This document shows, in pieces, positions 1-64,000 of a stretch of DNA of 64,000 nucleotides. Each line of letters begins with the position of its first letter. Positions within the stretch are counted from its first letter, which is position 1. Made by a program: the position numbers and the translations under genes. Location: positions 1,480-65,479 of the forward strand of contig CAZYRM010000005.1 of assembly GCA_964649705.1 (NCBI GenBank). Reading direction: 5' to 3'. The notes beneath the pieces are model-generated. The model had not been told where the DNA came from, searched no databases, and was given only the letters and a program-made list of their open reading frames with translations. The stretch is from an uncultured Planctomycetia bacterium. GTDB lineage: Bacteria > Planctomycetota > MHYJ01 > WSZJ01 > CAZYRM01.

Positions 1-850
1 GCGGAGGCCCACGAGCGCCTGGTTCTCCGGCTCCGCGCGCAGCGCCTCGTCGAGGGCGTAGCGCGCCTGCTTGAATTGCCCGGCCTCCAGGAGCCTCCGA
101 GCCGCCGTCAGGCGCTGGTCGTTCGCCTGCGAGACCATCCTCTGCTGCATCTCCGGGAACAGGCTGCGCGCGAACGCCTGGGCATGGCACTCGCAGCGGA
201 AGTCCGCCAGCTCGCAGGCCTCGGGCGCCAGGGCCGCGACCACGCGCTGAAGCGCGGATCGCTTGGCGAGGTAGTCGTCCACGCCGATGTTTGCGGAGAT
301 CAGGCCGGGAGCGAGCTGAACGGCGTAGACGAACTTGTCCGCATCGACCGGTACCGCCTGGATCCCCCATTCGAGCGGGTACGAGCGATCGATCTGCTTC
401 ATCTCGAGCGAGGTGTCCGGGTGGAGCTCCTTGCCCGCGACCGTCAGCGCGTCGACCACCCTCCCCGCCACGCGGCCGCTGGCCGCCCACTGCCACCGCG
501 GCGTGAGGACCCCCTCCTCGGCGAGCAGGTAGAGCGCGCAGGGGAGCTTTCCGATCGCGACGGAGTGCAGTTCGTGCGGCATGTGCGTGATGCCGCTCCA
601 CCGGACGACCAGGCGGATCGGGCCGGAAGAGGCGGAGTCGATCTCGAAGATCTGGATGGAGTCGATCCGCGAATGGATCTCGCCCGTGAGGTGGCCCTCG
701 AGCTCCTCCTTCATCGTCTCCGTGAGCCCCACGGCCTCGCCGAGCCGCTGAACCTGCACGTCCGCGATGGAGAGGCCGTGAGGCGACTTCGCGCAGGCCT
801 TCGCGACCGCCTCCTGCATCCCCTGGTGGGCCTTCTCCACTGCGCTCATG
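1..850 (-). CDS. Hypothetical protein, N-terminal part only (runs off the window at coordinate 1); ATG at 848-850 preceded by GGGAGGA
   Basis: Own translation of the minus strand from 850 downwards gives a clean, non-repetitive protein (MSAVEKAHQGMQEAVAKACAKSPHGLSIADVQ...) with a TPR-like C-terminal stretch. A strong Shine-Dalgarno sits 4 nt upstream. Partial ORFs are absent from the supplied track. Confidence 0.5.
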
Positions 851-880
851 GAATCCTCCCGGCAAGATGGGGGGCCGACA

Positions 881-2149
881 CTACCACTCGACGCCCAGTC
901 CGCGAGCGACCCCAATCGCGCTCGTCACCGCGTCCTCGTGCAGGCCGTAGCCGAAGTGGCTGCCGCAGTGCCATGTGTGCCTGACGCCGTTGAGGCTCGG
1001 CAGCTCTCGCTGCACCTTGCACGCCGCGAAGTCGAAGATCGGCGTGCGCAGCACCGTCTCGAACTCCGTCCGATCGGCCCGGATCGGGAAGTTCGGGTGC
1101 TGTGAGCTCACGTAGTCGCAGTCCTTGCGCACGCCCGGCTCGAACCACAGGCTCCCGTTCACCGAGGTGTCCATGCTTCCGTTCCGCTCGCGATAGAGGA
1201 ACGTGTAGGCCTGCATGAGCGGCCTCGGCGGGAACGCCGAGTGGTCCGTGTGCACCACGATCCGCCCGTCCTTGTAGCGCCACGCCCCGAGCACCTCCCG
1301 CTCCCGGTCCGTCGGCTCCGCGAGGAGCGCAAGCGCCTGGTCGGCGTTGCACGCCATGACCACCTCGTCGAACGCCCGTCGAGCCCCGTCCTCCATCAGG
1401 AGGTCCACGCCGTCCTCCCTGCGCAGCACGGTGCGGATCCGCGCGTTCAACTCGACACGGTCGCGGAACCCCGCCGCAAGCGCCTCCACGTACGTCCGCG
1501 TCCCCCCGTGGATGCACCTCACCGACCAGAAGGCCTTCGGCGAGATCACGTCGTGGTGCGTGCGGAGCTTCCCGATGAAGAACTCCGCGGGCGCCGCGAG
1601 CACCTCGTCGCAGGACATCGACGAGAGGAGGCAGAGCGCGCACAGGAACAGAAGCCTCGCCGCTGGCAAGGCCAGCTTGCTGGTCCCACGCATCTCGCTG
1701 ACTCCGGCGAGCGCCTCATCGAGCGTCTGCCCCGCGAGCTTCCCCGCGTCGAGGCGCCAGCGGAGCTTCGTGATCCCCTCGTTCAGGTCCCACAGGGAGC
1801 GGAGGGTCGAAGGCCCGAGCATCGCGAACCGCTGCGCCAGGAGCCCCGCGGGCGTCGGCGCGATGTACACGCCCCTCCCGGTGTCGAGGTCGTGGCAGCT
1901 CATGAACGACCCCGCGGAGATCCGCGGTACGACGCCGACCTGGTCGAGGAGCTTGTAGAAGTTCCTGTACCCCGCCCTGCCGAACGCCGCGACGGCGATG
2001 TCGACGGCATCTCCCTGCTTCGTGTCGATGGTATAGGCGTTCCCGCCAAGGCGGCCGGTCCGCTCGAACAGCGTGATCTCGTGCCGGCCGCGCAAGAGAT
2101 GCGCCGCCGTCATCCCAGCGATCCCGCCCCCGATGATCGCGACCTTCAT
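881..2149 (-). CDS. FAD/NAD(P)-binding oxidoreductase (amine-oxidase-like, COG2907-type)
   Basis: Internal ATG of ORF 881..2794 gives MKVAIIGGGIAGMTAAHLL, a Rossmann GxGxxG dinucleotide-binding N-terminus. The upstream 215 codons of the track ORF are R/P-rich junk. ATGA overlap with the gene upstream. Confidence 0.8.
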   Translation of the reverse strand: MKVAIIGGGIAGMTAAHLLRGRHEITLFERTGRLGGNAYTIDTKQGDAVDIAVAAFGRAGYRNFYKLLDQVGVVPRISAGSFMSCHDLDTGRGVYIAPTPAGLLAQRFAMLGPSTLRSLWDLNEGITKLRWRLDAGKLAGQTLDEALAGVSEMRGTSKLALPAARLLFLCALCLLSSMSCDEVLAAPAEFFIGKLRTHHDVISPKAFWSVRCIHGGTRTYVEALAAGFRDRVELNARIRTVLRREDGVDLLMEDGARRAFDEVVMACNADQALALLAEPTDREREVLGAWRYKDGRIVVHTDHSAFPPRPLMQAYTFLYRERNGSMDTSVNGSLWFEPGVRKDCDYVSSQHPNFPIRADRTEFETVLRTPIFDFAACKVQRELPSLNGVRHTWHCGSHFGYGLHEDAVTSAIGVARGLGVEW

Positions 2150-2904
2150 GACACCATCTCCGGACGGAACAGGATGGCCTCGCAGCGGGGCGCGTAGAGA
2201 TAGCCGATCTGCATCCCAAGCCGCAACGAGCGGTACGGCGCCGCCCGAGGACCCTGCCCGGGCTCGACGGTCATCCTCCGGGACAGCATCGACGACGCCC
2301 ACGCCCCGAGGCGCACTCGCATCACCGCGTGGAGGGTCCCGCCATCCTTGCGCGGATACGACTCCAGGGAGATCTCTTTGGCAGCCTCCCGCGTGGGAAC
2401 CCTCTCCCCCGCGACGCGCAGGACAACGTCGTCCCCCTCGCGCACCGTGCAGACCCGATGATCCCCCTCCTCCGCGAAGTCGATCCGCGCGAGCCACTTC
2501 GGGAAGCCGAGGATGTCGATCCCGCCGTGGACGGCCGCCACGGTCGTCACGGGGAGGTCCGCCACGAAGGCCCGGTACCGGCCGCCGAGCTCGGCCCCGA
2601 GGAGGTGCGCCCAGCTCGACCACGCGCGGCGCCCGTGCGCGACGGCGATCGACAGCGACACCTCGTTGTACGGCCCGATGTCGGTGTCGGCGTACTCCAG
2701 GCAGTGGATCGCCGCGACGCCGCGGCCGGGGAGGAGGCGGAGAGGATGGTGCAGGGGGGTGGGCATCAGCGCCCGCGCCGCGGCGAGGTCGCACGTAAAG
2801 ACGCCGCCCATCATCCTGACGTCGCGGAAGAACATCGGGGCCTTCCCCGTGAACCCGTGGAAGGTGATGGGCTCCTGCGCGATCCCCTCGAAGAAGGCGC
2901 TCAT
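2146..2904 (-). CDS. Hypothetical protein (252 aa), sandwiched in the SDR/oxidoreductase operon
   Basis: Start MSAFFEGIAQEPITFHGF inside ORF 2146..3891. 4-bp ATGA overlaps with both neighbours. No domain recognised with confidence. Confidence 0.6.
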   Translation of the reverse strand: MSAFFEGIAQEPITFHGFTGKAPMFFRDVRMMGGVFTCDLAAARALMPTPLHHPLRLLPGRGVAAIHCLEYADTDIGPYNEVSLSIAVAHGRRAWSSWAHLLGAELGGRYRAFVADLPVTTVAAVHGGIDILGFPKWLARIDFAEEGDHRVCTVREGDDVVLRVAGERVPTREAAKEISLESYPRKDGGTLHAVMRVRLGAWASSMLSRRMTVEPGQGPRAAPYRSLRLGMQIGYLYAPRCEAILFRPEMVS

Positions 2905-3755
2905 GCGTCGAGCACCCCGTCGCGCTGCAGCTTCCGGTAGAGCTTCCTCACGATGAACTCGGTCAGGCAGGGGAAGAACCGGTGCATGGTGTGGAGCACC
3001 CAGGCGTCGGGGTTGACCAGAACGAGGCGCTTCCGCTTGACGATCGCCCGCACGATCGCGCGGGAGGCCCGCTCGGGCGAGGCCCCCAGCCGGTGGAGCT
3101 GTGCGTCCATCTCGCCCCGACGCCGCTCCGCGTCGGCCTCCTCGCGCCCCGCGACGCCGGACCGCGCGACGATCGCGGTGCGGACGAGCGTCGGGCAGAC
3201 CGCGCAGACGCCCGCGCGGCCCGCGAGCTCGATGCGGAGTGCCTGGGAGAAACCCACGACGCCGAACTTCGAGGCGGCGTAGGCCGCCATGCCAGGCGCC
3301 CCGAAGAGGCCCGCGGCGCTCGCGACATTGACGATGAAGGCGCGCGGGCTCGCGAGGAGCCTCGGGAGGAGGGCTCGCGTCGTCCGGACAGTCCCGAGGA
3401 GGTTGATGCCGACGATGCGCTCGACCTCCTCGATCGGCGTGCGTTCGAAGGGGCCCAGGCAGAGCACGCCGGCGCAGTTGACGAGGACGTCGAGCGGGCC
3501 ATCCCCCACCGCGGCGGCGAGCGCGCGAACTGAGTCCTCGGAGGCAACATCGACGACGTGCGCCGTGAGCAGACGGCCCTCGGGCGGAGCCGCGCGCCTC
3601 AGCTCTTCCTCGATCGAGGCGAGTCCCGCCGCGTCGCGGTCGGCAAGGCGCACCGAGCACCCCTCCCGCACCCAGAGGTCGGTGCAGAGCTGGCGGCCAA
3701 TCCCCGAGGCGGCGCCGGTGACGAGGACGATGAGTCCTTGAAGAGGGCCAGGCAT
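2901..3755 (-). CDS. Short-chain dehydrogenase/reductase (SDR) family oxidoreductase
   Basis: TGAASGIG cofactor motif, NCAG, catalytic YAASK (YxxxK). Confidence 0.85.
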   Translation of the reverse strand: MPGPLQGLIVLVTGAASGIGRQLCTDLWVREGCSVRLADRDAAGLASIEEELRRAAPPEGRLLTAHVVDVASEDSVRALAAAVGDGPLDVLVNCAGVLCLGPFERTPIEEVERIVGINLLGTVRTTRALLPRLLASPRAFIVNVASAAGLFGAPGMAAYAASKFGVVGFSQALRIELAGRAGVCAVCPTLVRTAIVARSGVAGREEADAERRRGEMDAQLHRLGASPERASRAIVRAIVKRKRLVLVNPDAWVLHTMHRFFPCLTEFIVRKLYRKLQRDGVLDA

Positions 3756-3832
3756 CGCGTGGATCCGTCGGACCGCGGGGGAGGCGTTCTAACACGACCC
3801 TCCCCCACGTGTCGACGAATCGCACCAGGAGG

Positions 3833-5320
3833 CTACTCCCCGTGCCACCACGCCTTGAGATACGCGTACTTCGCGCGCCAGGAGTGGCCAAGCTTCAAAA
3901 GGCAATCGCCCTTGTACTGCCAGATGCGGGCGTCCCCCGGCTCCTCCGCGAGGTCCCGCTCGTAGCAGCCGAGGGCCTTCGCGAAGCTCACCTGCGCCTC
4001 GAAGCCGCGCCCCAACAGGTCGAGGCTCCGACTGCGCGTGTACCAGGCCTCTCCCAGCCCGGCGTCCCTCGCGACCGCCTGTTCCAGGAGCCCCAGCGCC
4101 TCCTCGTGCCGCCCGAGGCTGTTCAAGCACGCGGCTTGGTTCACCAGGAGCACGTGGAAGTCCGAGTTCGCCTCGTACGCCTGCTTGTAGCACCGCAGGG
4201 CCTTCTCGAACTCCCCTTCCTCGTAGTAGGCGTCCCCCTGCGCGTGGAGGTCCAGGAGGGTCCCGAGGGCCTGCGTGAACTCCTCGACCTCCGCATCTTC
4301 CTCCTCGCTCCGGGCGGCCGCCGGCGCGCCGGGCTGCTCCGGCGGGAGCGAGAGGAGCATCTCGAGCGAGGCGACCTTCCCCGCGTCCTCGGGCCCGGCG
4401 ACCGCCTTCAGGCGCCGCGCCACGCCCTCCGCCTCCGGCTCCCGTCCCATGTTCGCGAGCGTGCGCCCCTTCCCGAAGAGCGCGTTCACGCACTTGGCGT
4501 CGATCCCAAGCGCCTTGTCGAACCCACGCAGCGCCTCCGTGTACTTCTTCCTCATGAACTGGATCTCGGCGAGGTTGCTCCAGTTGTACGAGTTGTCGGG
4601 GGCCAGGGTGACTGCGCGCTCGAGGCAGGTGTGCGCCTCGTCGAGCCGCCCGAGCCCGGCGAGGCAGTTCCCCTTCATGCTCCATAGGTTGAAGAGATCG
4701 GCGAACTCGAGCTCGGCCCGCTCGAACGAACGGACCGCCTCCTCCATGCGCCCGAGCGAGGCGAGCACGTTCCCCTTCCCCATGTGCGCGGCCCCCATGT
4801 TGCGGTCGAGGGAGATCGCGCGGTCGTACGACTCGATGGCCTCCTCGCACCGTTCCAGCGCGTGGAGGCTGTTCCCGCGGTTCGACCAGAGGACCGCGTC
4901 CTCGGGAAGGACCAGGGCGGCGGCCTCGTAGCACTTCAGCGCCTCCTCGTGCCTCCCCGCGTCGTCGAGGATCCGCCCGCGGTTGATCCAGGAGCTCCCG
5001 ACGTCCGGGTCGCGGCGGCAGGCGACCTCGTAGTCGCGCAGCGCGGCCTCGGTCGAGCCGAGCGCCTCGTAGTACACGCCACGGTTGTAGAAGGCCATCC
5101 CGGAGGTGCCGTCGATCTCGATCGCCTTCGAGCAGCACCGGACCGCTGAGAGGAAGTCCTCGTTCCGGGCGTGCACCAGGCCCCTGGACACCCAGGCTCG
5201 ATAGCACTTCGGGTCCGCGTCGATCGCCTTCTGGTACGCCGCAGCGGCCTGATCGAGGTCGCCGTCCTCCAGGAACTCGTCCCCCTGCTCGCAGAAGAAC
5301 TCAATCTGCTCCACGACCAT
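3833..5320 (-). CDS. TPR-repeat protein
   Basis: Multiple 34-aa TPR-like repeats (W..RG..L...G...EAL..YE.A). Start chosen at MVVEQIEFF, 8 nt downstream of GGGAGG. Confidence 0.75.
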   Translation of the reverse strand: MVVEQIEFFCEQGDEFLEDGDLDQAAAAYQKAIDADPKCYRAWVSRGLVHARNEDFLSAVRCCSKAIEIDGTSGMAFYNRGVYYEALGSTEAALRDYEVACRRDPDVGSSWINRGRILDDAGRHEEALKCYEAAALVLPEDAVLWSNRGNSLHALERCEEAIESYDRAISLDRNMGAAHMGKGNVLASLGRMEEAVRSFERAELEFADLFNLWSMKGNCLAGLGRLDEAHTCLERAVTLAPDNSYNWSNLAEIQFMRKKYTEALRGFDKALGIDAKCVNALFGKGRTLANMGREPEAEGVARRLKAVAGPEDAGKVASLEMLLSLPPEQPGAPAAARSEEEDAEVEEFTQALGTLLDLHAQGDAYYEEGEFEKALRCYKQAYEANSDFHVLLVNQAACLNSLGRHEEALGLLEQAVARDAGLGEAWYTRSRSLDLLGRGFEAQVSFAKALGCYERDLAEEPGDARIWQYKGDCLLKLGHSWRAKYAYLKAWWHGE

Positions 5321-5500
5321 GTTTGCACCTCCCTGGCACACGAACGTGCCTGGGAGCGGCAAGGGAAGGGCCAGGGAGCGCGATCTTCGGGATGACGCAA
5401 CTCACTGCCCCGCAAGGCGCTCAACGCCCGAGGGGTGCGCCCCGACGAGGAGGCGAGCATTGCAAAACGCCAGTGTCGGGCGATCCGCCAGGGGGGAGCC

Positions 5501-8500
5501 CTACCTGAGGCGCTTCTGCAATTCCGCCCATCGCGTGTCGTCGTGGAGGGGGGCCAGGTCGGCGTCGGAGGCGAACTGCGCGGCGTCGGTGAACCCCAGG
5601 TCGACCGTCGACTGCAGCCGTTCGAAGGCCATGTCGCGGAGGCGCGCCGCCTCTTCAGGTGGGACCGCGATGAGCTTCGAACCCGGCCGCGACCGCCCGA
5701 GCGAGAGGGAGACGTACACGCACGCCAGGTTGTAGTGCGCCTCCGCCAGGCTGAAACGCGCCGACGGGTCCGACGGCATCCCCGCACCTGCGATCGCCGC
5801 CTCGTACTCCGCGCGCGCGGCGACATAGTCCCCTCGAATCGCGGCTTCGGACCCCCGACCGATCCGGTCGATCCAGGCGTCGCCCGGCTGCGCGTCGCGC
5901 CGACGGCGCGTCTTCTCGAGGAGCGACGCGACCTGCGCACGCGCCGGCCAGTCCGCGGGCGCGACGACGAGGGCGCGCTCGAGATCGGACACGGCGCCTT
6001 CGAGCTCACCGAGCGAGGCGCGGATCGCGCCGCGGTTGGCGAGCGCCTCCATACGGTTCGGGTCGATGGCGATCGCGGAGTCGAAGTCGGCGAGCGCGCC
6101 GGCGCCGTCTCCCCTCGCCATCCGCACGACGCCGCGGTTCACGTGGGCCTGCGCGTTCCGACCGTCGAGCGCGAGGCACCGGTCGTAGTCCTCCTCCGCC
6201 CCCTTCGCGTCTCCCTTCCCCCGCCTGGCGTCGCCGCGCATGTGGTAGCCGTCCGCGGACTCCGGCTCGAGGGCGACCACCTGGTCGAGGTCCGCGATCG
6301 CGCCCTCCCAATCCCCGGCCTGCAAGCGCGCGCTGCCGCGGTTGAAAAGGGCAAACGGTTCCCCAGGCTGAATCCCGAGCGCCTCACCGAAGTCGGAGAT
6401 CGCCCCCTCCATGTCGCCGCAGGTCATCCTGCAGGCCCCGCGGATGTTGTGGTACTCCGCGCTCCGCGGTCGGAGGGCGATGGCGCGATCGTAGTCGGCG
6501 AGCGCGCCCGCCAGGTCCCCCTTCGCGCGGAGCACGTTTCCGCGGTTCACCCTCGCGCCGACGCACTCCGGGTCGATCGCGAGGGCCCGGTCGCAGTCCT
6601 CCAGCGCGCCGTCCAGGTCGTGGAGGTTCTGTCGCGCGACCCCCCGGTTGATCAGCGCGTTCACGTAGCGGGGGTGGATCTCGATCACCCGATTGAGCAG
6701 GTCGACGGCCCCGGCGGCGTCGCCCGCGCGCTGCCGGTCCATCGCCGCGAGGAACAGCGCCAGCCAACTGTGCGGACAGGCCTCGATCGCCTGGTCCAGA
6801 ACCTCACGGCGATGCTCCTCTTCCAGCCGCATGGCGGAGAGGATGAGGAACCACTCGAACCCCTCCGTGCCGACGTACTTCTTCCCGTCCTCGACCTCCT
6901 TGCCGAAGGCGCGCCCGTCCCGCCGCACGTACGCGCGCGCGAGACGGAGGACCGCCTGGGAGACCGGCTCCTCGCGCGCGAACGGCAGCGCCGCCGCCCG
7001 ATCGAGGTCCTGCTCGGCCCGGACGAGCAGCTCGGACGCGAACTCCGCGTTCTCTTGCGAGGTGGCGCCCGGACGGAGGACGGCATTCGTCGCGATGGCG
7101 GTCTCCAGGTGGAGCATGCCGAGCTGGAAGTGCGCGCGGGCGAGCTTCGGATCCAGGCGGACCGCCTCCCTCCAGCACGCCTCCGCCTTGTCCTCCCAGC
7201 CGAGGAGCCGCCACGCCCGCCCGAGCAGGTAGTGCCCAAGCGCCACGTGAGGCGCCCTCGCGACCGCCCGCTCGATGAGCGCCTTCGACTCGAGGACGCG
7301 CCGTTCGAGCTCCGCGTAGCTCGCCTCCTTCCGATAGAGGTACCGCGCCGCCTCGTCGAGCGGGACGCGCCCTTCCTCCAGGAGCCGTGAGGCCTCCTCT
7401 TCCGCCTGCTGCCGCGTTCGGGTCACCTCGGCTTCCCGGGCCCGCTCAGACGACTGAACGCCTCCCCAGACGACGGCCCCTGCCGCGAGCGCGGCCGCGA
7501 GCGACACCGTGGCCAGCACGCGCGGCCTCCGCGAGGCCCTCCGCCACAGCCTCTGGAGCGAGGACGCCGGGCGCGCGAGGATGGCCTCCCCGTCGAGGTA
7601 GCGTCCGAGGTCCGCGGAGAGCTCCCGCATCGATCCATACCGACGGGAGGGGTCCTTCTCCAGCGCCTTGAGGCAGATCGCCTCGATGTCGCGGTGCAAC
7701 CCGCGCCGCAGCCGGGCGGGGGGCGGAGGCTCCTCCTCGACGATAGCGTTCAGGAGGTCCCGGAGCGTGTCCCCCTCGAACGGCAGCCGATCCGTCAGGA
7801 GCTGGAAGAGGACGACCCCGATGGAGAACTGGTCCGTGGCGGGGCCGACCGCGTCGTTGCGCCCGGTCGCCTGCTCCGGGCTCATGTACGTCGGCGTTCC
7901 GAGGAGGTCTCCGCTCAGGGTCAGTCCCGCGCCGGCCGGCTGCTCCACTTCCCGGGCGAGGCCGAAGTCCATGACGTGAGGGTTTCCCGCGGCGTCGATC
8001 AACACGTTCGCGGGCTTGATGTCCCGGTGGATCACGCCCTGCTCGTGGGCGTGGGCGAGCGCCTCGGCGATCGACCTCACGAGGGCCGCGGCCTTCGCGG
8101 GGACGATCGGCGACCGCATGACGACGTCGAGCGGGGTCCCCTCGACGTAGTCGCACGTCAGGTAGTGCTGCCCCTCGAAGACGTCGACGTCGTAGACCTT
8201 GACGATCCCCGGATGGGACAGCTTCGCGGCGAGCCGTGCCTCCCTCAGGAAGCGGTCCACGCGGACCGAGTCCGCGGCGCCGCGCGAGAGGATCTGCTTC
8301 AGCGCCACGACGCGGCTGAGGCGGGTGTCCCACGCGCGATAGACGACGCCCATCCCACCCTGCCCCAGCTCGTCGAGGAGGCGGTAGCGCCCGAACGGCC
8401 TCCCCGCCTCCCCTGGAGGCCCACCGGACGCCGCGGGATGGGATGCCGTGCCCTCGCCGCGCACCTGCGTGTCGCCGAGGCCGGCGTCGCCGGGCGTGGC

Positions 8501-8551
8501 GCCGGGGCGCATCGTGGTCGGATCGGATGGCGATGGCTCGGTCATGCGCAT
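5501..8551 (-). CDS. Ser/Thr protein kinase with C-terminal TPR domain
   Basis: Hanks kinase motifs: GQGGMGVVYRAWD, VALK, HRDIKPANVL, DFGLA, SPEQ. Followed by a TM segment and TPR repeats. Confidence 0.85.
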   Translation of the reverse strand: MRMTEPSPSDPTTMRPGATPGDAGLGDTQVRGEGTASHPAASGGPPGEAGRPFGRYRLLDELGQGGMGVVYRAWDTRLSRVVALKQILSRGAADSVRVDRFLREARLAAKLSHPGIVKVYDVDVFEGQHYLTCDYVEGTPLDVVMRSPIVPAKAAALVRSIAEALAHAHEQGVIHRDIKPANVLIDAAGNPHVMDFGLAREVEQPAGAGLTLSGDLLGTPTYMSPEQATGRNDAVGPATDQFSIGVVLFQLLTDRLPFEGDTLRDLLNAIVEEEPPPPARLRRGLHRDIEAICLKALEKDPSRRYGSMRELSADLGRYLDGEAILARPASSLQRLWRRASRRPRVLATVSLAAALAAGAVVWGGVQSSERAREAEVTRTRQQAEEEASRLLEEGRVPLDEAARYLYRKEASYAELERRVLESKALIERAVARAPHVALGHYLLGRAWRLLGWEDKAEACWREAVRLDPKLARAHFQLGMLHLETAIATNAVLRPGATSQENAEFASELLVRAEQDLDRAAALPFAREEPVSQAVLRLARAYVRRDGRAFGKEVEDGKKYVGTEGFEWFLILSAMRLEEEHRREVLDQAIEACPHSWLALFLAAMDRQRAGDAAGAVDLLNRVIEIHPRYVNALINRGVARQNLHDLDGALEDCDRALAIDPECVGARVNRGNVLRAKGDLAGALADYDRAIALRPRSAEYHNIRGACRMTCGDMEGAISDFGEALGIQPGEPFALFNRGSARLQAGDWEGAIADLDQVVALEPESADGYHMRGDARRGKGDAKGAEEDYDRCLALDGRNAQAHVNRGVVRMARGDGAGALADFDSAIAIDPNRMEALANRGAIRASLGELEGAVSDLERALVVAPADWPARAQVASLLEKTRRRRDAQPGDAWIDRIGRGSEAAIRGDYVAARAEYEAAIAGAGMPSDPSARFSLAEAHYNLACVYVSLSLGRSRPGSKLIAVPPEEAARLRDMAFERLQSTVDLGFTDAAQFASDADLAPLHDDTRWAELQKRLR

Positions 8552-8565
8552 CCCCCAGCGAGGGC

Positions 8566-11500
8566 CTATCGACCTCGACGCAGCTCCGCGAGCGACTTCT
8601 CGACCTCACCACGGAAGGCCCAGCCCGCGGGGGCCACCTCCAGGGCCTTCTCCAGGCTCTTCCGAGCCCCCTCGCGGTCGCCGAGGGCGAGGAGCGCCAT
8701 GCCGCGGTCGGCGTTCGCCTCGGGAGAGTCGGGCGCGGCCTCGCAGGCCGCCTCGTAATCCGCCAGGGCCCCGCGCAGGTCGTTGAGCGCGGCCTTCGCG
8801 TTGCCGCGCCAGATCAGCGCGACCGCGTTTCGAGGGTCCTTCGCCAGCACCGCGTCGAGGTCGGACTTCGCACCGTCGTTGTCTCCGGCCCCCGCCCGCA
8901 GCGTCCCGCGCGTCACGCGGACCTCCAGGTCCTCCGGCGCCCGTTTCACCGCCTCGTCGCAGTCCGCCAAGGCGCCTGGCGCGTCCCCCGCCTGCGAGCG
9001 GACGATGGCGCGGTTCCTCCACGCCTCCACCCAGGAGGGGTCGACGCGGATCGCCTCGTCGAGGTCGGCCCTCGCCCCCGCGATGTCCCCCTTCATCGAC
9101 TTGACGCCGCCTCGGCTCGCGAGGGCCATCGCGCTCGATGGCCGCAGACGCGCCGCTTCATCGAGGTCCGAGAGGGCGCCGTCGAAGTCCCCCTCCCGCG
9201 CGCGCAGCGCCCCGCGGTTGTACCACGCGTCGAAGATCGACGGGTCGCGCTCGATCGCCGCCGTGAAGTCCGCCCGGGCCCTCGCGTGGTCCCCGAGCTT
9301 CAGCCACACCGATCCGCGGTTGTAGCGCGCCGGGCCGAACTCAGGGTCGCACTCGATCGCACGGTCGTAGTCGGCCAGCGCCCGCTTCAGCTCGCCGCGT
9401 TCGACGTGGATCCGCGCCCTCCCCGCGAGCGCGACCGCGTCCCTCGGGTCGAGGACGATCGCGGCCTCAAAGTCGGCGAGGGCGCCCTCCAGCTCGTTCC
9501 GCTCCACCCTGACGCAGCCTCGATTCACCAGCCCCTTGACGCTCCGCGGGTCGAGACGGAGGGCGGTCTCGCAGTCGGCCAGGGCCTTGCCGAGGTCCCC
9601 CTTTTCCCGCCACGAGTCCGCGCGGTTCGCGTAGGCGTCGACGCACCCCGGGTTGGACTCGATCGCCGCGGTAAAGTCGGCGATGGCACCGTCGTGGTCC
9701 TTCCTGAGAGACCGCACGTACCCGCGGTTCACGAAGGCGACGGCGTGCCGCGGGTCGATGGAGAGGGCCGCCTCGTAGTCGGCCAGCGCCCCGGCTTGGT
9801 CCGCCCTGTCCAGCTTCACGTTCCCCCGGTTCGCGTACGCGGTCGCGAAGCGCGGGGAGACGCGGATCGCCTCGTCGTAGTCGGCCAGGGCGGCCCCCTT
9901 GTCGCCGGCCAGGTGCTTCGTGAGCGCGCGGCAGAAGAGCGCGAGGGCGAACTTGGGCCGGATCGCGATCGCCTGGTCGAACGAGTCGTCGGGCCCGAGC
10001 CCCGTGCGCGACAGGCCGCGGAGCCAGTAGAGGTCCTCTCGCCCCGCCGAGCGGGCGTAGGCGCGGAGCCCCTCCTCGCAGAGCTTCGCCGCCGCGACGT
10101 GGTCCCCTCCCGTGTAGGCGGCCATCGCGCGCGCGAACTGCCGTTGCACGTCGTCATCGAAGCCGCCCCCGTCGGCCAGGGCCGCCTGGGCCTCCTCCGC
10201 CGCAAGCTTCGCCCACCTCTGCGCCCCCGGCGAGCTCCAGTTCATCTCGGGCCTCGACGCCCCGAGCGTCGCGAGGAAGGCCCGTTCCAGGCAGATCCGC
10301 GCGAGACGGTAGTGCGCCGGCCCGAAGCGGGGGTCGATCGAGAGGGCCCGGCGATAGGACGCCTCGGCGCGGTCGTCCCAGCCGCGGACCTCCCAGCCGA
10401 CGCCCATCAGGTAGTGGGCGGGAGCGAGGTCCGGGCAGAGGTCGATCGCCTTCCCGATCCAGCCCTGCGCGGTCTCCACCCGCGCGAGGAGGTCGGCGAC
10501 GCTCGCCTCCTTGTCGTAGAAGGTCGGCTGCACCTGCGCGTACGCGGCGCGGGCCTGCTCGACCAGTGTGAGGGCCTCCGCCTGCCTGCGCTCGCGCCCC
10601 TCGGCGGCGCGGCGGTCGGCGTCGGCCTGCTCGGCCAGCCGCGCCTGCGCGCCGCGGTCGTGGAGCGCGTACCACAGGCCCCCCGCGAGCACGACGGCGA
10701 TGGCGGCGGGGATCAGGACGGCGCGGCGCTTGGACGCCTTGCGCAGGACCCGCTCGACCCACCCCACGGGGCGCGAGAGGATCGGCTCGCCGTCGATCCA
10801 GCGGCGCAGCTCGGCGGCGAGCTCGGCGCCGTCGGCGAAGCGGCGCGCGGGGACCTTCTCGAGGCAGCGCATGGTGATCGTCTCGAGGTCGCGGTGGACG
10901 CGCTCGTTGGCGCGGCTCGGCGGCGCGGGGTCCTGGGAGAGGACGGCGAGGATGGCCTCGAGCCCCTCCCCCTCGAACGGGAGCCTCCCGGTGAGGGCGT
11001 GATAGAGGACGATGCCGAAGCTGAAGACGTCGCTCCGCGGGCCGACCAGGTCGCGTCCGCCGCCGGCCTGCTCGGGGGACATGTAGCGCGGCGTCCCGAG
11101 CACGGCGCCGCTCACGGTGAGGTCCTGGCCGAGATCGGTCGCGGAGAGCTCCTTGGCGAGGCCGAAGTCCATGAGCATGGCCCGGCCGCGGGAGTCGACC
11201 ATGACGTTGGAGGGCTTCACGTCGCGGTGGACGACGCCCTGGGCGTGGGCGTAGCCGAGGGCCTCGGCGACCTGTGCGAGGACCTCGACGCGGCGGCGGA
11301 GGGGGAAGGAGGCCCAGGAGGGGTCGCCGCGGAGGCACTCCTCGAGCGGCCTCCCTTCGACGAGGTCCATGGTGAAGTACGGGCGCCCCTCGCTCTCGCC
11401 GACGTCGTGGATGGCGACGATGCCAGGGTGGTGCAGGCGCGCGGCGGAACGCGCCTCGCGGAGCAGGCGGACGGCGGCCTTGTCGTCGAGGAGGCCCCCG

Positions 11501-11871
11501 CGCGCGGTGAGCATCTTGAGCGCGACGGCGCGGTTGAGCTGGGTGTCCCACGCCTCGTGGACGACTCCCATGCCACCGCGGCCGAGCTCGCGGCGAAGGA
11601 GGTAGCGGCCGAAAGGGACGCCGTCCGCGGGGTGTGGGCGCGCTGCGGGCGGATCGATCGGCGGCCCGGCCTGGACGGGTCTCAAGGCGCCGCCGCAGAT
11701 CGGGCATGGGGCCGGCTGCGTGGGGTCTCGGCCCGCGCCTGGGTAGACGCGGTCGCAGTGCGGACAGAGGAGGAACGACGGGGCGAAGGTCCCCGGCGTG
11801 GGGGCCTCCGCCGGACGGGTGGCCTCGGCGGGGGCGGGGATCGTGGGGTCCTGTGCGCCGGCCCATTCCAT
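8566..11871 (-). CDS. Ser/Thr protein kinase with N-terminal zinc ribbon and C-terminal TPR domain (paralog of 5501..8551)
   Basis: CPHCDRV..CPICGG ribbon. GRGGMGVVHEAWD, HRDVKPSNVM, DFGLAK. A TM segment, then a long TPR array. Start at MEWAGAQ (ATG 11869-11871) with GAGGAGG upstream. Confidence 0.85.
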   Translation of the reverse strand: MEWAGAQDPTIPAPAEATRPAEAPTPGTFAPSFLLCPHCDRVYPGAGRDPTQPAPCPICGGALRPVQAGPPIDPPAARPHPADGVPFGRYLLRRELGRGGMGVVHEAWDTQLNRAVALKMLTARGGLLDDKAAVRLLREARSAARLHHPGIVAIHDVGESEGRPYFTMDLVEGRPLEECLRGDPSWASFPLRRRVEVLAQVAEALGYAHAQGVVHRDVKPSNVMVDSRGRAMLMDFGLAKELSATDLGQDLTVSGAVLGTPRYMSPEQAGGGRDLVGPRSDVFSFGIVLYHALTGRLPFEGEGLEAILAVLSQDPAPPSRANERVHRDLETITMRCLEKVPARRFADGAELAAELRRWIDGEPILSRPVGWVERVLRKASKRRAVLIPAAIAVVLAGGLWYALHDRGAQARLAEQADADRRAAEGRERRQAEALTLVEQARAAYAQVQPTFYDKEASVADLLARVETAQGWIGKAIDLCPDLAPAHYLMGVGWEVRGWDDRAEASYRRALSIDPRFGPAHYRLARICLERAFLATLGASRPEMNWSSPGAQRWAKLAAEEAQAALADGGGFDDDVQRQFARAMAAYTGGDHVAAAKLCEEGLRAYARSAGREDLYWLRGLSRTGLGPDDSFDQAIAIRPKFALALFCRALTKHLAGDKGAALADYDEAIRVSPRFATAYANRGNVKLDRADQAGALADYEAALSIDPRHAVAFVNRGYVRSLRKDHDGAIADFTAAIESNPGCVDAYANRADSWREKGDLGKALADCETALRLDPRSVKGLVNRGCVRVERNELEGALADFEAAIVLDPRDAVALAGRARIHVERGELKRALADYDRAIECDPEFGPARYNRGSVWLKLGDHARARADFTAAIERDPSIFDAWYNRGALRAREGDFDGALSDLDEAARLRPSSAMALASRGGVKSMKGDIAGARADLDEAIRVDPSWVEAWRNRAIVRSQAGDAPGALADCDEAVKRAPEDLEVRVTRGTLRAGAGDNDGAKSDLDAVLAKDPRNAVALIWRGNAKAALNDLRGALADYEAACEAAPDSPEANADRGMALLALGDREGARKSLEKALEVAPAGWAFRGEVEKSLAELRRGR

Positions 11872-11964
11872 GCGGGGCGAGCCTCCTCGCGCTCGAACGA
11901 GGATTCTGGTCCCTGGCCCGCCCTGACACAAGCAGGATCTGCCCCTCCCCCGCGCGCGGGCCGA

Positions 11965-13203
11965 TCACCGCTGGCGAAGCTGTTCGAGGAGCCGCTCGGC
12001 GCGGGCGCGCACCTCGGCGTCGCGCGTGGACTCGAGCGCGCGCCGCAGCGCCGGATCCGCAAAGCGCCCCATCGCCGCAATCGAATCCGTCGCCGCGTCC
12101 CGCTCCGAGGGCGACTCGGCCCCCAGCGACCGTACGAGCGACGCGATCTCGGCCTCCCGCTCGGGCGTGAGGAACTCGAGCCTCCCCACGAGCACGCGGA
12201 CGAGCTCGTCGGGCTCCGGTTCGAGCGTCAGCGGCAGGAGGCGGTCCGTCGCCTCCCTCGGCACCATGTAGAAGAGCCTGGTCCCCTCCTCCCCCATCCA
12301 CGAGGTCCGCCAGGTCTTCACCATCGCGCGGGCCTCCTTCTCATAGAGCCCCTCGGCGACCAGCGCGCCCGCCATCGCGTCGGAGAGGGCGTCCGCCGAG
12401 GCCTCATCGGCGGGGAGGGAGACCTCGACCGATCCGCCGGGCGCGATGGAGCTCGCCTTCGCGAACCGAACCCTCCCCTCGCGGACGTTCACGGCGAACA
12501 CGGAGTGGATCGGCTGCGCGCCGCCGTTCGAGACGACGATGCGGTCTCCGCCCTTCGCCTCGACCTGGATCGGCAGGCGGAAGTTGCCCACGCCGCGGTA
12601 GAAGAGGAACTTCTCGTAGTAGTCGTCTTGCATTCCGCTCTTGTCGCAGCGACGCACGAGCGCCGAGTCGGTCTCGCGTGCGTAGGCGTAGTGGTTGTCC
12701 CCCTCCACGGCGGGGACGCGGGCGTCGGGCTGGAGTGTGGCGAGCATCGACTCGGGGAAGACGAGCACGCGGCCCCAGCGGAGCATGCCGCCGGTGAGCG
12801 GTTCGGGCTGGCCGGGGACGTACGCGGGCGCCATTTCTCGGACGGGCGGGAAGAACTCGGTCATGATCCCCTCGGGGAAGTCGACGCGCACGTCGACCTC
12901 GCGCGGCTGGTCCGTATAGAAGTAGAGGACCGGCGTCTCCATCCGCTGCAGGGCGGACATGCCGGACTTCGAGAGGACGAGCTGCCTCTCCTCCGAGAGG
13001 CCCGCCTGCCGCGCCCGGTCGTAGACGAACGCGGGCAGCTCGTTGTCGACGATGGGGCGGTACTCGAGGTAGACGCCGTCGGAGCCGGCGAAGCCGGTGA
13101 AGGTCCCCCACTCGTGGACGACGAAGGGGCCCGTGGGGCCCTCCTCGGCGGCGAGGGGGGCGATGAGAAGGGCCAGGGCAAACAGGAACGTGGCGGCGCG
13201 CAT
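11965..13203 (-). CDS. Secreted hypothetical protein
   Basis: Signal peptide MRAATFLFALALLIAPLAAEE. AAGGAG 6 nt upstream of ATG 13201-13203. The long N-terminal extension in the track is junk. Confidence 0.7.
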   Translation of the reverse strand: MRAATFLFALALLIAPLAAEEGPTGPFVVHEWGTFTGFAGSDGVYLEYRPIVDNELPAFVYDRARQAGLSEERQLVLSKSGMSALQRMETPVLYFYTDQPREVDVRVDFPEGIMTEFFPPVREMAPAYVPGQPEPLTGGMLRWGRVLVFPESMLATLQPDARVPAVEGDNHYAYARETDSALVRRCDKSGMQDDYYEKFLFYRGVGNFRLPIQVEAKGGDRIVVSNGGAQPIHSVFAVNVREGRVRFAKASSIAPGGSVEVSLPADEASADALSDAMAGALVAEGLYEKEARAMVKTWRTSWMGEEGTRLFYMVPREATDRLLPLTLEPEPDELVRVLVGRLEFLTPEREAEIASLVRSLGAESPSERDAATDSIAAMGRFADPALRRALESTRDAEVRARAERLLEQLRQR

Positions 13204-13596
13204 GGAAGTCTCCTTGTGGCAAGACACGTCGCAGGGTGGAAAGTGCAACGCTCGTGCCGGAGGCCTTCTTTCCAACGCTCGTGGGGGCCTTGCCTTGCGC
13301 CAGGGCCCGGGGCGGGGAGTCCGTCCGTGTGGATGGCCTCCACGTGGGTGGGGAGAATGTCCCCAGAGGGACGGTCCTGGGACATGTCCGTCGGACCGCC
13401 GCAGCGCGCCCACGGGCTGCCCTCGATCGCGCACGAGGCGGCGTCGTGAGGCACCTCGGCCACTTCGACCCGTACCTCCTCGCCCACCGCGGGAAGGAGC
13501 ACCTCGTCGACGAGCGGCACTACAAGGCCGCCATCCGCAAGGCGGCGTGGGTCTCGGCCGTGCTCCTCGTCGACGGCCGCGGGTGAGCGGAGCGAC

Positions 13597-13947
13597 TCAC
13601 GGCAACCCGAAGCTCACGCGGAGCGCGCGGTCCACGTCGGCCATCACCGTTGGAGAGAGCGCTCCCAGTCGCGCGGTCAGGCGATCCTGGAGGACCGTGG
13701 AAATGTGGCCGGCGTCCACGATGGAGTCCTTCGTCAGGCCACCCTCCCCCTTGGGCGCCCGGGCGTACACGGGGAGGGGCCGTCCACCATGCGGGTCGCG
13801 GATGGCGGCGACCAGGGTCTCGGGGGAGAACCGGTTCCCGATGTCGTTCTGAACGACGACGACCGGCCGCTTCTTGTTCAGACGCCCCCCGTAGGGGGCC
13901 GTATCGAGCAGGTAGATCTCACCCCTGCGCACGTCTCCGTTGGACAC
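13597..13947 (-). CDS. MazF/PemK-family toxin endoribonuclease
   Basis: RRGEIYLLD...KKRPVVVVQND is characteristic of the PemK/MazF fold. The start codon is GTG (13945-13947) with AAGGAGGG 6 nt upstream. Confidence 0.8.
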   Translation of the reverse strand: MSNGDVRRGEIYLLDTAPYGGRLNKKRPVVVVQNDIGNRFSPETLVAAIRDPHGGRPLPVYARAPKGEGGLTKDSIVDAGHISTVLQDRLTARLGALSPTVMADVDRALRVSFGLP

Positions 13948-14215
13948 TCCTGCCCTCCTTGCGTCCTCCGCCGCCCGGCCAGCTCGACGCGGACAGCAGC
14001 TCCTGTGTCAGCGACTCGTCGGCGGCCACGTTGGCCGGATTGGCGAAGTACTCGCGGTAGGCCTGCTCCATCTCCTGCATGTCTCGGCCCCGCTCGTGTT
14101 CGACGAGGAGGCGACGGATCGCCTCGCTCCGCGAGCCCCACTCCTTCGCAAGCCGATCGAGGCTCGCCACGTGCTCCGCTTCCAGCGAGATCGAAATCGT
14201 CCGCACAGTCTTCAT
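13919..14215 (-). CDS. Ribbon-helix-helix (CopG-like) antitoxin
   Basis: N-terminal RHH signature (TVRTISISLEAEHVASLDRLAKEWGSRSEAIRRLL). Immediately upstream of the MazF-like gene. 29-bp overlap with the toxin. Confidence 0.65.
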   Translation of the reverse strand: MKTVRTISISLEAEHVASLDRLAKEWGSRSEAIRRLLVEHERGRDMQEMEQAYREYFANPANVAADESLTQELLSASSWPGGGGRKEGRSVQRRRAQG

Positions 14216-14269
14216 GTGAGAGTCCCTGACGGGTTATTGACACCAGCATGACGCTTCATCGTGTGCGTG

Positions 14270-15043
14270 TCAATACCAGGGGGCAAGACGCCGCCGATCC
14301 GCCGCGCTGCGGATCGTATCTTTTGCCCTTCCCTGGGGCGCGTCCGCAGAACGGCATCGCCGCTGGTACGCGGGTGAGGGGGGCCGCTCACGCCCGGGCA
14401 CTCGCCAGGGGACCAGCTCGCGGCGAATGCGCTCGACGTACGAGGAGACGTCGATGCGGCCGCCCGCGAGCCCGCGCTCGACGCGCGGGATCCAGACCTG
14501 CTCCACACTCGCCTCCCAGGCGGCGCGGTCCTCCACCCAGGTCTCCCAGCGGAGGACCATCTCCGCCAGGAGCGCCCGCTGCCAGGCGGTGCGGCGAAGG
14601 ACGGGGCAGCCTGCGCCCCAGTCGGCGTAGGAGTCGCTGCGCTTCCTGATCCGCGATCGCGACTCGGCGCCAGGCTGCTCGAGCGCAGCGACGGCCGCCT
14701 CCCACGCCTCGCGCGGGCGCCTCTCCTCGTGGAACTCCTCCTCGAATGCCCGGAGGGCGCGTTCGGCGCACGCGAGCGTCCCCGGCTGGGGGAGGCGGAA
14801 GAGGCCGGCGATCAGGGATGCGAGCGAGACGAGGGCGAACATGACGGCGAGTGGCGCTGCGATGCCCGCCGCGAGGCCGAGGACGGGGCCGGCGATCGAT
14901 CCCAGCACGCCGTAGCGGGTGCCGATCCGAACCCCGATGAGGAGTCCGCGAAGGGCGCCGCCGGCGATCAGGAGACAGCAGCCCAGCTCGATCAGCGTGG
15001 CTCCCGCGGCTCGGTTCCCCTCCGATGAGCCGGGCCTGCGCAT
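14270..15043 (-). CDS. Integral membrane protein, hypothetical
   Basis: Internal start MRRPGSSEG with GGAGGA 5 nt upstream. Two or three hydrophobic helices (LIELGCCLLIAGG..., VLGSIAGPVLGLAAGIAAPLAVMFALVSLASLIAGLF), then a soluble domain. The two long overlapping track ORFs here are frame artefacts. Confidence 0.5.
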   Translation of the reverse strand: MRRPGSSEGNRAAGATLIELGCCLLIAGGALRGLLIGVRIGTRYGVLGSIAGPVLGLAAGIAAPLAVMFALVSLASLIAGLFRLPQPGTLACAERALRAFEEEFHEERRPREAWEAAVAALEQPGAESRSRIRKRSDSYADWGAGCPVLRRTAWQRALLAEMVLRWETWVEDRAAWEASVEQVWIPRVERGLAGGRIDVSSYVERIRRELVPWRVPGRERPPSPAYQRRCRSADAPQGRAKDTIRSAADRRRLAPWY

Positions 15044-15173
15044 TCCGTCCTCCGTCACCGAGACTCCGTGGACTCCTACCGCGCTCGTGACGCGCGCCTG
15101 CGCGACCTTTCCGCTTCCCCTTCCGCGCGCCGGGTGATGAAATCCTCGGCGTCCTACTTCGAGGAGGTTCCCC

Positions 15174-15854
15174 ATGGTGTGCCACGCGGCGGCCCTGCTC
15201 GTTCTTGCGGCGATCGCACAAGCGGGCGACAAGCCGGATGACAGTGCCGAGCCGATGCCGAGGCCAAAGATCGCGCTCCAAGGGAAGGTCGAGGAGAACG
15301 CCGAGCACGTCCACATCGCGGGGAAGGTCCTCGAGGTGCGCTCGATACAAGAAGAGGGGAGGCATGAGATCGACGTCGAGGACGTGGAGAAGGGGAAGGT
15401 CACGCTGACGCTCGATGTCCCCTCGACGCTTCCCATCGACCTCGCGCAGGGCCGCGAGGTTGAGGTCGACCTCTGGTCTAGGATGGGCTTCGGGGGCTGC
15501 GCGCGGGGCGCACGGATCAAGGACGCGGACGGGGTGGTGCTCCTCGTGGACGACGGGGGGTACGGGAACGCGATCCATCGGGAGGACCTCGCGCCGTTCG
15601 AGGTCTCGCAGGAGGACGCCGGCTGCCGGAACCGGGCGAACCAGCCTGGCCGCCTCAACAACTTCTGGCTGCTGGTGCGCGCGGGGGAGGCCTCCGTGAA
15701 GCTGATCCACGGACAGAGCGGCGATCTCGCCTGGAAGGAGCGGACGTACCGCGTGGTCGCGATCAAGTCGGTGGCGCGCGTCGGCGACGTCCGCTGGACC
15801 GACGCCCCCTACGAGGAGGTCTCCTTCGCGATCGGCCGCGTCCCGAAGGAGTAG
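15174..15854 (+). CDS. Secreted hypothetical protein
   Basis: Signal peptide MVCHAAALLVLAAIAQA. GAGGAGG upstream. Confidence 0.65.
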   Translation: MVCHAAALLVLAAIAQAGDKPDDSAEPMPRPKIALQGKVEENAEHVHIAGKVLEVRSIQEEGRHEIDVEDVEKGKVTLTLDVPSTLPIDLAQGREVEVDLWSRMGFGGCARGARIKDADGVVLLVDDGGYGNAIHREDLAPFEVSQEDAGCRNRANQPGRLNNFWLLVRAGEASVKLIHGQSGDLAWKERTYRVVAIKSVARVGDVRWTDAPYEEVSFAIGRVPKE

Positions 15855-15883
15855 GCGCGTCGCAAGAGCGGCGAGCCGTCTAG

Positions 15884-16127
15884 CACTACAACGAAGCTTC
15901 TTCCAACCGCCCCGAAGGGGCAGCATGGAGCAGCCCAGGGCGCAGCCCTGGGAAAACGCGGTTGTAAGAGGACCGGAGCCCCGAAGGGGCGACATACACG
16001 CCGCGGCGCCGTGTATGTCGCCCCTTCGGGGCTCCGCTCTACCTCCAACATCGTGTTCCCCAGGGCTTCGCCCTGGGCTGGTGCATCTAGCCCCTTCGGG
16101 GCTCGGCGTTCATGGTACGTTGTAGTG
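15884..16127. mobile_element. 244-bp MITE-like element with 10-bp terminal inverted repeats (CACTACAACG / CGTTGTAGTG) flanked by CTAG target-site duplications; interior packed with hairpins
   Basis: TIRs read directly. Internal perfect palindromes: gccccgaaggggc, cagggcgcagccctg, and a long one ccccgaaggggcgacatacacgccgcggcgccgtgtatgtcgccccttcgggg. The paralogous uninterrupted site at 20473-20476 reads CTAC. Confidence 0.55.
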
Positions 16128-16478
16128 CTAGGACACCCCGAACGACCCGTGTCGGCCGGCGCCGCCGGCAACGGCGCGCCCAGCGATGGCGGCAATCACC
16201 GGCTTCGACAGCCGCATCCGCGACGGCCCCATCGGTCCGGGCCCGGTCTCCTCCAGCCTCGGCAGGTCCCCCCTCGCCATGGCCTTCAGATCCGCCCCTG
16301 CGCAGAACGTCCCTCCCACTCCCCACAGGACGGCGACACGCGTCCCCGGGTCGGCGTCGAATTCGCGAAACTCCTCGACGAGCCGGCCCGCCGTCTCGCG
16401 ATCCACGGCGTTGCGCACCTCGGGGCGATCGAGGACCACGGTCGTCACCTCCCCTCCCCGCTCCACGCGCACGCTCAT
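16128..16478 (-). pseudogene. Enoyl-CoA hydratase remnant: duplicated copy of 20475..21242 carrying an in-frame 420-bp internal deletion
   Basis: The first ~100 aa are ~90% identical to the intact paralog. The last 13 aa (AGRHGSFGVS) match its C-terminus. The junction lies at a gccgccggc direct repeat. The crotonase core is missing. Confidence 0.7.
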
Positions 16479-16659
16479 CGAACACGTACTCTCCCCGGCC
16501 AGGCCGGGTGGCCGAGGGCGATCAGGTCACACGGCGCCGCACGCGACAGGGGCACCCTGCCAGATGCCCGCCGCGCCCGCAAAGGCCGCCTCTCGGCGAC
16601 AGCCCGCCCGACGCCGCGCGCTTGACGCGGCGGCGTTGTCGCCCCTATCCTGCCGCCCC

Positions 16660-19296
16660 ATGGGCACAAACGTCTGCCTGCCGCTCAAGCTTCACCGCAT
16701 CTGGATGGCGGTCGCCGAGGAGGACCGCGTCCAGACCTGCCGGAACTTCCTCCTCATCGAGGAAATCGAGCCCCGCCTCGCCGCCCTCGCGCTCGACTCC
16801 ATGACCGCCTTCCTCCACATGCGGCACGAGTCCGTCCTCGCCATGTCCGTCGAAGAGCGCGCCCTCACCCTCGCACGCGCGCCGAGGCTCTCGAGCGAGC
16901 TCGCCCGCATCCTCCTCCACCTCCTGCACGTCGACCGCCTGAAGATGCTCAAGGTCTTCTACGACGAGCTCGGCCTCCGTCACGACAAGGGAGTCGTCGA
17001 CGCCGCCGTGCTCAAGGGCTTCCACCCGCCGCCTGACCTCGTCGAGCGGGCCGTCGAGGCCATCTCGTCCCGATTCCCCCCCGAACACGTCCAGGTCCAC
17101 CTCCACTTCCTCCTCGCGCGCGCCCCCGAGGCGTGGGGGTTCGTCCGTCCGCACGTCCGCCTCCCGCTCGCAGCACCCGCGCCGCAGCCGCTCGCCGAGG
17201 CCCCCGAGCAGTCGGACGAGTTCACCTCGCTCGACAACCTCCTCATCCGGATCGCCGTCGACTCCGTTCAGGGGACGCTCGGCGCCCTCTCGCGCGGAAG
17301 GCTCGACGACGTCGTCGAGGAGGTCATCCGCCTCAACGCCGACCGGCAGCACAGCTACTTCCACCGTGGCTTCGTCCAGGCCCTCCACGGCGAGCCCCTC
17401 TCGATGGACTTCCCCGAGTCGAGCGAGTCGCGCCGGCGCTGGTACGCCGCGGGCGCCATCCTCGGCCACGCGCGGAGGCGGGAGGCGGAGCCGATCGTCG
17501 GGCTCCTCGACCAGGACCGCGAGGTCTGGGAGTCGTTCCGCGACCCCGCCGACTCCCTCTCCCGCACGGTCGCGCCGCACGTCTTCTTCGCGCTGTGCCG
17601 CAGGCAGCTCTACGCCAGGGCGGCGGAGTTCGTCACGCCCGAGATGGGCGCCGCGCTCGAGGCTGACTTCCTCCAGCACGTCCTCGACGAGGCGGTCCGG
17701 CTCGTCGGCGAGAGGCGCGTGGAGGACGCCGCGCCGCTCCTCGGCCTGGCCCACGCCGCCGTCGAGGCGATGGAGGAGGCGGGCGACGAGGCCCCCGCGG
17801 CGCTCCGCAGGGAGGTCTCCCGGCGGCGCGCGCAGTGTGCGCTGCTCCAGGGAAACCTCGACGAGGCGAGGCAGATCCTCGAGGAGACCCTGTCGTCGTC
17901 CTCTCCCGAGGGGAAGAGCGACGCGCGCGTCTACCTCGGCCTCATCGCCTGCGGCCTCGCGTCGGCGGCGGAGGTGCGCATCCCGGCCGACGAGGGGGAC
18001 GTCGCGTCGTTCCTCAAGAAGCTCGATCCGGGGGAGACGCACTTCCGCAGGGCCCTCGAGGACGCCCCTCCCCGCTCGCGCGCGCAGTACTGCGAGGGGG
18101 CGATCGCGGTCTCGCGGCGCGATTGGGAGAAGGCGGTCGCATGCCTGCGCCCCGCCGTCCCCGAGATCGCCAACCAGCCTCAGGTCGCGCCGGTGCCGAC
18201 GCTGCTCGCCCGCGCGAAATTCTACCTGGGGTGCGCGCTCTCCGCGCGCATGGACCCGCTGGACGGGCCGTTTGCGGCCTCCCTGCTCTCCGAGGGGCTC
18301 GCGGACGCGGAGCCCCGCCCCGCGTGGCTACTCCGCGTCGCGCTGGAGGGGCTCCGCCTCGTCGACGAGGACGCCGCCGTCGCGCTCGCGAGGCCGATCG
18401 CCGCGGCGGGCGGGGCCTACCTCGACGGCCTGATCGCGAGCGGGCTGGCGGAGCGCTCGCCGATCGCGCGCGAGGCGGTCCGGACCCGCGCGTCGGACGA
18501 GAGCCTCCCGCGGGAGGCGCGCTTCCGCGACTGGAGGCACGTCGCGCGGGCGGCGCTTTCCGCGAACCAGCCCGCGGAGGCGTGCGAGGCGCTGGACCGG
18601 ATGGAGGCGCTCGCGGAGGAGGGGGCGTGCCGCGCAGAGTTCCTCGCGATGCTGGAGGAGCGCCGATCCTGGGACCCGGCCTGGACTGACGGGGAGGCCC
18701 GCTGGGCGCGGGTGAGGCTGCTCGAGCGGGAGGGGAGGCTCGACGACGCGGCGGGGCTGCTGCTCCAGGAGTTCCACGAGCTGGCGAGCCGTGGGGAGGA
18801 CGGGGCTCTCGACGACGCGGCGGACGTGCTGGAGACGCTCCGCTCGTACGGCGTGGGGGAATTCCCGAGCGAGCGTGCGCGGCTGGAGGCGGTACGCGCG
18901 GCCGCGCGGCCGGCCGTCCCGTCGCGGCCGGCGGCCTCCTCGACGCCGACGGCGTCCGCCGCGGCGCGGCGCGTGGTGGTCCTCTTCGTCGGGGGGGATG
19001 AGATGGAGGCGAGGAACGACGCGGAGGTCCGGACGTCGCTCGCGAGGGACCTGCCGCGGATCGATGTGGACTTCGTGCATCCTGGCTGGGGCGGGAACTG
19101 GGGGCGGAGCCTGGCGGCGCTCCGTCCGAAGGTCGATCGGGCCGACTGCCTGGTGCTGTCGCGGTACATCCGGACGATGCTGGGGCGGGCGCTCCGGGCC
19201 ACGGAAAAGCCCTGGGTAGCGTGCACGGGCCGCGGCCGTCGCGCGGTAGAGGCGAGCCTCCGGCGCGCCGCAGACGTGGCGGCGGGGATCCCATGA
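16660..19296 (+). CDS. Large alpha-helical hypothetical protein (878 aa)
   Basis: ATG at 16660 (MGTNVCLPLKLHRIWMAV). The first 158 codons of the track ORF are antisense to the hydratase remnant. A promoter-like TTGACG-18-TATCCT lies immediately upstream. Confidence 0.65.
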   Translation: MGTNVCLPLKLHRIWMAVAEEDRVQTCRNFLLIEEIEPRLAALALDSMTAFLHMRHESVLAMSVEERALTLARAPRLSSELARILLHLLHVDRLKMLKVFYDELGLRHDKGVVDAAVLKGFHPPPDLVERAVEAISSRFPPEHVQVHLHFLLARAPEAWGFVRPHVRLPLAAPAPQPLAEAPEQSDEFTSLDNLLIRIAVDSVQGTLGALSRGRLDDVVEEVIRLNADRQHSYFHRGFVQALHGEPLSMDFPESSESRRRWYAAGAILGHARRREAEPIVGLLDQDREVWESFRDPADSLSRTVAPHVFFALCRRQLYARAAEFVTPEMGAALEADFLQHVLDEAVRLVGERRVEDAAPLLGLAHAAVEAMEEAGDEAPAALRREVSRRRAQCALLQGNLDEARQILEETLSSSSPEGKSDARVYLGLIACGLASAAEVRIPADEGDVASFLKKLDPGETHFRRALEDAPPRSRAQYCEGAIAVSRRDWEKAVACLRPAVPEIANQPQVAPVPTLLARAKFYLGCALSARMDPLDGPFAASLLSEGLADAEPRPAWLLRVALEGLRLVDEDAAVALARPIAAAGGAYLDGLIASGLAERSPIAREAVRTRASDESLPREARFRDWRHVARAALSANQPAEACEALDRMEALAEEGACRAEFLAMLEERRSWDPAWTDGEARWARVRLLEREGRLDDAAGLLLQEFHELASRGEDGALDDAADVLETLRSYGVGEFPSERARLEAVRAAARPAVPSRPAASSTPTASAAARRVVVLFVGGDEMEARNDAEVRTSLARDLPRIDVDFVHPGWGGNWGRSLAALRPKVDRADCLVLSRYIRTMLGRALRATEKPWVACTGRGRRAVEASLRRAADVAAGIP

Positions 19297-19411
19297 GTCT
19301 CTCCGCGCTACGCGCGCTCCGCGTCCTGGCAGCCGTAAGGCATGAAGCGGGGAAGGCCCTCGCAGCCCTGGGAGTTGGCGGCGAGCAGACCCTACCTACC
19401 ATCGCGTCGGC

Positions 19412-19801
19412 CTAGGGAGATGGGATACGCTGCTTCACGTCGGCGAGGAGCCTCTCCGCCAGGGCGAGCACGCTCTGGGCCTCCTGGAGCGAGGGCATGG
19501 GCGCTCCGGGCGGCCGTGCGTCCGGGTATCGGACGAGGGTGTAGTAGCCTTGGGCCACCTGAAGTCCGAGAAGGTGGTCCGGAAAGCCGGAATCCACCTT
19601 GCGAACGGCGTGAAACAACTGCTCCAGGTCGTGCGACTGAGGAATACGCCCGGTCAAGTGAAGTAGGAGGGCCTTCAACCCCTTTTCTGCCGCTTGCTGG
19701 CCGTGGAAACAGGCGTGCTTCGCGATGCCGCGGGAGATCAGGACTCGCACGCTCTCGGCATCCTCTTCCGCGTCTGCCAGCCACTCACGCGGGCTTGCCA
19801 T
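19412..19801 (-). CDS. HEPN-domain protein (toxin partner of the minimal nucleotidyltransferase)
   Basis: Start MASPREWLADAEED. HEPN-like helical domain with an R-x4-H type motif (RYPD...). 17-bp overlap with the upstream MNT gene. Confidence 0.75.
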   Translation of the reverse strand: MASPREWLADAEEDAESVRVLISRGIAKHACFHGQQAAEKGLKALLLHLTGRIPQSHDLEQLFHAVRKVDSGFPDHLLGLQVAQGYYTLVRYPDARPPGAPMPSLQEAQSVLALAERLLADVKQRIPSP

Positions 19802-20210
19802 AGAGGACTCTTCCCCTCCCCAGGATCTCATCGCGAACGAAGTAGTTTCCCTGCCGCAACATCTCCCGCCACTCCCCGGGTGTGTAAACGAGGATGTCGA
19901 GAGCCTCGTGCGCATCAGCCGCAATGCGCGCGTCACGGAGGCGGTCAAGGAATGGGCAATCGGTCTCCTTGATCAGGCAGAGGTCGATGTCCGATCCCTC
20001 CCGGGCCTGTCCCCGGGCAAGGCTGCCGAAGAGGATGACACAACTCGGCTGATAGCGCTCCCGCAGGTTTCCCACGATGCGCGTGAGCTCTTCCTCCAGG
20101 ACCGAGGCGCGCTCGACCACGGGTCTGAACTCCTCTGAACGGTCATGATCGTATCGTCCGAGACACGTTCGGACAAGTTGGATCCTCGCCCAACGCGAGC
20201 TCCGCCTCAT
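19785..20210 (-). CDS. Minimal nucleotidyltransferase (MNT) domain protein, HEPN/MNT pair
   Basis: VILFGSLARGQAREGSDIDLCLI, the GS...DxD pol-beta nucleotidyltransferase motif. An alternative GTG start at 20120 has GAGGAG 9 nt upstream. Confidence 0.75.
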   Translation of the reverse strand: MRRSSRWARIQLVRTCLGRYDHDRSEEFRPVVERASVLEEELTRIVGNLRERYQPSCVILFGSLARGQAREGSDIDLCLIKETDCPFLDRLRDARIAADAHEALDILVYTPGEWREMLRQGNYFVRDEILGRGRVLYGKPA

Positions 20211-20217
20211 CGGCCGG

Positions 20218-20469
20218 CTACCGGGCGGGGAGCACGACCTTAGCGTCGGCGGCCTGGCCGGCAACGACGTCGACCTCGAGCGAGGCGCGACGGTCCTCGA
20301 GGACGACCTCGCCCCGATAGCGGCCCGGCGCCAGGTCGTCGCGCGCGATCCGTCCCAAGGCGTCCGAGTCGCCCTGGAAGGGGTCGGAAAGGTCCTCCTG
20401 GCGTAGGGGACGATCGACGACCTGCCCTTGCGCGTCCCAAAGCCCGAGCCTCGCGCGTGCGAGCGGCAA
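20218..20469 (-). CDS. Short ORF with a carboxypeptidase-regulatory-like beta-sandwich fragment; possible gene remnant
   Basis: C-terminal GRYRGEVVLEDRRASLEVDVVAGQAADAKVVLP resembles a CarboxypepD_reg domain. No convincing start context. Confidence 0.3.
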   Translation of the reverse strand: MPLARARLGLWDAQGQVVDRPLRQEDLSDPFQGDSDALGRIARDDLAPGRYRGEVVLEDRRASLEVDVVAGQAADAKVVLPAR

Positions 20470-20474
20470 GCCGT

Positions 20475-21242
20475 CTACGACGCTCCGAACGACCCGTGGC
20501 GGCCGGCGCCGCCGGCGAATTTGAGCGCGCCCGCAAGCGACTCGGATTCAAGGACTCCGGCGCCGCAGCGGAACTCGTTCCGTAACGCCTCGTCGAGTTC
20601 GAGGTGGGCCTGCCCGTAGACGGAGCGACGGTCCGCGAGGACGCAGCCGAAGGGGAACGCCGCGATCTCGCGCGCAAGCTGCTCGGCGGCCTGGCGCGAT
20701 TCCCCGCGCGGCACGAGACGATTCACGAGCCCCATACCCAGGGCCTCGGCGGCGCCTACCGGGCGCCCCGTCAGGATCAGGTCAAGCGCGCGCGACATCC
20801 CCACGAGGCGCGGGAGGCGGACCGTTCCTCCGTCCACGAGCGGGACACCCCAGCGCCGACAAAAGACGCCCAGCACGGCGTCCTCCTCCGCGACGCGCAG
20901 GTCGCACCACAGCGCGAGCTCGAGGCCGCCGGCAACGGCGTGCCCCGCGATGGCGGCGATCACCGGCTTCGACAGCCGCATCCGCGACGGCCCCATCGCT
21001 CCGGGCCCGGTCTCCTCCAGCCGCGGCAGGTCCCCCTTCGCCACGGCCTTCAGATCGGCCCCGGCGCAGAACGTCCCTCCCTCTCCCCACAGGACCGCGA
21101 CTCGCGTCCTCGGGTCGGCGTCGAACTCGCGAAACGCCTCGACGAGACGGTCCGCCGTCTCGCGATCCACGGCGTTACGCACCTCGGGGCGATCGAGGAC
21201 CACGGTCGTCACCTCGCCTCCCCGCTCCACGCGCACGCTCAT
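20475..21242 (-). CDS. Enoyl-CoA hydratase/isomerase (crotonase) family protein
   Basis: Full-length crotonase fold, 255 aa: GGTFCAGADL oxyanion-hole region and AIAGHAVAGGLELAL. Confidence 0.85.
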   Translation of the reverse strand: MSVRVERGGEVTTVVLDRPEVRNAVDRETADRLVEAFREFDADPRTRVAVLWGEGGTFCAGADLKAVAKGDLPRLEETGPGAMGPSRMRLSKPVIAAIAGHAVAGGLELALWCDLRVAEEDAVLGVFCRRWGVPLVDGGTVRLPRLVGMSRALDLILTGRPVGAAEALGMGLVNRLVPRGESRQAAEQLAREIAAFPFGCVLADRRSVYGQAHLELDEALRNEFRCGAGVLESESLAGALKFAGGAGRHGSFGAS

Positions 21243-21294
21243 CGAACACCTCCTCTCGACTGGATTCGCAACAGGTCATTGCCCGCCCTCCCGG

Positions 21295-22098
21295 CTAGGC
21301 CGGGTGGCCGAGGGCGATCAGGTAGACGACGGTCTCGCGCGAGTCGATCTTCAGCGTCTCCGCGACGCCCGCCTCGTGGAAGCCTCCGATCGGGCAGCAC
21401 GCGAGACCCAGGGCCGTTGCTGCCAGGATCAGGTTCTGCGCCAGGTGACCCGCGTCGAGCCAGACGAAGCGGTAACCCCGCTCGCCGTACTTGCGCAGCG
21501 TGCGCTCGAAGACCGCAGAGAGGACCAGAACGACAGGCGCCGAGAGCTCCTCTTCGGCCGTCATCACCGAGGAGGCCAGCGCGTCGCGGATGGGGCCCTC
21601 GAAGAGCGTCTCGAGGCAGGAGTCGACGGGGTCGTAGTGGTGCGCCCCCGCGTAGGGGCCGTCGAGGACCGCGGCGTAGAGCTCGATTGGGTAGATCCCC
21701 CCCGCGCTCGGCCAGGCGCGAAGCCGCTGCACGAGACCGCTCGTCCCAGGGACGGGAAGCTCCCCCGTGACGCCCGCCGCCGATCCGAGGAGGCGGCCCA
21801 GGAGGCCGAGGTCGAGAGGCCTCCGTGCGAAGCGGCGGACGGTGCGGCGACGGCGAAGGACGCTCCAGAGGGAGGCCATGCGCCAGGCCCGCCCCGCGGG
21901 GAGCGGAGTCCGCTTTGCGCCGGGATACGTTCGCCGCGCCTGGGTCGACTCGATCATCGCGTCCGCGTCGTCGAGGAAGTGGCGGATAGGCTCGGTGCGC
22001 CATGCGCCGACGTTCGGCCCGAGCTTCGATCCGTCGAGGTGCGTCCTCGCGAGCGGCCAGGTCTCCACGTCGTCGAGCGGTGTAGGGTTCCAGCGCAT
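21295..22098 (-). CDS. SagB/ThcOx-type nitroreductase-fold dehydrogenase (TOMM B protein)
   Basis: Start MRWNPTPL with GGAGGAG upstream. AGGIYPIELYA and YRFVWLDAGHLAQNLILAATALGLACCPIGGF are typical of SagB-type FMN dehydrogenases. Confidence 0.8.
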   Translation of the reverse strand: MRWNPTPLDDVETWPLARTHLDGSKLGPNVGAWRTEPIRHFLDDADAMIESTQARRTYPGAKRTPLPAGRAWRMASLWSVLRRRRTVRRFARRPLDLGLLGRLLGSAAGVTGELPVPGTSGLVQRLRAWPSAGGIYPIELYAAVLDGPYAGAHHYDPVDSCLETLFEGPIRDALASSVMTAEEELSAPVVLVLSAVFERTLRKYGERGYRFVWLDAGHLAQNLILAATALGLACCPIGGFHEAGVAETLKIDSRETVVYLIALGHPA

Positions 22099-22111
22099 GG
22101 GCTCCTCCAGG

Positions 22112-23179
22112 CTACGGGATCGGATGGGGCGATCGATTCCGGACGACGAGGCCGGGCGCGCCGAGGAAGGGCCAGTCCTCGATCGCATGCAGCGGCGCGA
22201 GACCGGGGACGATCGCCTTCACCACGTGGAACCCCGCGCAAGCGAGGTCCGACGACGTAAGGTCCTTCCACCAGGGCGCGTACCCGGCCGCGAGGAGCGC
22301 CTCACGCGGATCGACGCGGCACGCGGTCGGCGCCCGCCTCGGACCGGTGCGAAACAGGTCGAGCACCGCACGCCGCTCCGCGTGGTCCGTGTAGAACCTC
22401 GCGTGGTCCTCGAACGACTCCAGCCTGTCCCGCGGAGTCGACCTGCGGACGAGGGAGCGCACGTAGATTTGCCCGAGCTCCGCCTCGAGGTGCGCCTTCC
22501 CGAGCGCCTCGTCGAACGTCCGCGCCGCCGCGGTGCCTACCGAGACGACGTCGCGCTCCACGAGCACCGCCGCGACGGGAACGCCGAGCCGCCCCGTCAG
22601 GTCGACCGCGTGGGCGCCGGCCAGATCCACCGTCGGCGCCGGCTCCCCCGCGAACCACCAGCGGACGAAGGCGTCCCGCTCGATCGCCTCCAGCAACGCG
22701 GAGTCGAGCGCCGAGTCTACCGTCGGCCCGGCAGCGAGCCCTGTCGAGAGCGACGGGCCGAAGACCGCCTCCCCCGCCGCCGGCGCGTACGGGATGTACA
22801 CCGCGAACGCGGGGGCCGAGCGGGGCCGCCCCGTGGCCAGGTCGATCCCCTCCACCCACGCGCAGGGACCTTCGCTCGCGAAAGGGAACCCCGGGCCTCG
22901 TCGCTGCTCGTCCGAGAACGGCGCGACGTCGCCCGGCAGCACCGCGCCGGCCGGCGGCGGACCGACGACGCGCGCGAACCCCGCCGGCGTCGACGCCCCG
23001 TACCGCTCCGCCGCCTCCCCGAGGCAACGCAGCAGCGCCTCCTCGCGCGTCCACCCTCCCCCCGCTGCGTTCGGGAGACACGCCCCCCGACCAAGCGCCG
23101 CGGCGTCGCACAACTCCGCGGCGAACGCGAACATGGGCGGGTCCGACTCCGAGCGGACCGCCTCCACGACGCGGCGCAC
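22112..23179 (-). CDS. YcaO-domain cyclodehydratase (TOMM D protein); start uncertain
   Basis: GGGWTREEALLRCLGEAAERY and a C-terminal FHVVKAIVPGLAPLHAIED match YcaO. The frame stays open to 23887, but upstream residues are junk overlapping the C-protein gene. Candidate starts are GTG 23179, GTG 23167 and ATG 23134. Confidence 0.6.
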   Translation of the reverse strand: MRRVVEAVRSESDPPMFAFAAELCDAAALGRGACLPNAAGGGWTREEALLRCLGEAAERYGASTPAGFARVVGPPPAGAVLPGDVAPFSDEQRRGPGFPFASEGPCAWVEGIDLATGRPRSAPAFAVYIPYAPAAGEAVFGPSLSTGLAAGPTVDSALDSALLEAIERDAFVRWWFAGEPAPTVDLAGAHAVDLTGRLGVPVAAVLVERDVVSVGTAAARTFDEALGKAHLEAELGQIYVRSLVRRSTPRDRLESFEDHARFYTDHAERRAVLDLFRTGPRRAPTACRVDPREALLAAGYAPWWKDLTSSDLACAGFHVVKAIVPGLAPLHAIEDWPFLGAPGLVVRNRSPHPIP

Positions 23180-23216
23180 GACGCCGACGTGGCGGCCGAC
23201 CAGCGCGCGGAAGGCG

Positions 23217-23978
23217 CTACGCGCCGCAGTCGGGACAGCCGGGGACGGCCCAGACGGACTCACTCCCTCCCTCCAACGTCTCGAGGTCGACGACGAACAC
23301 CCGTCCCGCCAGGAGCGGAGGGGCGTGGCGACGCGTGAACCGCTCCACCTCCGCGGCGGCCAACGCGGCGACCGCCGCCGCGTGACGGTCGGGCCCCGAC
23401 GGCCCCAGCGATCGGTCGAGCGCGGCCCAGGCGCGCTCGGCGTCCGGGTGCGCGCGATGACTCGCCAGCCGCGCTCGGTAGCAGCCCCAGCACGCCGTCT
23501 CGCCGGGGACGAAGAGCGGCCCCACGCGGGCCCACGAGCCCTGGAGCGAGACGAGGAGCCACGGACGCCGCGAGTCCAAACGCGCGCGATTCCACCCCCG
23601 CATCTCCGACGGCCGCATGACCTCCTCGTGCACGACGGCGACCTCGTCCCCCTCCTCGACGACCTCCCCATCCAGCAACGGACGGAGCCTCGGCCATAGC
23701 GGGCTCTCCCCCACCAGGCGGACGCGCGCGCGGCGCGGGACGGACGCGGCCTCCTCGAGCACGCCCGCGGCGGCGAGCCGATCGATCGCGCGGTCGGTCT
23801 CCGTCTGCGGGACGCCGTCGAGGGCAACGAGGTCGCGGCCATCGAGGATCCCGAGCAGCTCCCCGATCCATGGCTCGGGGGCGCCATCGAAGAGGTAAAC
23901 CTCGCGGTCCCCTCCGCGGACGTGGAGAGGCGGACCAGGGACGACGACGAGCCCGGCGCGGAGCCTCGGCCTCTTCAT
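23217..23978 (-). CDS. E1-like TOMM docking/cyclodehydratase C protein
   Basis: Start MKRPRLRAGLVVV, ATGA-coupled to the upstream gene. PWLLVSLQGSWARVGPLFVPGETACWGCYRARL plus a C-terminal PGCPDCGA gives two CxxC pairs, as in SagC/McbB-like E1 homologs. Confidence 0.6.
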   Translation of the reverse strand: MKRPRLRAGLVVVPGPPLHVRGGDREVYLFDGAPEPWIGELLGILDGRDLVALDGVPQTETDRAIDRLAAAGVLEEAASVPRRARVRLVGESPLWPRLRPLLDGEVVEEGDEVAVVHEEVMRPSEMRGWNRARLDSRRPWLLVSLQGSWARVGPLFVPGETACWGCYRARLASHRAHPDAERAWAALDRSLGPSGPDRHAAAVAALAAAEVERFTRRHAPPLLAGRVFVVDLETLEGGSESVWAVPGCPDCGA

Positions 23979-24637
23979 TTCGCGTCGTTCAGGTAGGCGG
24001 GGTCCTCGCGGCGGAGGCGCTCGATGCGGTCCTCCACGCGCGTCAGGACGACCTTGAGCGCGTCCCGCAGGATGGCCCGCTCCAGGAAGGCGGGGACGGG
24101 CATCCCCGACTCCGCGTGGACCTCGTACCGCGCGAAGGTGCGCGAGGCGTCGATCGGCACGAGGACCCACCTCCCCTCGTTTACGGGGAGGCTCCCGCCG
24201 AACCGCTTCCATCGCTCCACGCGCTCGCGATCGCCGACCTCGACGTCGACGTCGATCTCCGTGTAGCGATCGACGAGGAAGTGGAAGTCGATTCGCACGC
24301 GCTTGTGCGAGCCCGACTGCTCCGTCACCTTGAGCTTCGCCATGCGCGGCATGAAGTCGGTCATCCTCTCGTGGTCGTGGACGACCTTCCAGACCTGGGC
24401 GATCGGGGCCTCGACGAGGGCGGAGATCTGGATCCACGAGGCGCCATTGCGGCGGACCAGGCGGCTGTCGACGTCTCCGCGGACGAGCCCCGCGGCGTCG
24501 GTTCGCTCGGCCTCGGTCCAGGTCCCGCGGAAGGCCGGCCACGCGAAGGCGAGCAGGCCGACGAGGACGACCGCGCGGAGGACGCGCCTCTTGCGGGGCG
24601 GCGGCGCAGGGGTCGGTTCCGGGGTCGCGTCGGGCAT
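23975..24637 (-). CDS. SRPBCC (START/Bet v1-like) domain protein with an N-terminal TM anchor
   Basis: N-terminal TM helix (VVLVGLLAFAWPAF). The domain pattern VHDHERMTDFMP...KRVRIDFHFLVDRYTEIDVDVEV...RYEVHAESG fits a polyketide-cyclase-like fold. Confidence 0.7.
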   Translation of the reverse strand: MPDATPEPTPAPPPRKRRVLRAVVLVGLLAFAWPAFRGTWTEAERTDAAGLVRGDVDSRLVRRNGASWIQISALVEAPIAQVWKVVHDHERMTDFMPRMAKLKVTEQSGSHKRVRIDFHFLVDRYTEIDVDVEVGDRERVERWKRFGGSLPVNEGRWVLVPIDASRTFARYEVHAESGMPVPAFLERAILRDALKVVLTRVEDRIERLRREDPAYLNDAK

Positions 24638-24638
24638 G

Positions 24639-24992
24639 CTAGCGGAAGGTCCCCATGGCCGTGTCGATCAGGAACCCGATCCCCGCGCCCGCAGCGCCGC
24701 CGAGGACGGCGAAGGCTACGAAGCGCACGAGCGTGCCGAGGATGATGCCGAAGACGCCGACGTCGCGCTGGGCGGCCTTCCCTCCCCCGCGTACGCCGGA
24801 GACGATGCCGAGGCCACCGCCGACGAGGAGCCCGATCCCGCCTCCGACGAACGTCAGGCAGCAGCAGGTCGTGGTGCAGCAGAGGAGGCGGTTCGCGGGG
24901 GAGCCCGCCGGCGGGAAGTCGTCGGACCGTCGTACCGACCAGTCGCTCACGCCCGTCCTCCATCCACGTTGCGAGGACTCTACGCTCGCCAA
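24639..24992 (-). CDS. Small Cys/Thr-rich protein with two glycine-zipper TM helices
   Basis: LLCCTTTCCCLTFVGGGIGLLVGGGLGIVSGV...FGIILGTLVRFVAFAVLGGAAGAGIGFLI. 1-bp gap to the downstream gene. The N-terminal 36 aa are hydrophilic. Confidence 0.5.
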   Translation of the reverse strand: MASVESSQRGWRTGVSDWSVRRSDDFPPAGSPANRLLCCTTTCCCLTFVGGGIGLLVGGGLGIVSGVRGGGKAAQRDVGVFGIILGTLVRFVAFAVLGGAAGAGIGFLIDTAMGTFR

Positions 24993-25024
24993 CGAACGAC
25001 GTCAACGAACGCCGGCACGGTTCC

Positions 25025-26818
25025 TCAGCGGCCTCGGTCGACTGGGCGCGGTCGGATCAGCGACGCGATCTCGCTCTCCTCGGGGCTGGAAACTGCACCC
25101 GCCACCAGGCGGTCCACGGTCCTCTCGCCGTTCGGGCGCTCCCACTTGCAGGACCACGGAGTCATGCCGCCGGAAGGGCACGGGAGGCCCACCGCGATGG
25201 CGTCCCTCCCCGCCCGCTCCTTCGCCTCCTCGTCGAGGAGGTCCCGGGCCTGGTCCATCACGATGGGGCCGCCGTGGGGACGGAACACGACCGCCGCCGA
25301 AGTCGTCCCGGCCCTGCCGGGAAGGGCGAGGAGCCTCTCACCCACCCTGGGGCGGTACGGCGAGGGGCACTCCTCGATGCGTCCGTCGGTCCTGCGCACC
25401 ACGAATCCCGTCCTGAACCGGTCGCGGATCTCCTGCGCGGCGGGGAGCACCCTGTCCGCGGGGAGCAGGGCGACGACGTCGTCCCCGCCTACATAGAGAG
25501 GAACGCCACCGTGCCTCCGGAGCACTTCGGGGACGCAGCGCAGGGCGAAGTCCGCGAGCGCCTCGCTGAGGAACAGGTGGACGGCCGGCGTCACCCAGCG
25601 CTTGCCCTCGGGCGGGGCGACCGCCTGCGAGTGAAACACGTCCTTCCACGTCGCGAAGCCTGGCGCGGTCCCCCCGCTGAGACCGCTGCTGTGATCCCCG
25701 TCCATCACGAGGAGGGCCAGGTCGTCGGCGGCGGGGACCGCCCTGCCTCGAAACACCTGGTCGAGAGGCGCGGGGAGGTCTACCAGCGGGAGCAGGCGCT
25801 TCGTATGGCAAGCCGCGCACAGCGGCTCTCCATGCGGCAGGGCCGCCCGCCCGCAGGCGGCGCAGGTCCGGCCCGGTTCCCGCCGGGCAGGCAGGCGCCG
25901 CACCGCCTCGGAGAGCTGCCTCTGGTTCCGCTCGAAGCACTCCCGGTAGGAGGCGGCGAGTCCCTGCGTCCCCGAGGTCCGCCACGAGGTCGCCTCCCAG
26001 GCGAACTCCCACGTGCGATCGCACTCCTGCTCCCATGCCGCTCGGTCCCCCTCCACGCGGTCGGCCACGCACGAGGCGAGCCTCCGCCACTCGGCGCGGA
26101 TCGCCTCGGCCATGCGCCCCGCGAGCGAGTCGGCGATGGGCTGAGGGACAAGGGCGAGGATGCGGTTGGAGAGTCCCGGGAGGGCCAGCTCGTCCGTCGA
26201 CGTCGGGGCGCCGACCCATTGTCGGAACAGCGGCTGGCGGGAGACGCACGGGTAGATCACGTGGTCCGGCCCGAGCTCCTCGCACACGGTGCGGAGCCCG
26301 ACCCAGACGAGGTACGAGGCGATCCACGTCCCCGTCCACAGCTCTTGGAACGACGACGCGGACCACGCGAACGACCGCACGGGTCCCACGGCGAATCCGA
26401 GGAGGGCCGGGTCGCCGTCGCACGCGGCGAGCGCGCTCACGAGGGCGCCGTGGTGCCACACGGACGAATCGGGCACGAGAGGGTCCGCGGGGAACCTGGG
26501 CCACGCGCCGCCGACGACCTCGTCCGCGTCGGCCAGGAATTCCGGCAGCACCGCGAACTGGCGGAGAAACGCGTCGCGCCCTGTGCGGGCGTGGTCGAGA
26601 ACTCTGGCGAGGACCTTCCACGCCGCCACGCGCGGGACGTCGACCGACACTCGCGCGGGGGAGATCGAATGTGTGACCTCGACGCGCTCCGGGAGGCAGG
26701 CTTCGCCACAGGGCTCGGCCAGGTGATCCTCGATCTCGCGGATCTTCGGCTCGACTTCGCCCCCCAGGGACCCACGGAGGGCCGAACGAAAGACGTGGGC
26801 CTTCTCCTCCCAGTTCAC
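25025..26818 (-). CDS. Cas10/Cmr2-like palm-domain (cyclase/polymerase) protein lacking an HD domain; solo, with no other cas genes in the window
   Basis: Palm1-like GPVRSFAWSASSFQELWTGTWIASYLVW. Treble-clef Zn finger CAACGRAALPHGEPLCAACH (C-x2-C-x11-C-x2-C). Second palm with LVMDGDHSSGL and GGVPLYVGGDDVVALLPAD (the GGDD motif). Confidence 0.7.
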   Translation of the reverse strand: MNWEEKAHVFRSALRGSLGGEVEPKIREIEDHLAEPCGEACLPERVEVTHSISPARVSVDVPRVAAWKVLARVLDHARTGRDAFLRQFAVLPEFLADADEVVGGAWPRFPADPLVPDSSVWHHGALVSALAACDGDPALLGFAVGPVRSFAWSASSFQELWTGTWIASYLVWVGLRTVCEELGPDHVIYPCVSRQPLFRQWVGAPTSTDELALPGLSNRILALVPQPIADSLAGRMAEAIRAEWRRLASCVADRVEGDRAAWEQECDRTWEFAWEATSWRTSGTQGLAASYRECFERNQRQLSEAVRRLPARREPGRTCAACGRAALPHGEPLCAACHTKRLLPLVDLPAPLDQVFRGRAVPAADDLALLVMDGDHSSGLSGGTAPGFATWKDVFHSQAVAPPEGKRWVTPAVHLFLSEALADFALRCVPEVLRRHGGVPLYVGGDDVVALLPADRVLPAAQEIRDRFRTGFVVRRTDGRIEECPSPYRPRVGERLLALPGRAGTTSAAVVFRPHGGPIVMDQARDLLDEEAKERAGRDAIAVGLPCPSGGMTPWSCKWERPNGERTVDRLVAGAVSSPEESEIASLIRPRPVDRGR

Positions 26819-26826
26819 GGCTCACC

Positions 26827-27447
26827 TCACGCGTCGGCCCGCTTCGCCTGGGCGAGCCTCTCCTTGAGGCCGTCGATCGTGCGGGCCAGGATGCCCAGCA
26901 CGACCTCCTCCCGCTCCTCCAGCGACGTGGTCTCGATCAGGTGGTACCTGACCCCGGCGTTGCGCAGGTACCCCTCGATGCGCGCGGCGACGTCCGCCCG
27001 CTCCTTGAGCGTGGAGGTCTTCCAGGGCTTCTTCTTCGTTCGGTATTCCAGGACGGGAGGGAGCAGGAAGACCGCGTCGTAGGAGGCGATCTCCTGGATC
27101 GACCACTTGAAGAGCTTGTGGACGACCATGACCTCGCGGGGGTCCTTGGGATCGAACCCCCAGAAGCAGGCCCAGACGAACGGGATGAAGGTCGCCGAGT
27201 CGCAGACGACGATCTCGCTGTTCGCGAGGTCGTCCTCCCGCCGCTTCTGCCCGAGGTAGATCATGACCTGGTCGAGAGAGTCCTGACGGCGTCTCTTCGT
27301 CGGCTTGACGTAGCGGGCCAGGTAGGTGCGCGCGTACTCGAGCGCGGTGTCGACGCTGTACCCGAGCATGCTCAGCGTGTTGGCGACCCTCCGCGCGAGG
27401 ACGGTTTTCCCGCTTGAGGGGGCGCCGACGATGGCGATTTTCCGCAA
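26827..27447 (-). CDS. P-loop NTPase (AAA_28/NadR-like predicted kinase/ATPase)
   Basis: Walker A IAIVGAPSSGKTV and Walker B-like VVCDSA. 206 aa. 8-bp gap to the Cas10-like gene. Confidence 0.75.
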   Translation of the reverse strand: MRKIAIVGAPSSGKTVLARRVANTLSMLGYSVDTALEYARTYLARYVKPTKRRRQDSLDQVMIYLGQKRREDDLANSEIVVCDSATFIPFVWACFWGFDPKDPREVMVVHKLFKWSIQEIASYDAVFLLPPVLEYRTKKKPWKTSTLKERADVAARIEGYLRNAGVRYHLIETTSLEEREEVVLGILARTIDGLKERLAQAKRADA

Positions 27448-27466
27448 CGTCTCCCTCCGCGACGGA

Positions 27467-28630
27467 TCAGCGCCCCTTGCCGAGGCGGGCCTGCCAGGCC
27501 TTGAGGAGCGCCGCGCGGGAGGCCTCCGTCCAATCGGCGGGCAGATCGGGGCCGCTCCCGAGCAGGCCCTCGAGCTCCTTATGCACCAGTTCCACGAGCG
27601 TCTTGCGGTGCGCGACCTGGTTCGCGGGGACCGCGTCGGCCTTCGGGAACGCGCCGAGGAGCGCCTCCGCCGACGAGCGCTTCGCCTTGTCGCCGCAGCG
27701 GGAGCCGATCGAGGCGACTGCCTGCACCGAGGTCCGCGTCACGCCGTTCAGAAAGTCGCCGCTCGTCGCGAAGGGACGCAGCGCTTCGATCGCCGAGGCG
27801 TCTCCCATCGCGCCGAGGGCGTCGGCGGCGTGCATCCTGAGGACGTTCGGATTCCGCGAGGCGACCTGCGGCGAGTCCGCGTCCTTCAGGAGCGCGAGGA
27901 CCGCCTGGGAGGCGCCGGCGTCGCCCGCGGCCTTGAGCGCGTCGAGAACGGCGAAGCGGAACGGGTCGCTCTTCACCTCGAGCAGTCCCTTCGCGCGCTT
28001 CACCACCACGCCCGCATCCGTCCCCACGAGGTTCTGCAGCGCGCGGAACCGAACCACGGGGTCGGCGTCGCCGACGAGCGTCGCCGCCTTCGCGTGCGAC
28101 TTCTTCGCCGCCGTCGCGTCCTCGAGCTCGCACGCGGTCGCGTCCGGATCGTCCCCGGCGGCCGCCTTCCCCTTCTTCACGCGCGACGCGGCCGCCTTCA
28201 CCGCCGAGAGAAACCCGCCGAGCTCCCGGCCGGTCTCGGAGAGGACCTCCTGCGAGGACGGGTCGACGAGGAAGAGGTTCGGGTAGGTCGTTACGCTGAA
28301 ACGGATCTCGACGCGCTCCGCCGCGCGGTCCCGCTCGTCGTTCTTGAAGTCGCGGTACACCCAGACCCAGACCACGTCGCCGTAGACGGCCTTCAACTCG
28401 GCCTTCGGGAGCAACTGCTCCTCCACCACGACGCAGGCGGGTCAGTAGGTCTTCGTAAAGTAGAGGAAGAGCGGCTTCCCCGCGGAGAGGGCCTCCTTGC
28501 GGGCCTCGGGGTAGCTCATCTGCCACGGGGGCCCCGCGACGGGGGTCTCCCCCGCGAAGAGCGGGACGGCGAAGAGGAGCGCGGCAAGCGTGCGCGTCGG
28601 CATGGTCACCTCCCTGGCGGAAGGCGGCAT
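27467..28630 (-). CDS. Candidate selenoprotein: secreted thioredoxin-like (Thioredoxin_7/DUF255-type) domain fused to HEAT repeats, with in-frame TGA (28442-28444) at the first Cys of the CxxC motif
   Basis: ORFs 28442..28630 and 27467..28429 are in the same frame, separated by a single TGA. Read through, the fold motif is KPLFLYFTKTY-U-PAC-VVVEEQ (U-x-x-C where W-C-x-x-C is expected). Signal peptide MPTRTLAALLFAVPLFAG. C-terminal HEAT/PBS-lyase-like repeats. Confidence 0.6.
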
Positions 28631-28655
28631 CCTATCGCCGCGCAGCGGGAGGAGT

Positions 28656-29432
28656 CTACCGTTCCCTCGACTTCGTCACCAACACGCGGCGCGTCATCGC
28701 GACCGAGACCTTGCCCTTGCTCGAGGAGAGCTTCGTCGAGTAGTCCTCGTCGAGGAGGCGCAGGTACCCCTGCGTCACATTGAACTCGAGGGCCACCTTG
28801 CCGTGCGCCTCCGCCCGCGCGCCGCCTCGTTCCTGCTTCCCCTTCGCCGTCCCGTCGAGGAAGGCGATCTCGTCCTTCCCCTCGCTGCGGATGTCCCGGA
28901 CGCGCACGCGGAGCGAGATTGACCCCTTGTCGAGCTCCCACTCCTGGTCCTCCTTGATCGGGTCCTCGGGGAGCTGGAAGAAGAGCCCCGCGAAGTGGAC
29001 CGCCAGCTCCACGCCACGGGCCACGCCGTCGAGGTCCGAGGCGTCGACCGACAGTCCCCCCATGCGCCCCAGCTCCACCTTCACGGTCGAGCCGGAGAGC
29101 TCCTTCTCGTCGAGGTCGACCTTCGCCTCGCGCTCGCCCGCGTCGAGCGACGCGCGGATGCGGCGGAAGCGGAGCACCGCCTTCGCGTCGCCATCGTCGT
29201 CGACCTCGGTGATGCGGAGCTCCGCCGAGACCTCCGCCCTGAGTTCCGCCTCCTTCTCCCGCCCCTGGGTCGTGTCCTCGGTGTCGACCGCCGAGGTCAT
29301 CGAGAAGTCGTAGCGGTCGCCCGTGCGGGGCTTCCACTGGATCCGCCTCGCCTCGTCGGCCCAGGCCGCGGAGACGAGGAGGAGGACGAGCGACACGCAG
29401 CGAAGACCCAGCACTGCACACCCCCTGGACAA
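28656..29432 (-). CDS. Secreted hypothetical protein (charged, K/E/D-rich)
   Basis: Signal peptide MSRGCAVLGLRCVSLVLLLVSAAWA. The overlapping 345-aa ORF is a frame artefact. Confidence 0.6.
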   Translation of the reverse strand: MSRGCAVLGLRCVSLVLLLVSAAWADEARRIQWKPRTGDRYDFSMTSAVDTEDTTQGREKEAELRAEVSAELRITEVDDDGDAKAVLRFRRIRASLDAGEREAKVDLDEKELSGSTVKVELGRMGGLSVDASDLDGVARGVELAVHFAGLFFQLPEDPIKEDQEWELDKGSISLRVRVRDIRSEGKDEIAFLDGTAKGKQERGGARAEAHGKVALEFNVTQGYLRLLDEDYSTKLSSSKGKVSVAMTRRVLVTKSRER

Positions 29433-29970
29433 TCGACTCGAAACCCCGTGGACACCCTTCGCGGTTCGGCCCCCGCGCGTAAGGACTTGCGCGCGGGCGC
29501 GTCGGCGGACACAATGCGTGCTGCCAGATCGGTGCCAGGGCGGCGTGTCCGCCCGTTTCCCCGGGGGAAACGGAGGTTACGCCCGGGTGATCGGACACCT
29601 CGCGCACTCTCCGCGGTGCGTAACTCCCGTGCCGGTCACTCACCTATGTTGAAGTCGCACCGTGAGCGAGTACGTTCGGGGCCCTTATCTCATTACGGGA
29701 CCGTAACCTACGCATGAGGGAGGTCCGGATTGATCGGGATTCGCGTCGAATCGCGGGAGACTCACCTTGGTGCGAGCGAACCCAGGTGAGCCACGACGAT
29801 GATGCAATGCACTGTGAAAACAGTCGTTAGAGAAATGCAGAGCGACTCACTCTGGTTCCACGCAGGCTCACCCAGGTGCGCCTTGCGGCGCTGCTCGGAG
29901 CCGAGCCGGGGTGATCGGCTTGCGAGCTAGAGCTTGGGGTCTATTGGGTTTCGAGGGAAAGGAGCGCGCC

Positions 29971-32844
29971 ATGGGCAAGAGCGATCCGCTCAGGCCCGCG
30001 AAGGGCAGCCGGGGCGTCGTCCTCATCTTCTCCATCGCCGTCCTCGGGATGCTGGCCCTCCTGGCCTTCACCTTCGCCAGCATCTCCCGCGTCGAGCGGA
30101 ACGTGTCGCGCAACTACGTCGACCAGGTCCGCTCCAAGATGCTCGCCACCTCGGGCGTCGAGGTCGCCGTGGGCCGCCTCACGCAGGAGATCCGCGACCC
30201 CGCCACAATGCTCCGCCACAAGTTCTACGGCGAGGACATGAACGAGGACGGCGTCGCCAACCCCGGCGAGGACGTCAACGGGAACGGCTGGGAGGAGGAG
30301 AGCTGCCCCCTCAACCGCGCGCCCCACCCCTCCTACATGCACGACGTGAATCGCAACGCCCGCGCCGACGCGGGAGACATGCTCGACGTCGAGGGGAAGC
30401 TCGTCGGCGTGACGGGCATCCTCCCCTCCACGTACACGCAGAACGGCGACATCTACTCCGTCAAGGTCAGCGACCTCTCGCGGAAGCTCAACGTCAACAT
30501 GGACGGCCACCCGCACCTGCAGCCGATGCTCGAGAACCTCTGCGAGGTCTCCGGCCTCGGGCGCGGCCTTGGCACCCGGCTCTTCCAGAACCGTCCCTAC
30601 GGCTCCCTCCTCGAGATCCGCGACCGCCTGCGCCTGACGGCGACGGAGTTCGAGAAGGTGAAGAACCTCTTCACCGTCTACGGCTGGTTCGACAAGAAGG
30701 TCGTCAACGCCGTCCCCCTGAACCAGCGCATCCGCGCGGGCCTGGCCGTGGGGACCTACGTCTACACGTGGGAGGAGGTCCGCCCGCGCCGCATCGACTT
30801 TCCGAAGGACGCAAACGGGACCGTCGTCGGCCGCTGCCCCGTCAACGTCAACCTCGCGCCGCGCGAGGTCCTCATCGCGCTCCTCTGGAACCTCACGGGG
30901 TTCTACCTCGACGAGGAGAGCCTGAGCACCGACGTGAACGACGGCTACGCCTTCATGAGCGTCTTCTACACGTACAGCGGCGCGAACGGCGCGCTTGGCC
31001 AGATCCGCCAGGCCCCCCCGATCTCGCGCACTCAGGCGGAGCGGGTCGCCGACGCGATCGTCGCCCGCCGCCGCGCCACTCAGTTCACGACGTGGCAGGA
31101 CTTCAACAAGTTCCTCTGGGACGACTGCTGGACGAGCGGGATCCTCTCGCGGCAGCAGATGGACGTCCTCAAGGCGAACTTCAACCCGAACTCGCAGATC
31201 AACGACTTCAACCCCGAGTACTTCCGCTTCGCCTGGGTGGACAAGACCGACCTGACCTATTGGACGACGGAGCTGACGTTCGCGCCGGCGGGGTACTACG
31301 AAGTCGAGTCGATCGGACGGGTCCTGAACCAGTTCCGCCAGATCGTGGCGGAGAGCGAGGTCCTCGTCGACGTGAAGATGTTCGACATCTATCGCGAGTC
31401 GACGCAGAAGGACTTCCTCTATGATCAGTGGAAGAACAACGACGACATCAAGGACAACATCATCAGCCGCGAGCGCGGATCGGGGAAGACCTCCGGCGAC
31501 CTCTCGCTGATGGTCTACCCGGAGATGCCGAACCCCGCGTGGACGAAGGACGCCGACTACGACGGCCACATCACGCTCGCGACGAAGGAGTCGTCCGGAG
31601 CGAGCGCGGACTTCCTGGCGACGTACTTCGAGCGGGGCCTGAACTCCGACAGCGGCCACACCTTCGTCAGGGACGCGAACGGGCCGTACTTCGACAAGCT
31701 CGTCAACCAGGCGGGCGGGTCGGGCTCCTGGAAGCCCGGGAAGCTCTTCCCCGACGGGGTCTACGCGGAGCTCGACAGCGTCGCGATGTACGACTACATG
31801 CCGCGGAACCCGAACAGCTTCTCGGCCTCCTTCTGGATCAAGCCGCACTTCTTCCCCGAGCACGCGGGGCGGAGCCGCGTCTTCATGACGTGGCAGAAGA
31901 ACACGGGAGACCCGTACATCCCCGTGATGCCGCTCGGCGTCTACTGCACCGTGACGAGCTTCATCGAGTCGACGAGCGAGGGCGGCTACGAGTACCAGGA
32001 GCCCTGGGACACGCCGGCGATCCTCGCGGGCGGGACCGTGGAGAGCTACGAAGGGGCCTGCGCGACGCCCTGCATCAACCACCTGGAGCACGGCCACGGG
32101 TCGATCGACCGCGGCGGAGAGACGTGGGGGACGATGTTCGAGGGAGGGAAGTGGCTGCACGTCGGGTGGATCCACGACGGCGAGAGGTTCGAGGGGCGCG
32201 GGTACGACTACCCCGCCACGCACCACGAGAACATGGACGTGCTCTACGTCAACGGCAGGAAGGTGTCGGGCGTGTTCGCCTACCAGACGGGCGACGTGAG
32301 CACGCCGACGCCCTACGACGGCGAGATGCTCAGGCTCGGCGAGAGGCGGACCGCGGGGGCGATCAACACCGTCCCCGACGCGACGATGGACGAGGTCATC
32401 GTGTGGGACCGCGTGAACCCGAACTCGGAGAACCGCATCCTCGACGAGTTCAACGACGGGCGCTTCTACAACGAGGAGGACGGAACGTTCACGAGCCGCG
32501 CGATCGACCTCGCGGCGGAGGCGAACCTCCCGCCCGGCACGCCCGTCCAGATCGCGACGGTCGCGTGGACGCCGTTCGTCCCCGTGAGCCTTCCCAACGG
32601 GCGGATCACGGTCGAGCTCGTGAAGGCGTACGACCGTTCGGGCCTCCCCGGTGGGCGCGAGTACACGCAGCCCGGCGGGGAGAAGGCCGACGTCATCGCC
32701 GGAGAGCCGATCCGCTACCGCGTGCACTTCTATCCCGGCGTGGGCGGCGGGGACGGGATCGTCGACTCCCTCGTGTTCGACGACATCACGATCACGCTGA
32801 CGAAGGGCCCGAGATTCCTTTCCTGGGCCTGGGTGATGCAGTAG
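29971..32844 (+). CDS. Large membrane-anchored extracellular protein (possible GspK/pseudopilin-like N-terminus)
   Basis: Start MGKSDPLRPAKGSRGVVLIFSIAVLGMLALLAFTFA with AAAGGAG upstream. Single N-terminal TM, then ~900 aa extracellular. Confidence 0.65.
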   Translation: MGKSDPLRPAKGSRGVVLIFSIAVLGMLALLAFTFASISRVERNVSRNYVDQVRSKMLATSGVEVAVGRLTQEIRDPATMLRHKFYGEDMNEDGVANPGEDVNGNGWEEESCPLNRAPHPSYMHDVNRNARADAGDMLDVEGKLVGVTGILPSTYTQNGDIYSVKVSDLSRKLNVNMDGHPHLQPMLENLCEVSGLGRGLGTRLFQNRPYGSLLEIRDRLRLTATEFEKVKNLFTVYGWFDKKVVNAVPLNQRIRAGLAVGTYVYTWEEVRPRRIDFPKDANGTVVGRCPVNVNLAPREVLIALLWNLTGFYLDEESLSTDVNDGYAFMSVFYTYSGANGALGQIRQAPPISRTQAERVADAIVARRRATQFTTWQDFNKFLWDDCWTSGILSRQQMDVLKANFNPNSQINDFNPEYFRFAWVDKTDLTYWTTELTFAPAGYYEVESIGRVLNQFRQIVAESEVLVDVKMFDIYRESTQKDFLYDQWKNNDDIKDNIISRERGSGKTSGDLSLMVYPEMPNPAWTKDADYDGHITLATKESSGASADFLATYFERGLNSDSGHTFVRDANGPYFDKLVNQAGGSGSWKPGKLFPDGVYAELDSVAMYDYMPRNPNSFSASFWIKPHFFPEHAGRSRVFMTWQKNTGDPYIPVMPLGVYCTVTSFIESTSEGGYEYQEPWDTPAILAGGTVESYEGACATPCINHLEHGHGSIDRGGETWGTMFEGGKWLHVGWIHDGERFEGRGYDYPATHHENMDVLYVNGRKVSGVFAYQTGDVSTPTPYDGEMLRLGERRTAGAINTVPDATMDEVIVWDRVNPNSENRILDEFNDGRFYNEEDGTFTSRAIDLAAEANLPPGTPVQIATVAWTPFVPVSLPNGRITVELVKAYDRSGLPGGREYTQPGGEKADVIAGEPIRYRVHFYPGVGGGDGIVDSLVFDDITITLTKGPRFLSWAWVMQ

Positions 32845-32974
32845 AGTGCCGGGCTCGCGTCCCGGCGAGGGGCGATGCGCCGCGTCGCCCCTGCACGGTT
32901 GCCGCCCGTCATTCCTTGTAGGGGCGGCCCGCCGGGCCGCCCCTCGTCGCGAGTCTCGAGAGCTTGGTGGCACT

Positions 32975-34207
32975 ATGCGCACTGCCTTCCTCGTCGTCCT
33001 GATCGCCTCGGCCGCTCGGGCCGACATCGCCGTGACCGTGGAGTCCGCCTGGTTCGACACGGAGGCCAAGGGGGGCGCGGTCCAGTACCAGGTCCGGACG
33101 AACCTCCCCGACCGCGCCATCTTCGACTTCGCCCTCGAGTCGCGGTTCGATTCCGTCCAGGGCCCGCTGACGCGCGCCGCGGTCCGCGGACGGGGCGAGG
33201 TGAAGGGAGGCGAGTGCCGGGGAAAGCTCGACGGGTTCCCCGCCGCCATCCCGCCCGGAAGGTACTCGCTCGTCGTCACCGTCTCGGGCCGCCAACGCGA
33301 CGAGGTGGAGGAGTCCATCGGCGGGCAGACGAGGCCCGTGGCGGAGCGCGACGTGTTCGTGGGCGCCCCGACGGCGCTCGTGGCGGCCTTCCGCGCGGAG
33401 GTGGAGCGGATCGGCACCGACCTGGGGCAGATCGCCTCGATCACGTCGAAGCTCAACGAGTGGATCGCCCTCTCCAACGCCGGGAAGCTGAAGGAGAAGG
33501 CCGCGGAGTACACGTCGTGGCACGAGTCCGCAAGGCGCGAGATCGACGCCCTGATCGAGCGGGCGGCGATCTTCCACGACAAGTACCCGACCCACTTCCC
33601 CGCCTGCTACGCGGCCGTGAACGACGTCGTCCTCAACCTCGGGGACCACGAGTCGTCCCTCTGGCGCTCGGCCGAGGGGAAGACGCAGGGGAACGACCCG
33701 GAGGCGATGAAGGTGAAGAGCGCCGCGTACGTCGAGAAGAAGCTCGGCGAGCTCAAGTTCATCTTCATCTGGGAGTGCGCCTTCTCGCTCGCCGACCTGC
33801 CGGCCCAGCTTGCGATCCAGGCGACTCCGGAGGCGGGCCTCCCGGGACGCGACGACTGGGGGCCGTGGAGGCGCGACTTCGACGAGGCCCTCGCGGCGTT
33901 CGAGGACCTCGCGCGCCGCGTCGCCCCGGGGGCGCACGAGCGGAAGGTCAGCGCCGCGGGCGTGGAGGGGCCGATGGGCCCGGACGACTCGAAGCGGCAG
34001 TTGAACGAGAAGCGGGCGAAGGCGATCGGCGCGGCGGCCGAGTCGATCCAGGCCGCCGTGGCGGGGCTGAAGGCGCTCATCGTCGCGGCGGACGGCGCCG
34101 TGGGGAGCGAGGGTCAGGCCCTGCCGGAGGGGCTGAGGCGGCAACGCGAGGCCTTCCTCGTCGAGGCAGAGAAGGTGCGGGGCGACCTGCGGACCTTCTA
34201 CAAGTGA
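32975..34207 (+). CDS. Secreted hypothetical protein
   Basis: Signal peptide MRTAFLVVLIASAARA. Internal start of track ORF 32846..34207. Confidence 0.6.
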   Translation: MRTAFLVVLIASAARADIAVTVESAWFDTEAKGGAVQYQVRTNLPDRAIFDFALESRFDSVQGPLTRAAVRGRGEVKGGECRGKLDGFPAAIPPGRYSLVVTVSGRQRDEVEESIGGQTRPVAERDVFVGAPTALVAAFRAEVERIGTDLGQIASITSKLNEWIALSNAGKLKEKAAEYTSWHESARREIDALIERAAIFHDKYPTHFPACYAAVNDVVLNLGDHESSLWRSAEGKTQGNDPEAMKVKSAAYVEKKLGELKFIFIWECAFSLADLPAQLAIQATPEAGLPGRDDWGPWRRDFDEALAAFEDLARRVAPGAHERKVSAAGVEGPMGPDDSKRQLNEKRAKAIGAAAESIQAAVAGLKALIVAADGAVGSEGQALPEGLRRQREAFLVEAEKVRGDLRTFYK

Positions 34208-34212
34208 CGCCC

Positions 34213-35292
34213 ATGCGGCGAGCGGTCCTCCTGCTGCTGGCCGTGCCGCTGCTCGCGGGAGACCCGTCGATCGAGGCGACGATCGAGCCCGGCCCCGCGA
34301 CGGAAGGCGCCCCGTGGACGGTCTTCACCGTCGGCGGCAGGAGCAGCCTCCCGGACCGCGCCATCCTGTCGGTGTTCCTCTACGACGAGTCGGGCGACCG
34401 GCCGGTCCTCATCGACCAGGGGCGCTGCGAGACCACGGGAGGCGCCTTCTCCATCGCCCTCGCGCGGACGAACGGCCCGCCCCTGTCGGGGTCGTACCGA
34501 GCGGAGGTCGTCTTCGACCCGTCGCGCCAGCGCGACGCGGTGCTCGAAGGGATGAAGCCGCCCCCGACGTCCGAGTCCAGGGCCTCTGCGACGCTCTCGA
34601 TCGGCGCCGCGGGGGACCGCGAGAAGGACATCGCGCGGGAGAAGGAGCGACTCAGGGCCGACCTCCAGGCGCTCGCGGGGCTCGCGGACGAGCTGGCGAA
34701 GCGGCTCCAGGAGGCCCGCACGGCAGGATTCGACGAGTCGGCGTACAAGACGTGGCAGGCGGCGTGGGCGGAGCGGATCGAGGCGCGGGAGATGCGGAAC
34801 CACGAGCGTCCGTACGTGAAGGTATTGCACGTCTCGGGGCTCGGACAGGCGCGGCACCAGGGGCTCGTCCAGGTGCTGCGTGAGGCCTCGGAGGCGCCGC
34901 TGTCCAAGGAGGCCCCCGAGACGCTGCTCGCGGCGGCGCTGGGAGGGGTCGAGCGGTTCCGGGAACGGATGCGACGGGTGTTCGAGGAGACGGGGATCGT
35001 GGACGCCTCGGCGCAGGCCGCGTTCGACGCGCAGCCGTTCCGCGCGCTCGGCGAGGAGCTGTCGGCGGAGTGGGCGCGGGGCACGCCCGAGGCGGGGTGG
35101 CTGGCGGAGTGGCGCACGAGGTGGGCCAAGGCGCTCGCCGCGGCGCTGCCGGCGCTGGCGGGGAGAGGAGACCAGGCCGCGGCGGGGCTGGCGGCAGCGG
35201 GGATGAAGCTGTACGGGGCAAGGGACGCGGGGGAGGTGGCCGCGGGGGTCAGGGCGCTGGAGGAGCTGGTCGCGGCGCTTGCGGGGGGATAA
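34213..35292 (+). CDS. Secreted hypothetical protein
   Basis: Signal peptide MRRAVLLLLAVPLLAG. In frame within the long artefactual ORF 32875..35292. Confidence 0.6.
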   Translation: MRRAVLLLLAVPLLAGDPSIEATIEPGPATEGAPWTVFTVGGRSSLPDRAILSVFLYDESGDRPVLIDQGRCETTGGAFSIALARTNGPPLSGSYRAEVVFDPSRQRDAVLEGMKPPPTSESRASATLSIGAAGDREKDIAREKERLRADLQALAGLADELAKRLQEARTAGFDESAYKTWQAAWAERIEAREMRNHERPYVKVLHVSGLGQARHQGLVQVLREASEAPLSKEAPETLLAAALGGVERFRERMRRVFEETGIVDASAQAAFDAQPFRALGEELSAEWARGTPEAGWLAEWRTRWAKALAAALPALAGRGDQAAAGLAAAGMKLYGARDAGEVAAGVRALEELVAALAGG

Positions 35293-35308
35293 GGCCACGA
35301 GACCTGAA

Positions 35309-35370
35309 CATATCTGATGTCAGAGCTCAGATATCAGATATCTGATATCTGAGCTCTGATATCAGATATG
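35309..35370. repeat. 62-bp near-perfect AT-rich palindrome built from CTGATATCAG units
   Basis: catatctgatgtcagagctcagatatcagatatc|tgatatctgagctctgatatcagatatg. The reverse complement is identical except for one G/A position. ~35% GC in a ~70% GC genome. Intergenic, 17 bp after the stop of the gene upstream. Confidence 0.8.
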
Positions 35371-35495
35371 GATCGCCGCCCCCGCGGCCCCCTTCAGGCA
35401 CGGGCGTCGATTCGCCGATACACCTAGTTGAACGAGGAGGGGCCCTGCCGGGGGCAGCGGTGCTGCTCCGCTTCACGCCCCTCCTCGTAACCTCA

Positions 35496-35540
35496 TCCGT
35501 CCCCCTTGACCGCCACTCTGGCTCGTCGATAGAATCTCCC
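35496..35540 (+). promoter_or_regulatory. Sigma70-like promoter candidate upstream of the amidase gene
   Basis: TTGACC followed by a 17-nt spacer and ATAGAAT, ~30 nt before the GGAGGG Shine-Dalgarno. Confidence 0.35.
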
Positions 35541-35572
35541 AAGCTGCCGGCCAACTCTGGAGGGTGTCCGCC

Positions 35573-36652
35573 ATGCGAGGGCTCGCCGCCCCCGTGGTCG
35601 TCCTGCTCGCCCTGATCGGCGCCGTCGGCTGCACGTCCGGCCCCCGCTCCCGCGGGAACGACAAGATCCCCGACGGCTACGTCTCTCTCTCGGCGATCGG
35701 GAAGGACTGCGGGCTCGCCTATACCGTCGAGGGGAACGGCAAGGGCGTCCTCACGGGGGACGGCCAGCGCGTCGTCGTCCGGGACGGCCTCTCCGTGGCC
35801 GTCGTGAACGGCAACCAGATCCCGCTCTCCGGGGCCGCGCACGTCGAGGGCATGGACGCCAAGGTCCCGAAGGACTCGGCCCAGAAGATCGCCGCCGCCC
35901 TGGCGGGCGGGTTCCGGCCACCCCCCGACCCGGAGAGGTCCGGCGGCAAGGAAGCCAGGAGGCAGCCCGGCCCCTCCCGCGCGATCACCATCGTGATCGA
36001 CCCGGGGCACGGCGGGAAGTTCGACGGCGCGAAGGCGCGCAACGGCCTCGAGGAGAAAAAGGTCAACCTCGAGGTCGCCCGCCTCCTGAGGGATGCCCTG
36101 ACGAAGATGGGTTTCCGCGTGCTCATGACCCGGGAGTCCGACCGCGAGGTCGCCAAGGAGTACCGAAACGACCTGGACGCCCGCGTCCGCCTCGCGGAGC
36201 GCAGCAAGGCGGACCTGTTCATCTCCATCCACTCGAACGCCAACAACAACGCCGGCGTGGTGGGCTTTGAGGTCTACCGCTCCCGTGCCGAGAGCCGCAA
36301 GGAGGTCGAGGCGAGGATCTGGAAGTCGGTCTCCACGGCCAACCAGAGGGTCGCCAGGACGCCCGCCGCCCTCTACGACCTGAACCGCATCCGCACCGCC
36401 GCCTTCGCGGACGAGATCCGCACCTCGATGCGCTCCACGCGGATCCCCGACCGCGGGGGGGTGCGCGAGGCGGGATTCCACGTGATCAAGTGGGCTCCTT
36501 GTCCCGCCGTCCTCGTCGAGATGGACTACCTCTCGAACACGGCCGGCGCGCAGCGGCTGGGGAACTCGGCGATGCGGCAGAAGATCGCCGACGCGCTCGC
36601 GGGCGGAGTCGCGCGGTTCGCGAGTCGGCTCGACCGGATCGGGGTGAAATGA
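35573..36652 (+). CDS. N-acetylmuramoyl-L-alanine amidase (Amidase_3, AmiC-like) lipoprotein
   Basis: Lipobox LIGAVGC. Amidase_3 motifs: VIDPGHGG, E..VNL..A, SIHSNA. Confidence 0.85.
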   Translation: MRGLAAPVVVLLALIGAVGCTSGPRSRGNDKIPDGYVSLSAIGKDCGLAYTVEGNGKGVLTGDGQRVVVRDGLSVAVVNGNQIPLSGAAHVEGMDAKVPKDSAQKIAAALAGGFRPPPDPERSGGKEARRQPGPSRAITIVIDPGHGGKFDGAKARNGLEEKKVNLEVARLLRDALTKMGFRVLMTRESDREVAKEYRNDLDARVRLAERSKADLFISIHSNANNNAGVVGFEVYRSRAESRKEVEARIWKSVSTANQRVARTPAALYDLNRIRTAAFADEIRTSMRSTRIPDRGGVREAGFHVIKWAPCPAVLVEMDYLSNTAGAQRLGNSAMRQKIADALAGGVARFASRLDRIGVK

Positions 36653-37233
36653 CGTCGCGATCGGCCTGGATCGTCTCCCTGGCACTCCTCGCGGGCTGCT
36701 CCGGTCACCAGGGGCAGCTCACCGACACCGATCCGGACTACAGACGGGAGGCGATCGCCGCGAAGACGGGCGCGGGGGACCGTTCGGAGAACCCCGCCAT
36801 CGCGGCCAAGCTCCTCAACGACCCCGACTCGCTGGTTCGGGCGCAGGCGGCCGTGAAGCTCGGCGAGAGCCGCGACCCCGAGGCGGTGCAGTTCCTCGCC
36901 CAGGCGCTCACGGACCGAGACGAGCACGTCCGCTGGGATACCGTGGAGGCGCTGGAGAAGATCGGCGACAGCTCGGTCGCGCCGAAGGTGGTCGACGTCC
37001 TGGTGAGGGACGAGAACCCGAATGTCAGGCGGGTGGCCGCCCGCTGCCTGGGGACGCTCGGCGACCGGGCGGCGATCCCGGCGCTCATCGAGGCGCTCAG
37101 CGACCCCGACTACAGCGTCTCCTCCGCGGCCGCGACCGCCCTCGCGGCGATCACCGGTCAGGGATTCGGCCGAGACAAGGCGAACTGGAAGGCCTGGTAC
37201 GAAGGGACCCCGTCTCCGGAGGCACCGAAATGA
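36649..37233 (+). CDS. HEAT-repeat (PBS-lyase-like) lipoprotein
   Basis: Lipobox LLAGCSG. Repeated D..VR..A..aLG motifs. ATGA overlap with the amidase gene. Confidence 0.7.
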   Translation: MTSRSAWIVSLALLAGCSGHQGQLTDTDPDYRREAIAAKTGAGDRSENPAIAAKLLNDPDSLVRAQAAVKLGESRDPEAVQFLAQALTDRDEHVRWDTVEALEKIGDSSVAPKVVDVLVRDENPNVRRVAARCLGTLGDRAAIPALIEALSDPDYSVSSAAATALAAITGQGFGRDKANWKAWYEGTPSPEAPK

Positions 37234-37328
37234 AGCCCCGCAAGCACCGCAGCCGGCTCCACATCAAGCAGCGCTCGAAGGCGAAGCGTCGGAAGAAGGC
37301 CGCCAAGCAGGCGCCGCCGAAGTCCTAG
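37230..37328 (+). CDS. Candidate 32-aa highly basic small protein (MKPRKHRSRLHIKQRSKAKRRKKAAKQAPPKS)
   Basis: ATGA overlap with the upstream stop. 15 of 32 residues are K/R. Not in the track because it is under 60 aa. Confidence 0.35.
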   Translation: MKPRKHRSRLHIKQRSKAKRRKKAAKQAPPKS

Positions 37329-37354
37329 CCGGGCCCGATCAGGGGCCCTCGACG

Positions 37355-37627
37355 CTACTTCGCCGGGGCGACCGTGTTGACGCGACGCGTGAGCCGCGAC
37401 TTGTACCGGCTCGCAGCGTTGGCGTGGATCACCTTCCCCCGGGCCGCCCTGTCGAGCAGCGAGCAGGCGACGAGGAGCTCCTTCTTCGCCTTCGCCGCGT
37501 CCTTGGCGGCGACCGCGGTGAGGACCTTCTTCATCTGCGTGCGGACCCGCGAGCGGACCGCCTTGTTCTCCATGTTCCGCCGCGCGCCCTGACGGATCTT
37601 CTTGCGCGCAGAGACCGAGTGCGCCAT
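37355..37627 (-). CDS. rpsT: 30S ribosomal protein S20
   Basis: MAHSVSARKKIRQGARRN...RNMENKAVRSRVRT is the canonical S20 sequence pattern. 90 aa. Confidence 0.9.
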   Translation of the reverse strand: MAHSVSARKKIRQGARRNMENKAVRSRVRTQMKKVLTAVAAKDAAKAKKELLVACSLLDRAARGKVIHANAASRYKSRLTRRVNTVAPAK

Positions 37628-37649
37628 GGGTCCGAGTCCTCCTGACCGA

Positions 37650-39002
37650 CTACTTCTTCAGTTCCTTCGCCATCTCCGCGCGCCTCGCGGAGACGTCCTT
37701 GTAGTTGATGTCCTCTTCCATGATCTTGTCGTACTCGGCGACCCCCTTCGCGGGTTCCCCCGCCTTGCCATAGGCGTCCGCGAGGAAGTACCGGACTTCC
37801 TTGGCCTGCTCGCTCGTGACGTTTCCGGCTTCGAGCGCCTTCGAGAACTGCGAGATCGCGACGACGTACATCTCCTTGTGGACGAAGCAGCGCCCGAGCC
37901 ACGTCATCGACTCGGTCTTCCGCTTCGGGTCCTTCACCGTCAACTGGAACTCGTTGATCGCCTTGTCGAACATCTTTCCGGTGAAGTAGTACGTCCCGAG
38001 GTGGAAACGGACCGCCATGTCCGTCGGGTGCTCCTTCACGCGGTTCTGGAAGTCGTCGATCTGGAACTTCAACTTCGCGATCTTCAGGTTGCGCACCTCG
38101 TCCTGGTTCCCCTCGGACAGCGCCTCCGCGATCGCCGTGTCGAACTTCTGGACCTTGATGTCGCCGATCTTCATCTTGATCTGGCCGTCCATCTTGTCCA
38201 GCTCCTGCGCCTCCTCGAGGACGGCGATCGCCTGGTCGAAGGCCTTGCTCCTCACGTAGATCTCGCCGATCTTCTTGAAGAACTTCACGTTCCCGACGTT
38301 GCCGGGGCTCGCGTCGATCTGCGCGCGCAGCTTGGCGACCTCCTGCTCCAGCTCGTCCTCTGTCTTGACGAGCTTCTGCGCCTGCGACAGCTCCTTCGCC
38401 TTGTCCTTGTCCTTGATGAGGTCCTGGGTGGACTTGGCGTCCTCGATCCCGGTCTCCTGGATCGTCTGTCGGGCCAGGATGTCCTTCAGGCGCCCGCCGA
38501 CCTCGCGGTCCTCGGGGGCGAGCTTCATCACGATCTGGAAGTAGTCCTGCGCCTTCTTGAAGTCCTTCTTGTCGGCGTACAGCTCCCCGAGGGCCTTGGC
38601 CGCGGCCACGGAGGATCCGTTTGCGCTGAAGACGATCTCGAACTCGGCGATGCTCCCCTCCATCGCCCCCTTGTCGCGGTAGGCCCGCGCCATGGCGAGA
38701 CGGATCGTCTCGTTGTGGGGGTTCTTGAGCAGGAAGTCCTGGCAGAGCTTGATCCGGGAGTCGGAGTCCTTCGTGACGCCGCACTGGGCCTGGATCTTCG
38801 CCTGCTGGATGGTGGCCCCCAGCTTCCCCTGGTACCCCTTGGCCTCGCACTCCCGGATGCACGAGACCCGCAGCATCTGATGCGATTTCACGTGGTTCGG
38901 GTCGAGCTTCAGGATGTCCACGAACATCGTGTTCGCGTAGTCGTACTTCCCAGCCTGGAACGCCTCGGAAGCCCGTGCAAACAGCTTTTCGATGTCGACC
39001 AT
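37650..39002 (-). CDS. TPR-repeat protein
   Basis: Start MVDIEKLFARASEAF with GGAGGA 9 nt upstream. TPR repeats throughout. The upstream 344 codons of the track ORF are antisense to def. Confidence 0.8.
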   Translation of the reverse strand: MVDIEKLFARASEAFQAGKYDYANTMFVDILKLDPNHVKSHQMLRVSCIRECEAKGYQGKLGATIQQAKIQAQCGVTKDSDSRIKLCQDFLLKNPHNETIRLAMARAYRDKGAMEGSIAEFEIVFSANGSSVAAAKALGELYADKKDFKKAQDYFQIVMKLAPEDREVGGRLKDILARQTIQETGIEDAKSTQDLIKDKDKAKELSQAQKLVKTEDELEQEVAKLRAQIDASPGNVGNVKFFKKIGEIYVRSKAFDQAIAVLEEAQELDKMDGQIKMKIGDIKVQKFDTAIAEALSEGNQDEVRNLKIAKLKFQIDDFQNRVKEHPTDMAVRFHLGTYYFTGKMFDKAINEFQLTVKDPKRKTESMTWLGRCFVHKEMYVVAISQFSKALEAGNVTSEQAKEVRYFLADAYGKAGEPAKGVAEYDKIMEEDINYKDVSARRAEMAKELKK

Positions 39003-39236
39003 CGAGCAGAATCCTCCGCGAGGAGCCCGTCGCGGCCCGGGTCGCGCCCCGGTGAGAGAGCGTAACCGCTTGATGGCGTGAGGGCTGCGCGAACGGAAAG
39101 GACCTGGCTGCCATCCACGCGACGGCAAAGGCCGGGCCGGTAGGACAAAATAGCGCCGCGGCGGACCGGAGTCAAGCGATCTCCGGCTCGCGACAAGGAG
39201 TTGCGACGGACGACGCGGTGCGTACAATCTCCCTGC

Positions 39237-39764
39237 ATGGATCTCGTCCTCTATCCCGACCCCGCCCTCAAGCGTCCGCCGGACCGCGTCGAGGCCTTCG
39301 ACGAGGCCCTCCGCGAGCAGGTCCGCGCCATGTTCGACCTCATGTACAAGTCGAAGGGCGTGGGGCTCGCCGGGCCCCAGGTCGCCTACTCCTTCCGCAT
39401 CGCCGTCATCAACACCACGTGGGAGCCGAAGGACGAGCTGATCCTCGTGAATCCCGAGATTACCTCGATGTCCGGGCAGGAGATCGACGAGGAGGGGTGC
39501 CTCTCCTTCCCGGGCCTCATGGGGAAGGTCGAACGGGCGAACGTCTGCTCGGTGCGCGCCTTCGGACTCGACGGCAAGCCGTTCGAGGTCACCGGCGAGG
39601 GCCTCCTCGCCCGCGCCCTCCAGCACGAGGTGGACCACCTCGACGGGATCCTCTTCGTCACCCGCCTCTCCCCCGCCGAGCGGCAGGCGATGAAGAAGGA
39701 CCTCAAGGAGCTGGAGACGAAGTGGAAGGAGAAGCAGAAGCCGCGGCGCTTCATCCGGAAATGA
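39237..39764 (+). CDS. def: Peptide deformylase
   Basis: GVGLAGPQV, EGCLS and HEVDHL, the three PDF motifs. Confidence 0.9.
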   Translation: MDLVLYPDPALKRPPDRVEAFDEALREQVRAMFDLMYKSKGVGLAGPQVAYSFRIAVINTTWEPKDELILVNPEITSMSGQEIDEEGCLSFPGLMGKVERANVCSVRAFGLDGKPFEVTGEGLLARALQHEVDHLDGILFVTRLSPAERQAMKKDLKELETKWKEKQKPRRFIRK

Positions 39765-39834
39765 CTTGACCCTCCGGGCCCCGGGGTGCCATCCTAGCGC
39801 AGTCAGGGGCTTCCGTCCCATCGAGGGGACCAAC

Positions 39835-40770
39835 ATGGCACGCCTTGCCCTCCCCGCGCTGCTAGCGCTGTCGGGCGCCCTCCTCGCCGACGTCGTCCAC
39901 CTCAACACCGGCGGACGGATCGAGGGGATCGTCGAGGACGCCGGCTCCTCGTACAAGGTGACCACGACCGCGGGCGTCACGCACATCCCCAAGGAGAAGG
40001 TCGCGGGGGTCGAGAAGGCCGATTGCATCCTCACCGTCTACGCGAAGGAGGCCGCGAAGGTCGCCGCGGACGACGTTGCGGGGCGCTGGCGCCTCTCCCA
40101 GCTCTGCATCGAGGGGAAGTGGACCGCCAAGGGGCGCGAGGAGGCGAAGAAGGTCGTCGAGTTGGACCCGAACCACGCCGAGGCCCGCAAGCTCCTGGGA
40201 TTCGTCCTGCACGAGGGCGTGTGGATGACTCCCCGAGAGCGGCACGAGGCGAAGGGACACGTCGAGTACAAGGGGAAGTGGTACTCCGCGGAGACGACCA
40301 GGCGGCTGCAGGCCCGCGACGAGCGCCGCGCCTTCCTGCGCCGCGCCGAGGACGCCCTCAACCTCGCGCTGTCTCACCTCGCCGAGGCGAACCGCGGGAC
40401 GCGGCTCCGCGGCCACAAGGAGTACGTCAAGGCGGGCCAGGACTTCGGAATCCAGGACGCCGAGGCGACCGCGAACAAGATGCTCGCGTACTACGACGAC
40501 GCCTGGGAGCGGTACGTCGCCTACGACAGCGCCATCGGGACGATCGAGGTCCGCGCGACGAACGCGGAGCTGCTCTCGCTCGACCCGATCAGCATCGACG
40601 TCACGGGCGGCAACGGCAGCGGACTCCTCGTGGCGATCGAGGTCCCGCGGATGCAGATCACGAGGGTCCGGACGACCGTGCAGGTCCCCCTCGCCCTCAA
40701 GGTCCACCTCGCCGACCCGCTCCTCGATCGCGGATTCGACGGCGGCGAGGAGATCCTCGGAGACGACTAG
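39835..40770 (+). CDS. Secreted hypothetical protein
   Basis: Signal peptide MARLALPALLALSGALLA. GAGGGGA upstream. Confidence 0.65.
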   Translation: MARLALPALLALSGALLADVVHLNTGGRIEGIVEDAGSSYKVTTTAGVTHIPKEKVAGVEKADCILTVYAKEAAKVAADDVAGRWRLSQLCIEGKWTAKGREEAKKVVELDPNHAEARKLLGFVLHEGVWMTPRERHEAKGHVEYKGKWYSAETTRRLQARDERRAFLRRAEDALNLALSHLAEANRGTRLRGHKEYVKAGQDFGIQDAEATANKMLAYYDDAWERYVAYDSAIGTIEVRATNAELLSLDPISIDVTGGNGSGLLVAIEVPRMQITRVRTTVQVPLALKVHLADPLLDRGFDGGEEILGDD

Positions 40771-41036
40771 CAACACCGGATGACCAGTGATCCAGGCATG
40801 CTTCAGGCGTGGGCAACACTCCCGGCACCATCCAGGTCAGGAGCGCGTCTCGCCAACAAGGCCCAAGACCCAATGACCAACTCTCACGCAAGGCCCAATG
40901 TGAAAGGCTGAAGGACTGCCGAGTTCGAGTCTTGCGACTTGGCGCTTCCTTGAGAGGTGGTCATTGAGCCTTGAGCCTTGTGAAGCGGGCCGCATCACTC
41001 GTCTCGGTCGCGTCGTGCTACCCATGACGAGGGAGA

Positions 41037-44000
41037 TTGAACCACGCCGTGATCCACTTCGGCTGCCCGGCCTGCGGTAAGCCGTGCCGCGTCCCGGACG
41101 AGGCGGCCGGACGCACGGGGAAGTGCCCCTCGTGCGGGAGGCTCATCCAGGTCCCCCTCCCCGCCGCCCCGATCGTCCCGCCTCCCCCCGCGGCCAGGCC
41201 CGTCCCCGCCGCGGCTCCGCCCGTCGATGAGGCCCTCCTCGCCAAGGTCCGCGCGGCCTCTCGCACGTGGAAGGACCGCCTCGCCGACCGGACGCGGCGC
41301 AACCGCCTGCTCTACTTCCGCCCCACCCTCCGCACGACTCTCAAGGTCCTTCCGCCGATCGACGACCTCTTCGATCGCCTCCTCGACGGCGCGCGCGTCC
41401 CGCTGGAACAGCTCCCCACGGAGCCCGCCGACGACCAGGCCCTCCTCGCGATGAAGACCCTCCGCGCGCGGTCGCGCGAGTTCGAGGAGGAGCGCGGCGT
41501 GAACCCCCTCTTCGCCGTGTTCGGCTTCCTGGAGTGGACCACGTCGCTCCACCCCGACGTGCCGTGCAGCACGCCGATCATCCTCGTCCCCGTGCGGATC
41601 GGTACGGGAGGCAGACGGAAGTTCGTGCTCGAGGGGACCGACGACCCGTTCCGCCTGAACCCCCTCCTCGAGCAGCAGCTCCGTGAGGACGTCGGCGTCT
41701 CGATCGATCTGCCCGACCTCGAGGAGGAGACCGAGATCGAGGCCGAGCCCGACCCGTCCGCCCCGACCGCGACACCGCCCGCCCCTCCCCCGTCGAACCT
41801 CGCGCGCCTCCTCGAGGCGGTCGAGGCGAAGCTCCCGAAGGACCGAGGCTGGTCGATCCGGAGAGAGGCCTGCCTCGGGCTCCTCGCCTACCAGAAGATG
41901 GTCATCGTGAGGGACGTCGAGGCGCACGAGCGCGAGATCGCCGCGAACCCGATCCTCGCGGGGCTCGTCGGGGACCTGCGGGCCTTCCGCACGAGCCAGG
42001 AGGCCATCCCCGCCGTCCGCCCGGAGGAGATCGACGCCGTCCCGCCGGACCGGGTCTACCAGGTCCTCGACGCCGACTCCAGCCAGCAGCAGTGCGTGGA
42101 GATGGCGAAGCGCGGGGCGAGCTTCGTCATCCAGGGGCCGCCGGGGACGGGGAAGAGCCAGACGATCGCGAACGTCATCGCGGAGGCGGTCGGAGCGGGG
42201 AAGAAGGTGCTCTTCGTCAGCGAGAAGCGCGCCGCGCTCGAGGTCGTCTTCAACCGCCTGAAGGGCCGCGGGCTCGAGCACCTCTGTCTCGACCTCCACG
42301 CCGCGCGCGCCGACCGCCAGCAGGTCTACGCGCGCTTCCGCGAGACGCTCGACGAGGTCCGCACGGCCCGCCCGGTCGACGGGAAGGAGACCTTCCGGCG
42401 GCTGGAGGAGGAGCGCCGCGCGCTGAACGGGTACGCCGCGGCCCTGGCGAAGAAGCGCCCCCCTCTCGGATCGAGCCTGTACGAGACGTACGGCCGCGTC
42501 CTGGCGAACGCCGGCCTGCCCGACCTCAGGTTCCGCGTCGCCGACGTCGGGACGTGGACGCCCGAGCGGATCGAGAAGGGCGAGCGCCTCCTGGAGTCGC
42601 TCCGCGTCCTGAGGGAGCGCCTCGACGCCGCGAGGGACTCACTGTTCCTCCGGACGCCGTGGGCCCAGGACCGCGCGCCCGAGCGGGCGCGAGAGACGAT
42701 CGGCGCGATGCGGGACGCGATCGAGGACGCCCTCGCCTCCGACGCCCGCGCGCGCCTCGGCCTGCCCGCGGACGAGACCCGCGCGGGCTTCGACGCGCTC
42801 GTCCTCCTCCTCACCCACCTGTGCCAGGGAGGAACGGACCTGCCCTCCGAGTGGATGAGCGAGCTGCCTTCCAAGCTGCGCTCGGAATTCGAGTCGTTCG
42901 GCGCGCGGGTCCAGACGTACCGCGTCGACGAGCGGAGGCTGTTCGATCGGTTCAAGCCCTCGGTGCTCGACCTGGACCTCGATACGATCGTCCCGCGCTT
43001 CCAGGCGTGGGCCGCGGCGTGGTGGAGGCCCGTCCTGCCGCTCTCGAAGGCGTATCGGAGCGCGCGGGAGGGCGTGCTGGCCCACGCGCAGAAGGACCGG
43101 TCGCCCGGGCTCGTGGAGCTCGCGACGGACCTCGCCCTGGCGAAGCGCGTGCGCGACGGGAGGCGCGCCCTGGCGGGGAAGTCGGCCGCGGGGAGTTTCG
43201 CGCAGTGGTACGCGGACCCGTGGTCCCCTCTCGAGCCGATGTCGAGCGCCGTCGAGTGGTACGCCCTCGTCGTGCAGGCCCTCGATCCGGCCGGCGCCGT
43301 GCACAAGCCTCCCGCGGTCCGGGACCTCCTCACGGGCCGGGCCCAGCGCGATGCCTGGAAGGGGCCCGCGGAGGCGCTGCGCGACGCGCGCACGCGCATC
43401 TGCGCCGGCGATAACCTCCTGCTGTCGATCCTGCCGGCGGGCGCGCTGGCCAGCGCGCCCGGACTCCGGGACGAGGCGGCGGTCGCCGCACGCGCGGAGG
43501 GCGAGCTGCCGGTCCTCGCCGACGTCCTGGAGGAGCGCGCCGTCGCGCGGGAGCTCTCCACGCTCGGTCTCCGCGACCTCGCCGCGGAGGTGGTGCGCCG
43601 CGCGGTCCCCGGCGCGCAGTGGACCGCGTGCCTGCGCCAGGGCGTCGATCGCACGCTTGTCGAGGGGGCGCTGGCGAACGAGCCGGAGCTCCGCGGCTTC
43701 GACCCGCACCTGCACCTGAAGCGGATCGAGGCCTTCCAGAAGGAGGACGTCGAGCAGCTCGACCTCGCCGTCCTTCGCGTGAGACGGGAGCACGCCGAGC
43801 GGGCCACGAAGGTCATGAACGCCTTCCCCGAGGAGGAGCGGACGCTCAAGGCGCAGATCCACCGCAAGCGCGGAGGGCTCCACGTCCGCCAGCTCCTCGC
43901 GGCCGCGCCAAACGTCCTGCTCTCGCTCCGTCCCTGCTGGATGATGTCGCCGCTCTCGGTGACGCAGTTCGTCGACCTGGAGGCCGTGCGGTTCGACTGC

Positions 44001-45623
44001 ATCGTCTTCGACGAGGCCTCCCAACTCCTCCCCGAGGACGTCGTCCCCGCGCTCCTCAGGGCGGACCAGGCGATCGTCGCGGGTGACAGCCGCCAGCTCC
44101 CCCCGACGCCGTTCTTCCGCCACGTCGGCGAGGAGGAGGACGACACGGACGAGCCGACCCCGGTCGCCGGGTACGAGAGCATCCTCGAGCAGGTCTCGAC
44201 GTTCCTCCCCTCGTGCTGGCTGTCGTGGCACTACCGGTCCCGCGACGAGAGCCTGATCGCCTTCTCGAACCACCACATCTACGAGAAGCGGCTCCTCACC
44301 TTCCCCGACCCGCGGCTGGAGGAGGAGTACGGGATCCAGCACGTCCTCCTGACCGACGCCGTGTACGCCTCGGGGAGCCGCCGTGGGAACCCGCGGGAGG
44401 TCGAGGAGGTGGTCGCGCGGATGCTCGACCACGCGCGAAGGCGGCCCGACGAGTCGCTCGGCGTGATCGCGCTCGGCATCCAGCACCAGCAGGCGATCCA
44501 GGAGCGTCTGGAGGCGGCCCTCGAGCGCGAGGAGAACGCCGACGTCGTGCCGTACTTTGCCGAGGAGGCGAGCGAGCCGGTCTTCGTCAAGAACCTCGAG
44601 TCGGTCCAGGGGGACGAGCGGGACGCGATCGTGCTCTCGGTGGGCTACGGCCCCGACGCGGAGGGGAAGGTCGCGCTCCACTTCGGCCCGCTGAACATGG
44701 AGGGCGGGGAGCGGCGCTTGAACGTCGCCATCACGCGCGGGCGGAAGCGGATGACGCTGGTGACGTCGTTCCCGCCGACAGCCCTAGCGGCCGAGCGTTC
44801 GAGCTCCGCGGGGCTCCGTCTGCTGAGGGAGTACATCGAGTACGCCGCCTCGCGCGGGCGCGTGCTGGGCGGGGCGGCGATGTCGTCGGCGAATCCCCCT
44901 GAGCGCTCGGTCGAGATGGACGTCTACGAGGAGCTGGTCCGCGCCGGGCACGCACCGGTGTGCCGGATGGGGGCGAGCGCGTACCGGATCGACCTGGCGG
45001 TCCCCTACCCCACGAACCCGGGGCTCTACGCGATCGGCGTGGAGTGCGACGGCCCGTCGTACCACGGCAGCCCGACGGCGCGGGACCGCGACCGCCTGCG
45101 CCAGGAGGTCCTGGAGCAGCTCGGCTGGCGCCTCCACCGCGTCTGGTCGACCTCGTGGGTCCGAGACAAGGCGCGAGAGCGCGATCGGCTCCTCGGCGCG
45201 GTGCAGGCCGCGATCGCGGCCCCTCCGCTGGAGGCTTCCACGCCCCCGCCCGCCCCGGCTGCCCCGCCCGCCACCGCCGCCACGACCGCCGCGACCGCCG
45301 CGCCGGGTGCGACGAAGGAGGCTGCCGGGAGCCCCTTGCCCGCCGAAGCGGGCTCGACGACGGCCGCGAAGCCGGGCCAGTCGCCCGCCTTGGGAGGCAC
45401 GCGGATCTTCGGGGAGAAGGGGCCGCCGCTCAAGGGCCGCACGATCGACGACTACTCGATTGCGGACCTCGTCCAGATCGTCCGCTGGGTCGGCCGCGAC
45501 GGGCATCTTCGCACCGACGCGGAGGTCGAAGAGCTGGTCTTCCAGCACCTCCAATTCAAGCGCCGCGGCCCGCGCATCCTCGCGCAGATCCGCCGCGCCG
45601 TCGAGTGGTCGAAGTCGCGGTGA
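41037..45623 (+). CDS. DUF4011 / SF1 (Upf1-like AAA_11/AAA_12) helicase / DUF559 endonuclease-like / DUF3320 multidomain protein with N-terminal zinc ribbon
   Basis: CPACGK..CPSCGR ribbon. Walker A GPPGTGKSQT, IVFDEASQ, motif VI NVAITRGRKR. C-terminal Vsr-like YRIDLAV...IGVECDG block. TTG start per the track; a GTG at 41049 is an alternative. Confidence 0.85.
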   Translation: MNHAVIHFGCPACGKPCRVPDEAAGRTGKCPSCGRLIQVPLPAAPIVPPPPAARPVPAAAPPVDEALLAKVRAASRTWKDRLADRTRRNRLLYFRPTLRTTLKVLPPIDDLFDRLLDGARVPLEQLPTEPADDQALLAMKTLRARSREFEEERGVNPLFAVFGFLEWTTSLHPDVPCSTPIILVPVRIGTGGRRKFVLEGTDDPFRLNPLLEQQLREDVGVSIDLPDLEEETEIEAEPDPSAPTATPPAPPPSNLARLLEAVEAKLPKDRGWSIRREACLGLLAYQKMVIVRDVEAHEREIAANPILAGLVGDLRAFRTSQEAIPAVRPEEIDAVPPDRVYQVLDADSSQQQCVEMAKRGASFVIQGPPGTGKSQTIANVIAEAVGAGKKVLFVSEKRAALEVVFNRLKGRGLEHLCLDLHAARADRQQVYARFRETLDEVRTARPVDGKETFRRLEEERRALNGYAAALAKKRPPLGSSLYETYGRVLANAGLPDLRFRVADVGTWTPERIEKGERLLESLRVLRERLDAARDSLFLRTPWAQDRAPERARETIGAMRDAIEDALASDARARLGLPADETRAGFDALVLLLTHLCQGGTDLPSEWMSELPSKLRSEFESFGARVQTYRVDERRLFDRFKPSVLDLDLDTIVPRFQAWAAAWWRPVLPLSKAYRSAREGVLAHAQKDRSPGLVELATDLALAKRVRDGRRALAGKSAAGSFAQWYADPWSPLEPMSSAVEWYALVVQALDPAGAVHKPPAVRDLLTGRAQRDAWKGPAEALRDARTRICAGDNLLLSILPAGALASAPGLRDEAAVAARAEGELPVLADVLEERAVARELSTLGLRDLAAEVVRRAVPGAQWTACLRQGVDRTLVEGALANEPELRGFDPHLHLKRIEAFQKEDVEQLDLAVLRVRREHAERATKVMNAFPEEERTLKAQIHRKRGGLHVRQLLAAAPNVLLSLRPCWMMSPLSVTQFVDLEAVRFDCIVFDEASQLLPEDVVPALLRADQAIVAGDSRQLPPTPFFRHVGEEEDDTDEPTPVAGYESILEQVSTFLPSCWLSWHYRSRDESLIAFSNHHIYEKRLLTFPDPRLEEEYGIQHVLLTDAVYASGSRRGNPREVEEVVARMLDHARRRPDESLGVIALGIQHQQAIQERLEAALEREENADVVPYFAEEASEPVFVKNLESVQGDERDAIVLSVGYGPDAEGKVALHFGPLNMEGGERRLNVAITRGRKRMTLVTSFPPTALAAERSSSAGLRLLREYIEYAASRGRVLGGAAMSSANPPERSVEMDVYEELVRAGHAPVCRMGASAYRIDLAVPYPTNPGLYAIGVECDGPSYHGSPTARDRDRLRQEVLEQLGWRLHRVWSTSWVRDKARERDRLLGAVQAAIAAPPLEASTPPPAPAAPPATAATTAATAAPGATKEAAGSPLPAEAGSTTAAKPGQSPALGGTRIFGEKGPPLKGRTIDDYSIADLVQIVRWVGRDGHLRTDAEVEELVFQHLQFKRRGPRILAQIRRAVEWSKSR
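45560..45623 (+). repeat. Left copy of a perfect 64-bp direct repeat (3' end of the helicase gene, including its stop)
   Basis: gcgccgcggcccgcgcatcctcgcgcagatccgccgcgccgtcgagtggtcgaagtcgcggtga is identical at 59443..59506. Confidence 0.85.
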
Positions 45624-45981
45624 CGAGGCGGTCGCGACCTGTCGGTTCGCACTGCTTGCCTGCGGTCGCCCTTCGCACCGTCCGTGACCCGCCTCAACCC
45701 CCGGCCCCGCGCGGGATCACGGTCTTCCAGGCCCTCGATCCACACATCGACCAGGACTTGTTGAGCCCAGATGAACCTGCTACGATCTTGCTGTACAGGT
45801 TCGCTGCCAGTCTTGCACGCAGGCGCGGGTGACCCTCCAGAGCCCCCAATTCCCAGTGGCGTCGCGCTCTGTGTCGGGACTCGGTCCCAGGGGACGGTGC
45901 GTTTGCTCGGAAGGGTTGCTGACCTGATTCCCGGCGGATGAGGCCACGCTTCATGCTGGCGCTGGCCGAGGCGGCACGCAA

Positions 45982-46989
45982 ATGACGGCCGACACGCTCA
46001 AACGTATTGTTCGCGCAATCGCGAGCGGCTCACAGCTCGACCTTGTCCGCCTTGCGCGGCAACTCGTTGAGCGTGAGCGCCGAATGGGTCACGCCAGGCT
46101 CGCATCGGAACTCGACAGCCTCCTAGTTCGAGTTCCGCGTGAAGGAAACCGTGGGACCCCGTCAATCGACTCAGCATTCGGGCTCAAGGAACTTCCCCTG
46201 AGCCGCCGCTACGGTGAACTCCTCGCCACGATCCTCCCGCGCGAGACGCTTGAACACCACATGGTACTCCCCGCCGAGACCGAGACCCGGTTCGCACGCA
46301 TCGAGTGCGAGTACGCGGCCCGCGAGCGACTCGGGGTCTACGGCCTCCGCCCGCGGAAGACGATCCTCCTGTACGGTCCGCCTGGTTGCGGGAAGTCCCT
46401 TGGGGCGAAACGGCTCGCGTGGAACACAGGTCTGCCGCTGATCAAGGTTCAGTTCGACACTTTGATCTCCTCCTACTTCGGCGAGTCAGCGGCCAACTTG
46501 CGTGCAGTATTCAGCAGCGCAAAGGCGCGCCCCTGCGTTCTGCTGCTGGATGAATGCGACTTCATCGCACGCTCGCGAACCAACACGAAGGACATCGGGG
46601 AGGTGTCACGTATCGTCAATGCTCTCCTCCAGTTCATGGAGGAATATGATGCACCGGGCCTGCTGGTCGCTACGACCAATGTAGAGTCGTCTCTGGACCC
46701 GGCCCTGTTCCGCCGATTTGACGATGTATTCCTGATCCCGCCACCGGGCCCTGCAGAAGTCGAGAAGCTCCTCCGCATGACCCTGTCCGCGGTTGAACTC
46801 GCGCACACGCTGGAGTGGCCGCCGATTGTGGGACAGTTATCCGGCGCGTCGGCAGCGATGGTCGTGAAGGTGGCACAGGACGCGGCCAAGGCGGCCGTTC
46901 TGACTGGCGGCAAGCTCGTCACAGAATCGCACGTTCAGCAGGCGATTGCGGAACTTCGGAGGGGAGAAAACCCCGCGAAGGGGGATTGA
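45982..46989 (+). CDS. AAA+ ATPase (classic AAA family)
   Basis: Walker A LLYGPPGCGKS, Walker B VLLLDECD, and sensor/arginine-finger regions. Confidence 0.8.
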   Translation: MTADTLKRIVRAIASGSQLDLVRLARQLVERERRMGHARLASELDSLLVRVPREGNRGTPSIDSAFGLKELPLSRRYGELLATILPRETLEHHMVLPAETETRFARIECEYAARERLGVYGLRPRKTILLYGPPGCGKSLGAKRLAWNTGLPLIKVQFDTLISSYFGESAANLRAVFSSAKARPCVLLLDECDFIARSRTNTKDIGEVSRIVNALLQFMEEYDAPGLLVATTNVESSLDPALFRRFDDVFLIPPPGPAEVEKLLRMTLSAVELAHTLEWPPIVGQLSGASAAMVVKVAQDAAKAAVLTGGKLVTESHVQQAIAELRRGENPAKGD

Positions 46990-46992
46990 GGA

Positions 46993-49668
46993 ATGCCGGC
47001 GCCGCACAACTTCGAGCATCTTCCCTTGCTGCTGCGATTTCGGGGCCCAGCGCGGCTCCCTCGCGGCGGCAAGTCCTCCCCGCAGACCCTGGCAAACAAG
47101 AAGGCGCGCCAAGCGCACAGCACGTGCCTTCACCAGGCCGCACAGTCACTCACATCGACCTGGCAGGAGAGGCAACTGCAACGGGGCACCCAGGGCCTCC
47201 CCGTCATTCCTCACGGGGTCTCGATCCTGCTCCAGGTCGATCCCCACCTTGAACTCGACGCGCTCCGCGAGAAGTTCGATTTTGAGATCGTGGCTGAGCA
47301 GGAAGATGGCTACGTGATCGTAGCGGCCGAGGATATCGAACTCGGGCCGTTCGTCAAGATGGTGGGAGAATTCGCCGTCGAGATTCATGGCTCCGCGACG
47401 ATTGCCCAGGTTCACAAGCTCTTCGAGGACCCCAACCAGATCGACCGCTTGCGGCGGATCCTCTCCGAGCGACTCTTCGATCAGTGGCCCTCGATCGACG
47501 ACGCAACAATCCACGTGGTCGATATCGGGATCGCATGCACCGGGACCCAGGAGATTCCAGCACGCCCCAAGCGGGGAAAGCGCGACACTGACGCCGATTG
47601 GGCAATCAAGGAGAGTGCCTGGTCCCAGGAGCGGGTCGCCGCCTACACGGCTTGGGACAAGGTCAAGGCTGACCGCGAGGAGGAGATGACTCGTCTCGCC
47701 GAAGCCTACCGTGCCGAGATGCTCAGCGTGATCGACGGGGGGCCATATAACGCCGCCGTTCTCCCCGACAGCTTTACGGTCAGGTTGAGAATCGTCGGCA
47801 AGGGGCTTAAGGATCTCGTCCTCAACTACCCCTACATCTTCGAGGTAGTCGAGCCGGAGGACTTCGCCGCCCCGCATGACGAAGCACGAGCCGTGGGCAA
47901 GCCCGTCCCGGCGGCAAGGCCGACGCCGCCCGCAGCCGATGCGCCCGCCGTATGCGTGATCGACAGCGGCATTCAAGAGGGCCATACCCTCCTCCAGCCC
48001 GCGGTGGATCAGGCAACGTCGCATTGCTTCCTTCCCGGAAGGAACTCCGACGAGGTGGGCGACTTTTTCCGGCCCGCGGGACACGGAACCCGCGTCGCGG
48101 GCGCGGTTCTGTACGGCGAGAACGTGCCACGGGGCGGGGCGCCGCAACTCCCGTTCTGGATCCAGAACGCTCGTGTCCTCGACGAGGGAAACCGAATGCC
48201 GGAGGAGCTGTTTCCTCCCGCGGCCGTGCGCGCAGCCGTGGAACGATTCCATCGCGGTCCCCGACAGACTCGCATCTTCAACCATTCTATCAACGCCGAG
48301 GGCTACTGCCGCACACGCCACATGTCGTCCTGGGCGGCGGAGATCGACGCACTATGCGCCGCCTATGACGTCCTAATCGTGCAAAGTGCCGGAAACCTCG
48401 GCGCCTCGGGAACAAACCCGTTTATCGGATTGCGGGAGCACCTTGCTGCGGGTCGCGAGTACCCGGGGTACCTTTACGAGAACTCCTGCCGGATCGCCAA
48501 CCCGGCCCAGAGTCTACAAGCATTGACAGTCGGTTCCGTTGCCTACGGAGCACTTGAGACAGGGGGGTGGCGCACGTTTGCGTCCGAACCCGGCCACCCG
48601 TCCGCGTTTTCTCGCTCGGGTTTCGGCATCTGGGACGTGATCAAGCCTGAAGTGGTCGAGTACGGCGGCGACGCCACGCGCGATGGCAACGCCCCGCCCG
48701 GGATTCAGGTCGGAGGAGCAATCCGAGACGCGTGCCCCGAACTGGTCCGGTCGACCATGTTCGCGCCAGGGCCTGCCTTCGATCGCGATCAGTGCGGCAC
48801 ATCGTTTGCTACCCCGAAGGTCAGCCGCATAGCGGCCCAGTTGCAGTCGATTCTCCCGAATGAACCAGCGCTCCTTTACCGCGCGCTGATCGTGCAGTCT
48901 GCCCGCTGGCCCATCTGGGCCGACGCGCTGCTCGTCGAGCTTCGCAGTCTTGACCCTCGGCGTGACGAGGTGAGGCGTCAAGCGTTGTTGGAGCAGGTCT
49001 CGCAGGTTGTTCGATGTCTCGGGTACGGAGTTCCGGATCCTCTTCGCGCCAGTACGAACGGCGAGCACCGCACCACGCTGATCACAAGTGGAGACAGCTC
49101 GATACGGGCCCTCGGGTGTCACATCTATCAGGTCCCCGTGCCGGCCGCACTGCGCCAGCAGGCCGATGAGTTCGACATCAGGATTGAGGTGACCCTATCC
49201 TATGTCGCGCAGCCCCGTCGGACCCGCCGAAAACTGCGGCGATATCTGTCCACTTGGCTGGACTGGACTACCAGCAAGCTCGACGAGCCCTTGGACGTTT
49301 TCCGTAGGCGCGCCCTGAAGGGGGACGACAACGACGCCGACAACTCGCCTGGATCACCCATTCCTTGGGCGCTTCACGCGAAGGCCTCTGACGGCTTGAT
49401 TCGCGGAACCAAGCGCAGTTCCGGCACGGTGCAAAAGGACTGGGCTGTCGTGAAGTCCAACACACTCCCCGAGAATTTCTGCATCGCCGTAATGGGCCAC
49501 AAGGGATGGAGCCACGACCCCGATTCAACCGCCCGCTACACTCTGGCCGTGACCTTTGAAATCGAGGGAAAGGAGATCGCCATCTACGAGCCGTTGCGGG
49601 CGGCGGTGCAGGAACTACAGGCGACACTCGAAGTCGAGCAGGAGACGGAAGTCGACATCAGCGAGTGA
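46993..49668 (+). CDS. Subtilisin-like serine peptidase (S8) with a long N-terminal extension
   Basis: Catalytic triad contexts VCVIDSGI (Asp), GHGTRVAG (His) and GTSFATPKVS (Ser). 3-bp gap after the AAA ATPase gene. Confidence 0.8.
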   Translation: MPAPHNFEHLPLLLRFRGPARLPRGGKSSPQTLANKKARQAHSTCLHQAAQSLTSTWQERQLQRGTQGLPVIPHGVSILLQVDPHLELDALREKFDFEIVAEQEDGYVIVAAEDIELGPFVKMVGEFAVEIHGSATIAQVHKLFEDPNQIDRLRRILSERLFDQWPSIDDATIHVVDIGIACTGTQEIPARPKRGKRDTDADWAIKESAWSQERVAAYTAWDKVKADREEEMTRLAEAYRAEMLSVIDGGPYNAAVLPDSFTVRLRIVGKGLKDLVLNYPYIFEVVEPEDFAAPHDEARAVGKPVPAARPTPPAADAPAVCVIDSGIQEGHTLLQPAVDQATSHCFLPGRNSDEVGDFFRPAGHGTRVAGAVLYGENVPRGGAPQLPFWIQNARVLDEGNRMPEELFPPAAVRAAVERFHRGPRQTRIFNHSINAEGYCRTRHMSSWAAEIDALCAAYDVLIVQSAGNLGASGTNPFIGLREHLAAGREYPGYLYENSCRIANPAQSLQALTVGSVAYGALETGGWRTFASEPGHPSAFSRSGFGIWDVIKPEVVEYGGDATRDGNAPPGIQVGGAIRDACPELVRSTMFAPGPAFDRDQCGTSFATPKVSRIAAQLQSILPNEPALLYRALIVQSARWPIWADALLVELRSLDPRRDEVRRQALLEQVSQVVRCLGYGVPDPLRASTNGEHRTTLITSGDSSIRALGCHIYQVPVPAALRQQADEFDIRIEVTLSYVAQPRRTRRKLRRYLSTWLDWTTSKLDEPLDVFRRRALKGDDNDADNSPGSPIPWALHAKASDGLIRGTKRSSGTVQKDWAVVKSNTLPENFCIAVMGHKGWSHDPDSTARYTLAVTFEIEGKEIAIYEPLRAAVQELQATLEVEQETEVDISE

Positions 49669-49696
49669 ACACGGCACGTCCAGAGGGCAGAGATCA

Positions 49697-51205
49697 ATGA
49701 CCGACCAGGGCCCGTCGCAGCCCCCCATCACGCTCTCGGAGCTCGAGTCGCACCTCGGGGAGGCCGCCAATATTCTCCGCGGCAGTCCCGTCGATCGAAC
49801 CGACTGGAAGAGCTACATCCTCCCGCTCCTCTTCTTCAAGCGCATCTGCGACGTGTGGGACGAGGAGCACCAGGCGATGATCGTCGAGTACGGCGAGGAC
49901 TTCGCCGACGAGCACCGATTCCAGGTAGGCGAGCGCTGCCACTGGAACGTCGTCCGCGAGGCCGCGGCGAACGTCGGGACCGCGCTCCAAAGGGCGATGC
50001 GCGGCATCGAGGCGGCCAACCAGAAGCACCTCTACGGCGTGTTCGGCGACGCGCAGTGGACCAACAAGGAGCGGCTGCCCGACGAGCTGCTCAAGGACCT
50101 CGTCGAGCACTTCTCCGCCCTGAGTCTGGGGAATCGGCGCGTCGCCAGCGACCTGATGGGCGACGCGTACGAGTTCCTCATCAAGAAGTTCGCCGACGCG
50201 ACCAACAAGAAGGCGGGCGAGTTCTATACCCCGCGCAGCGTCGTCCGCCTGATGATCGACATCCTGGATCCGAAGGCGGGAGAGACCGTCTACGACCCCG
50301 CCTGCGGCACCGGCGGAATGCTCCTCGCAGCCGTGGCGCACGTCCGTGATCGCGGCGGCGACCCGCGCACCTTCTTCGGGCATCTGTACGGCCAGGAGAA
50401 GAACCTCACTACTGCCGCCGTTGCGCGGATGAACCTCTTCCTTCACGGGATCGAGGACTTCGTCATCGAGCGCGGCGACACCCTCCGCAACCCGGTGTTC
50501 ACCGCCCCGGCAACTGGCGGACTCGCGACTTTCGACGTAGTCGTGGCCAACCCGCCGTTCTCGCTCGAGCAGTGGGGCCGCGAGGTCTGGGAGAACGACC
50601 CGTGGGGCCGCGCCTTTGCGGGTCTGCCGACAGACTCGAGCGGCGACTTCGCGTGGGTGCAGCACATGGTGCAGTCGATGGCCGATGGGAGCGGTCGGAT
50701 GGCCGTCGTCCTTCCCCAGGGCGCCCTCTTCCGAGGCGGCGTCGAGGGGGACATCCGTCGACACCTCCTCGAGAAAGACCTGGTGGAGGCCGTCATCGGC
50801 CTCGCGCCCAACCTGTTTTATGGCACTGGGCTCGCGGCGTGCATCCTGGTTCTCCGTCGCAGGAAGGCGGACAAGCGGGCGAAGAAGTTACTCATCGTGG
50901 ATGCCTCGTCCCTCTGCCGCAAGGGACGAGCGCAGACCTTCCTGGAGGCGGAGCACGTCGCGCAGATTGTGAAGTGGACCGAGGCGTTCAAGGACGTGCC
51001 TCACCGCGCGCGGCTCATGACCTTGAAGGAGATCGAGAAGGAGGGGTGGACCCTCAATATCGCCCGCTACGTGTCCTCCCCCGTCGGAGAGGACATCCCA
51101 CCCCTTCGAGAGGCCGTTGCAGCGTTCAAGCAGGCGCTCGGCCGGTGCCGCGAGGCGGAGGATCGCCTTCGCCGCGTCATGAAGGAGGGAGGCTGGCTGT
51201 CGTGA
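49697..51205 (+). CDS. hsdM: Type I restriction-modification methyltransferase subunit (HsdM), copy 1
   Basis: N6-adenine MTase motifs DPACGTGGML and NPPF. 502 aa. Confidence 0.85.
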   Translation: MTDQGPSQPPITLSELESHLGEAANILRGSPVDRTDWKSYILPLLFFKRICDVWDEEHQAMIVEYGEDFADEHRFQVGERCHWNVVREAAANVGTALQRAMRGIEAANQKHLYGVFGDAQWTNKERLPDELLKDLVEHFSALSLGNRRVASDLMGDAYEFLIKKFADATNKKAGEFYTPRSVVRLMIDILDPKAGETVYDPACGTGGMLLAAVAHVRDRGGDPRTFFGHLYGQEKNLTTAAVARMNLFLHGIEDFVIERGDTLRNPVFTAPATGGLATFDVVVANPPFSLEQWGREVWENDPWGRAFAGLPTDSSGDFAWVQHMVQSMADGSGRMAVVLPQGALFRGGVEGDIRRHLLEKDLVEAVIGLAPNLFYGTGLAACILVLRRRKADKRAKKLLIVDASSLCRKGRAQTFLEAEHVAQIVKWTEAFKDVPHRARLMTLKEIEKEGWTLNIARYVSSPVGEDIPPLREAVAAFKQALGRCREAEDRLRRVMKEGGWLS

Positions 51206-52710
51206 GCGGCCGCATCACCCAACAGGAGCTGGAGGGGTACCTCTGGGGCGCCGCCACGCTCCTTCGCGGGCTCGTCGATGCGGGCGACTACAAGCAGTTC
51301 ATCTTCCCGCTCCTCTTCTACAAGCGGCTCTCGGACGTCTGGGACGCGGACTACACGGAGGCGATGGAGGAGGCGGGCGACAGGAAGTACGCGCGGGCCA
51401 CGGCAAACGACCGCTTCGTGATCCCGAACGGCGCGCACTGGAACGAGGTCCGGGGCGTTGCGAAGGACGTAGGGCGCACCCTCCAGGGAGCGATGCGCGC
51501 CGTGGAGGCGGCCAATCCCGATCGCCTGGACGGGATTTTCGGCGACGCGCCCTGGACCCACAAGGAGCGAGTTCCCGATGCGACGCTCAAGAACCTCATC
51601 GAGCACTTCTCGTCGAGGACGTTGTCGCTCGCCGAGGTGCCCGAGGACGAGCTGGGGAACGCCTACGAATTCCTCGTCAAGAAGTTCGCCGACGACAGCG
51701 GCCACACGGCGCAGGAGTTCTACACGAACCGCACCCTCGTTCACCTGATGGTCCGAATGCTGGAGCCGAAGCCGGGCGAGGAGATCTACGACCCCACGTG
51801 TGGCACCGGGGGGATGCTGATCTCGTCGCTCGCCGAGGTGAAGAGGAAGGGGGGCGAGCACCGAACGCTCGGCCTGTTCGGCCAGGAACTGAACCACATG
51901 ACCGCCTCAATCGCGAGGATGAACCTCGTGCTCCACGGGGTCGAGGACTTCCAGATCGAGAGGGGGGACACGCTCGCCGAGCCGCGTTTCGTGGCGAAGG
52001 ACCGCCTGCGTACGTTTGACGTCGTGCTCGCGAATCCCCCGTACTCGATCAAGCAGTGGAACCGTGAGGCGTGGACGAGCGATCCCTGGGGGAGGAACTT
52101 CCTCGGGACGCCGCCGCAGGGGCGGGCCGACTACGCGTTCTTCCAGCACATCCTGAAGAGCCTCGACCCGAAGTCGGGCCGTTGCGCGATCCTGTTCCCC
52201 CACGGCGTCCTCTTCCGTCAGGAGGAGGCCGAGATGCGCAAGAAGCTCGTCGAGGCCGACCTCGTTGAGTGCGTGCTCGGGCTGGGGCCGAACCTCTTCT
52301 ACAACTCGCCGATGGAGGCGTGCGTCGTGGTGTGCCGCGCCGCGAAGCCGAAGGGACGACGCGGCAAGATCCTCTTCATCGACGCGATCAACGAGGTCAG
52401 CCGTGAGCGCGCGCAGAGCTTCCTGCGGGAGGAGCACCAGGAGCGCATCGTCGCTGCGTACCGTGCGTTCAAGGACGAGCCGGGCTTCGCCAGGGTCGCG
52501 ACCCTCGACGATGTCGCAGCCCAGCAGCACAACCTCTCCATCGCGCTGATAGTCAAGCGGCTGGGGACGGATGGAACCACCGAAGGAGCCAGCTCCCTGC
52601 GGCAGGCATGGAACGACTGGGAGAAGTCGGGGAAGGGGTTCTGGCGCGAGATGGATGCACTGGTCGCGACCTTGGACAGCCTAGTCGACCAGGAGGTGGC
52701 CGATGCGTAA
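51202..52710 (+). CDS. hsdM: Type I restriction-modification methyltransferase subunit (HsdM), copy 2 (paralog)
   Basis: DPTCGTGGML and NPPY. GTG start overlapping the upstream stop (GTGA). 502 aa, collinear with copy 1. Confidence 0.8.
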   Translation: MSGRITQQELEGYLWGAATLLRGLVDAGDYKQFIFPLLFYKRLSDVWDADYTEAMEEAGDRKYARATANDRFVIPNGAHWNEVRGVAKDVGRTLQGAMRAVEAANPDRLDGIFGDAPWTHKERVPDATLKNLIEHFSSRTLSLAEVPEDELGNAYEFLVKKFADDSGHTAQEFYTNRTLVHLMVRMLEPKPGEEIYDPTCGTGGMLISSLAEVKRKGGEHRTLGLFGQELNHMTASIARMNLVLHGVEDFQIERGDTLAEPRFVAKDRLRTFDVVLANPPYSIKQWNREAWTSDPWGRNFLGTPPQGRADYAFFQHILKSLDPKSGRCAILFPHGVLFRQEEAEMRKKLVEADLVECVLGLGPNLFYNSPMEACVVVCRAAKPKGRRGKILFIDAINEVSRERAQSFLREEHQERIVAAYRAFKDEPGFARVATLDDVAAQQHNLSIALIVKRLGTDGTTEGASSLRQAWNDWEKSGKGFWREMDALVATLDSLVDQEVADA

Positions 52711-53896
52711 CGCCGCAGTCGCGACGTCCTGGAAGGCCTGGCGCTTCAGCGATATCGCCACACATGTGAACGAGCGGGTCGACAACCCAAGCGAAGCGGG
52801 CGTCGAACGCTACGTCGGGCTCGAGCACCTCGATTCTGACAGCCTACGCATTCGGCGATGGGGAAGTCCCTCGGACGTGGAGGCGACCAAGCTCCTGTTC
52901 AGGAGGGGGGACATCATCTTCGGCCGTCGCCGGGCCTATCAGCGAAAGCTCGCGGTTGCGGACTTCGACGGCATCTGCTCGGCGCACGCGATGGTGCTGC
53001 GCGCCCGGTCAGAGGTGGTGCTGCAGGAGTTCTTGCCCTTCTTCTTGCAGACCGATCTCTTCATGGAACGCGCGCAGGCGATTTCCGTTGGGTCGCTCTC
53101 GCCGACGATCAATTGGAAGACGCTCGCGCGGGAGGAATTCGCGCTGCCGCCGCTGGACGAGCAGCGGCGCTTGGCCGCTGCACTTTTCGCGACCGAGAAC
53201 GCGCTGGAGGCGTTGACGGCCACGGAAGCCTCTGCGGAACGCGCCAGACGGTCGCTGCTCGTGCAGACATTTCGGCCGAGTCGCGGACCCCGCGGTGTCT
53301 TTCCTCCTCACTGGTCAGTGCTCCCCGCCAAGGTGGCGGGCAACGTGCAGCTCGGCCAGCAGCGTCATCCAAAGTACGATAACGGCACGAATGTGCGCCC
53401 ATACCTACGAGTCGCCAACGTCATGGATGGCACCCTGGAGCTCAGGGACGTCTCCCGCATGCACTTTCCACCTAGGGATCTGCACAAGTTCGAGCTTCTG
53501 CCTGGTGACATCCTCCTGAATGAAGGTCAGAGTACGGAACTTGTCGGGCGGAGCGCCATCTACCGGGGGGAGGTGGAAGGGATGTGCTTCCAGAAAACGC
53601 TCTTGCGCTTTCGTTGCGGACAAGACCTAATCCCCGACTTCGCTCATGCCTACTTCCAACACTGCCTCTATGTGGGAGAATTCGCCCGCATCTCCGTGCA
53701 GACGACGTCGATGGCGCATCTGACGGCGGTGAGATTCGAGCAGATGCCCATACCCGTTCCGCCGAAGGAGGATCAGAGGCAAGTCGTGGACCGAATCCAC
53801 TCCCTGAATGATGCCGTTTGCTCCTCTCGGCGGCGAAGGGACTCCGTCCGCGTGCTCAAGGCGAAGCTCATGACAGCCGCGCTGGGGTGGGAATGA
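52703..53896 (+). CDS. hsdS: Type I restriction-modification specificity subunit (HsdS), two TRDs
   Basis: Two target-recognition domains separated by conserved helical spacers. 8-bp overlap with hsdM2. Confidence 0.85.
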   Translation: MRNAAVATSWKAWRFSDIATHVNERVDNPSEAGVERYVGLEHLDSDSLRIRRWGSPSDVEATKLLFRRGDIIFGRRRAYQRKLAVADFDGICSAHAMVLRARSEVVLQEFLPFFLQTDLFMERAQAISVGSLSPTINWKTLAREEFALPPLDEQRRLAAALFATENALEALTATEASAERARRSLLVQTFRPSRGPRGVFPPHWSVLPAKVAGNVQLGQQRHPKYDNGTNVRPYLRVANVMDGTLELRDVSRMHFPPRDLHKFELLPGDILLNEGQSTELVGRSAIYRGEVEGMCFQKTLLRFRCGQDLIPDFAHAYFQHCLYVGEFARISVQTTSMAHLTAVRFEQMPIPVPPKEDQRQVVDRIHSLNDAVCSSRRRRDSVRVLKAKLMTAALGWE

Positions 53897-56859
53897 CATT
53901 CAACGAAGCCAACACCGTCGAGGCCCTCGTCCGCGACTTGCTGTGCGGCGGGATCACACACCACACTGCCGTGGGACCGGGCCTCGCGCGCAAGGGGGGC
54001 AAGATTTCGGGGACCGGGTGGCACTACCTCGCGCCCGAGAATCTCCCGCGCCAGGCGCACGAGGTCTTCGTCGAGCCATTCGTTCGGGAGACGCTCCTCC
54101 GCCTGAACCCCGAGATCGCCGCCAACCCAGATCGCGCCGACGAGGTGCTCTACAAGCTGCGGGCGATCGTCCTCTCGGTGCGAAGCGACGGGCTGATCAA
54201 GGCGAACGAGGAGTTCAGTGCCTGGCTGCGTGGCGATCGATCGATGCCATTCGGTCCGAACCACGAGCACACGACCGTTCGTCTCGTCGACTTCGAAAAC
54301 CTCGAAAACAACCAGTACGTCGTCACCACACAGTACAGCTTCCGCGCGGGGCCGGCCGAACGACGCGCCGACCTCGTGCTCCTCGTCAACGGCTTCCCGC
54401 TGGTCGTCATTGAGGCGAAGACTCCCGTCCGCAAGGCCGTGAGCTGGGTCGACGGCGCGCTCCAGATCCACAATGACTACGAGAAGGACGTCCCCGAGCT
54501 ATTCGTCTGCAACGTCCTCTCGGCCGCCACCGAGGGCAAGGAACTCCGCTACGGCTCGATACGCATGCCGATCGAAATGTGGGGCCCGTGGCGATTGGAG
54601 GAGGTTGCCCCCGCGGGAGGTCTCGGATCCGTGGAACACGCGGTTCGTTCCATGTTCCGACCCGCGGTGCTTCTCGACATCCTCGCGAACTTCAGCCTCT
54701 TCGCCACGGACCCGAAGGGGCGCCGTCTCAAGATCGTCTGCCGCTACCAGCAGTACGAGGGAGCCAACCTCATCGTGCAGCGCGTCCTCGCGGGCCGTCC
54801 ACGTAAGGGGCTCCTCTGGCACTTCCAGGGATCGGGGAAGTCGCTTCTCATGGTCTTCGCCGCCCAGAAGCTCCGCATGCATCCGTCCCTGAAGAACCCC
54901 GCGGTCCTGATCGTCGTGGACCGCATCGACCTCGATACGCAGATCAGCGGGACCTTCCACGCCTCAGATATCCCAAACCTCGTCAAGGCCGAGGCGCGCG
55001 CAGACCTCGAACGGCTCTTGCGGCAAGACATCCGCAAGATCATCATCACGACCATCTTCAAGTTCGGAGAGGCCGAGGGAGTCCTGAATGATCGAACCAA
55101 CATCGTCGCCCTCGTTGACGAGGCCCACCGCACTCAGGAGGGTGACCTGGGCATCAAGATGCGCGCGGCGTTGCCCAACGCCTTCCTCTTCGGCCTGACC
55201 GGGACGCCGATCAACCGGATCGACCGGAACACCTTCTACGCCTTCGGTGCGGAGGAAGACGAGCGCGGCTACATGAGCCGTTACGGCTTCGAGGAGTCGA
55301 TTCGCGATGGCGCCACGCTGCCGCTCCACTTCGAGCCGAGGCTCGTCGAGATCCACATCGACAAGGAGGCCATCGACCAGGCCTACGCCGACCTCACCGG
55401 CGGGCTGTCGGACCTCGACCGGGACAACCTCGCCCGCGCGGCCTCGAAGATGGCCGTGCTGGTCAAGGTACCCGAGCGGATCTCGAATATCTGCGCCGAC
55501 ATCGCACGACATTACCAGGAGGCGGTCGAGCCGAACGGCTTCAAGGCGATGGTCGTCACCTTCGACCGGGAGTGCTGCCTTCTCTACAAGACGGAGCTCG
55601 ACAAGCATCTGCCGCCGGAGGCGAGCGAAATCGTCCTGTCCGCGACCGGGAACGAAGAGCAGTACAAGCCCTACGATCGTGGGCGGGACGAGGAGGGGAG
55701 ACTCCTCGATCGGTTCCGAGATCACCAGGACCCCCTGAAGATCCTGGTCGTGACCGCCAAGCTGCTGACTGGGTTCGACGCGCCGATCCTCCAGGCCATG
55801 TACCTCGACAAGCCGCTCCGCGACCACACACTGTTGCAGGCCATCTGCCGGACCAACCGGGCCTGCAGCGACAAGAAGACCCACGGCCTCATCGTCGACT
55901 ACCTGGGCGTGTTCGACGACGTGGCGAAGGCCCTCGAGTTCGACGAGAAGGGCTTCCGGCAGGTGGTCTCGAACATCACGGCCCTCAAGGACAAGCTCGC
56001 TCCGGCCGTGCAGAAGTGCCTCGCCTACTTCCCCGGTGTCGACCGCGCGCTCGGCGGATACGAGGGGTTGATCGCCGCGCAGCAGTGCCTCCCGAACAAC
56101 GATGTGCGTGACTCGTTCGCGGCCGACTACAGCTACCTCAGCGAACTGTGGGAGGCCCTGTCGCCCGATCCGATCCTCCAGGGCCACAAGACGGACTACC
56201 GCTGGCTGTCGCAGGTGTATGTCTCGGTCCAACCGACGACGGGGACGGGGAGGCTGATCTGGCACACGCTGGGAGCGAAGACCATCGAGCTCATCCACGA
56301 AAACGTGCATGTCGATGCCGTCCGAGACGACCTCGACAGGATTGTGCTCGACGCGAAGATGCTAGAGGCCGTGCTTGGCGCGCCGGACCCGACGCGGAAG
56401 GCGAAGGAGATCGAGATCAAGCTCGGGCGACGGTTGCGGCAGCGCATGGGCGACCCCCGCTACAAGAAGCTCTCGGAGCGGCTGGAGGCGCTCAAGGAGC
56501 GGCATGAGCAGGGCCAGCTCCATAGCGTGCAGTTTCTGAAGGAGCTGCTCGACCTCGCCAGAGAGCTCCTGCAGACGGAGAACGAGACGCCCGCCGAGCA
56601 GGGCGAGGATCGGGGGAAGGCGGCTCTGACGGAGCTGTTCGAGGAGGTACGGACGAAGGACACCCCAGTGATCGTAGAGCGGGTCGTGGCGGACATCGAC
56701 GAGATCGTGCGCCTGGTGCGATTCCCCGGCTGGCAGGACACCAGCGCCGGCGAGCGCGAGGTCAGGAGAGCACTTCGCAGGACGCTCTTGAAGTACAAGC
56801 TGCACCAGGAGGAGGAGCTGTTCGAGAAGGCGTACGGCTACATCCGTCAGTACTACTAG
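53893..56859 (+). CDS. hsdR: Type I restriction enzyme R subunit (HsdR), SF2 helicase/nuclease
   Basis: ATGA overlap with hsdS. N-terminal nuclease region. Helicase motifs: GSGKS (motif I) and DEAH (motif II). Confidence 0.85.
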   Translation: MTFNEANTVEALVRDLLCGGITHHTAVGPGLARKGGKISGTGWHYLAPENLPRQAHEVFVEPFVRETLLRLNPEIAANPDRADEVLYKLRAIVLSVRSDGLIKANEEFSAWLRGDRSMPFGPNHEHTTVRLVDFENLENNQYVVTTQYSFRAGPAERRADLVLLVNGFPLVVIEAKTPVRKAVSWVDGALQIHNDYEKDVPELFVCNVLSAATEGKELRYGSIRMPIEMWGPWRLEEVAPAGGLGSVEHAVRSMFRPAVLLDILANFSLFATDPKGRRLKIVCRYQQYEGANLIVQRVLAGRPRKGLLWHFQGSGKSLLMVFAAQKLRMHPSLKNPAVLIVVDRIDLDTQISGTFHASDIPNLVKAEARADLERLLRQDIRKIIITTIFKFGEAEGVLNDRTNIVALVDEAHRTQEGDLGIKMRAALPNAFLFGLTGTPINRIDRNTFYAFGAEEDERGYMSRYGFEESIRDGATLPLHFEPRLVEIHIDKEAIDQAYADLTGGLSDLDRDNLARAASKMAVLVKVPERISNICADIARHYQEAVEPNGFKAMVVTFDRECCLLYKTELDKHLPPEASEIVLSATGNEEQYKPYDRGRDEEGRLLDRFRDHQDPLKILVVTAKLLTGFDAPILQAMYLDKPLRDHTLLQAICRTNRACSDKKTHGLIVDYLGVFDDVAKALEFDEKGFRQVVSNITALKDKLAPAVQKCLAYFPGVDRALGGYEGLIAAQQCLPNNDVRDSFAADYSYLSELWEALSPDPILQGHKTDYRWLSQVYVSVQPTTGTGRLIWHTLGAKTIELIHENVHVDAVRDDLDRIVLDAKMLEAVLGAPDPTRKAKEIEIKLGRRLRQRMGDPRYKKLSERLEALKERHEQGQLHSVQFLKELLDLARELLQTENETPAEQGEDRGKAALTELFEEVRTKDTPVIVERVVADIDEIVRLVRFPGWQDTSAGEREVRRALRRTLLKYKLHQEEELFEKAYGYIRQYY

Positions 56860-57433
56860 CTCCTTCGCAGTTGCAGGGAAGTGTGGGGAAGTAGAGGTCC
56901 CGGTTCTTGGGGTCTTCTTGGGAGGAGACCGTGATGTAGTGGGGATCGCCGCGCAAGTGGCGCTCGAGGAACTCGTCGGCATCGTGCGAGGTACCCGTGC
57001 GGAGGTCGTCAGGCCATCGCCAGGGGTTCGCATGGTCCTCGCGAGGCGATCACCGTGAGCCTGTCCGGCGATCGAGAGGGCCATCTCACGTTCTCGCGAT
57101 GCAGCCGCGTGTACGTCACGACCCGCACACCAGGCGGTGGCGAGGAACTCGATCGGCGATCTTCAGACGCTTGCGCGATCCCCGCGACGAAGTCGCCACC
57201 ACCTCGTGATGGCCACCTCATGCATTCGTCAGGAAGACGAACGGCCATCGTGGATCTCCATCGAGCCCCTCGCGAGGCACCCGTCGATTCCCCGTGACCT
57301 ATACCCGATCCGCTCGCACGGACCTCGGACTGTATCCGTCAGGACATGGAGAGACCCTCGTCAGGAAGTCGACGCCGACTCGCCAGGCGTCTGCGAGGCG
57401 ATCGCGAGCAAGCCGTAGAGGTCTCGCCACAGT

Positions 57434-57583
57434 CCCGCGAGCAACTCGACGGCGATTCGCCGCATGCCCGCGATGAGCACGTCGGCGACTCGCTGCAAGC
57501 CCGCGAGCAGCTCGTAGGCGACTCGCGACAGACCCGCGAGCAGCTCGTCGGCGATTCGTCAGGAGACCGCGAGGATGGCGGAG
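57434..57583. repeat. Tandem repeat: 33-bp unit x ~4.5 (CCCGCGAGCAGCTCGTCGGCGACTCG-n7)
   Basis: Units at 57434, 57467, 57500 and 57533, then a partial one. Contiguous with no spacers, so not CRISPR-like. It sits inside a ~1.1-kb stretch without credible ORFs. Confidence 0.7.
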
Positions 57584-58023
57584 GGTTGTCGTGAGGGACT
57601 CGTTCGGCCCATGGGCTGGACTCGTGAGGTAGCCGTGGGCCGCTGAGGAGGAAGTCGTGACGTGCTCGGCAGGCCGTCTCAACGAACCCACGAGGGACTC
57701 GCCTGGCACACGTTCGGCACTCGACGGCGAATAGCGGGGTCCTCGCCGGACGGTCGCGACATGCCCTTGAGCAGATCACCATGGGCTCGCATGGGCGTCT
57801 TCCGATCCACCTGCGGCGATCGCGAGGTTGAATTGAGTCGATCGTGAAGTGACTTCATGGCGATCGCCAGCAAATCGTCAACGACATGTCATGTGATCGC
57901 GATGTGATCGTCAGTGATTCATCAGTAGCACTCATGTAGCAATCACAGAACAATCACTGTACATTTGCATCTCATGAATCTACAGTGGATTGTGACGTTC
58001 CACTCTCGCAATGGAGGTGCAGC

Positions 58024-58359
58024 ATGGCCGAGGAGCCCCGTTCGAAGCGCCCCTATCGGAAGGCGATGAAGCGCGGCGTGGTCGTCGACCGCGATGGCGC
58101 AATCCGCTTCCTCAAGGCCTTCGGGTTCGCCGAAACCGACAAGCCCGGCGTCTTCATGCGCCAGGAGCAGCGCAAGACGCACGAGAGGCGCGCGGGCGCG
58201 CGCTACATCCAGGAGCTCGACCTCGAGCAGATCCTGGGTATGCCTGACGCCTGGCGGCGCTTCGTCCGCGACTGGAGCACCCGGCACCCCGACATCGCCA
58301 AGAAGCTCGATGAGGAGATCGAGAAGGAGGAGCGGAACAGGCCCGGACCGGCGAAGTAG
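58024..58359 (+). CDS. Hypothetical small protein (111 aa)
   Basis: ATG with GGAGGTG 5 nt upstream. Preceded by an AT-richer region with direct repeats (atgtgatcg x2). Confidence 0.5.
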   Translation: MAEEPRSKRPYRKAMKRGVVVDRDGAIRFLKAFGFAETDKPGVFMRQEQRKTHERRAGARYIQELDLEQILGMPDAWRRFVRDWSTRHPDIAKKLDEEIEKEERNRPGPAK

Positions 58360-58392
58360 CCCCCCTCTTCCGACCTCGAGAGTCGGGGCCCC

Positions 58393-58680
58393 ATGGCCCG
58401 AATGGAAGACTGCCTGCGCGCATTGGAGCTCGCCTGTCGAGTCGGCCCGGTCGCCCAGAACGCCGAGGCAGTCGTAGCCGGGGATCTGGGCGCTGGTCGC
58501 CTCACCGCCGACCCCGCTCGTCTCGCGGACCGCCTCCTCGTCTCCGCGAAGATCATCGACGCGCTGATGGAGCTCGTCTCGAGGATCGCCGAGGATGGCG
58601 AGGGGCCGTCGACGGACATGGCCATGCTGGCCTGCGACTTCAGGGGCCTGCGCGAAGGGGCCGAGGGACACGTGGAATGA
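58393..58680 (+). CDS. Standalone paralog of the N-terminal ~90-aa domain of kinase 59506..63663
   Basis: MARMEDCLRALELACRVGPVAQNAEAVVAG...ADRLLVSAKIIDAL aligns with MERTEACLLALQIAARLGVVPQETVDSAAA...ADRLLVSRPLVEAL of the kinase. Confidence 0.5.
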   Translation: MARMEDCLRALELACRVGPVAQNAEAVVAGDLGAGRLTADPARLADRLLVSAKIIDALMELVSRIAEDGEGPSTDMAMLACDFRGLREGAEGHVE

Positions 58681-58844
58681 CCGCTCCACTCGGGTGGGCG
58701 ACCTGCGTGGGCGCGTGTCGCCGGCGAGGACCTCCATCGCCGGGTCCTCCCGGCAGCCGCCGTGCCTTCGACCTGCGCCAGGTCGCCACGGAAGAGTCCG
58801 CTCTTGCGGCCGGTCGTCGCCTCGGCGTAGGATCATGGGGCATC

Positions 58845-59249
58845 ATGAACACTGATACCGAGCTCTTCAGAACGGTTGCCGACAAGGACTATCTCCATCT
58901 CCTGGACCAGGGTGAGCCCAGGGTTGGCAGGATCGCGGAGTTTCTTCACTTCGGGGACAAGGAGGTCGCAAGTGCGACGGGAGTGCCGCGCTCCTCGATT
59001 CGTCTGATCATCAGCAGAGTCCCAGACGAGGTCATGGAACGAATTCGGGAGTGGGCGCAGGCGCTCAATCTGGTCGCGCAGTTCTTTGAAGGCGACCACG
59101 AGAAGACCGTGCAGTGGTTCCTGATGCCCAATCCGCTCCTGGGCGGCATCACCCCTCGGGACATGATTCGGATCGGCCGTTTCCATCGACTCGCCCAGTT
59201 CATCCGGGTAGCCCTGGCCGAATCCCGCGCCCCTGAGCCCAAGGTCTAG
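58845..59249 (+). CDS. ParS/MbcA/Xre-like antitoxin (DUF2384 toxin-binding domain)
   Basis: The C-terminal W..pNp.LgG.TP..m......v pattern (QWFLMPNPLLGGITPRDMIRIGRFHRLAQFI) is typical of DUF2384 antitoxins paired with RES or ParT/MbcT toxins. Confidence 0.55.
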   Translation: MNTDTELFRTVADKDYLHLLDQGEPRVGRIAEFLHFGDKEVASATGVPRSSIRLIISRVPDEVMERIREWAQALNLVAQFFEGDHEKTVQWFLMPNPLLGGITPRDMIRIGRFHRLAQFIRVALAESRAPEPKV

Positions 59250-59254
59250 GGCGA

Positions 59255-59506
59255 GTGCCCGGAGGGGAAGGGATGGCACGGAAAGAGAGACGACCGCGGC
59301 CGCCCACGCTTATGGACGTGATCACGCTTGCCAGCCTCCATGAGGGCAAGCGGTTCGACAAGCGCGTCCGAGAATTCCACTGGAGGGTACACCCGGAGCC
59401 TGTCATGGCCAGGACTCTCCAAGTGAAGCGTCGGTGGGGCTTGCGCCGCGGCCCGCGCATCCTCGCGCAGATCCGCCGCGCCGTCGAGTGGTCGAAGTCG
59501 CGGTGA
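59255..59506 (+). pseudogene. Chimeric ORF: ~60 novel codons fused to the repeated last 20 codons of the helicase gene; probable remnant at the island's right junction
   Basis: The C-terminal RRGPRILAQIRRAVEWSKSR is identical to the helicase C-terminus, because it lies inside the 64-bp repeat. It occupies the position where a toxin partner of the upstream antitoxin would be expected. Confidence 0.4.
59443..59506 (+). repeat. Right copy of the 64-bp direct repeat; its terminal TGA overlaps the ATG of the kinase gene
   Basis: Identical to 45560..45623. Confidence 0.85.
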
Positions 59507-62500
59507 TGGAACGGACCGAGGCCTGCCTCCTGGCCCTGCAGATCGCGGCGCGGCTCGGCGTCGTCCCGCAGGAGACCGTCGACAGCGCGGCGGCGGAGAT
59601 GCTCGAAGGACGCCTCCTCCCCGAGCCGACCGCGCTCGCCGATCGGCTCCTCGTCTCGCGACCGCTCGTGGAGGCGCTGCTCGGCCTGGCGGCGACCCTG
59701 TCCACGGACGGCCAGGGCGAATCTACGGCCACGGCGAGGCTCGTGCAGGACCTTCGGGGGCTGCGTGACCTGGATCCCGAGGTGATTCCAGGCTCGATCG
59801 TCCCGCCCACACCCTCCGCGACGGTGGCCTCGCCCGCCGCGGCGCCCATTCCGGTAGAGGTCCGCGACGCCATGACGCGCGTCCATCGCCGCGTCGGACG
59901 GTACGTCCTTCTCTCCGAACTGGGCCACGGAGGGATGGGTATCGTCTACCGCGCGTGGGACCCCTCCCTCGCGCGCATCGTCGCGCTCAAGATGCTCCGC
60001 GGGGAGAGGGAGCAGGTCCTCCGAGAACGCTTCCTCCGCGAGGGGCGCGCGATGGCACGGCTCCGCCACCCGGGGATCATCGCCGTTCACGACGTCGGCG
60101 AGGAGGGGGGCGCGCCCTACCTCGCGATGGACTTCCTCCCGGGACGGACGATGCGCGAGGCGCTCGCGGCGGGGCGCATGGTGGGACTCAAGGACCGCGC
60201 CGCCCTCCTCAAGTCCGTCGCGGAGGCCGTCGGATTCGCCCACTCCCAGGGAATCGTCCATCGAGACCTCAAGCCCGACAACGTCCTCCTCGACGCGCAG
60301 GGCCGCCCCGTCGTGACCGACTTCGGCCTCATGCGCCAGGCCGGGGGGTCCACGGCCGAGACGTTGCCGACGCTGACCGAGGAGGGCGTGGTGCTCGGCA
60401 CGCCGGCGTACATGTCTCCCGAGCAGTCGCTCGGCGATCACGCGGTCGGGCCGACCTCGGACGTCTTCTCGCTCGGCGCGATGCTGTACGAGTGCATCAC
60501 GGGACGCATGCCGTTCGAGGGCTCCACGCTGCCGTCGCTCCTCGGGCGCGTCGCCGAGGCCAATCCCATCCCCCCGCGAATGGTCCGTCCAGGCGTGCCC
60601 CGCGGCATCGAGACCGTCTGCCTCAAGGCGCTCGAGAAGGACCCCTCGCGGCGGTATCCCGACGCCGCCGCCCTCGCCGCCGACCTCGGGAGGTGGATTG
60701 CGGGCGAACCCGTGGACGCCCGGCCGCCCACCCTCCTCCGCCGTGCCGGGCGGCTCGCAAGGCGGCACCCGAAGGCCACCTCGGCGGCGATCCTCCTCGG
60801 CGCGATCCTCGTGATCGGGGTGTCCCTCTGGCTCGTCCCCGGAACGCTCAACCTGAGGGTCCGTCCCGTCGGCGCCAGCGTGACGATCGAGGGACGCTCC
60901 TGGACCGCCACGGAGGGGCCTCTCCCGATCGACCTGCGGGCCGGCGCCTACGAGGTCGTCGTGGAGGCCTCCAACCACGACAGGCAGGTCCTCGGCGTGC
61001 GCGTCGAACGCGGGCGCTTCCGCGACGTGACCGTCGAGCTGCCGCATCACCAGGGGACCCTTGAGGCGGAGAGCGACACGCCGGGGTCCGAGATCGAGGT
61101 CGACGGCGTCGCCTACGGGTCGCGCGTCCGAAACCTCTCGCTCCCGACCGGACGCCACTCCGTGCGCGCGTGGTGCCAGGATCACCTCGAACGCGAGTGC
61201 GAGGTCGCCGTGCAGCGCGACCGGACGACGAGGATCTTCCTGTCGCTCGAACGCGGTGTGGTCTGGGCCAAGAGGCCGGTCCCCATCTCGGGGCTGCCTT
61301 ACTTCGCCACGGACGCGGACGACGACGGGGTCCAGGAGGTCGCCTGCCGCGAGGGCGCCGACCTCGTCCTCCGCAGGATCCAGGACGGCGCCGAGATGTG
61401 GCGCGCAAGGGTCGCAGAGAGCCTCCGGTTCAGCTTCCATGCCGTCGACTTCCGCGAGGACCGCCGGTTCCTCGTCGTCTCGCGCGAGGAGACATCGGGG
61501 CTCTTCGTCTCGTGCTGGGACCCGAAGAAGACGGGAACGGAGGCCCGCGTCTGGGAGTTCAGCGGGCCCAAGCAGTCGTGGAAACACCCTGCGCTCGTCC
61601 CGGTCGGCGTCCTGCCCGACCGGAACGGCGACGGCGTGCGCGACCTGGCCGTGGCGGGACGCGATCCGGCGATCTGGGTCATCGACGGCGCAAAGGGGAC
61701 TTCGATCGCGCGGCTCGCCACCCCGGTGTTCGCCGACTTCCTGACCACGATTTCCACCGACTCGGGGCTGGCGCTGCTCTTCGCGGGCAAGCCCACCGAC
61801 CCCGCCCTGCCGGCGGGCCAGGGTGCGGGCGAGACGAGGTTCGGCGTGGTGTCGATCGAGGACGGCAAGGAGGCGTGGGGGCGGAGCGTCGCGTCGGGAG
61901 GCCTGGTCTCCCCGATCGACGTCGACCACGACGGCGAATCCGAGGCCATCTGTTGCGAGCCCGGCGCGGTCAGCCTCTTCGATGGGCGGACTGGCGCCCT
62001 GCGTTGGGCCGCGAAGCTGTCGGCCACGACGACCGTGCCCCAGCCCACCTGGGCGGACGCGGATTCCGACGGCGTCGACGACGCCCTCGTGGCCGCAGGA
62101 CGTCGACTCTCCGCCTGGAGCGGGCGCAGCGGGGCGCGCCTGTGGGAGGTCGACTGCGTCGCCCCTTCCGCCGAGGCGCCCTACGCCGCGGAGGGCATCG
62201 TGATCATCCCGTCCGACGACTCCCTCTCCGCGTATGCCGTCTCGACGGGCCAGCCCCGCTGGAAGCTCATGGGACGCTACCGGGACCTCAGACCGACCGA
62301 CTGGGACGGCGATGGGCGGCACGAGTACTTCGCCGGACTGCGGGGCAGCGGCCTCGTCTGCATCGATGGCTCCGGAAGGACGCTCTGGACGCTGCGCGTC
62401 CCCTTCGACGTCGTGCCCGCCTGGGGCCAGTTCGACGTGGACGGCGACGGGCTCGGCGAGGTCGTCGCGTGCGTCGACGGATCGATGATCGCCCTCGTGC

Positions 62501-63663
62501 GGGGGCCGAGGAGGCTCTGGACGCGGACCGCGGCCGGTTCCCTCCTCGCGGCGCCGGTGGTCCTCGATACGGACGGTGACGGGCGGCCCGAGGTCGTCCA
62601 GCTCGGACCGTGGGGCGAGGACCGCTCGCTGGCATGCCTCGAAGGGGCCACGGGGACGATTCGCTGGGCCCGCACGGAGGTCCTCCCGCCGAACCGCGGG
62701 CCCGGCGTCGGCGACATCGACCGGGACGGCCGACCCGACCTCGTGCAGGCCGGCCTGCGCACCGTGAGGGCCGACCCGTTCCTCGCCGTCTTCCGCGCCT
62801 CGGACGGCCACCCCCTCCGCCTCTGGCCCCAGGAGGGAACCAAGGTCTACAGCGCCCCCGCCGTCGTCGACCTCGACCTGGACGGCCTCCTCGACGCTGT
62901 CATCCAGCGCTGGGACAAGCAGGATGTCCTCGCCGTCCGAGGCAGCGACGGGAAGACGCTGTGGACCCGTCCGGTGGGCGCGTTCGCGATGGGCGAGGCC
63001 GCGGTTGGCGACCTCGACGGCGACGGGAGGCCCGAGGTGGTCTCACCGGCGATGGACGGGGCGGTCCGCGCGCTGAGGGGCGCGGACGGCGAGCCGATCT
63101 GGACCGCGCGCATCGAGCCGGAGGGCTCGCGGGCGACGCCGACGATCGCGGACGTCGATGGGGACGCGCTGCCCGAGGTCCTCCTGGTCTCGCGCCGCGG
63201 GACGCTGTGGGTCCTCGACGGGAAGACCGGCCTGGAGAAGGAGTCCTTCCCCGGCGCCGCCGACCCTGTCGGGAGACCCGTCGTCGCGCGGACGCGCGAG
63301 GGGAAGCTGCTCGTGATCGCCTCCCAGGGCGACGCGGGAGTCGCCGCGATCGACGTCGCGGCGAGGGCTGCTTGCTGGCGAACGCGCGCCGGGATCCCCG
63401 TGATCGCCTCCCCCGCCGTAGCCGACTTCGGCGGGGACGGGCGCCTCGAGGTGGTCGTGGCGACGGCGACGGGCGTCCTCGCCGTGCTCGACCTGGAGTC
63501 GGGGCAGGCCCTGTGGCAGCTCCGCGTCTCCGAGCAGATCATCGAGGCGGCACCGGTCGTGGCCGATCTCGACGGCGACGGGACGCTCGACGTCCTCGTC
63601 GCCGATCACGCCGGCGTGCTCCAAGTCATCCACGGACGGGGGATCGCCGCGCGTCCCCGGTAG
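59506..63663 (+). CDS. Ser/Thr protein kinase with TM segment, two PEGA domains and a beta-propeller (FG-GAP/PQQ-like) sensor region
   Basis: GHGGMGIVYRAWD, HRDLKPDNVLL, DFGLMR. TM segment ILLGAILVIGVSLWLV. PEGA-like LRVRPVGASVTIEG. Repeated DxDGDG blades. Confidence 0.85.
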   Translation: MERTEACLLALQIAARLGVVPQETVDSAAAEMLEGRLLPEPTALADRLLVSRPLVEALLGLAATLSTDGQGESTATARLVQDLRGLRDLDPEVIPGSIVPPTPSATVASPAAAPIPVEVRDAMTRVHRRVGRYVLLSELGHGGMGIVYRAWDPSLARIVALKMLRGEREQVLRERFLREGRAMARLRHPGIIAVHDVGEEGGAPYLAMDFLPGRTMREALAAGRMVGLKDRAALLKSVAEAVGFAHSQGIVHRDLKPDNVLLDAQGRPVVTDFGLMRQAGGSTAETLPTLTEEGVVLGTPAYMSPEQSLGDHAVGPTSDVFSLGAMLYECITGRMPFEGSTLPSLLGRVAEANPIPPRMVRPGVPRGIETVCLKALEKDPSRRYPDAAALAADLGRWIAGEPVDARPPTLLRRAGRLARRHPKATSAAILLGAILVIGVSLWLVPGTLNLRVRPVGASVTIEGRSWTATEGPLPIDLRAGAYEVVVEASNHDRQVLGVRVERGRFRDVTVELPHHQGTLEAESDTPGSEIEVDGVAYGSRVRNLSLPTGRHSVRAWCQDHLERECEVAVQRDRTTRIFLSLERGVVWAKRPVPISGLPYFATDADDDGVQEVACREGADLVLRRIQDGAEMWRARVAESLRFSFHAVDFREDRRFLVVSREETSGLFVSCWDPKKTGTEARVWEFSGPKQSWKHPALVPVGVLPDRNGDGVRDLAVAGRDPAIWVIDGAKGTSIARLATPVFADFLTTISTDSGLALLFAGKPTDPALPAGQGAGETRFGVVSIEDGKEAWGRSVASGGLVSPIDVDHDGESEAICCEPGAVSLFDGRTGALRWAAKLSATTTVPQPTWADADSDGVDDALVAAGRRLSAWSGRSGARLWEVDCVAPSAEAPYAAEGIVIIPSDDSLSAYAVSTGQPRWKLMGRYRDLRPTDWDGDGRHEYFAGLRGSGLVCIDGSGRTLWTLRVPFDVVPAWGQFDVDGDGLGEVVACVDGSMIALVRGPRRLWTRTAAGSLLAAPVVLDTDGDGRPEVVQLGPWGEDRSLACLEGATGTIRWARTEVLPPNRGPGVGDIDRDGRPDLVQAGLRTVRADPFLAVFRASDGHPLRLWPQEGTKVYSAPAVVDLDLDGLLDAVIQRWDKQDVLAVRGSDGKTLWTRPVGAFAMGEAAVGDLDGDGRPEVVSPAMDGAVRALRGADGEPIWTARIEPEGSRATPTIADVDGDALPEVLLVSRRGTLWVLDGKTGLEKESFPGAADPVGRPVVARTREGKLLVIASQGDAGVAAIDVAARAACWRTRAGIPVIASPAVADFGGDGRLEVVVATATGVLAVLDLESGQALWQLRVSEQIIEAAPVVADLDGDGTLDVLVADHAGVLQVIHGRGIAARPR

Positions 63664-63773
63664 AAGTCGTCTCCGCCGACTCCCACAAGGCGCCTCGGCG
63701 GGCGCATCAATTGGCTGTCCGCCGCCGCGGGCCCTTGCTACCCTCCTTGCGCTCACATGAAGGGAGAGACTCC

Positions 63774-64000
63774 ATGAGAACCGCCACAGCCATTCTCCTC
63801 GCATCCCTGGCGCTCGTTGTCGGCTGCAGCACCGGACCCGGCGCCGGCTCGGGCGGCGGCGTCCGCCTCACGCTCGGCGGGTCGGCCGGCTCGCCGCGCA
63901 ACGAGACGGCCTCGTGCCCCCACTCGACACCCGCCTGCGAGGGGTGCCGCGCAAAGACAGGACGGGCGGAGCCCCACGCCGGCCTGACGCTCGCCATCGA
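63774..64000 (+). CDS. Lipoprotein, N-terminal fragment (runs off the window)
   Basis: AGGGAGAG 6 nt upstream. Lipobox LALVVGC. Confidence 0.5.
   Translation, partial: MRTATAILLASLALVVGCSTGPGAGSGGGVRLTLGGSAGSPRNETASCPHSTPACEGCRAKTGRAEPHAGLTLAI

Follow-up and report, generated by a model that had tools for sequence, protein, structure and literature searches.

In the window, i.e. the whole 64,000-nucleotide stretch of DNA analyzed here, five minus-strand genes were found to encode, in order of transcription, a small membrane protein, an SRPBCC protein, an E1-like/leader-binding C protein, a YcaO cyclodehydratase (D) and a SagB-type dehydrogenase (B) (Table 1). The last three had been read in a preliminary description as a TOMM-type C/D/B azole synthetase encoded by three contiguous genes. 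This identification agrees with NCBIfam cut-offs, which C and B pass, with TruD, LynD, McbB and McbC as the nearest solved relatives, with the PHPIP terminus of the YcaO protein and with a Lys-Tyr pair in the dehydrogenase. All three genes are real, but C and D overlap by 47 nt rather than simply adjoining. Other details of that description recur as given, namely the coupled start ATGA at 23975-23978, the 13-nt gap before B, the two CxxC pairs in the E1-like scaffold, the YcaO motif GGGWTREEALLRCLGEAAERY and the SagB-type motif YRFVWLDAGHLAQNL. The C gene starts with the ATG at 23978 inside this ATGA, sharing bases with the stop codon of the SRPBCC gene upstream, and runs to 23217 with its own stop codon included, while the true start of the YcaO gene is the GTG at 23263 behind GGAGGGAGGGA, in agreement with the 383-aa database protein P0001. 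The dehydrogenase starts at the ATG at 22098, 13 nt past the YcaO stop codon. The genes are packed or overlapping throughout, with no space for a further ORF inside the cassette. A scan of 11 kb gave a single sigma-70-like match, the promoter-like site ahead of the small ORF, compared to 0.2 in shuffles; it is a match to a sigma-70-type consensus only, and the scan does not model planctomycete promoters.

Table 1. Genes and sequence features at the locus (positions within the window; bits are scores against family models).
Feature	Position	Strand	Basis
Enoyl-CoA hydratase, downstream flank of cassette	20475-21242		family scan
SagB-type FMN-dependent azoline dehydrogenase (B), 267 aa	21295..22098	-	TIGR03605 128.2 bits, cut-off 78.4
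YcaO cyclodehydratase (D), 383 aa	22112..23263	-	Pfam YcaO 132.9 bits, cut-off 25.7
TOMM C protein, 253 aa	23217..23978	-	TIGR03882 76.8 bits, cut-off 36.9
SRPBCC (START/Bet v 1-like) protein, 220 aa	23975..24637	-	Pfam Polyketide_cyc 42.3 bits, Polyketide_cyc2 34.1 bits
Small precursor-like membrane protein, 103 aa	24639..24950	-	GTG start behind GGAGGA
Putative core block CCTTTCCC (residues 24-31)	24858..24881	-	eight contiguous heterocyclisable residues
Leader motif DDFP (residues 10-13)	24912..24923	-	homolog alignments
Promoter-like site TTGACG-17 nt-TAGAGT	24977..25005	-	74-nt gap between Cas10-like gene and small ORF

The C protein consists of an N-terminal leader-binding (RRE-like) domain followed by an E1-like domain without the GxGxxG loop, the CxxC pairs being CWGC (residues 163-166) and CPDC (residues 248-251). 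In its AF2 model (mean pLDDT 85.6) the N-terminus forms three strands and then helices, and a Foldseek search with the whole chain placed TruD and LynD on top (TM-score on query 0.65-0.70), followed by MccB and McbB. Against the SagC model TIGR03603 it scored 37.4 bits, below the cut-off of 187.65. The YcaO protein matches positions 2-324 of the 325 in the Pfam profile, and the motifs GExxERY, ExxERD and PHP are invariant among eight members of its family. Its C-terminus, ...NRSPHPIP, is of the PxPxP type, with proline as the last residue in seven of the eight. Such a terminus is associated with azoline-forming YcaOs (PMC12338566), and McbD and LynD, unlike E. coli YcaO, have a C-terminal proline within their active site (PMC6395948). 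Searched against the PDB, the family profile matched TruD, LynD and MusD best; TruD and LynD scored 106.5 and 105 bits, respectively, the thioamide-forming MJ1094 71 bits and E. coli YcaO (4q84) 26.8 bits. Given this difference between TruD and 4q84, and a proline tail where E. coli YcaO has a C-terminal dimerisation domain, an E. coli-type stand-alone YcaO was rejected. A TfuA-type YcaO, a possibility raised in the preliminary description, was likewise rejected: no TfuA gene occurs at any locus and the C partner is always present, as are here the PxPxP tail and the match to TruD and LynD. The score against the SagD model TIGR03604, 136.3 bits, falls below the cut-off of 219.25. The dehydrogenase also matches Pfam Nitroreductase (102.9 bits), and its PDB matches include CyaGox and McbC. 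The Lys-Tyr in its segment ...LRKYGERGYR... aligns with K201-Y202, the catalytic pair of McbC (PMC6395948).

The preliminary description had restricted the cassette to the three enzyme genes and placed the SRPBCC protein and a Cys/Thr-rich Gly-zipper peptide in its flank. The positions of these two genes were right, but both are co-conserved with the enzymes, and the three-gene boundary is too narrow: judged by comparison of loci, the conserved unit is five genes. The comparative genomics that had been suggested, here based on protein matches and genome contig loci, recovered this rare unit at about 11 distinct loci in Planctomycetota (the window, L004, L006, L008, L011, L013, L016, L018, L020, L023 and L024). 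The small gene adjoins the enzymes in all 11 distinct loci with enough sequence, despite differing flanks, and it was never seen without them wherever the contig permitted checking; the absence of any plausible substrate from relatives, which had been considered beforehand, is therefore not what these loci display. Likewise, the SRPBCC gene is kept in every locus having upstream sequence, although its order relative to the small gene is swapped in a distant branch. The C partner and the SagB-type dehydrogenase were found at all related loci, and each cassette compared has a single precursor gene. The YcaO gene of Ca. Uabimicrobium sp. HlEnr_7 (L024), an organism that grows in enrichment culture, is split into two ORFs. 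A scan of metagenome contigs with the small-protein alignment returned 494 pattern matches, of which tblastn confirmed one locus, already known.

Neither a protease nor a transporter or exporter is co-conserved with the cassette in the window or at any related locus, no TfuA or sulfur-delivery gene was found among the neighbors in any locus, and no other small ORF is conserved across the related loci. The enoyl-CoA hydratase gene does lie on the downstream side, as had been described, and the notion of a long mixed operon holds in this genome. However, the hydratase gene and the upstream Cas10-like, AAA_28 and HEAT genes are absent from the more distant loci and were rejected as cassette members because they are confined to the window clade or to this genome. 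The neighborhood differs even between close relatives: L009 has a transposase, conflict-type genes neighbor the cassette in L004, L008 and the window, and in L004 a Peptidase_C39 gene stands alone about 2.5 kb downstream. A further set of loci from Rokubacteria, Acidobacteriota and Actinomycetota (L025-L038, 23-41% identical), recruited by YcaO alignment, lacks both the SRPBCC gene and a homologous small protein; these were rejected as cassette members, being other TOMM families, and therefore served as a negative control only.

The small ORF, labeled hypothetical protein in GenBank, is also predicted by a public gene caller and has an in-frame GC3 of 0.88. Its product begins with a hydrophilic leader, continues with a Cys/Thr block immediately ahead of the first membrane helix, and closes with a two-helix GxxxGxxxG hairpin that ends in IDxxMGTFR. 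A search for Cys/Ser/Thr-rich small ORFs had been proposed beforehand, and in a six-frame translation of the whole window CCTTTCCC was the only such block in a substantial ORF; the other match was one 7-residue run within a 17-codon ORF. In the homologs, the block comprises 7-9 residues, Cys, Ser or Thr only, and is preceded by Leu or Ala. An alignment of 41 non-redundant homologs has six block columns in which Cys, Ser or Thr make up 97-100% of the residues, with T, C and S exchanging freely at four, and the distance from the DF of the leader motif to the end of the block is 17-21 residues, mostly 19. D11 and F12 are the sole invariant leader residues in the alignments. The hairpin is conserved as well, its GxxxGxxxG motifs and one Asp being invariant across sequences that are 30-40% identical, and the homologs always have two or four predicted helices. 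The AF2 model gives a confident helical hairpin (residues 18-61 and 66-98) and a low-confidence N-terminus including the block, which is consistent with flexibility there. Most homologs favor an N-in orientation by the positive-inside rule, with an N-terminal net charge of up to +6, while the window protein is ambiguous (N-terminal net charge 0, loop +2).

None of the Pfam and NCBIfam models matched the small protein, and when 26 homologs were scanned against Pfam with E values of up to 1 allowed, the only matches, to glycine-zipper, Tim17 and Romo1 models, were below threshold. The family is rare, with 33 clusters among 1.84 billion representative proteins. In the most distant member examined, P0055 (CCCCCCCC), the next gene encodes a C-like protein (27% identity, pairwise E = 3e-13), after which the contig ends. 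It had been stated beforehand that no canonical short precursor sits adjacent to the enzymes. This stands insofar as the adjacent candidate is non-canonical, because its membrane hairpin comes after the core, but the 103-aa protein is nonetheless, from its sequence and that of its homologs, the likely substrate and precursor.

Together, these features suggest the following mechanism. The C protein would bind the hydrophilic leader of the 103-aa protein, probably by way of the invariant Asp-Phe at a fixed distance from the core. Using ATP, the YcaO protein would then turn the contiguous Cys and Thr residues of CCTTTCCC into thiazolines and methyloxazolines by cyclodehydration, and the FMN enzyme would oxidize these to thiazoles and methyloxazoles. 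This would leave up to eight azoles in one rigid stretch where the first membrane helix begins, and a mass loss of at most 160 Da is accordingly predicted for one eight-residue block of a small protein. The modified protein would remain in the membrane of the producer, partnered with the membrane-anchored SRPBCC protein. Gene content, enzyme families, motif conservation and co-occurrence are observed, and from them we infer the substrate, the azole chemistry and, most of all, what becomes of the product and what it does.

That the product is a retained membrane protein is suggested by its own conserved glycine-zipper hairpin together with the lack of a protease or exporter traveling with the genes. 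With modest confidence, we therefore favor a self-contained five-gene cassette that places azoles on a small membrane protein kept in the producer membrane, where it would work with the SRPBCC protein. More tentatively, the azole synthetase may be a protein-maturation system, and not the maker of a secreted peptide, for a resident glycine-zipper integral membrane protein with an SRPBCC partner of lipid-binding fold, forming for example an oligomeric, metal-binding, redox-active or lipid-interacting assembly. To our knowledge, azoles made by a YcaO enzyme have no precedent on a resident membrane protein. The SRPBCC protein itself has a basic N-terminus with one hydrophobic helix, predicted to be a signal anchor or a signal peptide, and a basic stretch with a TM segment is present in six of six orthologs examined. 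A sequence search with it against the PDB gave no match below E = 0.04. By the positive-inside rule only, its domain is predicted to lie outside the cytoplasmic membrane. Since leader and core must meet the cytoplasmic ATP-dependent enzymes, the proposed partnership is topologically unexplained.

An outward-facing, membrane-anchored SRPBCC protein would also suit a role as the immunity or sequestering factor of a producer that releases a toxin. With the same enzymes and substrate, the product would in that case be an azole-modified, glycine-zipper, membrane-active bacteriocin or cytolysin, its leader cut by an unlinked protease and its export left to general or unlinked transporters. Membrane-active bacteriocins often contain GxxxG-rich helical hairpins. 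The cassette is also rare and patchy, and its shifting flanks, with the transposase, the conflict-type neighbors and the Peptidase_C39 gene mentioned above, fit accessory functions in competition better than they fit a housekeeping membrane protein. In addition, a heterocyclisable run with a C-terminal extension resembles the cores of streptolysin S-type toxins (PMC4603692). Nevertheless, we consider release less likely than retention: a protease, a CaaX-type immunity protein and an ABC exporter are found in all 312 cytolysin clusters surveyed (PMC4603692), whereas none of the three is conserved in any of our loci, and genes for CaaX-like proteases or ABC transporters were absent within about 15 kb in the window as well as at the related loci. 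The homolog alignments contain no double-glycine or other conserved cleavage motif between leader and core, each locus has a single precursor gene, and the C-terminal hairpin, far from being hypervariable, shows the conservation of a structural protein.

A further question is whether the small protein is modified at all. In the homolog alignment, four Cys positions (a CC....CC pattern) and one Thr position are nearly invariant, and the pattern therefore partly fits a metal-binding or other Cys-dependent role too; Mer-type transporters, for instance, use vicinal Cys pairs in their membrane helices to bind metals. The protein could accordingly be a free-thiol metal-binding, redox or anchoring partner, with the true precursor elsewhere or unrecognized, as some TOMM families, e.g. 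the heterocycloanthracins, keep their precursor far from the enzymes (PMC4603692). We regard this as improbable, as the positions that separate and surround the Cys pairs exchange among Cys, Ser and Thr only, a restriction that a metal site does not need, and as the spacing between the block and an invariant leader motif is fixed. The tight packing of the genes, the lack of a second conserved small ORF and the constant company of the enzymes point the same way. Most improbable of all, although YcaO enzymes catalyze several reactions and this one, below the SagD cut-off, is an outlier, is a product that is not a poly-azole owing to another backbone activation (thioamidation or amidine formation) or a stop at azolines, given that no locus has a TfuA or sulfur-delivery gene, that all loci keep a SagB-type dehydrogenase whose Lys-Tyr pair is intact, and that both the PxPxP-type C-terminus and the stronger profile match to azoline-forming than to thioamide-forming enzymes favor azole formation.

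In the literature covered, most of it from outside subscription journals, we found no description of the small-protein family or of such a cassette (YcaO with SRPBCC, glycine zipper, Planctomycetes or transmembrane precursors). Among known systems, the streptolysin S-type cytolysins (SagA, SagBCD) are alike in having discrete C, D and B enzymes and a precursor with an N-terminal leader, a contiguous Cys/Thr/Ser run and a C-terminal extension. However, the cytolysin core consists of Gly and 10 or more residues, compared to a run of 7-9 preceded by Leu or Ala in the cassette, and cytolysin clusters have a CaaX-type protease and an ABC transporter, of which the cassette has neither (PMC4603692). 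The cassette also differs in its extension, a conserved two- or four-helix membrane hairpin, in its inclusion of an SRPBCC gene, in its Planctomycetota hosts and in enzymes that score below the SagC and SagD family cut-offs. The cyanobactin enzymes TruD, LynD and MusD, the best sequence and structure matches for the C and D proteins, share the RRE, E1-like and YcaO architecture. In these, C and D are fused in one chain, whereas the cassette has separate, overlapping genes, and cyanobactin products are excised and macrocyclised by dedicated proteases, while the cassette is without one.

McbBCD is likewise built from three separate subunits, with an RRE and an E1-like scaffold with a four-Cys site, a YcaO protein that ends in a proline tail and an FMN dehydrogenase carrying a Lys-Tyr pair (PMC6395948). 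It differs in that the C proteins are only 11-12% identical in a structural alignment and the similarity of B is weak. Moreover, the peptide McbA is soluble and Gly-rich, has both isolated and paired azoles, and is served by dedicated cleavage and export genes that are absent from the cassette. McbBCD accepts large C-terminal fusions on its substrate, as an McbA-beta-galactosidase fusion is still modified (PMC6395948, citing Madison 1997), and a large C-terminal extension should in principle not stand in the way here.

Analogies for the proposed fate of the product may come from other systems. The MNIO-modified bufferins, which chelate copper, and the MNIO-associated TIGR04222 or MerC-fusion membrane proteins are larger proteins, some of them embedded in the membrane, with Cys-rich segments that RiPP-type enzymes convert to heterocycles, and they are retained by the producer (PMC12452194). 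The likeness is one of concept only, as the enzyme family, MNIO, is unrelated to YcaO/SagB and the modified segments are periplasmic and C-terminal. In the case of the McrA thioglycine and the uL16 thioamide, a YcaO enzyme acts not on a secreted peptide but on a full-size protein that goes on functioning in the cell (PMC13063428), although each of these reactions is a single thioamidation and involves neither a C partner nor a dehydrogenase. The azole-forming YcaO systems, on the other hand, are known for small, cleaved and exported peptides such as toxins, antibiotics and cyanobactins. If our reading is true, azole installation would extend from such natural products to the maturation of resident membrane proteins, with a new precursor family whose members, like the 103-aa membrane protein, are overlooked by precursor searches restricted to short ORFs.

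The three enzyme genes had been proposed, from the sequence alone, to form a thiazole/oxazole-modifying (TOMM) trio, i.e. an E1-like, leader-binding protein (C), a YcaO cyclodehydratase and a SagB-type FMN dehydrogenase (B). In Pfam, the YcaO protein matched the YcaO domain (132.9 bits) and the SagB-type protein the Nitroreductase domain (102.9 bits). NCBIfam placed the C protein in TIGR03882, the TOMM leader-peptide-binding proteins (76.8 bits, cut-off 36.9), and the B protein in TIGR03605, the SagB family (128.2 bits, cut-off 78.4). Among solved structures, C matched TruD, LynD, MusD and MccB, and B matched the cyanobactin oxidase CyaGox and McbC. A profile built from eight YcaO proteins of the family scored 106 bits against TruD, 105 against LynD and 98 against MusD, but less against the thioamide-forming MJ1094 (71 bits) and E. 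coli YcaO (27 bits). The AlphaFold2 model of C (mean pLDDT 85.6) consists of three N-terminal strands, helices and then an alpha/beta domain. In Foldseek its whole chain aligned to TruD and LynD (TM-score on the query 0.65-0.70), followed by MccB, McbB and PaaA, all five being composed of a leader-binding and an E1-like domain.

Catalytic and structural details agree with these assignments. The two CxxC pairs of C are the positional counterparts of the structural metal site of four cysteines in McbB (PMC6395948), and the Lys-Tyr in the LRKYGERGYR motif of B aligns with the catalytic pair K201-Y202 of McbC (PMC6395948). The YcaO protein ends in PHPIP, a PxPxP-type tail whose PHP is invariant across the family. 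Such tails are associated with azoline-forming YcaOs (PMC12338566), and a proline of the tail occupies the active site of McbD and LynD, though not that of E. coli YcaO (PMC6395948). Given the family scans, the structure matches, the fold of C and these catalytic features, reading the three genes as a TOMM trio is sound as far as sequence and modeling go. Two alternatives named beforehand are ruled out, namely a TfuA-type YcaO, by the preference of the profile for TruD and LynD over MJ1094, and an E. coli-type YcaO, by its far lower score and the proline tail.

The window, with a G+C content of about 70%, matches a Hainich groundwater metagenome contig whose GenBank proteins are labelled Planctomycetota bacterium MAG. 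All motifs and junctions quoted in the preliminary description were found in the sequence, and its trio stands; its extent of 21295-23978 does not, as the conserved unit comprises five genes. Within 11 kb, a single sigma-70-like promoter was matched, in the 74-nt gap directly upstream of the small ORF; this is a consensus match from a scan that does not model planctomycete promoters. The unit reaches 24950, or 25005 when this promoter-like site is counted.

Features of the window; the first five genes are closely packed on the minus strand, from 24950 to 21295
Feature	Position	Strand	Remarks
Small protein, 103 aa	24639-24950	-	GTG start, GGAGGA ahead of it
SRPBCC protein	23975-24637	-	begins one base past the small ORF
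C protein	23217-23978	-	start ATG within the ATGA that closes the SRPBCC gene
YcaO protein	22112-23263	-	GTG start behind GGAGGGAGGGA; 47-nt overlap with C
SagB-type protein	21295-22098	-	begins 13 nt past the YcaO stop codon
Cas10/Cmr2-like gene, 597 aa	25025-26818	-	orphan
Companions of the Cas10-like gene	26827-27447; 27467-28429
NTP_transf_2 and HEPN gene pair	~19400-20100	-	directly downstream of the enoyl-CoA hydratase, same strand
Two adjacent Ser/Thr protein kinase-TPR fusions	5501-11964	-	~1030 and ~1130 aa
TPR-only protein	3833-5401		next after the fusion pair
33-bp tandem repeat	57423-57573		~4 copies, 77-78% matches; within or beside a short G+C-rich ORF

The YcaO family is small, with ten relatives at 46-100% identity in a word-indexed search before a fall to about 32%. 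By running tblastn with all window proteins against every contig of these relatives and of small-protein homologs, and against GTDB genome loci, we found all five genes together in the window and at loci L004, L006, L008, L011, L013, L016, L018, L020, L023 and L024. Where a gene is lacking (L007, L012, L022 and L014), the sequence stops before its expected place. In a distant branch, with a Ca. Kuenenia MAG, Ca. Uabimicrobium sp. HlEnr_7 and other Planctomycetota MAGs, the small and SRPBCC genes are in swapped order. The flanks are not conserved. Only the window and L008-L010 have the Cas10-like, AAA_28 and HEAT genes, which are replaced by a dynamin-like GTPase in L004 and L011; the enoyl-CoA hydratase is confined to this genome, and the genes beside the distant cassettes are purH, glycosyltransferases, HMG-CoA reductase or FGE-sulfatase. 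Across the compared loci, no protease or transporter gene is conserved alongside the five genes, nor was any found among the large ORFs of the window within about 15 kb.

Some loci deserve separate mention. On the Ca. Uabimicrobium sp. HlEnr_7 chromosome (L024, 5968-7214), the YcaO gene falls into two overlapping ORFs (164 and 268 aa), each matching a separate part of the Pfam profile; a frameshift, a pseudogene or faulty assembly could account for this. The 7.3-kb contig L018, binned as 'uncultured Chitinophaga sp.', has the gene order of L019 (the Ca. Kuenenia MAG) and L023 (a Planctomycetota MAG) and a small protein very similar to theirs, and is probably a binning error, not a Bacteroidota occurrence. 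In L004 (78% YcaO identity), the cassette is followed at 12565-14944 by genes for a 201-aa membrane protein, a TCAD9-domain protein and a stand-alone Peptidase_C39 domain, and preceded by the dynamin-like GTPase and a 1124-aa HEAT protein, a conflict-system-like neighborhood not common to the window.

Within the window, the Cas10-like protein matches the Pfam Cmr2_N and palm2 domains, TIGR02577 (115 bits) and the PADLOC Cas10 models (180 and 173 bits), and retains a GGDD motif and a CxxC...CxxC finger, with no obvious N-terminal HD domain. TRF revealed no CRISPR array in the 64 kb, and no further cas genes were seen among the proteins scanned. Together with the AAA_28 (NadR-like kinase) and HEAT-repeat genes, it forms a trio conserved in L008-L010, which may be a stand-alone cyclase-based signaling or defence module. 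The pair of nucleotidyltransferase (NTP_transf_2) and HEPN genes (L001 11979-12687) is arranged as is typical of an MNT-HEPN toxin-antitoxin module.

The small protein, labelled hypothetical in GenBank and without matches in Pfam and NCBIfam, belongs to a family of only 33 clusters in 1.84 billion representative proteins (profile search). A hydrophilic leader, with Asp11 and Phe12 as sole invariant residues, precedes a core block of 7-9 Cys/Ser/Thr residues with a nearly invariant CC....CC pattern. A first membrane helix with a GxxxGxxxG motif follows directly, then a loop, expanded by two additional helices in some homologs, and a last helix that carries another GxxxGxxxG as well as an invariant Asp. 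Across 41 non-redundant sequences, Cys/Ser/Thr account for 97-100% at six block columns, with free T/C/S exchange at four of them, and the DF motif precedes the block end by 17-21 residues (mostly 19). AlphaFold2 models residues 18-61 and 66-98 with confidence as a helical hairpin, and the N-terminus, comprising leader and block, with low confidence. When the window is translated in six frames, no other substantial ORF has such a block, the other match being a 7-residue run in a 17-codon ORF. In the most divergent placeable member, P0055 (CCCCCCCC), a C-like protein again comes after the small protein.

Four features point to the small protein as a leader-directed substrate of the azole synthetase: its leader motif and core are a fixed distance apart, the core is limited to heterocyclisable residues without being fixed in sequence, the gene is strictly adjacent to the enzyme genes, and the cassette interior has no space for another ORF. 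The bulky C-terminal extension is no mechanistic obstacle, since an McbA-beta-galactosidase fusion is still processed (PMC6395948). The gene previously regarded as flanking is conserved with the enzymes and, judging from sequence, likely encodes their precursor. Elsewhere, a contig binned as a Methanobacteriota archaeon (L021) carries a more distant C-D-B trio, with PWPHPFA at the end of its YcaO, and upstream of it a 203-aa ORF (4302-4913). A TCCCCSCCCCT block lies at the N-terminus of this ORF, ahead of several hydrophobic helices. The ORF lacks a DF motif and the locus an SRPBCC gene; it may represent a second, independent Cys-run on a membrane protein beside an azole synthetase, although the ORF call is uncertain on this G+C-rich contig.

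As for the product, we favor a modified protein kept in the membrane, because the hairpin shows the conservation of a structural membrane protein, each locus has a single precursor gene, and the cassette lacks any cleavage motif, protease, exporter or CaaX-type gene. A serious rival is that the product is released as a membrane-active toxin and the SRPBCC protein serves as immunity factor. In its favor, the cassette occurs rarely and patchily, its changing neighborhoods partly hold conflict-type genes, and in 6/6 orthologs examined one hydrophobic helix comes after the basic N-terminus of the SRPBCC protein, so that the positive-inside rule predicts its domain outside the cytoplasmic membrane. 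Against release stands the same lack of processing and export genes, whereas all surveyed cytolysin (streptolysin S-type) clusters have protease, exporter and CaaX-type genes (PMC4603692). A smaller possibility, to which the CC....CC pattern lends itself, is that free thiols matter and the true precursor is encoded elsewhere.

Compared with known systems, there is nothing unusual about the enzymes, which GenBank already annotates automatically. What appears to be undescribed is the precursor family and the five-gene architecture: no description of the cassette was found in the literature searched, which lay largely outside subscription journals, and a 2015 TOMM survey mentions neither Planctomycetes nor transmembrane precursors. 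Membership of the cytolysin group was rejected, the cassette having no protease or transporter and a shorter run, and its enzymes fall below the narrower NCBIfam cut-offs for SagD (YcaO protein, 136 against 219 bits) and SagC (37 against 188 bits). In its mode of action, the cassette would resemble the discrete C/D/B azole synthetases for microcin B17 or streptolysin S, with the cyanobactin heterocyclases as its closest solved relatives. MNIO-modified bufferins and MNIO-associated membrane proteins with Cys-rich segments (PMC12452194) are parallels in concept only, and YcaO modification of full-size proteins, e.g. uL16, offers another conceptual parallel (PMC13063428).

Follow-up and report, generated by a model that had tools for sequence, protein, structure and literature searches.

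Two adjacent genes on the minus strand of the 64-kb window (the whole stretch of DNA analysed here), from a Planctomycetota genome, encode a Cas10-like protein and a small P-loop protein. Both open reading frames lie where a preliminary description, made from the sequence alone, had placed them, and the 8 nt it gave as the distance between them agree with the junction as read. Each ORF has a coding-type GC3 (0.89 for the Cas10-like ORF, 0.95 for the 206-aa ORF), and the N-termini of both agree with those of their homologues.

Table 1 Features of the two-gene locus and its boundary, in window coordinates
Feature	Position	Strand	Remarks
AAA_28 P-loop protein, nucleoside/nucleotide-kinase fold	26827..27447	minus	206 aa, TTG start
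Walker A GAPSSGKT of the 206-aa protein	27403-27426	minus	
Junction tgaGGTGAGccGTG, kinase-like stop codon to Cas10-like GTG	26819..26826	minus	8 nt; sequence read directly
Cas10-like (Cmr2-derived) protein gene	25025..26818	minus	597 aa, GTG start
Vestigial HD-domain remnant, residues 1-~105	26504..26818	minus	His-Asp dyad lost
Palm1 / Cmr2_N, residues 139-248	26075..26404	minus	PF12469 1.3e-22
Four-Cys zinc finger C319, C322, C334, C337	25808..25864	minus	motif conservation
Catalytic palm2, residues 367-542	25193..25720	minus	PF22335 8.7e-17
M-D373-G-D375 of palm2	25694-25702	minus	
G444-G-D-D447 of palm2	25478-25489	minus	
Sigma-70-like promoter match TTGACG-17-TAGAGT	24977..25005	minus	consensus match only, weak; 74-nt gap after Cas10-like stop

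The 597-aa protein belongs to the Cas10/Cmr2 family by homology. It matches PF12469 Cmr2_N (1.3e-22, 80.5 bits against a cutoff of 25), PF22335 palm2 (8.7e-17, 61.9 bits against 27) and the TIGR02577 Cmr2 equivalog (115 bits against 79.4), all above curated thresholds, and the PADLOC Cas10 model matches it at 1.8e-53. A confident, well-packed structure model (pLDDT 89.5, pTM 0.92) has the three-dimensional fold of Cmr2. Profiles and structure, two of the checks proposed earlier, both place the protein with Cmr2, and it falls outside the GGDEF diguanylate cyclases (PF00990, GG(D/E)EF motif, homodimer) that had been named as an example of an alternative. Palm2 aligns with residues 611-776 of Pfu Cmr2 (phmmer), and D373, G374, D375 and G444-D447 are invariant across a 20-sequence alignment.

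In a neighbour-joining tree, this protein and its short relatives form a monophyletic clade (197/200 bootstraps) that is sister to P0031/P0033 (188/200), the former of which sits in a Csx1-like/Cmr1/Cas10/Cmr3/Cmr4/Cmr5/Cmr6 operon. The short clade thus descends from type III-B Cmr2, and a palm2 insertion, FRTGFVVRRTDGRIEECPSPYRPRVGERLL, is common to it and its sisters. The motifs quoted in the preliminary description (D373-G374-D375, G444-G445-D446-D447, the four cysteines and the GPVR palm1 segment) are all present and are invariant in the clade, the members of which are only 35-42% identical pairwise. All four cysteines are invariant in the five closest clade members, and in the broader Cmr2 alignment C319 hardly varies. 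The clade is small: an exhaustive search of 1.84 billion representatives placed only ~10 clade-level proteins above ordinary Cmr2 proteins, and a further homologue search using the clade alignment did not recover the intermediate proteins. A scan of genome contigs returned the known L004 MAG and 22 ordinary Cmr2 loci and no others, a metagenome scan with the kinase alignment returned only the known L001 contig and one 29% homologue, and a scan of viral contigs found no copies. The L004 homologue carries the NCBI label 'type III-B CRISPR-associated protein Cas10/Cmr2'.

The "full Cas10 core" reported earlier holds for palm1, the zinc finger and palm2 with its GGDD, but not for the C-terminal D4 domain, which is absent. 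The protein stops ~40 residues past palm2, whereas the sisters P0031 and P0033 and Pfu Cmr2 extend beyond palm2 by at least 100 residues. In Cmr complexes, D4 contacts the small subunit. The reported lack of an HD domain likewise needs qualifying: the His-Asp dyad is indeed lost, but residues 1 to ~105 are a vestigial HD domain. In this remnant VFRSAL stands in place of the dyad motif FLHDPP and the region of the second motif, ADRPG, is deleted, while the histidine of 'THxIS' (H50) is kept. In palm1, the signature GPVQxFIxxAR(K/R/S)xxDLWxGS is degraded to GPVRSFAWSASSFQELWTGT. When 15 long Cmr2-type proteins, the two sisters and the short members were compared, the motif proved common to the other Cmr2-type proteins but altered in all short members whose sequence covers the region.

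The 206-aa protein is a member of the AAA_28 family, in keeping with the Walker-A ATPase/kinase-like gene described earlier. It matches the whole PF13521 profile (5.5e-21) above the gathering score, and contains conserved EYAR and CDSA motifs besides its Walker A. Its modelled fold, of moderate confidence (pLDDT 68, with lid and substrate regions below 50), is that of nucleoside/nucleotide kinases like NadR ribosylnicotinamide kinase, NRK1 and dTMP kinase, and its kinase activity is putative. It scores far below the NadR equivalogs (TIGR01526/NF005988, 44.3 bits against a cutoff of 341 and 23.6 against 201). While NadR carries NMN adenylyltransferase and HTH domains, the 206-aa protein has neither; as a single domain with no fused NMNAT domain it is not a NadR-type ribosylnicotinamide kinase. 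Compared with AAA_28/NadR, NRK1 and dTMP kinases it forms a narrow, highly conserved subfamily, seen, wherever this could be checked, only beside the short Cas10-like gene or in genomes that have it. Between the window and L004 the kinase is 65% identical and the Cas10-like protein 37%. Conservation so much stronger in the kinase means that it could hold an independent housekeeping role, and that the adjacency could reflect something besides a shared pathway.

The junction between the genes holds a Shine-Dalgarno-like GGTGAG, and their translational coupling is probable from its sequence. In other lineages the ORFs either overlap, by 14 nt in L004 and by 4 nt in L036, or lie 1-2 nt apart (L001, L037). 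The neighbourhood conservation that the preliminary description had put forward as a check is indeed found, the pair being adjacent in the window/L009, L001, L004, L036 (in reversed order) and L037. In MAG GCA_009885955.1, the Cas10-like gene L044 and a 56%-identical kinase orthologue, L005, are on different contigs, and beside L044 lie an AAA_28 paralogue, a DHH phosphoesterase and a gene resembling adenylate kinase. The 22 ordinary Cmr2 loci fetched are all without an AAA_28 homologue. For the short clade members P0034 and P0035, the surrounding sequence that could be inspected contains no AAA_28 gene, and no Cas10-like gene lies upstream of the kinase homologue L038 on its 2.3-kb contig. 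A 464-aa ORF overlapping the start of P0034 was considered as an alternative partner and rejected, being secreted, GH5-like and unrelated to the L039 partner. Independent lineages are few, about five, all metagenomic, and neither a receptor nor an effector (CARF, SAVED or membrane protein) is conserved alongside the pair.

Beyond the Cas10-like stop codon, the promoter-like match is the sole such site between positions 20000 and 30000 (shuffled sequences average 0.1), and GGAGG lies upstream of a GTG at 24950. This weak match probably marks where the two-gene unit ends on its 3′ side and a TOMM transcription unit starts. No riboswitch or other known RNA was found in the operon at E up to 0.1. 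Both genes are under purifying selection, with dN/dS of 0.285 for the Cas10-like gene and 0.214 for the kinase gene at dS 0.37-0.57.

The earlier statement that the locus has no array or other cas genes stands for the repeats and for the genes scanned individually: neither TRF nor a spaced-direct-repeat search found a CRISPR-like array in the 64 kb, and the individually scanned window genes gave no cas/CARF/SAVED, RAMP, Cmr3 or Cmr5 match. For the other 34 ORFs the negative is less complete, because their pooled PADLOC and Pfam scan was dominated by kinase and TPR families (mostly these two among the top 25 families listed); 10 non-kinase ORFs were then scanned directly. The nine adjacent minus-strand genes, considered as possible divergent Cmr subunits, contained no RAMPs in a Pfam and PADLOC scan. 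They encode a secreted protein, a Trx-like/HEAT protein, a small Gly-rich membrane/precursor-like protein, an SRPBCC protein, an E1-like protein, a YcaO, a SagB-type nitroreductase, a crotonase and an MNT/HEPN pair. Defence genes also occur elsewhere in the window: the HEPN-MNT pair lies at a distance of ~5 kb, and at 14-30 kb there are a PDC-S37/Hhe-like helicase and a type I R-M system. Of the features of a functional type III-B system, the cmr1/3/4/5/6 genes are absent among the individually scanned window genes and no cas genes occur in six clade contexts (L001, L004, L036, L039, L040 and L044), the array is absent from the 64 kb, and D4 and a catalytic HD domain are absent from the protein. 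A catalytic HD domain is optional in some type III subtypes.

The reading we favour, and hold to be somewhat better than even, is that a reduced, CRISPR-free Cas10 and a coupled AAA_28 kinase jointly make a nucleotide-derived messenger or metabolite without guide RNA. In its descent from Cmr2 the protein has shed the HD His-Asp dyad and second motif, D4 and the palm1 signature, and has kept the zinc finger and an intact palm2. The Cas10-like enzyme may then join or cyclise nucleotides at its GGDD site with no guide RNA complex. The kinase might supply a phosphorylated substrate for the altered palm1 (acceptor) side, or else phosphorylate the product, and together the two would yield the messenger or metabolite. 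The earlier suggestion of an uncharacterised signalling module built on a Cas10 decoupled from a crRNP is supported as an interpretation. A role in defence and a role in housekeeping signalling appear about equally probable.

The partner could instead be a toxin under guard, as in Panoptes, where mCpol, the known CRISPR-free Cas10 relative, is constitutively active and its effector is held inhibited (PMC12657230, PMC12657218). A constitutive product of the Cas10-like enzyme would restrain a toxic kinase-like partner that, once free, might for example drain a nucleotide or NAD-precursor pool; a phage that sponged or degraded the nucleotide would free the toxin and abort infection. The overlapping ORFs, tight coupling and occurrence in both gene orders are typical of such pairs, and the window holds the further defence genes named above. 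Yet the partner consists of nothing more than a 206-aa kinase fold, in which no cyclic-nucleotide sensor domain can be recognised, and its conservation is unusually high for a defence effector. In one MAG its orthologue lies apart from the Cas10-like gene, a separation that a toxin-antitoxin pair would not readily tolerate; the other contexts are mostly metabolic rather than defence islands, and viral contigs yielded no copies. We regard this guard arrangement as unlikely.

Less likely still is a split type III-B system, in which the protein serves as large subunit and the remaining Cmr subunits and the array are encoded outside the window. The protein passes the TIGR02577 equivalog cutoff, NCBI names the L004 homologue Cas10/Cmr2, short HD-less Cas10s occur in real III-B complexes (e.g. 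9arw, 9lq5), and the inspected 64 kb leave ~25 kb of the contig, reported as 89 kb, and the rest of the MAG outside. A split locus, however, sits poorly with a whole clade that lacks D4 and the HD dyad and has a degraded palm1 signature. Six clade contexts are free of cas genes, whereas in the sister P0031 the operon is complete; the adjacent position is taken by a different conserved partner, the kinase, and the 64 kb contain no array.

We see very little room for a role as a TOMM accessory, in which the Cas10-like protein and kinase would modify or regulate the RiPP of the downstream precursor-like, E1-like, YcaO and SagB genes. Tight same-strand packing with these genes is conserved in the window, L009/L010 and L001-L003, but the TOMM-linked loci are closely related (Cas10-like proteins 73-100% identical), so their shared synteny says little. 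The more distant L004, L036 and L037 pairs have no TOMM genes: an aldo-keto reductase and an aminotransferase follow the L004 pair, and a PDZ protein the L037 pair. A promoter-like site also separates the Cas10-like stop codon from the first TOMM gene, and in L001 an opposite-strand gene stands between the pair and the upstream HEAT gene. Equally improbable is a catalytically dead relic, or a purely structural or regulatory protein that retains the Cas10 fold without nucleotide chemistry: the palm1 motif is degraded, the HD domain has decayed and canonical Cas10 alone is inactive absent a target-bound crRNP (PMC12657230), but the DxD, GGDD and zinc cysteines are invariant among otherwise divergent members, dN/dS is 0.29 and the structure model is confident and well packed.

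Type III CRISPR immunity takes its signal from Cas10, which in canonical systems is activated once target RNA is bound to the crRNA complex; before the 2025 work on mCpol and Panoptes, no Cas10-type enzyme was known to function outside CRISPR. Tentatively, at slightly less than even chances, the pair represents a second independent escape of Cas10 from CRISPR-Cas, following that of mCpol/Panoptes, in which a two-palm Cmr2, stripped of HD catalytic residues, D4 and crRNP partners, has co-evolved with a dedicated nucleoside/nucleotide kinase and makes an undescribed, guide-free nucleotide-derived messenger or phosphorylated nucleotide conjugate. If so, it took a different route out of CRISPR: a whole Cmr2 rather than a minimal palm, minus exactly those parts that anchor it in the complex, plus a kinase. 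If active, the protein would be a naturally guide-independent Cas10 for studying cyclase regulation and would show clearly how a CRISPR effector subunit can be exapted by reduction, and new product chemistry might follow from the altered palm1 site and the kinase partner. Annotation pipelines name such genes as they do the L004 homologue, so genomes would be wrongly flagged as type III carriers. The Cas10/AAA_28 pairing is not described in the full-text literature searched, subscription-only papers lying outside it.

Among known systems, the nearest family is Cas10/Cmr2 of type III-B (P. furiosus Cmr2, PDB 4w8y/3ung; A. fulgidus 9x25), from which the clade differs in its dyad-less HD remnant, missing D4, degraded palm1 signature and, in six contexts, a neighbourhood with a conserved kinase-like partner instead of cmr/cas genes or an array. 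Small P-loop NTPase domains are genetically linked to Cas10 signalling, as here, in the Csx3-AAA and AAA-Csx3 proteins of type III systems (Shah et al., PMC6546367). The 206-aa partner, however, has no Csx3/CARF domain, and its likeness to the PADLOC Csx3 model is weak and confined to the Walker A region (E 0.0014, residues 2-27). The SAM-AMP-making type III-B Cas10 of Bacteroides fragilis, which is CorA-associated (discussed in PMC11229360), is a precedent for a Cmr2-type enzyme with a non-NTP acceptor in the palm1-side site; for the short clade, we infer an altered acceptor from the changed palm1 motif. That Cas10 stays in a crRNA-guided complex with a CorA effector, whereas the clade loci have no SAM-related or CorA genes. 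It is accompanied by product-processing enzymes (NrN/DHH-type phosphodiesterases), and L044 of the clade adjoins a DHH-family gene. Like the Cas10-like protein, mCpol (minimal CRISPR polymerase) of Panoptes (PDB 9mnr) is a Cas10-type palm enzyme that is found outside CRISPR-Cas and has no guide RNA (PMC12657230, PMC12657218, PMC13577387). It is a single minimal palm of about 120 aa that forms a homodimer, a description the Cas10-like protein does not fit, and Panoptes has an adjacent 2TM-beta or CARF-TM effector where the present locus has a soluble AAA_28 kinase-fold neighbour with no such PADLOC or Pfam match. With mCpol there is a precedent for nucleotide synthesis by a Cas10-type fold that is constitutive and independent of CRISPR (PMC12657230, PMC12657218, PMC13577387).

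By homology, the 597-aa Cas10-like protein is a Cas10/Cmr2. It matches Cmr2_N (1.3e-22), the second palm of Cas10/Cmr2 (8.7e-17) and the PADLOC Cas10 models (1.8e-53), and scores 115 bits against the Cmr2 equivalog TIGR02577 (curated cutoff 79.4). The best solved relative by sequence is P. furiosus Cmr2, whose residues 205-340 and 611-776 align with residues 104-241 and 367-553, respectively, and AlphaFold yields a confident model from a 20-sequence alignment (pLDDT 89.5, pTM 0.92). The MDGD and GGDD metal-binding motifs and four zinc-finger cysteines are invariant across the clade of short homologues. These matches bear out the Cas10-type palms, zinc finger and GGDD motif of the preliminary description, and the zinc-finger protein is not a GGDEF enzyme, which disposes of the diguanylate cyclase named there as the alternative. 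Compared with a 73%-identical homologue (locus L001), the gene shows a dN/dS of 0.285 at a dS of 0.57, and is therefore under purifying selection; the protein looks catalytically competent.

Searched exhaustively by profile, 1.84 billion representative proteins yielded 4768 Cmr2-type matches, of which only a handful reach clade level: P0003 (the window's own cluster), P0004, P0030, P0032, P0034, P0035 and two fragments. Two longer proteins, P0031 and P0033, also reach these scores, below which matches score at the level of ordinary Cmr2 proteins of ~900 aa. In the alignment, both longer proteins retain the HD motifs 'FLHDPP' and 'ADRPGVPG' and the C-terminal helical domain. Every short member stops just past the second palm and so lacks the D4 domain, and the HD dyad is degraded ('VFRSAL' in the window, 'FLHPAP' in P0030, 'YLRGIV' in P0032). 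The palm1 motif GPVQxFIxxAR(K/R/S)xxDLWxGS occurs in P0031, P0033 and each of the 15 ordinary long Cmr2-type proteins compared; the short members spanning this region all have a degraded version. A neighbour-joining tree (34 taxa, 756 columns, 200 bootstraps) recovers the short clade as monophyletic (197/200), sister to P0031/P0033 (188/200) and nested among ordinary Cmr2. Given this nesting, the domain losses and the canonical operon of P0031 (Cas_NE0113, RAMP, Cas10, Cmr3, RAMP, Cmr5, RAMP), the sequences place the clade as a reduced branch that arose secondarily from type III-B Cmr2, not as an ancestral stand-alone cyclase.

The reported lack of nearby arrays extends to the whole 64-kb window: neither TRF nor a scan for direct repeats up to 120 nt apart found a CRISPR array, the only repeats being in coding sequence. 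Pfam and PADLOC found no Cas, CARF or SAVED in the flanking genes and non-kinase unknowns, nor among the matches listed in a pooled scan of 34 further window ORFs. Of the type III-B effector features that could be checked, the D4 domain and the HD catalytic residues are missing from the window protein, and neither cmr genes nor an array were found around it. Cas genes are likewise absent around six clade members (L001, L004, L036, L039, L040 and L044). Formally, a cmr locus could still lie elsewhere in the MAG, beyond the window, but the loss of the D4 domain and palm1 signature in the clade argues against it. At L004, NCBI labels P0004 (10001-11545) 'type III-B CRISPR-associated protein Cas10/Cmr2', yet the 21.5 kb inspected of its 32.8-kb contig shows no further cas gene. 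Since the window protein also exceeds the TIGR02577 cutoff, automated pipelines will mislabel the clade as CRISPR-associated.

The AAA_28 kinase-like protein has few close homologues, and these are strikingly conserved (56-89% identity); a 100% identical database protein, P0020, is named 'MAG: ATP-binding protein [Planctomycetota bacterium]'. Its gap to the Cas10-like gene is 8 nt, as first described; read directly, the junction is tgaGGTGAGccGTG, with a Shine-Dalgarno-like GGTGAG within. The proposed pairing recurs in related loci: the genes are separated by 8 nt in L009 and 2 nt in L001, overlap by 14 nt in L004 (Cas10-like protein only 37% identical) and by 4 nt in reversed order, Cas10-like first, in L036 (40% identical), while in L037 a C-terminal Cas10-like fragment precedes the kinase by 1 nt. 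Among 22 ordinary Cmr2 loci taken from reference genomes, none has an AAA_28 homologue. Because the members linked to the kinase are spread across the base of the clade on the tree, the linkage looks ancestral to it. In MAG GCA_009885955.1, a 56% kinase orthologue (L005) lies away from any Cas10-like gene, and the short P0032 is on a separate contig, L044, in a cluster seen again on contigs from three sequencing runs. Its nucleotide-metabolism neighbours, including a DHH-family protein with repeated N- and C-terminal domains, may be other parts of the pathway. For P0034 and P0035 no AAA_28 gene was found within the available sequence; GGDEF-domain genes lie close upstream on the same strand, an arrangement that may be coincidental or may point to c-di-GMP signalling. 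For a further kinase homologue, L038, the contig is 2.3 kb long and has a multihaem cytochrome upstream of the gene.

By exact protein identity, the window (G+C ~70%) belongs to a groundwater MAG of Planctomycetota. A GC3-based gene call places the pair in a co-oriented minus-strand run from 29432 down to 20475, and groundwater contigs labelled 'Hain_H51' carry the same operon. The thiazole/oxazole-modified peptide (TOMM) cassette described in this array is supported by YcaO and SagB-type matches, and its small Gly-rich protein, with the Cys/Thr-rich stretch 'LLCCTTTCCCLTF' and a likely GTG start at 24950 preceded by GGAGG, is a possible precursor. Only in the window and in relatives at least 73% identical is the pair followed by the cassette, which is absent from L004, L036 and L037. 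The sole sigma-70-like site in 20000-30000 (24977-25005) falls in the 74-nt gap past the Cas10-like stop, and in L001 a dehydrogenase gene on the opposite strand comes between the HEAT gene and the pair. The TOMM and candidate selenoprotein genes are therefore treated as neighbours, not parts of the unit. The selenoprotein candidate itself is likely: the TGA lies in a UxxC motif, 'FTKTY-U-PAC', a stable hairpin (dG -31.2 kcal/mol, z -2.2) begins ~11-20 nt downstream, and gene callers split the gene into 53-aa and 315-aa pieces in L001, L009 and L011, consistent with a conserved in-frame UGA.

Features of the window and of related loci
Feature	Position	Strand	Remarks
258-aa protein		-	first in transcription order of minus-strand run; no Pfam match
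Thioredoxin-like/HEAT-repeat gene	27467-28620	-	second; signal-peptide-like N-terminus; in-frame TGA 28442-28444
AAA_28 gene, 206 aa	26827-27447	-	third
Cas10-like gene, 597 aa	25025-26818	-	fourth
Small Gly-rich protein		-	after Cas10-like gene; 'LLCCTTTCCCLTF'
SRPBCC, E1-like, YcaO, SagB-type nitroreductase, crotonase genes		-	in that order, after Gly-rich gene
TOMM-type RiPP cassette	21295-24992	-	YcaO 2e-38; SagB-type nitroreductase 3.9e-29; SRPBCC; E1-like without Pfam match
MNT/HEPN pair	19412-20264	-	end of run
Acido-Lenti-1 sRNA	15908-15952	-	43 bits (gathering cutoff 37); sole Rfam match above gathering score in window
AT-rich palindromic tandem repeat, ATATCTGATATCAG units	35310-35369		28-nt period, 90% match; intergenic gap, 70% G+C surroundings
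Probable defence island	41037-56859	+	lower G+C, 63-66%
Four tandem 33-nt repeats	57403-57575		69-77% identity; no confidently called gene
L044 (GCA_009885955.1)	5792-12223		P0032, adenylate-kinase-like gene, 925-aa DHH-family phosphoesterase, distant AAA_28 paralogue
L039	1-1407		GGDEF-EAL gene 20 nt upstream of P0035
L040	6187-8538		Peripla_BP-GGDEF gene two genes upstream of P0034

Elsewhere in the window, two 27-nt direct repeats (16011-16107) lie close to the sRNA match, and the ATATCTGATATCAG repeat may serve as an operator or in replication or recombination. The 33-nt period, a multiple of three, may reflect a repeat-containing coding region. The MNT nucleotidyltransferase and HEPN genes overlap, forming a toxin-antitoxin-type module also found in L009. 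The island encodes a 1528-aa helicase (PADLOC PDC-S37, E = 0, 1054 bits; Hhe 7e-144) followed by type I restriction-modification genes (MTase_I 6e-230, HsdM_N, N6_Mtase, SWI2_SNF2).

The pair thus comprises a Cmr2-derived enzyme under purifying selection, with GGDD and zinc finger intact and the elements tying it to a crRNP gone, genetically coupled to a kinase-fold protein. The Cas10-like enzyme would carry out nucleotidyl transfer or cyclisation without a guide, and the kinase would supply it with a phosphorylated substrate or modify its product. No conserved receptor or effector is visible beside the pair in the loci examined. The role may be either housekeeping signalling or defence: the MNT/HEPN pair ~5 kb away and the PDC-S37/Hhe-like helicase and type I system 14-30 kb away favour defence; against it stand the unusual conservation of the kinase, the mostly metabolic surroundings at the other loci and a search of viral contigs that turned up no copy.

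The change in palm1 would fit an altered acceptor site, for which SAM-AMP synthesis by certain III-B Cas10 enzymes (discussed in PMC11229360) offers a precedent. The Csx3-AAA fusions known as accessories of type III systems (PMC6546367) resemble the Cas10-like/AAA_28 pair only loosely. Full-text literature searches returned no description of such a pair, nor of any clade of solo Cas10 proteins with two palms. The clade is rare: its lineages number about five, and all come from MAGs or metagenomes. A Cas10-type palm outside CRISPR has a precedent in mCpol, which can act constitutively without RNA (PMC12657230); the window protein is not an mCpol. We rate the short clade as belonging to an existing kind, the CRISPR-derived cyclases acting outside CRISPR.

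Follow-up and report, generated by a model that had tools for sequence, protein, structure and literature searches.

On the minus strand of the window (the whole stretch of DNA that was analysed, 64 kb long), two annotated ORFs very probably constitute a single gene for an exported selenoprotein, which would retain about 360 residues after cleavage of its signal peptide. The ORFs, 28630..28442 (62 aa) and 28429..27467 (320 aa), lie in one frame and are separated by nothing but one TGA at 28444-28442. The preliminary description of this DNA had reported the same arrangement and had given the read-through sequence as KPLFLYFTKTY-[TGA]-PAC-VVVEEQ. Both statements were borne out by the sequence, the read-through product being ...GKPLFLYFTKTY-U-PAC-VVVEEQLLP...

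One gene with an internal TGA

The elements that define the gene are the following:

27467..28603, minus strand: predicted selenoprotein gene, complete, with 378 codons (one of them for Sec) and its own TGA stop at 27469-27467
28609..28614, minus strand: Shine-Dalgarno-like GGGAGG, 6 nt upstream of ATG 28603, also found in L041
28442..28444, minus strand: in-frame TGA, predicted selenocysteine codon (U of U-P-A-C), conserved across orthologues
28433..28435, minus strand: TGC, resolving Cys of UxxC, present in every listed orthologue

The likelier start is the ATG at 28603 rather than the one at 28630; this correction is favoured by the GGGAGG upstream of it (shared by L041, the closest relative, which is 79% identical), by the public gene calls and by the typical signal peptide that follows. 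Full-length Cys homologues (P0006, P0007 and P0009) align with the gene from end to end. The G+C content of the window is 69.5%, and GC3 is about 0.95 on either side of the internal TGA. Since the gene terminates at a TGA of its own, TGA is an ordinary stop in this genome. The internal TGA is found in all three independent assemblies of the same organism (L038-L040). When the window was scanned for TGA read-through, no other credible selenoprotein candidate was found: the other matches do not resemble genuine coding frames, have no Cys/Sec-type context and mostly lie inside ORFs of the opposite strand.

The motif around the TGA is Y-U-P-A-C, and the TGA stands at the first position of the CxxC of Thioredoxin_7. 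The preliminary description had compared this place with the W-C-x-x-C of Thioredoxin_7/DUF255-type proteins; the codon does take the position of the first Cys, giving UxxC, but the preceding residue is Y or H and not W. The codon for the resolving Cys never varies at its first two bases (columns 13-14) and has C or T as its third (alignments A2-A4).

An exported thioredoxin domain followed by a HEAT-like solenoid

The protein features, all on the same strand as the gene, are:

28553..28603, minus strand: signal peptide MPTRTLAALLFAVPLFA, predicted from sequence features, with cleavage between MPTRTLAALLFAVPLFA and GE (before GETP)
28259..28525, minus strand: Thioredoxin_7 (PF13899) domain spanning the TGA (Pfam)
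27470..28180, minus strand: alpha-helical linker and HEAT-like solenoid, with approximate outer boundaries transferred from the P0006 model
27863-28078, minus strand: HEAT_2 (Pfam)
27773-27841, minus strand: HEAT_PBS (Pfam)

Pfam was run on the read-through protein with the TGA replaced by Cys. Thioredoxin_7 is matched across the stop, at residues 36-124 (38.2 bits versus a cutoff of 27), and HEAT_2 (PF13646) at residues 185-256 (42.5 bits versus a cutoff of 27.7). Besides the Pfam score, the assignment to Thioredoxin_7 draws on the Trx fold, on the conserved cis-Pro loop and on the location of the CxxC-type motif where helix 1 begins. P0006, a full-length Cys homologue, was modelled with AlphaFold (pLDDT 92.4, pTM 0.89); in the model, a thioredoxin fold is followed by a long helix and a HEAT-like solenoid, the all-helical repeat extending over approximately residues 148-390. 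Structural neighbours of the Trx domain are 3f9u, DsbH, AGR3 and DsbD-gamma. Similarity to alphaRep, armadillo and HEAT repeats was found for the C-terminal part (its PDB profile matches alphaRep proteins at E=3e-18), and the motifs NPNVLR and NGLT are invariant in the solenoid. No match to the whole protein was found among solved structures.

In nearly all orthologues with a recoverable 5' end, the N-terminus is basic and is followed by a hydrophobic segment (Kyte-Doolittle maximum about 1.9-3.2) and a site of the A-x-A type, beyond which lies a conserved mature N-terminus, GSETPPxGPPW. The exception to this pattern is L036, which carries an extra N-terminal domain; three Cys-type relatives also have such a domain, which matches DsbD_N faintly (18 bits).

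The TGA is retained by orthologues

A protein search returned 52 relatives of the window protein. Forty-eight of them (293-335 aa) and one more of 388 aa begin immediately 3' of the CxxC position, with N-termini such as MEEQLLP.., MKVEEQLLP.. or MLPK..; the other three are full length and read TKTY-C-PHC-V. The DNA was then compared directly, in 37 loci representing one genome per species and in 37 metagenome loci, 33 contigs of which include the site. The aligned codon is TGA in 34 of the 37 species-representative genomes (TGC or TGT in 3/37) and in 32 of the 33 metagenome contigs (TGT in one). After removal of duplicates, 61 distinct TGA-bearing orthologous sequences were retained (35-80% protein identity to the window), almost all of them from Planctomycetota MAGs and metagenomes. 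The Cys orthologues number six, with TGC in L016, L030, L078 and L079 and TGT in L036 and L057; they include two extra loci, fetched for P0006 and P0009. Two large contigs, CBDFJG010000004.1 (2.04 Mb) and JADJWQ010000002.1 (1.33 Mb), bear Sec forms, and JAUILN010000004.1 bears a Cys form.

A random nonsense mutation, which the preliminary description had judged unlikely, does not accord with a TGA kept in 61 distinct orthologues. The same description had proposed that this column be examined for Cys codons and for orthologues ending there: the column holds either TGA (61) or a Cys codon (6), and no orthologue ends at it for want of downstream coding sequence. The flanking peptide is conserved as [FS]TKT[YH]-U-PHC-V, with U-P-H-C in most relatives. 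The codon positions rank pos3 > pos1 > pos2 in variability, and the coding phase is identical 5' and 3' of the TGA. This conservation, together with the signal peptide, the Trx domain across the stop and the HEAT repeats, agrees with the earlier view that both halves are real protein.

The family was also surveyed more broadly. A profile search of 1.84 billion cluster representatives gave 102 clusters at E <= 1e-30. Of 156 proteins inspected, at least 93 have their start immediately 3' of the U column; CPHC is found in 13 and CTPC or CPDC in 2, and a few have lost the motif. About 85-90% of family members carry Sec. In a neighbour-joining tree, the Cys forms fall inside different Sec clades, and one of them (L057) is 71% identical to Sec forms. 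Such scattering within Sec clades points to repeated replacement of Sec by Cys; Sec was probably ancestral in the family, Cys having been substituted several times.

A hairpin 3' of the UGA has the features of a bacterial SECIS

28406..28424, minus strand: SECIS-like hairpin, MFE -8.3 kcal/mol, UGA-to-loop spacing 25 nt

The hairpin GGAGC-AGUU-GCUCC, which had been noticed earlier about 20 nt downstream of the UGA, is present at 28421-28408 and begins 21 nt 3' of the UGA. In its upper stem, 28421-28417 pairs with 28412-28408 around the apical loop AGUU (28416-28413); there is a bulged A at 28422, and lower pairs are formed by 28423/28407 and 28425/28405. According to published rules, a bSECIS has a loop of 3-9 nt, a G at loop position 1 or 2 that is usually followed by G/U, an upper stem of 4-16 bp, a distance of 16-37 nt from the UGA and an MFE <= -7.5 kcal/mol (PMC13188914). 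The window hairpin lies within these limits (loop AGUU, 5-bp upper stem, 25 nt, -8.3 kcal/mol). It is modest (5 bp + 2), however, and 34% of synonymous recodings are equally stable. An argument from the single sequence was therefore dropped as not significant, and the SECIS call rests on the comparative data. Rfam gave no match to a SECIS family, either in the window at the gathering threshold or in a permissive scan around the site (chance snoRNA-like hits only); this null result counts for little since Rfam models are not expected to cover bacterial SECIS of such kind.

The 63 nt around the TGA site align without gaps. In each of the 61 TGA forms a hairpin occupies the same position, and two designs of it can be told apart. 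Class A, to which 44 sequences including the window belong, consists of a 5-bp stem, GNAGC-AGUU-GCUNC, with the lower pairs and the bulged A. Class B (17 sequences) reads GGAGAGG-GGUCU-CCUCUCC. From the UGA to the loop there are 25 nt in class A and 24 in class B, and the start of the loop in both classes has G, then U or G. The MFE of the 24-nt segment ranges from -7.9 to -13.8 kcal/mol in 61/61 TGA forms, whereas the hairpin is absent from 6/6 Cys forms (0 to -5.9 kcal/mol).

Across the 44 class A sequences, 94.3% of cells are paired. Pair 28/39 is AU in 21 sequences, GC in 20, CG in 2 and GU in 1, and is never unpaired; pair 24/42 is GC in 22, CG in 12, UG in 1 and unpaired in 9. The covariation score of this class is 0.274 versus a shuffled mean of 0.141, a value reached by 0/500 shuffles. 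Class B is paired in 99.3% of cells and shows little variation. A Glu/Lys/Gln codon begins at column 28, and a Leu codon ends at column 39 with its synonymous third base. Lys AAG occurs with Leu CUU in 21/21 genes (CUU accounts for only 6.9% of other Leu codons there), Glu GAG with CUC in 15/16 genes and Gln CAG with CUG in 2/2. As judged from these alignments, the stem of the putative SECIS shows compensatory changes at a synonymous site. The loop is encoded by the codon UUG in class A and GGU in class B, called minor codons; UUG represents 7-16% of other Leu codons in these genes.

The hairpin noticed in the preliminary description is thus conserved, at the right distance, with a G-U in the loop and compensatory substitutions, and is missing from the Cys forms. 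The reading of the gene as a selenoprotein candidate is supported, all the tests proposed in that description that were run having come out in its favour, and sequence comparison makes it highly likely that the gene with the in-frame TGA is a real selenoprotein gene.

Decoding machinery and alternative explanations

No tRNA-Sec was detected by ARAGORN in the 64-kb window or in the 37 loci; the window is without any tRNA. Pfam scans found no selA, selB or selD among the main ORFs of the window, and motif scans found no sel genes in about 652 kb of fetched related-locus DNA. Complete selA, selB, selC and selD sets, together with candidate selenoproteins, have been documented in four Planctomycetes (PMC4807772), so the Sec trait exists in the phylum. 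A UGA read through without selenium, with the hairpin stimulating near-cognate or suppressor decoding (as Trp, Cys or Arg), would suit both the negative search of the window for decoding genes and the weakness of the window hairpin. We consider this improbable. Every full-length homologue with a CxxC has Cys, never Trp or Arg, in the UGA column; moreover, the codon occupies the position of the catalytic nucleophile, the hairpin follows rules on loop G-U and spacing that are specific to SECIS elements, and Sec machinery is known in Planctomycetes.

The TGA could also be a true stop, the locus being either a pseudogene or two genes, one for a 53-aa secreted peptide and one for a cytoplasmic 315-aa HEAT protein. 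Public gene callers do annotate ORFs of 53 aa and 315 aa, and candidate GTG and TTG starts are available 3' of the TGA. Nevertheless, there is very little chance that this account is correct: a nonsense mutation would not be retained in 61 divergent orthologues with purifying selection on both flanks, and a stop at this place would cut the Trx fold after strand 1, ahead of the active-site helix, leaving a downstream product with neither signal peptide nor active site. The called downstream starts vary among orthologues (MLP.., MEEQ.., MKVEEQ.., VPIE..), no ribosome-binding site was noticed before them when the sequences were read unsystematically, and the Cys homologues are continuous. As for a sequencing or assembly error, or an alternative genetic code, the same TGA occurs in three independent assemblies and in dozens of other MAGs, and the same gene terminates with TGA; the probability of either is close to nil.

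Proposed mechanism and function

According to the selenoprotein reading, the UGA at 28444-28442 would be decoded as selenocysteine during translation, and the hairpin, located in the coding sequence 20-40 nt downstream of the UGA, would act as a bacterial SECIS. By analogy with the known bacterial system, its role would be to bring SelB-GTP-Sec-tRNA(Sec) to the ribosome. Selenocysteine would thereby become the nucleophile at the N-terminal end of the redox motif U-P-A-C. The protein would be exported by the Sec secretion route and would then operate in the cell envelope as an enzyme of thiol-disulfide or selenenylsulfide exchange, for which the HEAT-like solenoid, in which NPNVLR and NGLT are invariant, may offer a docking surface for a partner or substrate.

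The selenoprotein is thus probably an envelope thiol-disulfide oxidoreductase. Sec insertion itself, the redox direction and the substrate are inferred. A reductase or isomerase role is favoured by the structural neighbours of the modelled Trx domain. C/U-P-H-C is also the motif of the oxidase DsbA, and the redox direction is therefore uncertain. In the window, the neighbouring genes code for a secreted 258-aa protein, an AAA_28 ATPase and a Cas10-like protein, and are common only to L041. No gene cluster common across the family was found; in the absence of a conserved neighbourhood, gene context gives no clue to function.

Annotation and significance of the family

All public calls examined truncate the gene, and the 315-aa piece is named 'HEAT repeat domain-containing protein' by NCBI. 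Owing to this truncation, the redox domain and the signal peptide are lost from databases and the family is invisible to HMM-based naming of selenoproteins. In NCBIfam release 20 (June 2026), no model reaches its cutoff, the best being DsbH (25/190) and Trx7/PDZ (20/300). Neither HEAT nor PF13899-UxxC occurs among the 119 prokaryotic selenoprotein families tabulated in a 2026 review (PMC13188914), nothing similar is mentioned in the BSepDB and deep-Sep papers, and no literature was found that pairs bacterial selenoproteins with HEAT repeats or with PF13899-UxxC. The Trx7-HEAT family therefore seems to be uncatalogued; it may have been detected earlier under another name.

We lean slightly towards a more comprehensive reading, namely that this is an uncatalogued exported Thioredoxin_7-HEAT U-P-H-C family, essentially specific to Planctomycetota, in which Sec is ancestral and dominant with several independent Cys reversions, and in which two SECIS designs have coevolved with the peptide that they encode. 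The peptides of the two designs are EEQLLP or EKQLLP in one case and ERGLLS in the other.

Recognition of the family would add a Sec-dominated exported family to the prokaryotic selenoproteome and would mark many Planctomycetota MAGs as selenium users; the family, if its members are selenoproteins, may be among the genes that keep the Sec-decoding trait in this phylum. It would also provide a data set (61 Sec forms, 6 Cys forms and two classes of hairpin, with covariation at synonymous sites) for the study of SelB-SECIS recognition outside Proteobacteria/Firmicutes.

Separately, contig L003 carries another candidate for an exported Trx7 selenoprotein, at 10181-11149, with the motif W-U-G-W-C and an AGUU loop like that of the window. 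If it is genuine, Planctomycetota may have further envelope selenoproteins that annotation has missed.

Comparison with known selenoproteins and Dsb proteins

Trx-fold selenoproteins with a UxxC motif comprise Sec-thioredoxin (PF00085), a thiol:disulfide interchange protein (PF13098), DsbA-like and DsbG-like proteins and a redoxin (PMC13188914, Table 1). The window family resembles them in having Sec in place of the N-terminal Cys of CxxC, a putative intragenic SECIS just after the UGA, and Cys orthologues. Some of these known families are periplasmic or exported (Dsb-type). The window family differs from them by its architecture, Thioredoxin_7 (PF13899) joined to a HEAT-like solenoid of ~230 residues, and by being almost confined to Planctomycetota. 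It is also mostly Sec, whereas Cys forms predominate in most UxxC Trx-fold selenoprotein families.

The sole catalogued selenoprotein family that combines Thioredoxin_7 with a protein-interaction module is the Trx7/PDZ (seleno)protein family NF041199. It has a weak local match to the window protein at the active site (residues 27-68, 20 bits versus a cutoff of 300), but it is characterized by CxxU and PDZ, whereas the window protein has UxxC and HEAT and no PDZ match; membership in NF041199 was rejected on the basis of this score, of the UxxC motif and of the lack of PDZ. Other models were rejected on their scores: GOS_C (NF045500), SaoT (NF040730) and HUIPC (NF047660) gave no match or one far below cutoff, TsoB (NF045694) gave 11.6 versus a cutoff of 805, and VPGUxxT (NF041383) gave 17 versus 275 for P0006.

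The Trx domain resembles in structure those of DsbD-gamma (1vrs_D), DsbH (2ju5) and an exported cytochrome-c-biogenesis-related domain of Bacteroides (3f9u). These three have Cys, not Sec, and the motif of DsbD-gamma is CVAC. The window protein is without the DsbD membrane domain, and its motif is UPAC (UPHC in relatives). Identity with DsbH (NF043050) was rejected (25 bits versus a cutoff of 190), the resemblance being structural only.

With respect to the bSECIS of E. coli fdhF type, as modelled by Zhang and Gladyshev (PMC13188914), the family hairpins are alike in being intragenic stem-loops with a bulged base 5' of the upper stem, and they stay within the model (loop of 4-5 nt starting (A)GU or GGU, upper stem of 5-8 bp). 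Unlike in the fdhF SECIS, to which they are unrelated in sequence, two stem sequences (classes A and B) serve as putative SECIS in one family. The known mechanism of Sec insertion is unchanged by these findings: mechanistically, the predicted product is a standard bacterial Trx-fold UxxC selenoprotein with an intragenic SECIS.

Genomic neighbourhood of the predicted selenoprotein gene

A lone gene for a Cas10-like protein lies immediately 3' of the AAA_28 ATPase gene and the gene for the Thioredoxin_7-HEAT (Trx7-HEAT) selenoprotein; no further cas genes were found in Pfam scans. The pair formed by the ATPase and Cas10-like genes is conserved in the closest relative, locus L041. These and other features of the window are listed below.

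Features of the window (coordinates, strand, description)
15908-15952, minus, Acido-Lenti-1 small RNA motif (Rfam RF01687)
19412-20120, minus, adjoining HEPN and nucleotidyltransferase (NTP_transf_2) genes
21295-24637, minus, run of YcaO, nitroreductase-family, polyketide-cyclase-like (SRPBCC) and enoyl-CoA hydratase genes
25025-26818, minus, Cas10-like protein of 597 amino acids; domains: Cmr2_N, Cas10-Cmr2 palm (GGDD)
26827-27447, minus, AAA_28 P-loop ATPase (Pfam)
36490-37233, plus, second HEAT_2/HEAT_PBS repeat protein, 247 amino acids
within 41037-56859, plus, DUF4011/AAA_11/AAA_12 helicase with MTES_1575 nuclease domain
within 41037-56859, plus, AAA ATPase and S8 subtilase
within 41037-56859, plus, type I restriction-modification system with HsdS and HsdR
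49556-51205 and 50572-52710, plus, two overlapping HsdM-like ORFs of the type I system

The Acido-Lenti-1 motif scores 43 bits (gathering score 37) on a contig from Planctomycetota. The HEPN and NTP_transf_2 genes are arranged as is typical of an MNT-HEPN toxin-antitoxin module, the YcaO-containing run resembles a small gene cluster for biosynthesis of the RiPP or azoline type, and the region 41037-56859 has the appearance of a defence island. The second HEAT repeat gene adjoins an Amidase_3 gene and is unrelated to the selenoprotein.

Relatives of the predicted selenoprotein, and a second candidate

Four Cys-type relatives, the database proteins P0074, P0089 and P0106 and the one encoded at locus L036, carry an additional N-terminal domain of ~220 amino acids. 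Since this domain contains the motif YQACDxKxCxPP and gives a sub-threshold match to DsbD_N, its sequence suggests a tie to a DsbD-like electron relay.

A second candidate selenoprotein gene was observed on contig L003 (10181-11149, minus strand; TGA at 10550-10552), which also bears a Sec-form Trx7-HEAT gene. Its predicted product is an exported protein of 323 amino acids with the motif GAPW-U-GWCGE; Thioredoxin_7 spans the TGA with 58.8 bits, and no NCBIfam family searched scored above its cutoff. A strong hairpin, GCUCGAGG-AGUU-CCUCGGGC, is located 22 nt 3' of the TGA, and its AGUU loop is that of the class A SECIS, one of the two hairpin designs in Trx7-HEAT genes.

Follow-up and report, generated by a model that had tools for sequence, protein, structure and literature searches.

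IetAS is a two-gene family that combines an AAA+ ATPase, IetA, with an S8 subtilase, IetS, and its founding role was the stabilisation of plasmids or islands, as on pTiC58 of Agrobacterium (Yamamoto et al. 2009; NC_003065 97873-101373) and on SGI1. [quoted passage not shown] As an anti-phage system the family is also named Gao_Iet (Gao et al. 2020), and homologs from B. cereus m1293 and from E. coli ECOR52 were tested later. IetS was reported as the toxin, with protease activity required, and IetA as its ATP-dependent antitoxin; IetAS homologs were found to act against phage by abortive infection, and a helicase-dependent variant, ietHAS, was described (PMC13069673). For one IetAS homolog that acts by abortive infection, toxicity was triggered by the SPbeta gene yosG. 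How IetA neutralises IetS was still described in 2026 with the words "mechanism remains unknown" (PMC13069673).

Here we analysed a window of 64,000 nucleotides, the whole stretch of DNA under study, from an uncultured Planctomycetia bacterium. The first gene of the pair, ietA (45982-46989, forward strand), encodes a 335-aa classical-clade AAA+ ATPase, which by analogy with its homologs may serve as antitoxin or regulator, and ietS (46993-49668, forward strand) encodes an 891-aa S8 subtilase. The sequence-only reading had reported two tightly coupled ORFs of 335 and 891 aa separated by 3 bp, and the ORF coordinates were confirmed exactly. Both ORFs share one frame, and the GAGGA Shine-Dalgarno sequence of ietS overlaps the ietA stop. 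In 78 of 80 related loci an IetA homolog was located directly upstream of ietS and in the same orientation, so that the pair is no chance product of a 70%-GC genome; in the other two IetS lies at a contig edge. The pairing thus holds in all 78 informative loci, and 45 of 76 loci have a gap of precisely 3 bp. These results showed that ietA and ietS are a strict, translationally coupled pair. An ietA that seemed to be split on contig L005 was traced to a stretch of Ns in the assembly scaffold, with no frameshift.

From sequence alone the pair could not be assigned to a named system. A PADLOC search, one of the proposed checks, matched both models of the family: IetA matched PDLC02196 at 1.1e-67, with its aa 5-326 covering positions 6-322 of the 374 in the profile, and IetS matched PDLC02198, its best profile, at 9.5e-60 (aa 311-874 against positions 247-781 of 795), with the N-terminal 246 profile positions unmatched. 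In BLASTP against the pTiC58 proteins, IetA aligned over its full length with 35% identity (E 1e-55), and IetS aligned over its S8 and C-terminal regions, aa 307-872, with 25% identity (E 7e-28). Judged from these sequence matches, the pair is a divergent member of the already named IetAS (Gao_Iet), for which a literature exists, and does not represent a novel type of system. The pair did not match any housekeeping system for protease maturation, an outcome that had been named beforehand as a refutation. The scores against the NCBIfam equivalogs of E. coli type were far under the cut-offs (IteA, 200.1 bits versus 510; IteS, 112.8 bits versus 900), placing the pair by profile score in a distant clade and not among the IteA/IteS equivalogs. 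It nevertheless has in common with Gao_Iet the two-gene architecture, the intact protease and ATPase motifs and the defence-island context. The pTiC58 pair has the same AAA-then-S8 order and the same 3-bp spacing, but is carried on the Ti plasmid, whereas the present copy sits on a chromosomal island together with a restriction-modification (RM) system. SgiAT and A132/T133 likewise place an AAA antitoxin and an S8 toxin on chromosomal islands; they belong to other clades and hosts, and the role demonstrated for them is TA, not anti-phage.

IetA was correctly recognised as a classic AAA ATPase. Pfam AAA (PF00004) matched aa 128-253 at 9.8e-31, and the protein carries Walker A (GPPGCGKS, aa 132-139, including K138), Walker B (VLLLDE, aa 186-191, including D190/E191), sensor-1 (N233), arginine fingers (R244/R245) and an aromatic-hydrophobic-glycine pore loop (Y165-F166-G167). 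All of these elements were invariant or conserved in the IetA alignment. The closest relatives of IetA are unfoldases of the Cdc48/PAN type, with a match to p97/Cdc48 D2 at 5e-49.

In IetS, Pfam Peptidase_S8 (PF00082) matched aa 317-649 at 1.9e-27. The S8 catalytic domain (47941-49059; aa 317-689) holds D324, H364, the oxyanion-hole residue N468 and S604, of which the first three were invariant and S604 was at least 90% conserved in a diverse 67-sequence alignment, bearing out the complete S8 triad noted earlier. The catalytic machinery is intact in both proteins. Neither a signal peptide nor a transmembrane segment was detected in IetS by hydropathy (maximum KD19 1.18), and IetS is a cytoplasmic, soluble subtilase. 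An AF2 model built on the diverse 67-sequence alignment reached pLDDT 90 and showed a subtilisin fold; an earlier model with pLDDT 49, built on 56 sequences 65-71% identical, was discarded. Foldseek with the model returned subtilisins down to E 6e-21, with unprocessed pro-subtilisins at the top, while a Foldseek search of viral structures gave generic subtilases only and a PDB sequence search with IetS gave 0 matches. The C-terminal beta-sandwich and terminal helix (49060-49668; aa 690-891) contain a conserved PRRTRR motif (aa 741-746) and, in the AF2 model, strands spanning residues 693-857. This domain aligns with the C-terminus of pTiC58 IetS, and its best fold matches were S8 enzymes with C-terminal beta-barrel or P domains (Tk-SP, KP-43, Kex2/furin).

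The N-terminal extension of about 300 aa, reported as being of unknown function, is real and conserved, and it consists of two parts. Pfam gave no match in this region of about 315 aa even at E<=10, using a Pfam set without PF27160, a family annotated on some pTiC58-type N-termini. By hhalign, the N1 subdomain (46993-47388; aa 1-132) matched the pTiC58-type N-terminal profile over 128 columns with a probability of 93.5% (E 2e-7), compared with 0.2% for a reversed control, and is common to classic IetS. The following N2 subdomain (aa 133-290), encoded with a Pro/Ala-rich linker (aa 291-316) at 47389-47940, did not resemble the corresponding region of pTiC58-type IetS at the profile level (hhalign probability 0.1%) and is clade-specific in sequence. 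Thus pTiC58 IetS, with 836 aa versus 891 aa here, shares N1 as well as the S8 and C-terminal domains, whereas aa 133-315 have no detectable pTiC58 counterpart. In the AF2 model, N2 folds with a beta-alpha-beta-beta-alpha-beta topology that includes a helix of 39 residues, and the linker is of low pLDDT. No internal duplication was found by hhalign between the two beta-alpha-beta-beta-alpha-beta modules.

We next describe the genomic setting. The gene upstream of the pair encodes a 1528-aa helicase, and the final 64 nt of that gene, TGA stop included, form an attL-like direct repeat (45560-45623) whose attR-like partner lies at 59443-59506, where its TGA overlaps the ATG of a Ser/Thr kinase gene (TGATG). 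The two repeats are perfect, with 0 matches expected by chance, and identity stops sharply at both sides. At the non-coding leader of the element (45624-45981; 358 bp), presumed to be the ietA promoter region, the GC content drops from 0.72 to 0.63, and a simple scan detected no sigma-70-type promoter upstream of ietA. The GC3 of the pair was 0.72/0.76 versus 0.85-0.95 in neighbouring genes. In the relative L092 the site is empty: helicase and kinase are immediate neighbours, and the repeat sequence occurs just once. This empty site was located solely via a helicase relative, while contigs with the exact kinase all carry the island. Because of the direct repeats, the GC drop and the empty site, we conclude that IetAS and the RM system sit on an inserted, low-GC element of 13.9 kb (45624-59506) that has the target-duplicating repeats and the empty site of a site-specifically integrated island, so the pair had rightly been called island cargo.

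The adjoining type I RM system was also confirmed by Pfam and PADLOC, directly downstream on the forward strand at 49697-56859, in the order hsdM1 (49697-51205), hsdM2 (51202-52710), hsdS (52703-53896) and hsdR (53893-56859). The two hsdM genes are paralogs, 50% identical, and the same RM gene order was observed on independent metagenome contigs. The remainder of the element contains a tandem repeat with a 33-nt period and about four copies in an unannotated part (57423-57573), and four small forward-strand ORFs at the right end (58024-59506) that gave no match in PADLOC. All four are gene calls, compared by Pfam and by tblastn against L092. The first lies at 58024-58359; the second (58393-58680) resembles the kinase N-terminus; the third (58845-59249) has an Xre/MbcA/ParS antitoxin C-terminal domain (Pfam); and the fourth (59273-59506) is similar to the C-terminus of the helicase and extends into the right repeat. 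No integrase or recombinase was detected by Pfam in the ORFs of 45624-59506, neither a tRNA nor an Rfam family was found, and the att core had 0 exact matches in JGI metagenomes.

The clade of this IetAS was found in 423 species genomes from at least 8 phyla and is well conserved, and the family is spread patchily across phyla at 50-72% identity. The neighbours of the homologs included PDC-S28, Hachiman, DrmD, AbiE, RM, TIR-Ago and DRT genes together with integrases and transposases. These neighbourhoods, rich in defence and mobile-element genes, agree with the placement of the pair in defence islands suggested from the sequence. Upstream HTH regulator genes, of four families, were located in 31 of 78 related loci; at this locus none of these families has a homolog.

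Taken together, we consider it probable that the pair is an IetAS TA/abortive-infection module, carried with the type I RM system on the 13.9-kb element, which inserted where a resident helicase gene ends. The suggestion that it is a candidate abortive-infection module gains from the TA and anti-phage activities demonstrated in homologs, and for the pair here it holds by analogy. By the same analogy, IetS alone would be toxic and ATPase-active IetA would neutralise it, and a phage protein would trigger the pair to cause abortive infection in a manner that needs protease activity. The mechanism by which IetA neutralises IetS is unpublished, and we infer a restraint by an unfoldase. IetA would assemble as a hexameric unfoldase whose pore loops, with ATP, would hold IetS inactive in the uninfected cell, most likely by gripping its N-terminal region, in which N1 is common to all IetS proteins. 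Infection may lift this restraint by way of a phage protein that blocks IetA or out-competes it, or through a host shut-off that depletes IetA. Freed IetS would then cut essential cytoplasmic proteins, and the cell would arrest before phage progeny are released. In such a scheme RM would meet the phage first, with suicide through IetAS held in reserve, and the TA property of IetAS would also stabilise the island. Since aa 133-315 of IetS are unrelated in sequence to classic IetS, regulation or trigger could differ here.

What N2 does may bear on this regulation. The top structural matches of the IetS model were subtilisin zymogens whose propeptide is of the I9 type (pro-subtilisin E, Pro-Tk-SP and PCSK9), and the modelled N2 topology stops about 38 residues ahead of the catalytic Asp, as it does in pro-subtilisins. 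In contrast to the I9 zymogens, IetS has no sequence match to Inhibitor_I9 and is cytoplasmic. N2 is possibly propeptide-like on the basis of the model. A further step, which we regard as unlikely though worth stating, is that in the clade of IetS with a long N-terminus (about 893 aa) N2 (aa 133-290) is a tethered I9-like inhibitory pro-domain, so that IetS would be a cytoplasmic zymogen and IetA an unfoldase that controls removal or retention of the pro-domain.

Other explanations of the pair were also considered. It might be a pure addiction module, stabilising the 13.9-kb island by post-segregational killing without any anti-phage role. Stabilisation is after all the founding function of the family, the inserted element persists while lacking an integrase, and an IetS-like gene adjoins repA-parAB on plasmid pPL62-2. 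However, homologs confer phage protection by abortive infection, the pair is carried together with RM and its homologs sit among defence genes; stabilising and anti-phage roles are moreover mutually compatible, and addiction alone is improbable. We give even less credence to a two-component ATP-dependent protease, similar to the proteasome or ClpXP, in which IetA would feed and activate IetS for regulated or housekeeping proteolysis. The kinship of IetA with Cdc48/PAN-type unfoldases, its retained pore loop and the tight translational coupling would fit such a machine. Yet subtilases are monomeric open-cleft enzymes and not chambered proteases, and the tested homologs show the opposite of what an obligate activator predicts: IetS on its own is toxic, and cells that lose IetA die. 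A housekeeping role is also hard to reconcile with a patchy distribution shaped by horizontal transfer and with the location on an island.

A large helicase-nuclease gene on the same strand only 358 bp upstream raised the question of an ietHAS-like three-gene system, given that a helicase-dependent variant exists. The ietHAS system (Liu-DS4; PMC13069673) has the IetA-IetS core in common with the pair but needs the SNF2 helicase IetH, whereas the helicase here is an unrelated SF1 protein (DUF4011/MTES_1575; Hhe/PDC-S37/ProA-like) and not of the SNF2 family. Its GC content is host-like and its gene lies outside the insertion; among 80 loci it occurs together with IetAS just once, far from the pair and in opposite orientation; and its presence without IetAS at the empty site in L092 refutes it as a component of the system, making this arrangement highly improbable. 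Finally, a T7SS-type EccA (AAA+)/mycosin (S8) secretion pair, hinted at by weak NCBIfam matches (3.5e-6 and 3.6e-6), was rejected as having almost no chance of being correct, with scores of 26 bits that fall far short of the cut-offs, 467 for EccA and 279 for mycosin, no signal peptide or membrane anchor in IetS and no other ecc genes within the window.

As a member of IetAS, the pair represents a very widespread and unusually well conserved branch of a validated defence/TA family. The N-terminus of IetS is modular, with N1 universal and a candidate handle for IetA, and N2 replaceable and a candidate sensor or pro-domain. With IetAS and type I RM on 13.9 kb and a known empty site, the cassette is cleanly delimited and clonable as a unit for tests of layered defence. 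If the zymogen reading were true, it would make an AAA+-gated switch the immune trigger and provide the first mechanistic handle on IetAS.

The window has a GC content of 69.5%, at which long ORFs are common by chance, and genes were chosen by GC3 and homology. A sequence-only reading had described a classic AAA ATPase of 335 aa, followed after 3 bp by an 891-aa protein with a complete S8 catalytic triad, and both ORFs were recovered exactly: ietA (45982-46989, forward strand) encodes a 335-aa AAA+ ATPase, and ietS (46993-49668, forward strand) encodes an 891-aa S8 subtilase. Both start with ATG, share a reading frame across the 3-bp spacing, and a GAGGA overlaps the ietA stop codon. Pfam assigned IetA to AAA (PF00004, 9.8e-31) and aa 317-649 of IetS to Peptidase_S8 (PF00082, 1.9e-27). 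IetA has Walker A (GPPGCGKS, aa 132-139) and Walker B (VLLLDE, aa 186-191) motifs, and IetS has the triad in DSG (D324), HGT (H364) and GTS (S604) motifs, together with GN (N468); all were conserved in close as well as diverse alignments. The NCBI record of IetA (P0121) is annotated at 301 aa from a later start, the difference region being 45982-46083. This start is too late; clade-wide conservation of the first 34 residues supports the 335-aa form.

PADLOC placed both proteins, left unnamed by the sequence-only reading, in one named system, IetAS: IetA matched PDLC02196 over almost its full length (1.1e-67), and IetS matched PDLC02198 over aa 311-874 (9.5e-60). The NCBIfam names, IteA and IteS, agreed with this result, and the scores (200 bits vs an equivalog cut-off of 510, and 113 bits vs 900) were so far under the cut-offs that the pair represents a distant clade of the family. 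In the founding pair on Agrobacterium plasmid pTiC58 (NC_003065), the AAA gene (97873-98859) and the S8 gene (98863-101373) are separated by the same 3-bp gap. The pTiC58 IetA is 35% identical to the window IetA over the whole length (E 1e-55), and the IetS proteins are 25% identical over aa 307-872, covering the S8 and C-terminal domains (E 7e-28). The system is already known and named, and the window copy is a divergent member of a large clade. We consider the family and functional class of the pair (IetAS, toxin-antitoxin (TA)/abortive infection) to be probably correct.

IetA is a classical-clade AAA+ ATPase, nearest to the p97/Cdc48 D2 ring and PAN. Invariant residues in the alignment were G132-K138 (Walker A), D190/E191, N233 and R244/R245. 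Pore-loop-1 carries an aromatic-hydrophobic-Gly motif, YFG in the window and FMG in pTiC58 IetA; such a pore loop is a signature of AAA+ unfoldases that thread substrates.

The first ~315 residues of IetS gave no Pfam match even at E<=10, in agreement with the earlier description of a ~300-aa N-terminal extension without assignment. Comparing the profile of this extension with that of the pTiC58-type N-terminal region showed homology for aa 1-132 (N1; probability 93.5%, E 2e-7, vs 0.2% for the reversed control) and none for aa 133-315 (probability 0.1%). The extension therefore consists of a family-wide N1 and a clade-specific N2 (aa 133-290). The N-terminal region occurs in 355 clusters at the 50% identity level, in every case as the N-terminus of ~835-925-aa proteins or of their fragments, which ties it to the IetS architecture. 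An AF2 model built from a diverse IetS alignment (A3, 35-71% identity) reached pLDDT 90 and pTM 0.92; a previous model, based on a shallow alignment, was of poor quality and was not used. The N-terminal region was predicted to fold as two beta-alpha-beta-beta-alpha-beta modules (~aa 76-143 and 173-286), the second with a 39-residue helix, followed by a low-confidence Pro/Ala-rich linker (aa ~290-316), the subtilisin domain, and a C-terminal beta-sandwich (strands 693-857) with a terminal helix. Foldseek against the PDB returned subtilases, and those ranked highest either were pro-forms or carried C-terminal beta domains: ProN-Tk-SP (3afg, 6e-21), KP-43, unprocessed pro-subtilisin E (3whi), PCSK9 and Kex2/furin. 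The query-normalised TM-score was 0.31 for pro-subtilisin E vs ~0.24 for mature subtilisins, which is suggestive of a propeptide-like module docked on the modelled catalytic domain. No signal peptide or membrane segment was found in the IetS sequence, indicating a cytoplasmic subtilase. That N2 is a tethered pro-domain, with IetA gating a cytoplasmic subtilase zymogen, seems rather unlikely.

Among the database candidates scored, 1784 IetS relatives were found at E<=1e-5; the best 120 were all ~890 aa long with 65-71% identity, and IetA relatives were likewise close (70-76%). A scan of species-representative genomes gave 423 IetS relatives, and the best 80 of these (51-72% identity to the window IetS) came from Acidobacteriota, Planctomycetota, Alpha-, Beta- and Gammaproteobacteria, Nitrospirota, Syntrophobacteria, Verrucomicrobiota, Gemmatimonadota, Myxococcota and one actinobacterium. 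Such high identity across phyla indicated horizontal spread. IetS was directly preceded by a same-strand IetA homolog in 78/80 loci, and in the remaining two IetS starts at most about 110 bp from a contig end; the gap was exactly 3 bp in 45/76 loci. On one Hainich contig (L005, 4106-5112) ietA was called as two genes because of a 10-N scaffold gap, not mutation. Plasmid pPL62-2 of Planctomyces sp. SH-PL62 (L002) carries an IetS-like gene (8935-11490, 51% identity) immediately downstream of repA-parA-parB, and no IetA homolog lies within 9 kb of it. Its product lacks the first ~60 N1 residues and retains the DSG/HGT/GTS motifs; this orphan, an exception to strict pairing, may be an inactivated toxin.

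A small HTH gene was located 0-140 bp upstream of ietA in 31/78 loci (L009-L087). These genes fall into four unrelated families (13, 9, 5 and 4 loci); on visual inspection, three of the families resemble XRE/HigA-type antitoxins. Compared with the four families, the window has no small HTH gene ahead of ietA. The clade has no conserved third gene, and regulators seem to have been acquired in this upstream slot several times, each time separately. The two nearest genes per side were scanned in about half of the loci (125 proteins), and the homologs were indeed surrounded by defence-island and mobile-element genes: PDC-S28 (6), DinG-like helicases (4), Hachiman, DrmD, AbiEi, TIR-Ago, type I and type IV RM, DRT, phage-type integrases (4), Mrr and several transposases. 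In 61 loci at least 2 kb of sequence was available downstream of IetS; the directly following gene encodes a type I methylase in four of these (L017, L053, L058, L073), with only 30-36% identity to the window's, and a PDC-S28-like protein (~840 aa) in four others (L014, L035, L040, L077). All start within ~35 bp of the IetS end or overlap it, on the same strand. IetAS is repeatedly, and independently, paired with another defence gene. In E. coli, ietAS and type III RM co-localise non-randomly (bioRxiv 10.1101/2022.08.21.504612).

The pair had been read as island cargo beside a type I RM system. GC drops from ~0.72 to ~0.63 at 45.6 kb and stays low until ~59 kb, and GC3 is 0.72 in ietA and 0.76 in ietS vs 0.85-0.95 in neighbouring genes. 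A perfect 64-nt direct repeat with sharp boundaries (left 45560-45623, right 59443-59506; 0 expected by chance) was found; the upstream helicase gene has the left copy as its 3' end, and at the right copy a helicase-type TGA shares bases with the ATG of a Ser/Thr kinase gene. On the related metagenome contig L092, only 8 bp separate the end of the helicase gene (86% aa identity) from the kinase gene (76%), nothing else lies between the two, and the repeat sequence is single-copy (58/64 nt match). The IetAS-RM arrangement also recurs on independent Hainich groundwater contigs. Composition, repeats, empty site and independent copies together identified 45624-59506 as a 13.9-kb insertion, which bears out the cargo claim. 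Besides ietA and ietS it contains the type I RM system, four small ORFs and a tandem repeat of 33-nt period; searches of it for an integrase, a tRNA or an Rfam element found none. The RM system lies within the same insertion, as two tandem hsdM paralogs (49697-52710; 502 aa each, 50% mutual identity) followed by a single hsdS and hsdR; with the best PADLOC MTase_I model the second hsdM scored 765 bits vs 473 for the first. The 33-nt-period repeat (57423-57573, ~4 copies, 77-78% matches; further copy 57719-57746) sits in ~1.1 kb without a convincing gene and might represent iterons or protein-binding sites. At the right end, an ORF with 41% identity to the kinase N-terminus (58393-58680) precedes a 77-aa ORF with 43% identity to the helicase C-terminus (59273-59506), whose likeness extends past the 64-nt repeat. 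Both may have been left behind by earlier integrations into this hotspot in a different host. Between them, a 134-aa ORF (58845-59249) has an Xre/MbcA/ParS antitoxin C-terminal domain (PF09722, 2.6e-5) and is followed by the helicase-like fragment, not by an intact RES/ParT-type toxin gene.

IetAS was first reported as a plasmid-stabilising TA pair of serine protease toxin and ATPase antitoxin; its defence requires protease activity, mutated-ietA constructs were unobtainable, consistent with active IetA as antitoxin, and its anti-phage mechanism was still called unknown in 2026 (PMC13069673). Related AAA/S8 pairs are TA systems in Salmonella SGI1 (PMC5006074) and in Mycoplasma, in which ATPase-only deletion is lethal (PMC8562856, PMC6755753). 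The B. cereus homolog acts as an abortive-infection system, and expression of the SPbeta gene yosG leads to toxicity (bioRxiv 10.1101/2022.08.27.505566). Our results established the family membership, intact active sites, strict coupling, cytoplasmic location and mobile defence context of the pair. By analogy with homologs, IetS would be the toxin and active IetA the antitoxin, and defence would be a protease-dependent abortive infection triggered by a phage protein; the abortive-infection role proposed from the sequence alone gains plausibility accordingly from the family placement and the B. cereus system. We propose that IetA would be a hexameric unfoldase continuously holding IetS inactive via the shared N1 region, that infection would lift this restraint, and that freed IetS would cleave essential cytoplasmic proteins. 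The specific restraint-by-unfolding step is tentative, at best about as likely as not.

A pure island-addiction module is a possible reading and is compatible with a defence role; the TA property of IetAS would also stabilise the island. A proteasome-like AAA-protease machine is contradicted by the homolog genetics, and a T7SS EccA/mycosin pair was rejected, as the window has no ecc genes and IetS lacks secretion signals. Membership in an ietHAS-like three-gene system is refuted by the empty site. The upstream helicase (41037-45623; 1528 aa, DUF4011/SF1 helicase/MTES_1575 nuclease) is resident, not element cargo, and accompanies IetAS in only 1/80 loci, so it is not an ietH-type third component. 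It matched PADLOC PDC-S37 (E=0) and Hhe (7e-144), and NCBIfam ProA at 1020 bits, under the cut-off of 1500. The kinase (59506-63663) has 1385 aa with PEGA, PQQ and FG-GAP beta-propeller domains. The two genes were ancestrally coupled in translation (TGATG), are retained together in L092 (6001-11858), and form the insertion site of the IetAS/RM element; they could be a two-gene defence system of their own. Elsewhere in the window, two large adjacent genes (29911-34207; 977 aa and 453 aa, GC3 0.94-0.96) had no Pfam or PADLOC match.

Within the element, RM would be the first line of defence and IetAS the suicidal back-up. The locus usefully adds a division of the IetS N-terminus into N1 and N2, and a precisely delimited cassette of IetAS and RM.
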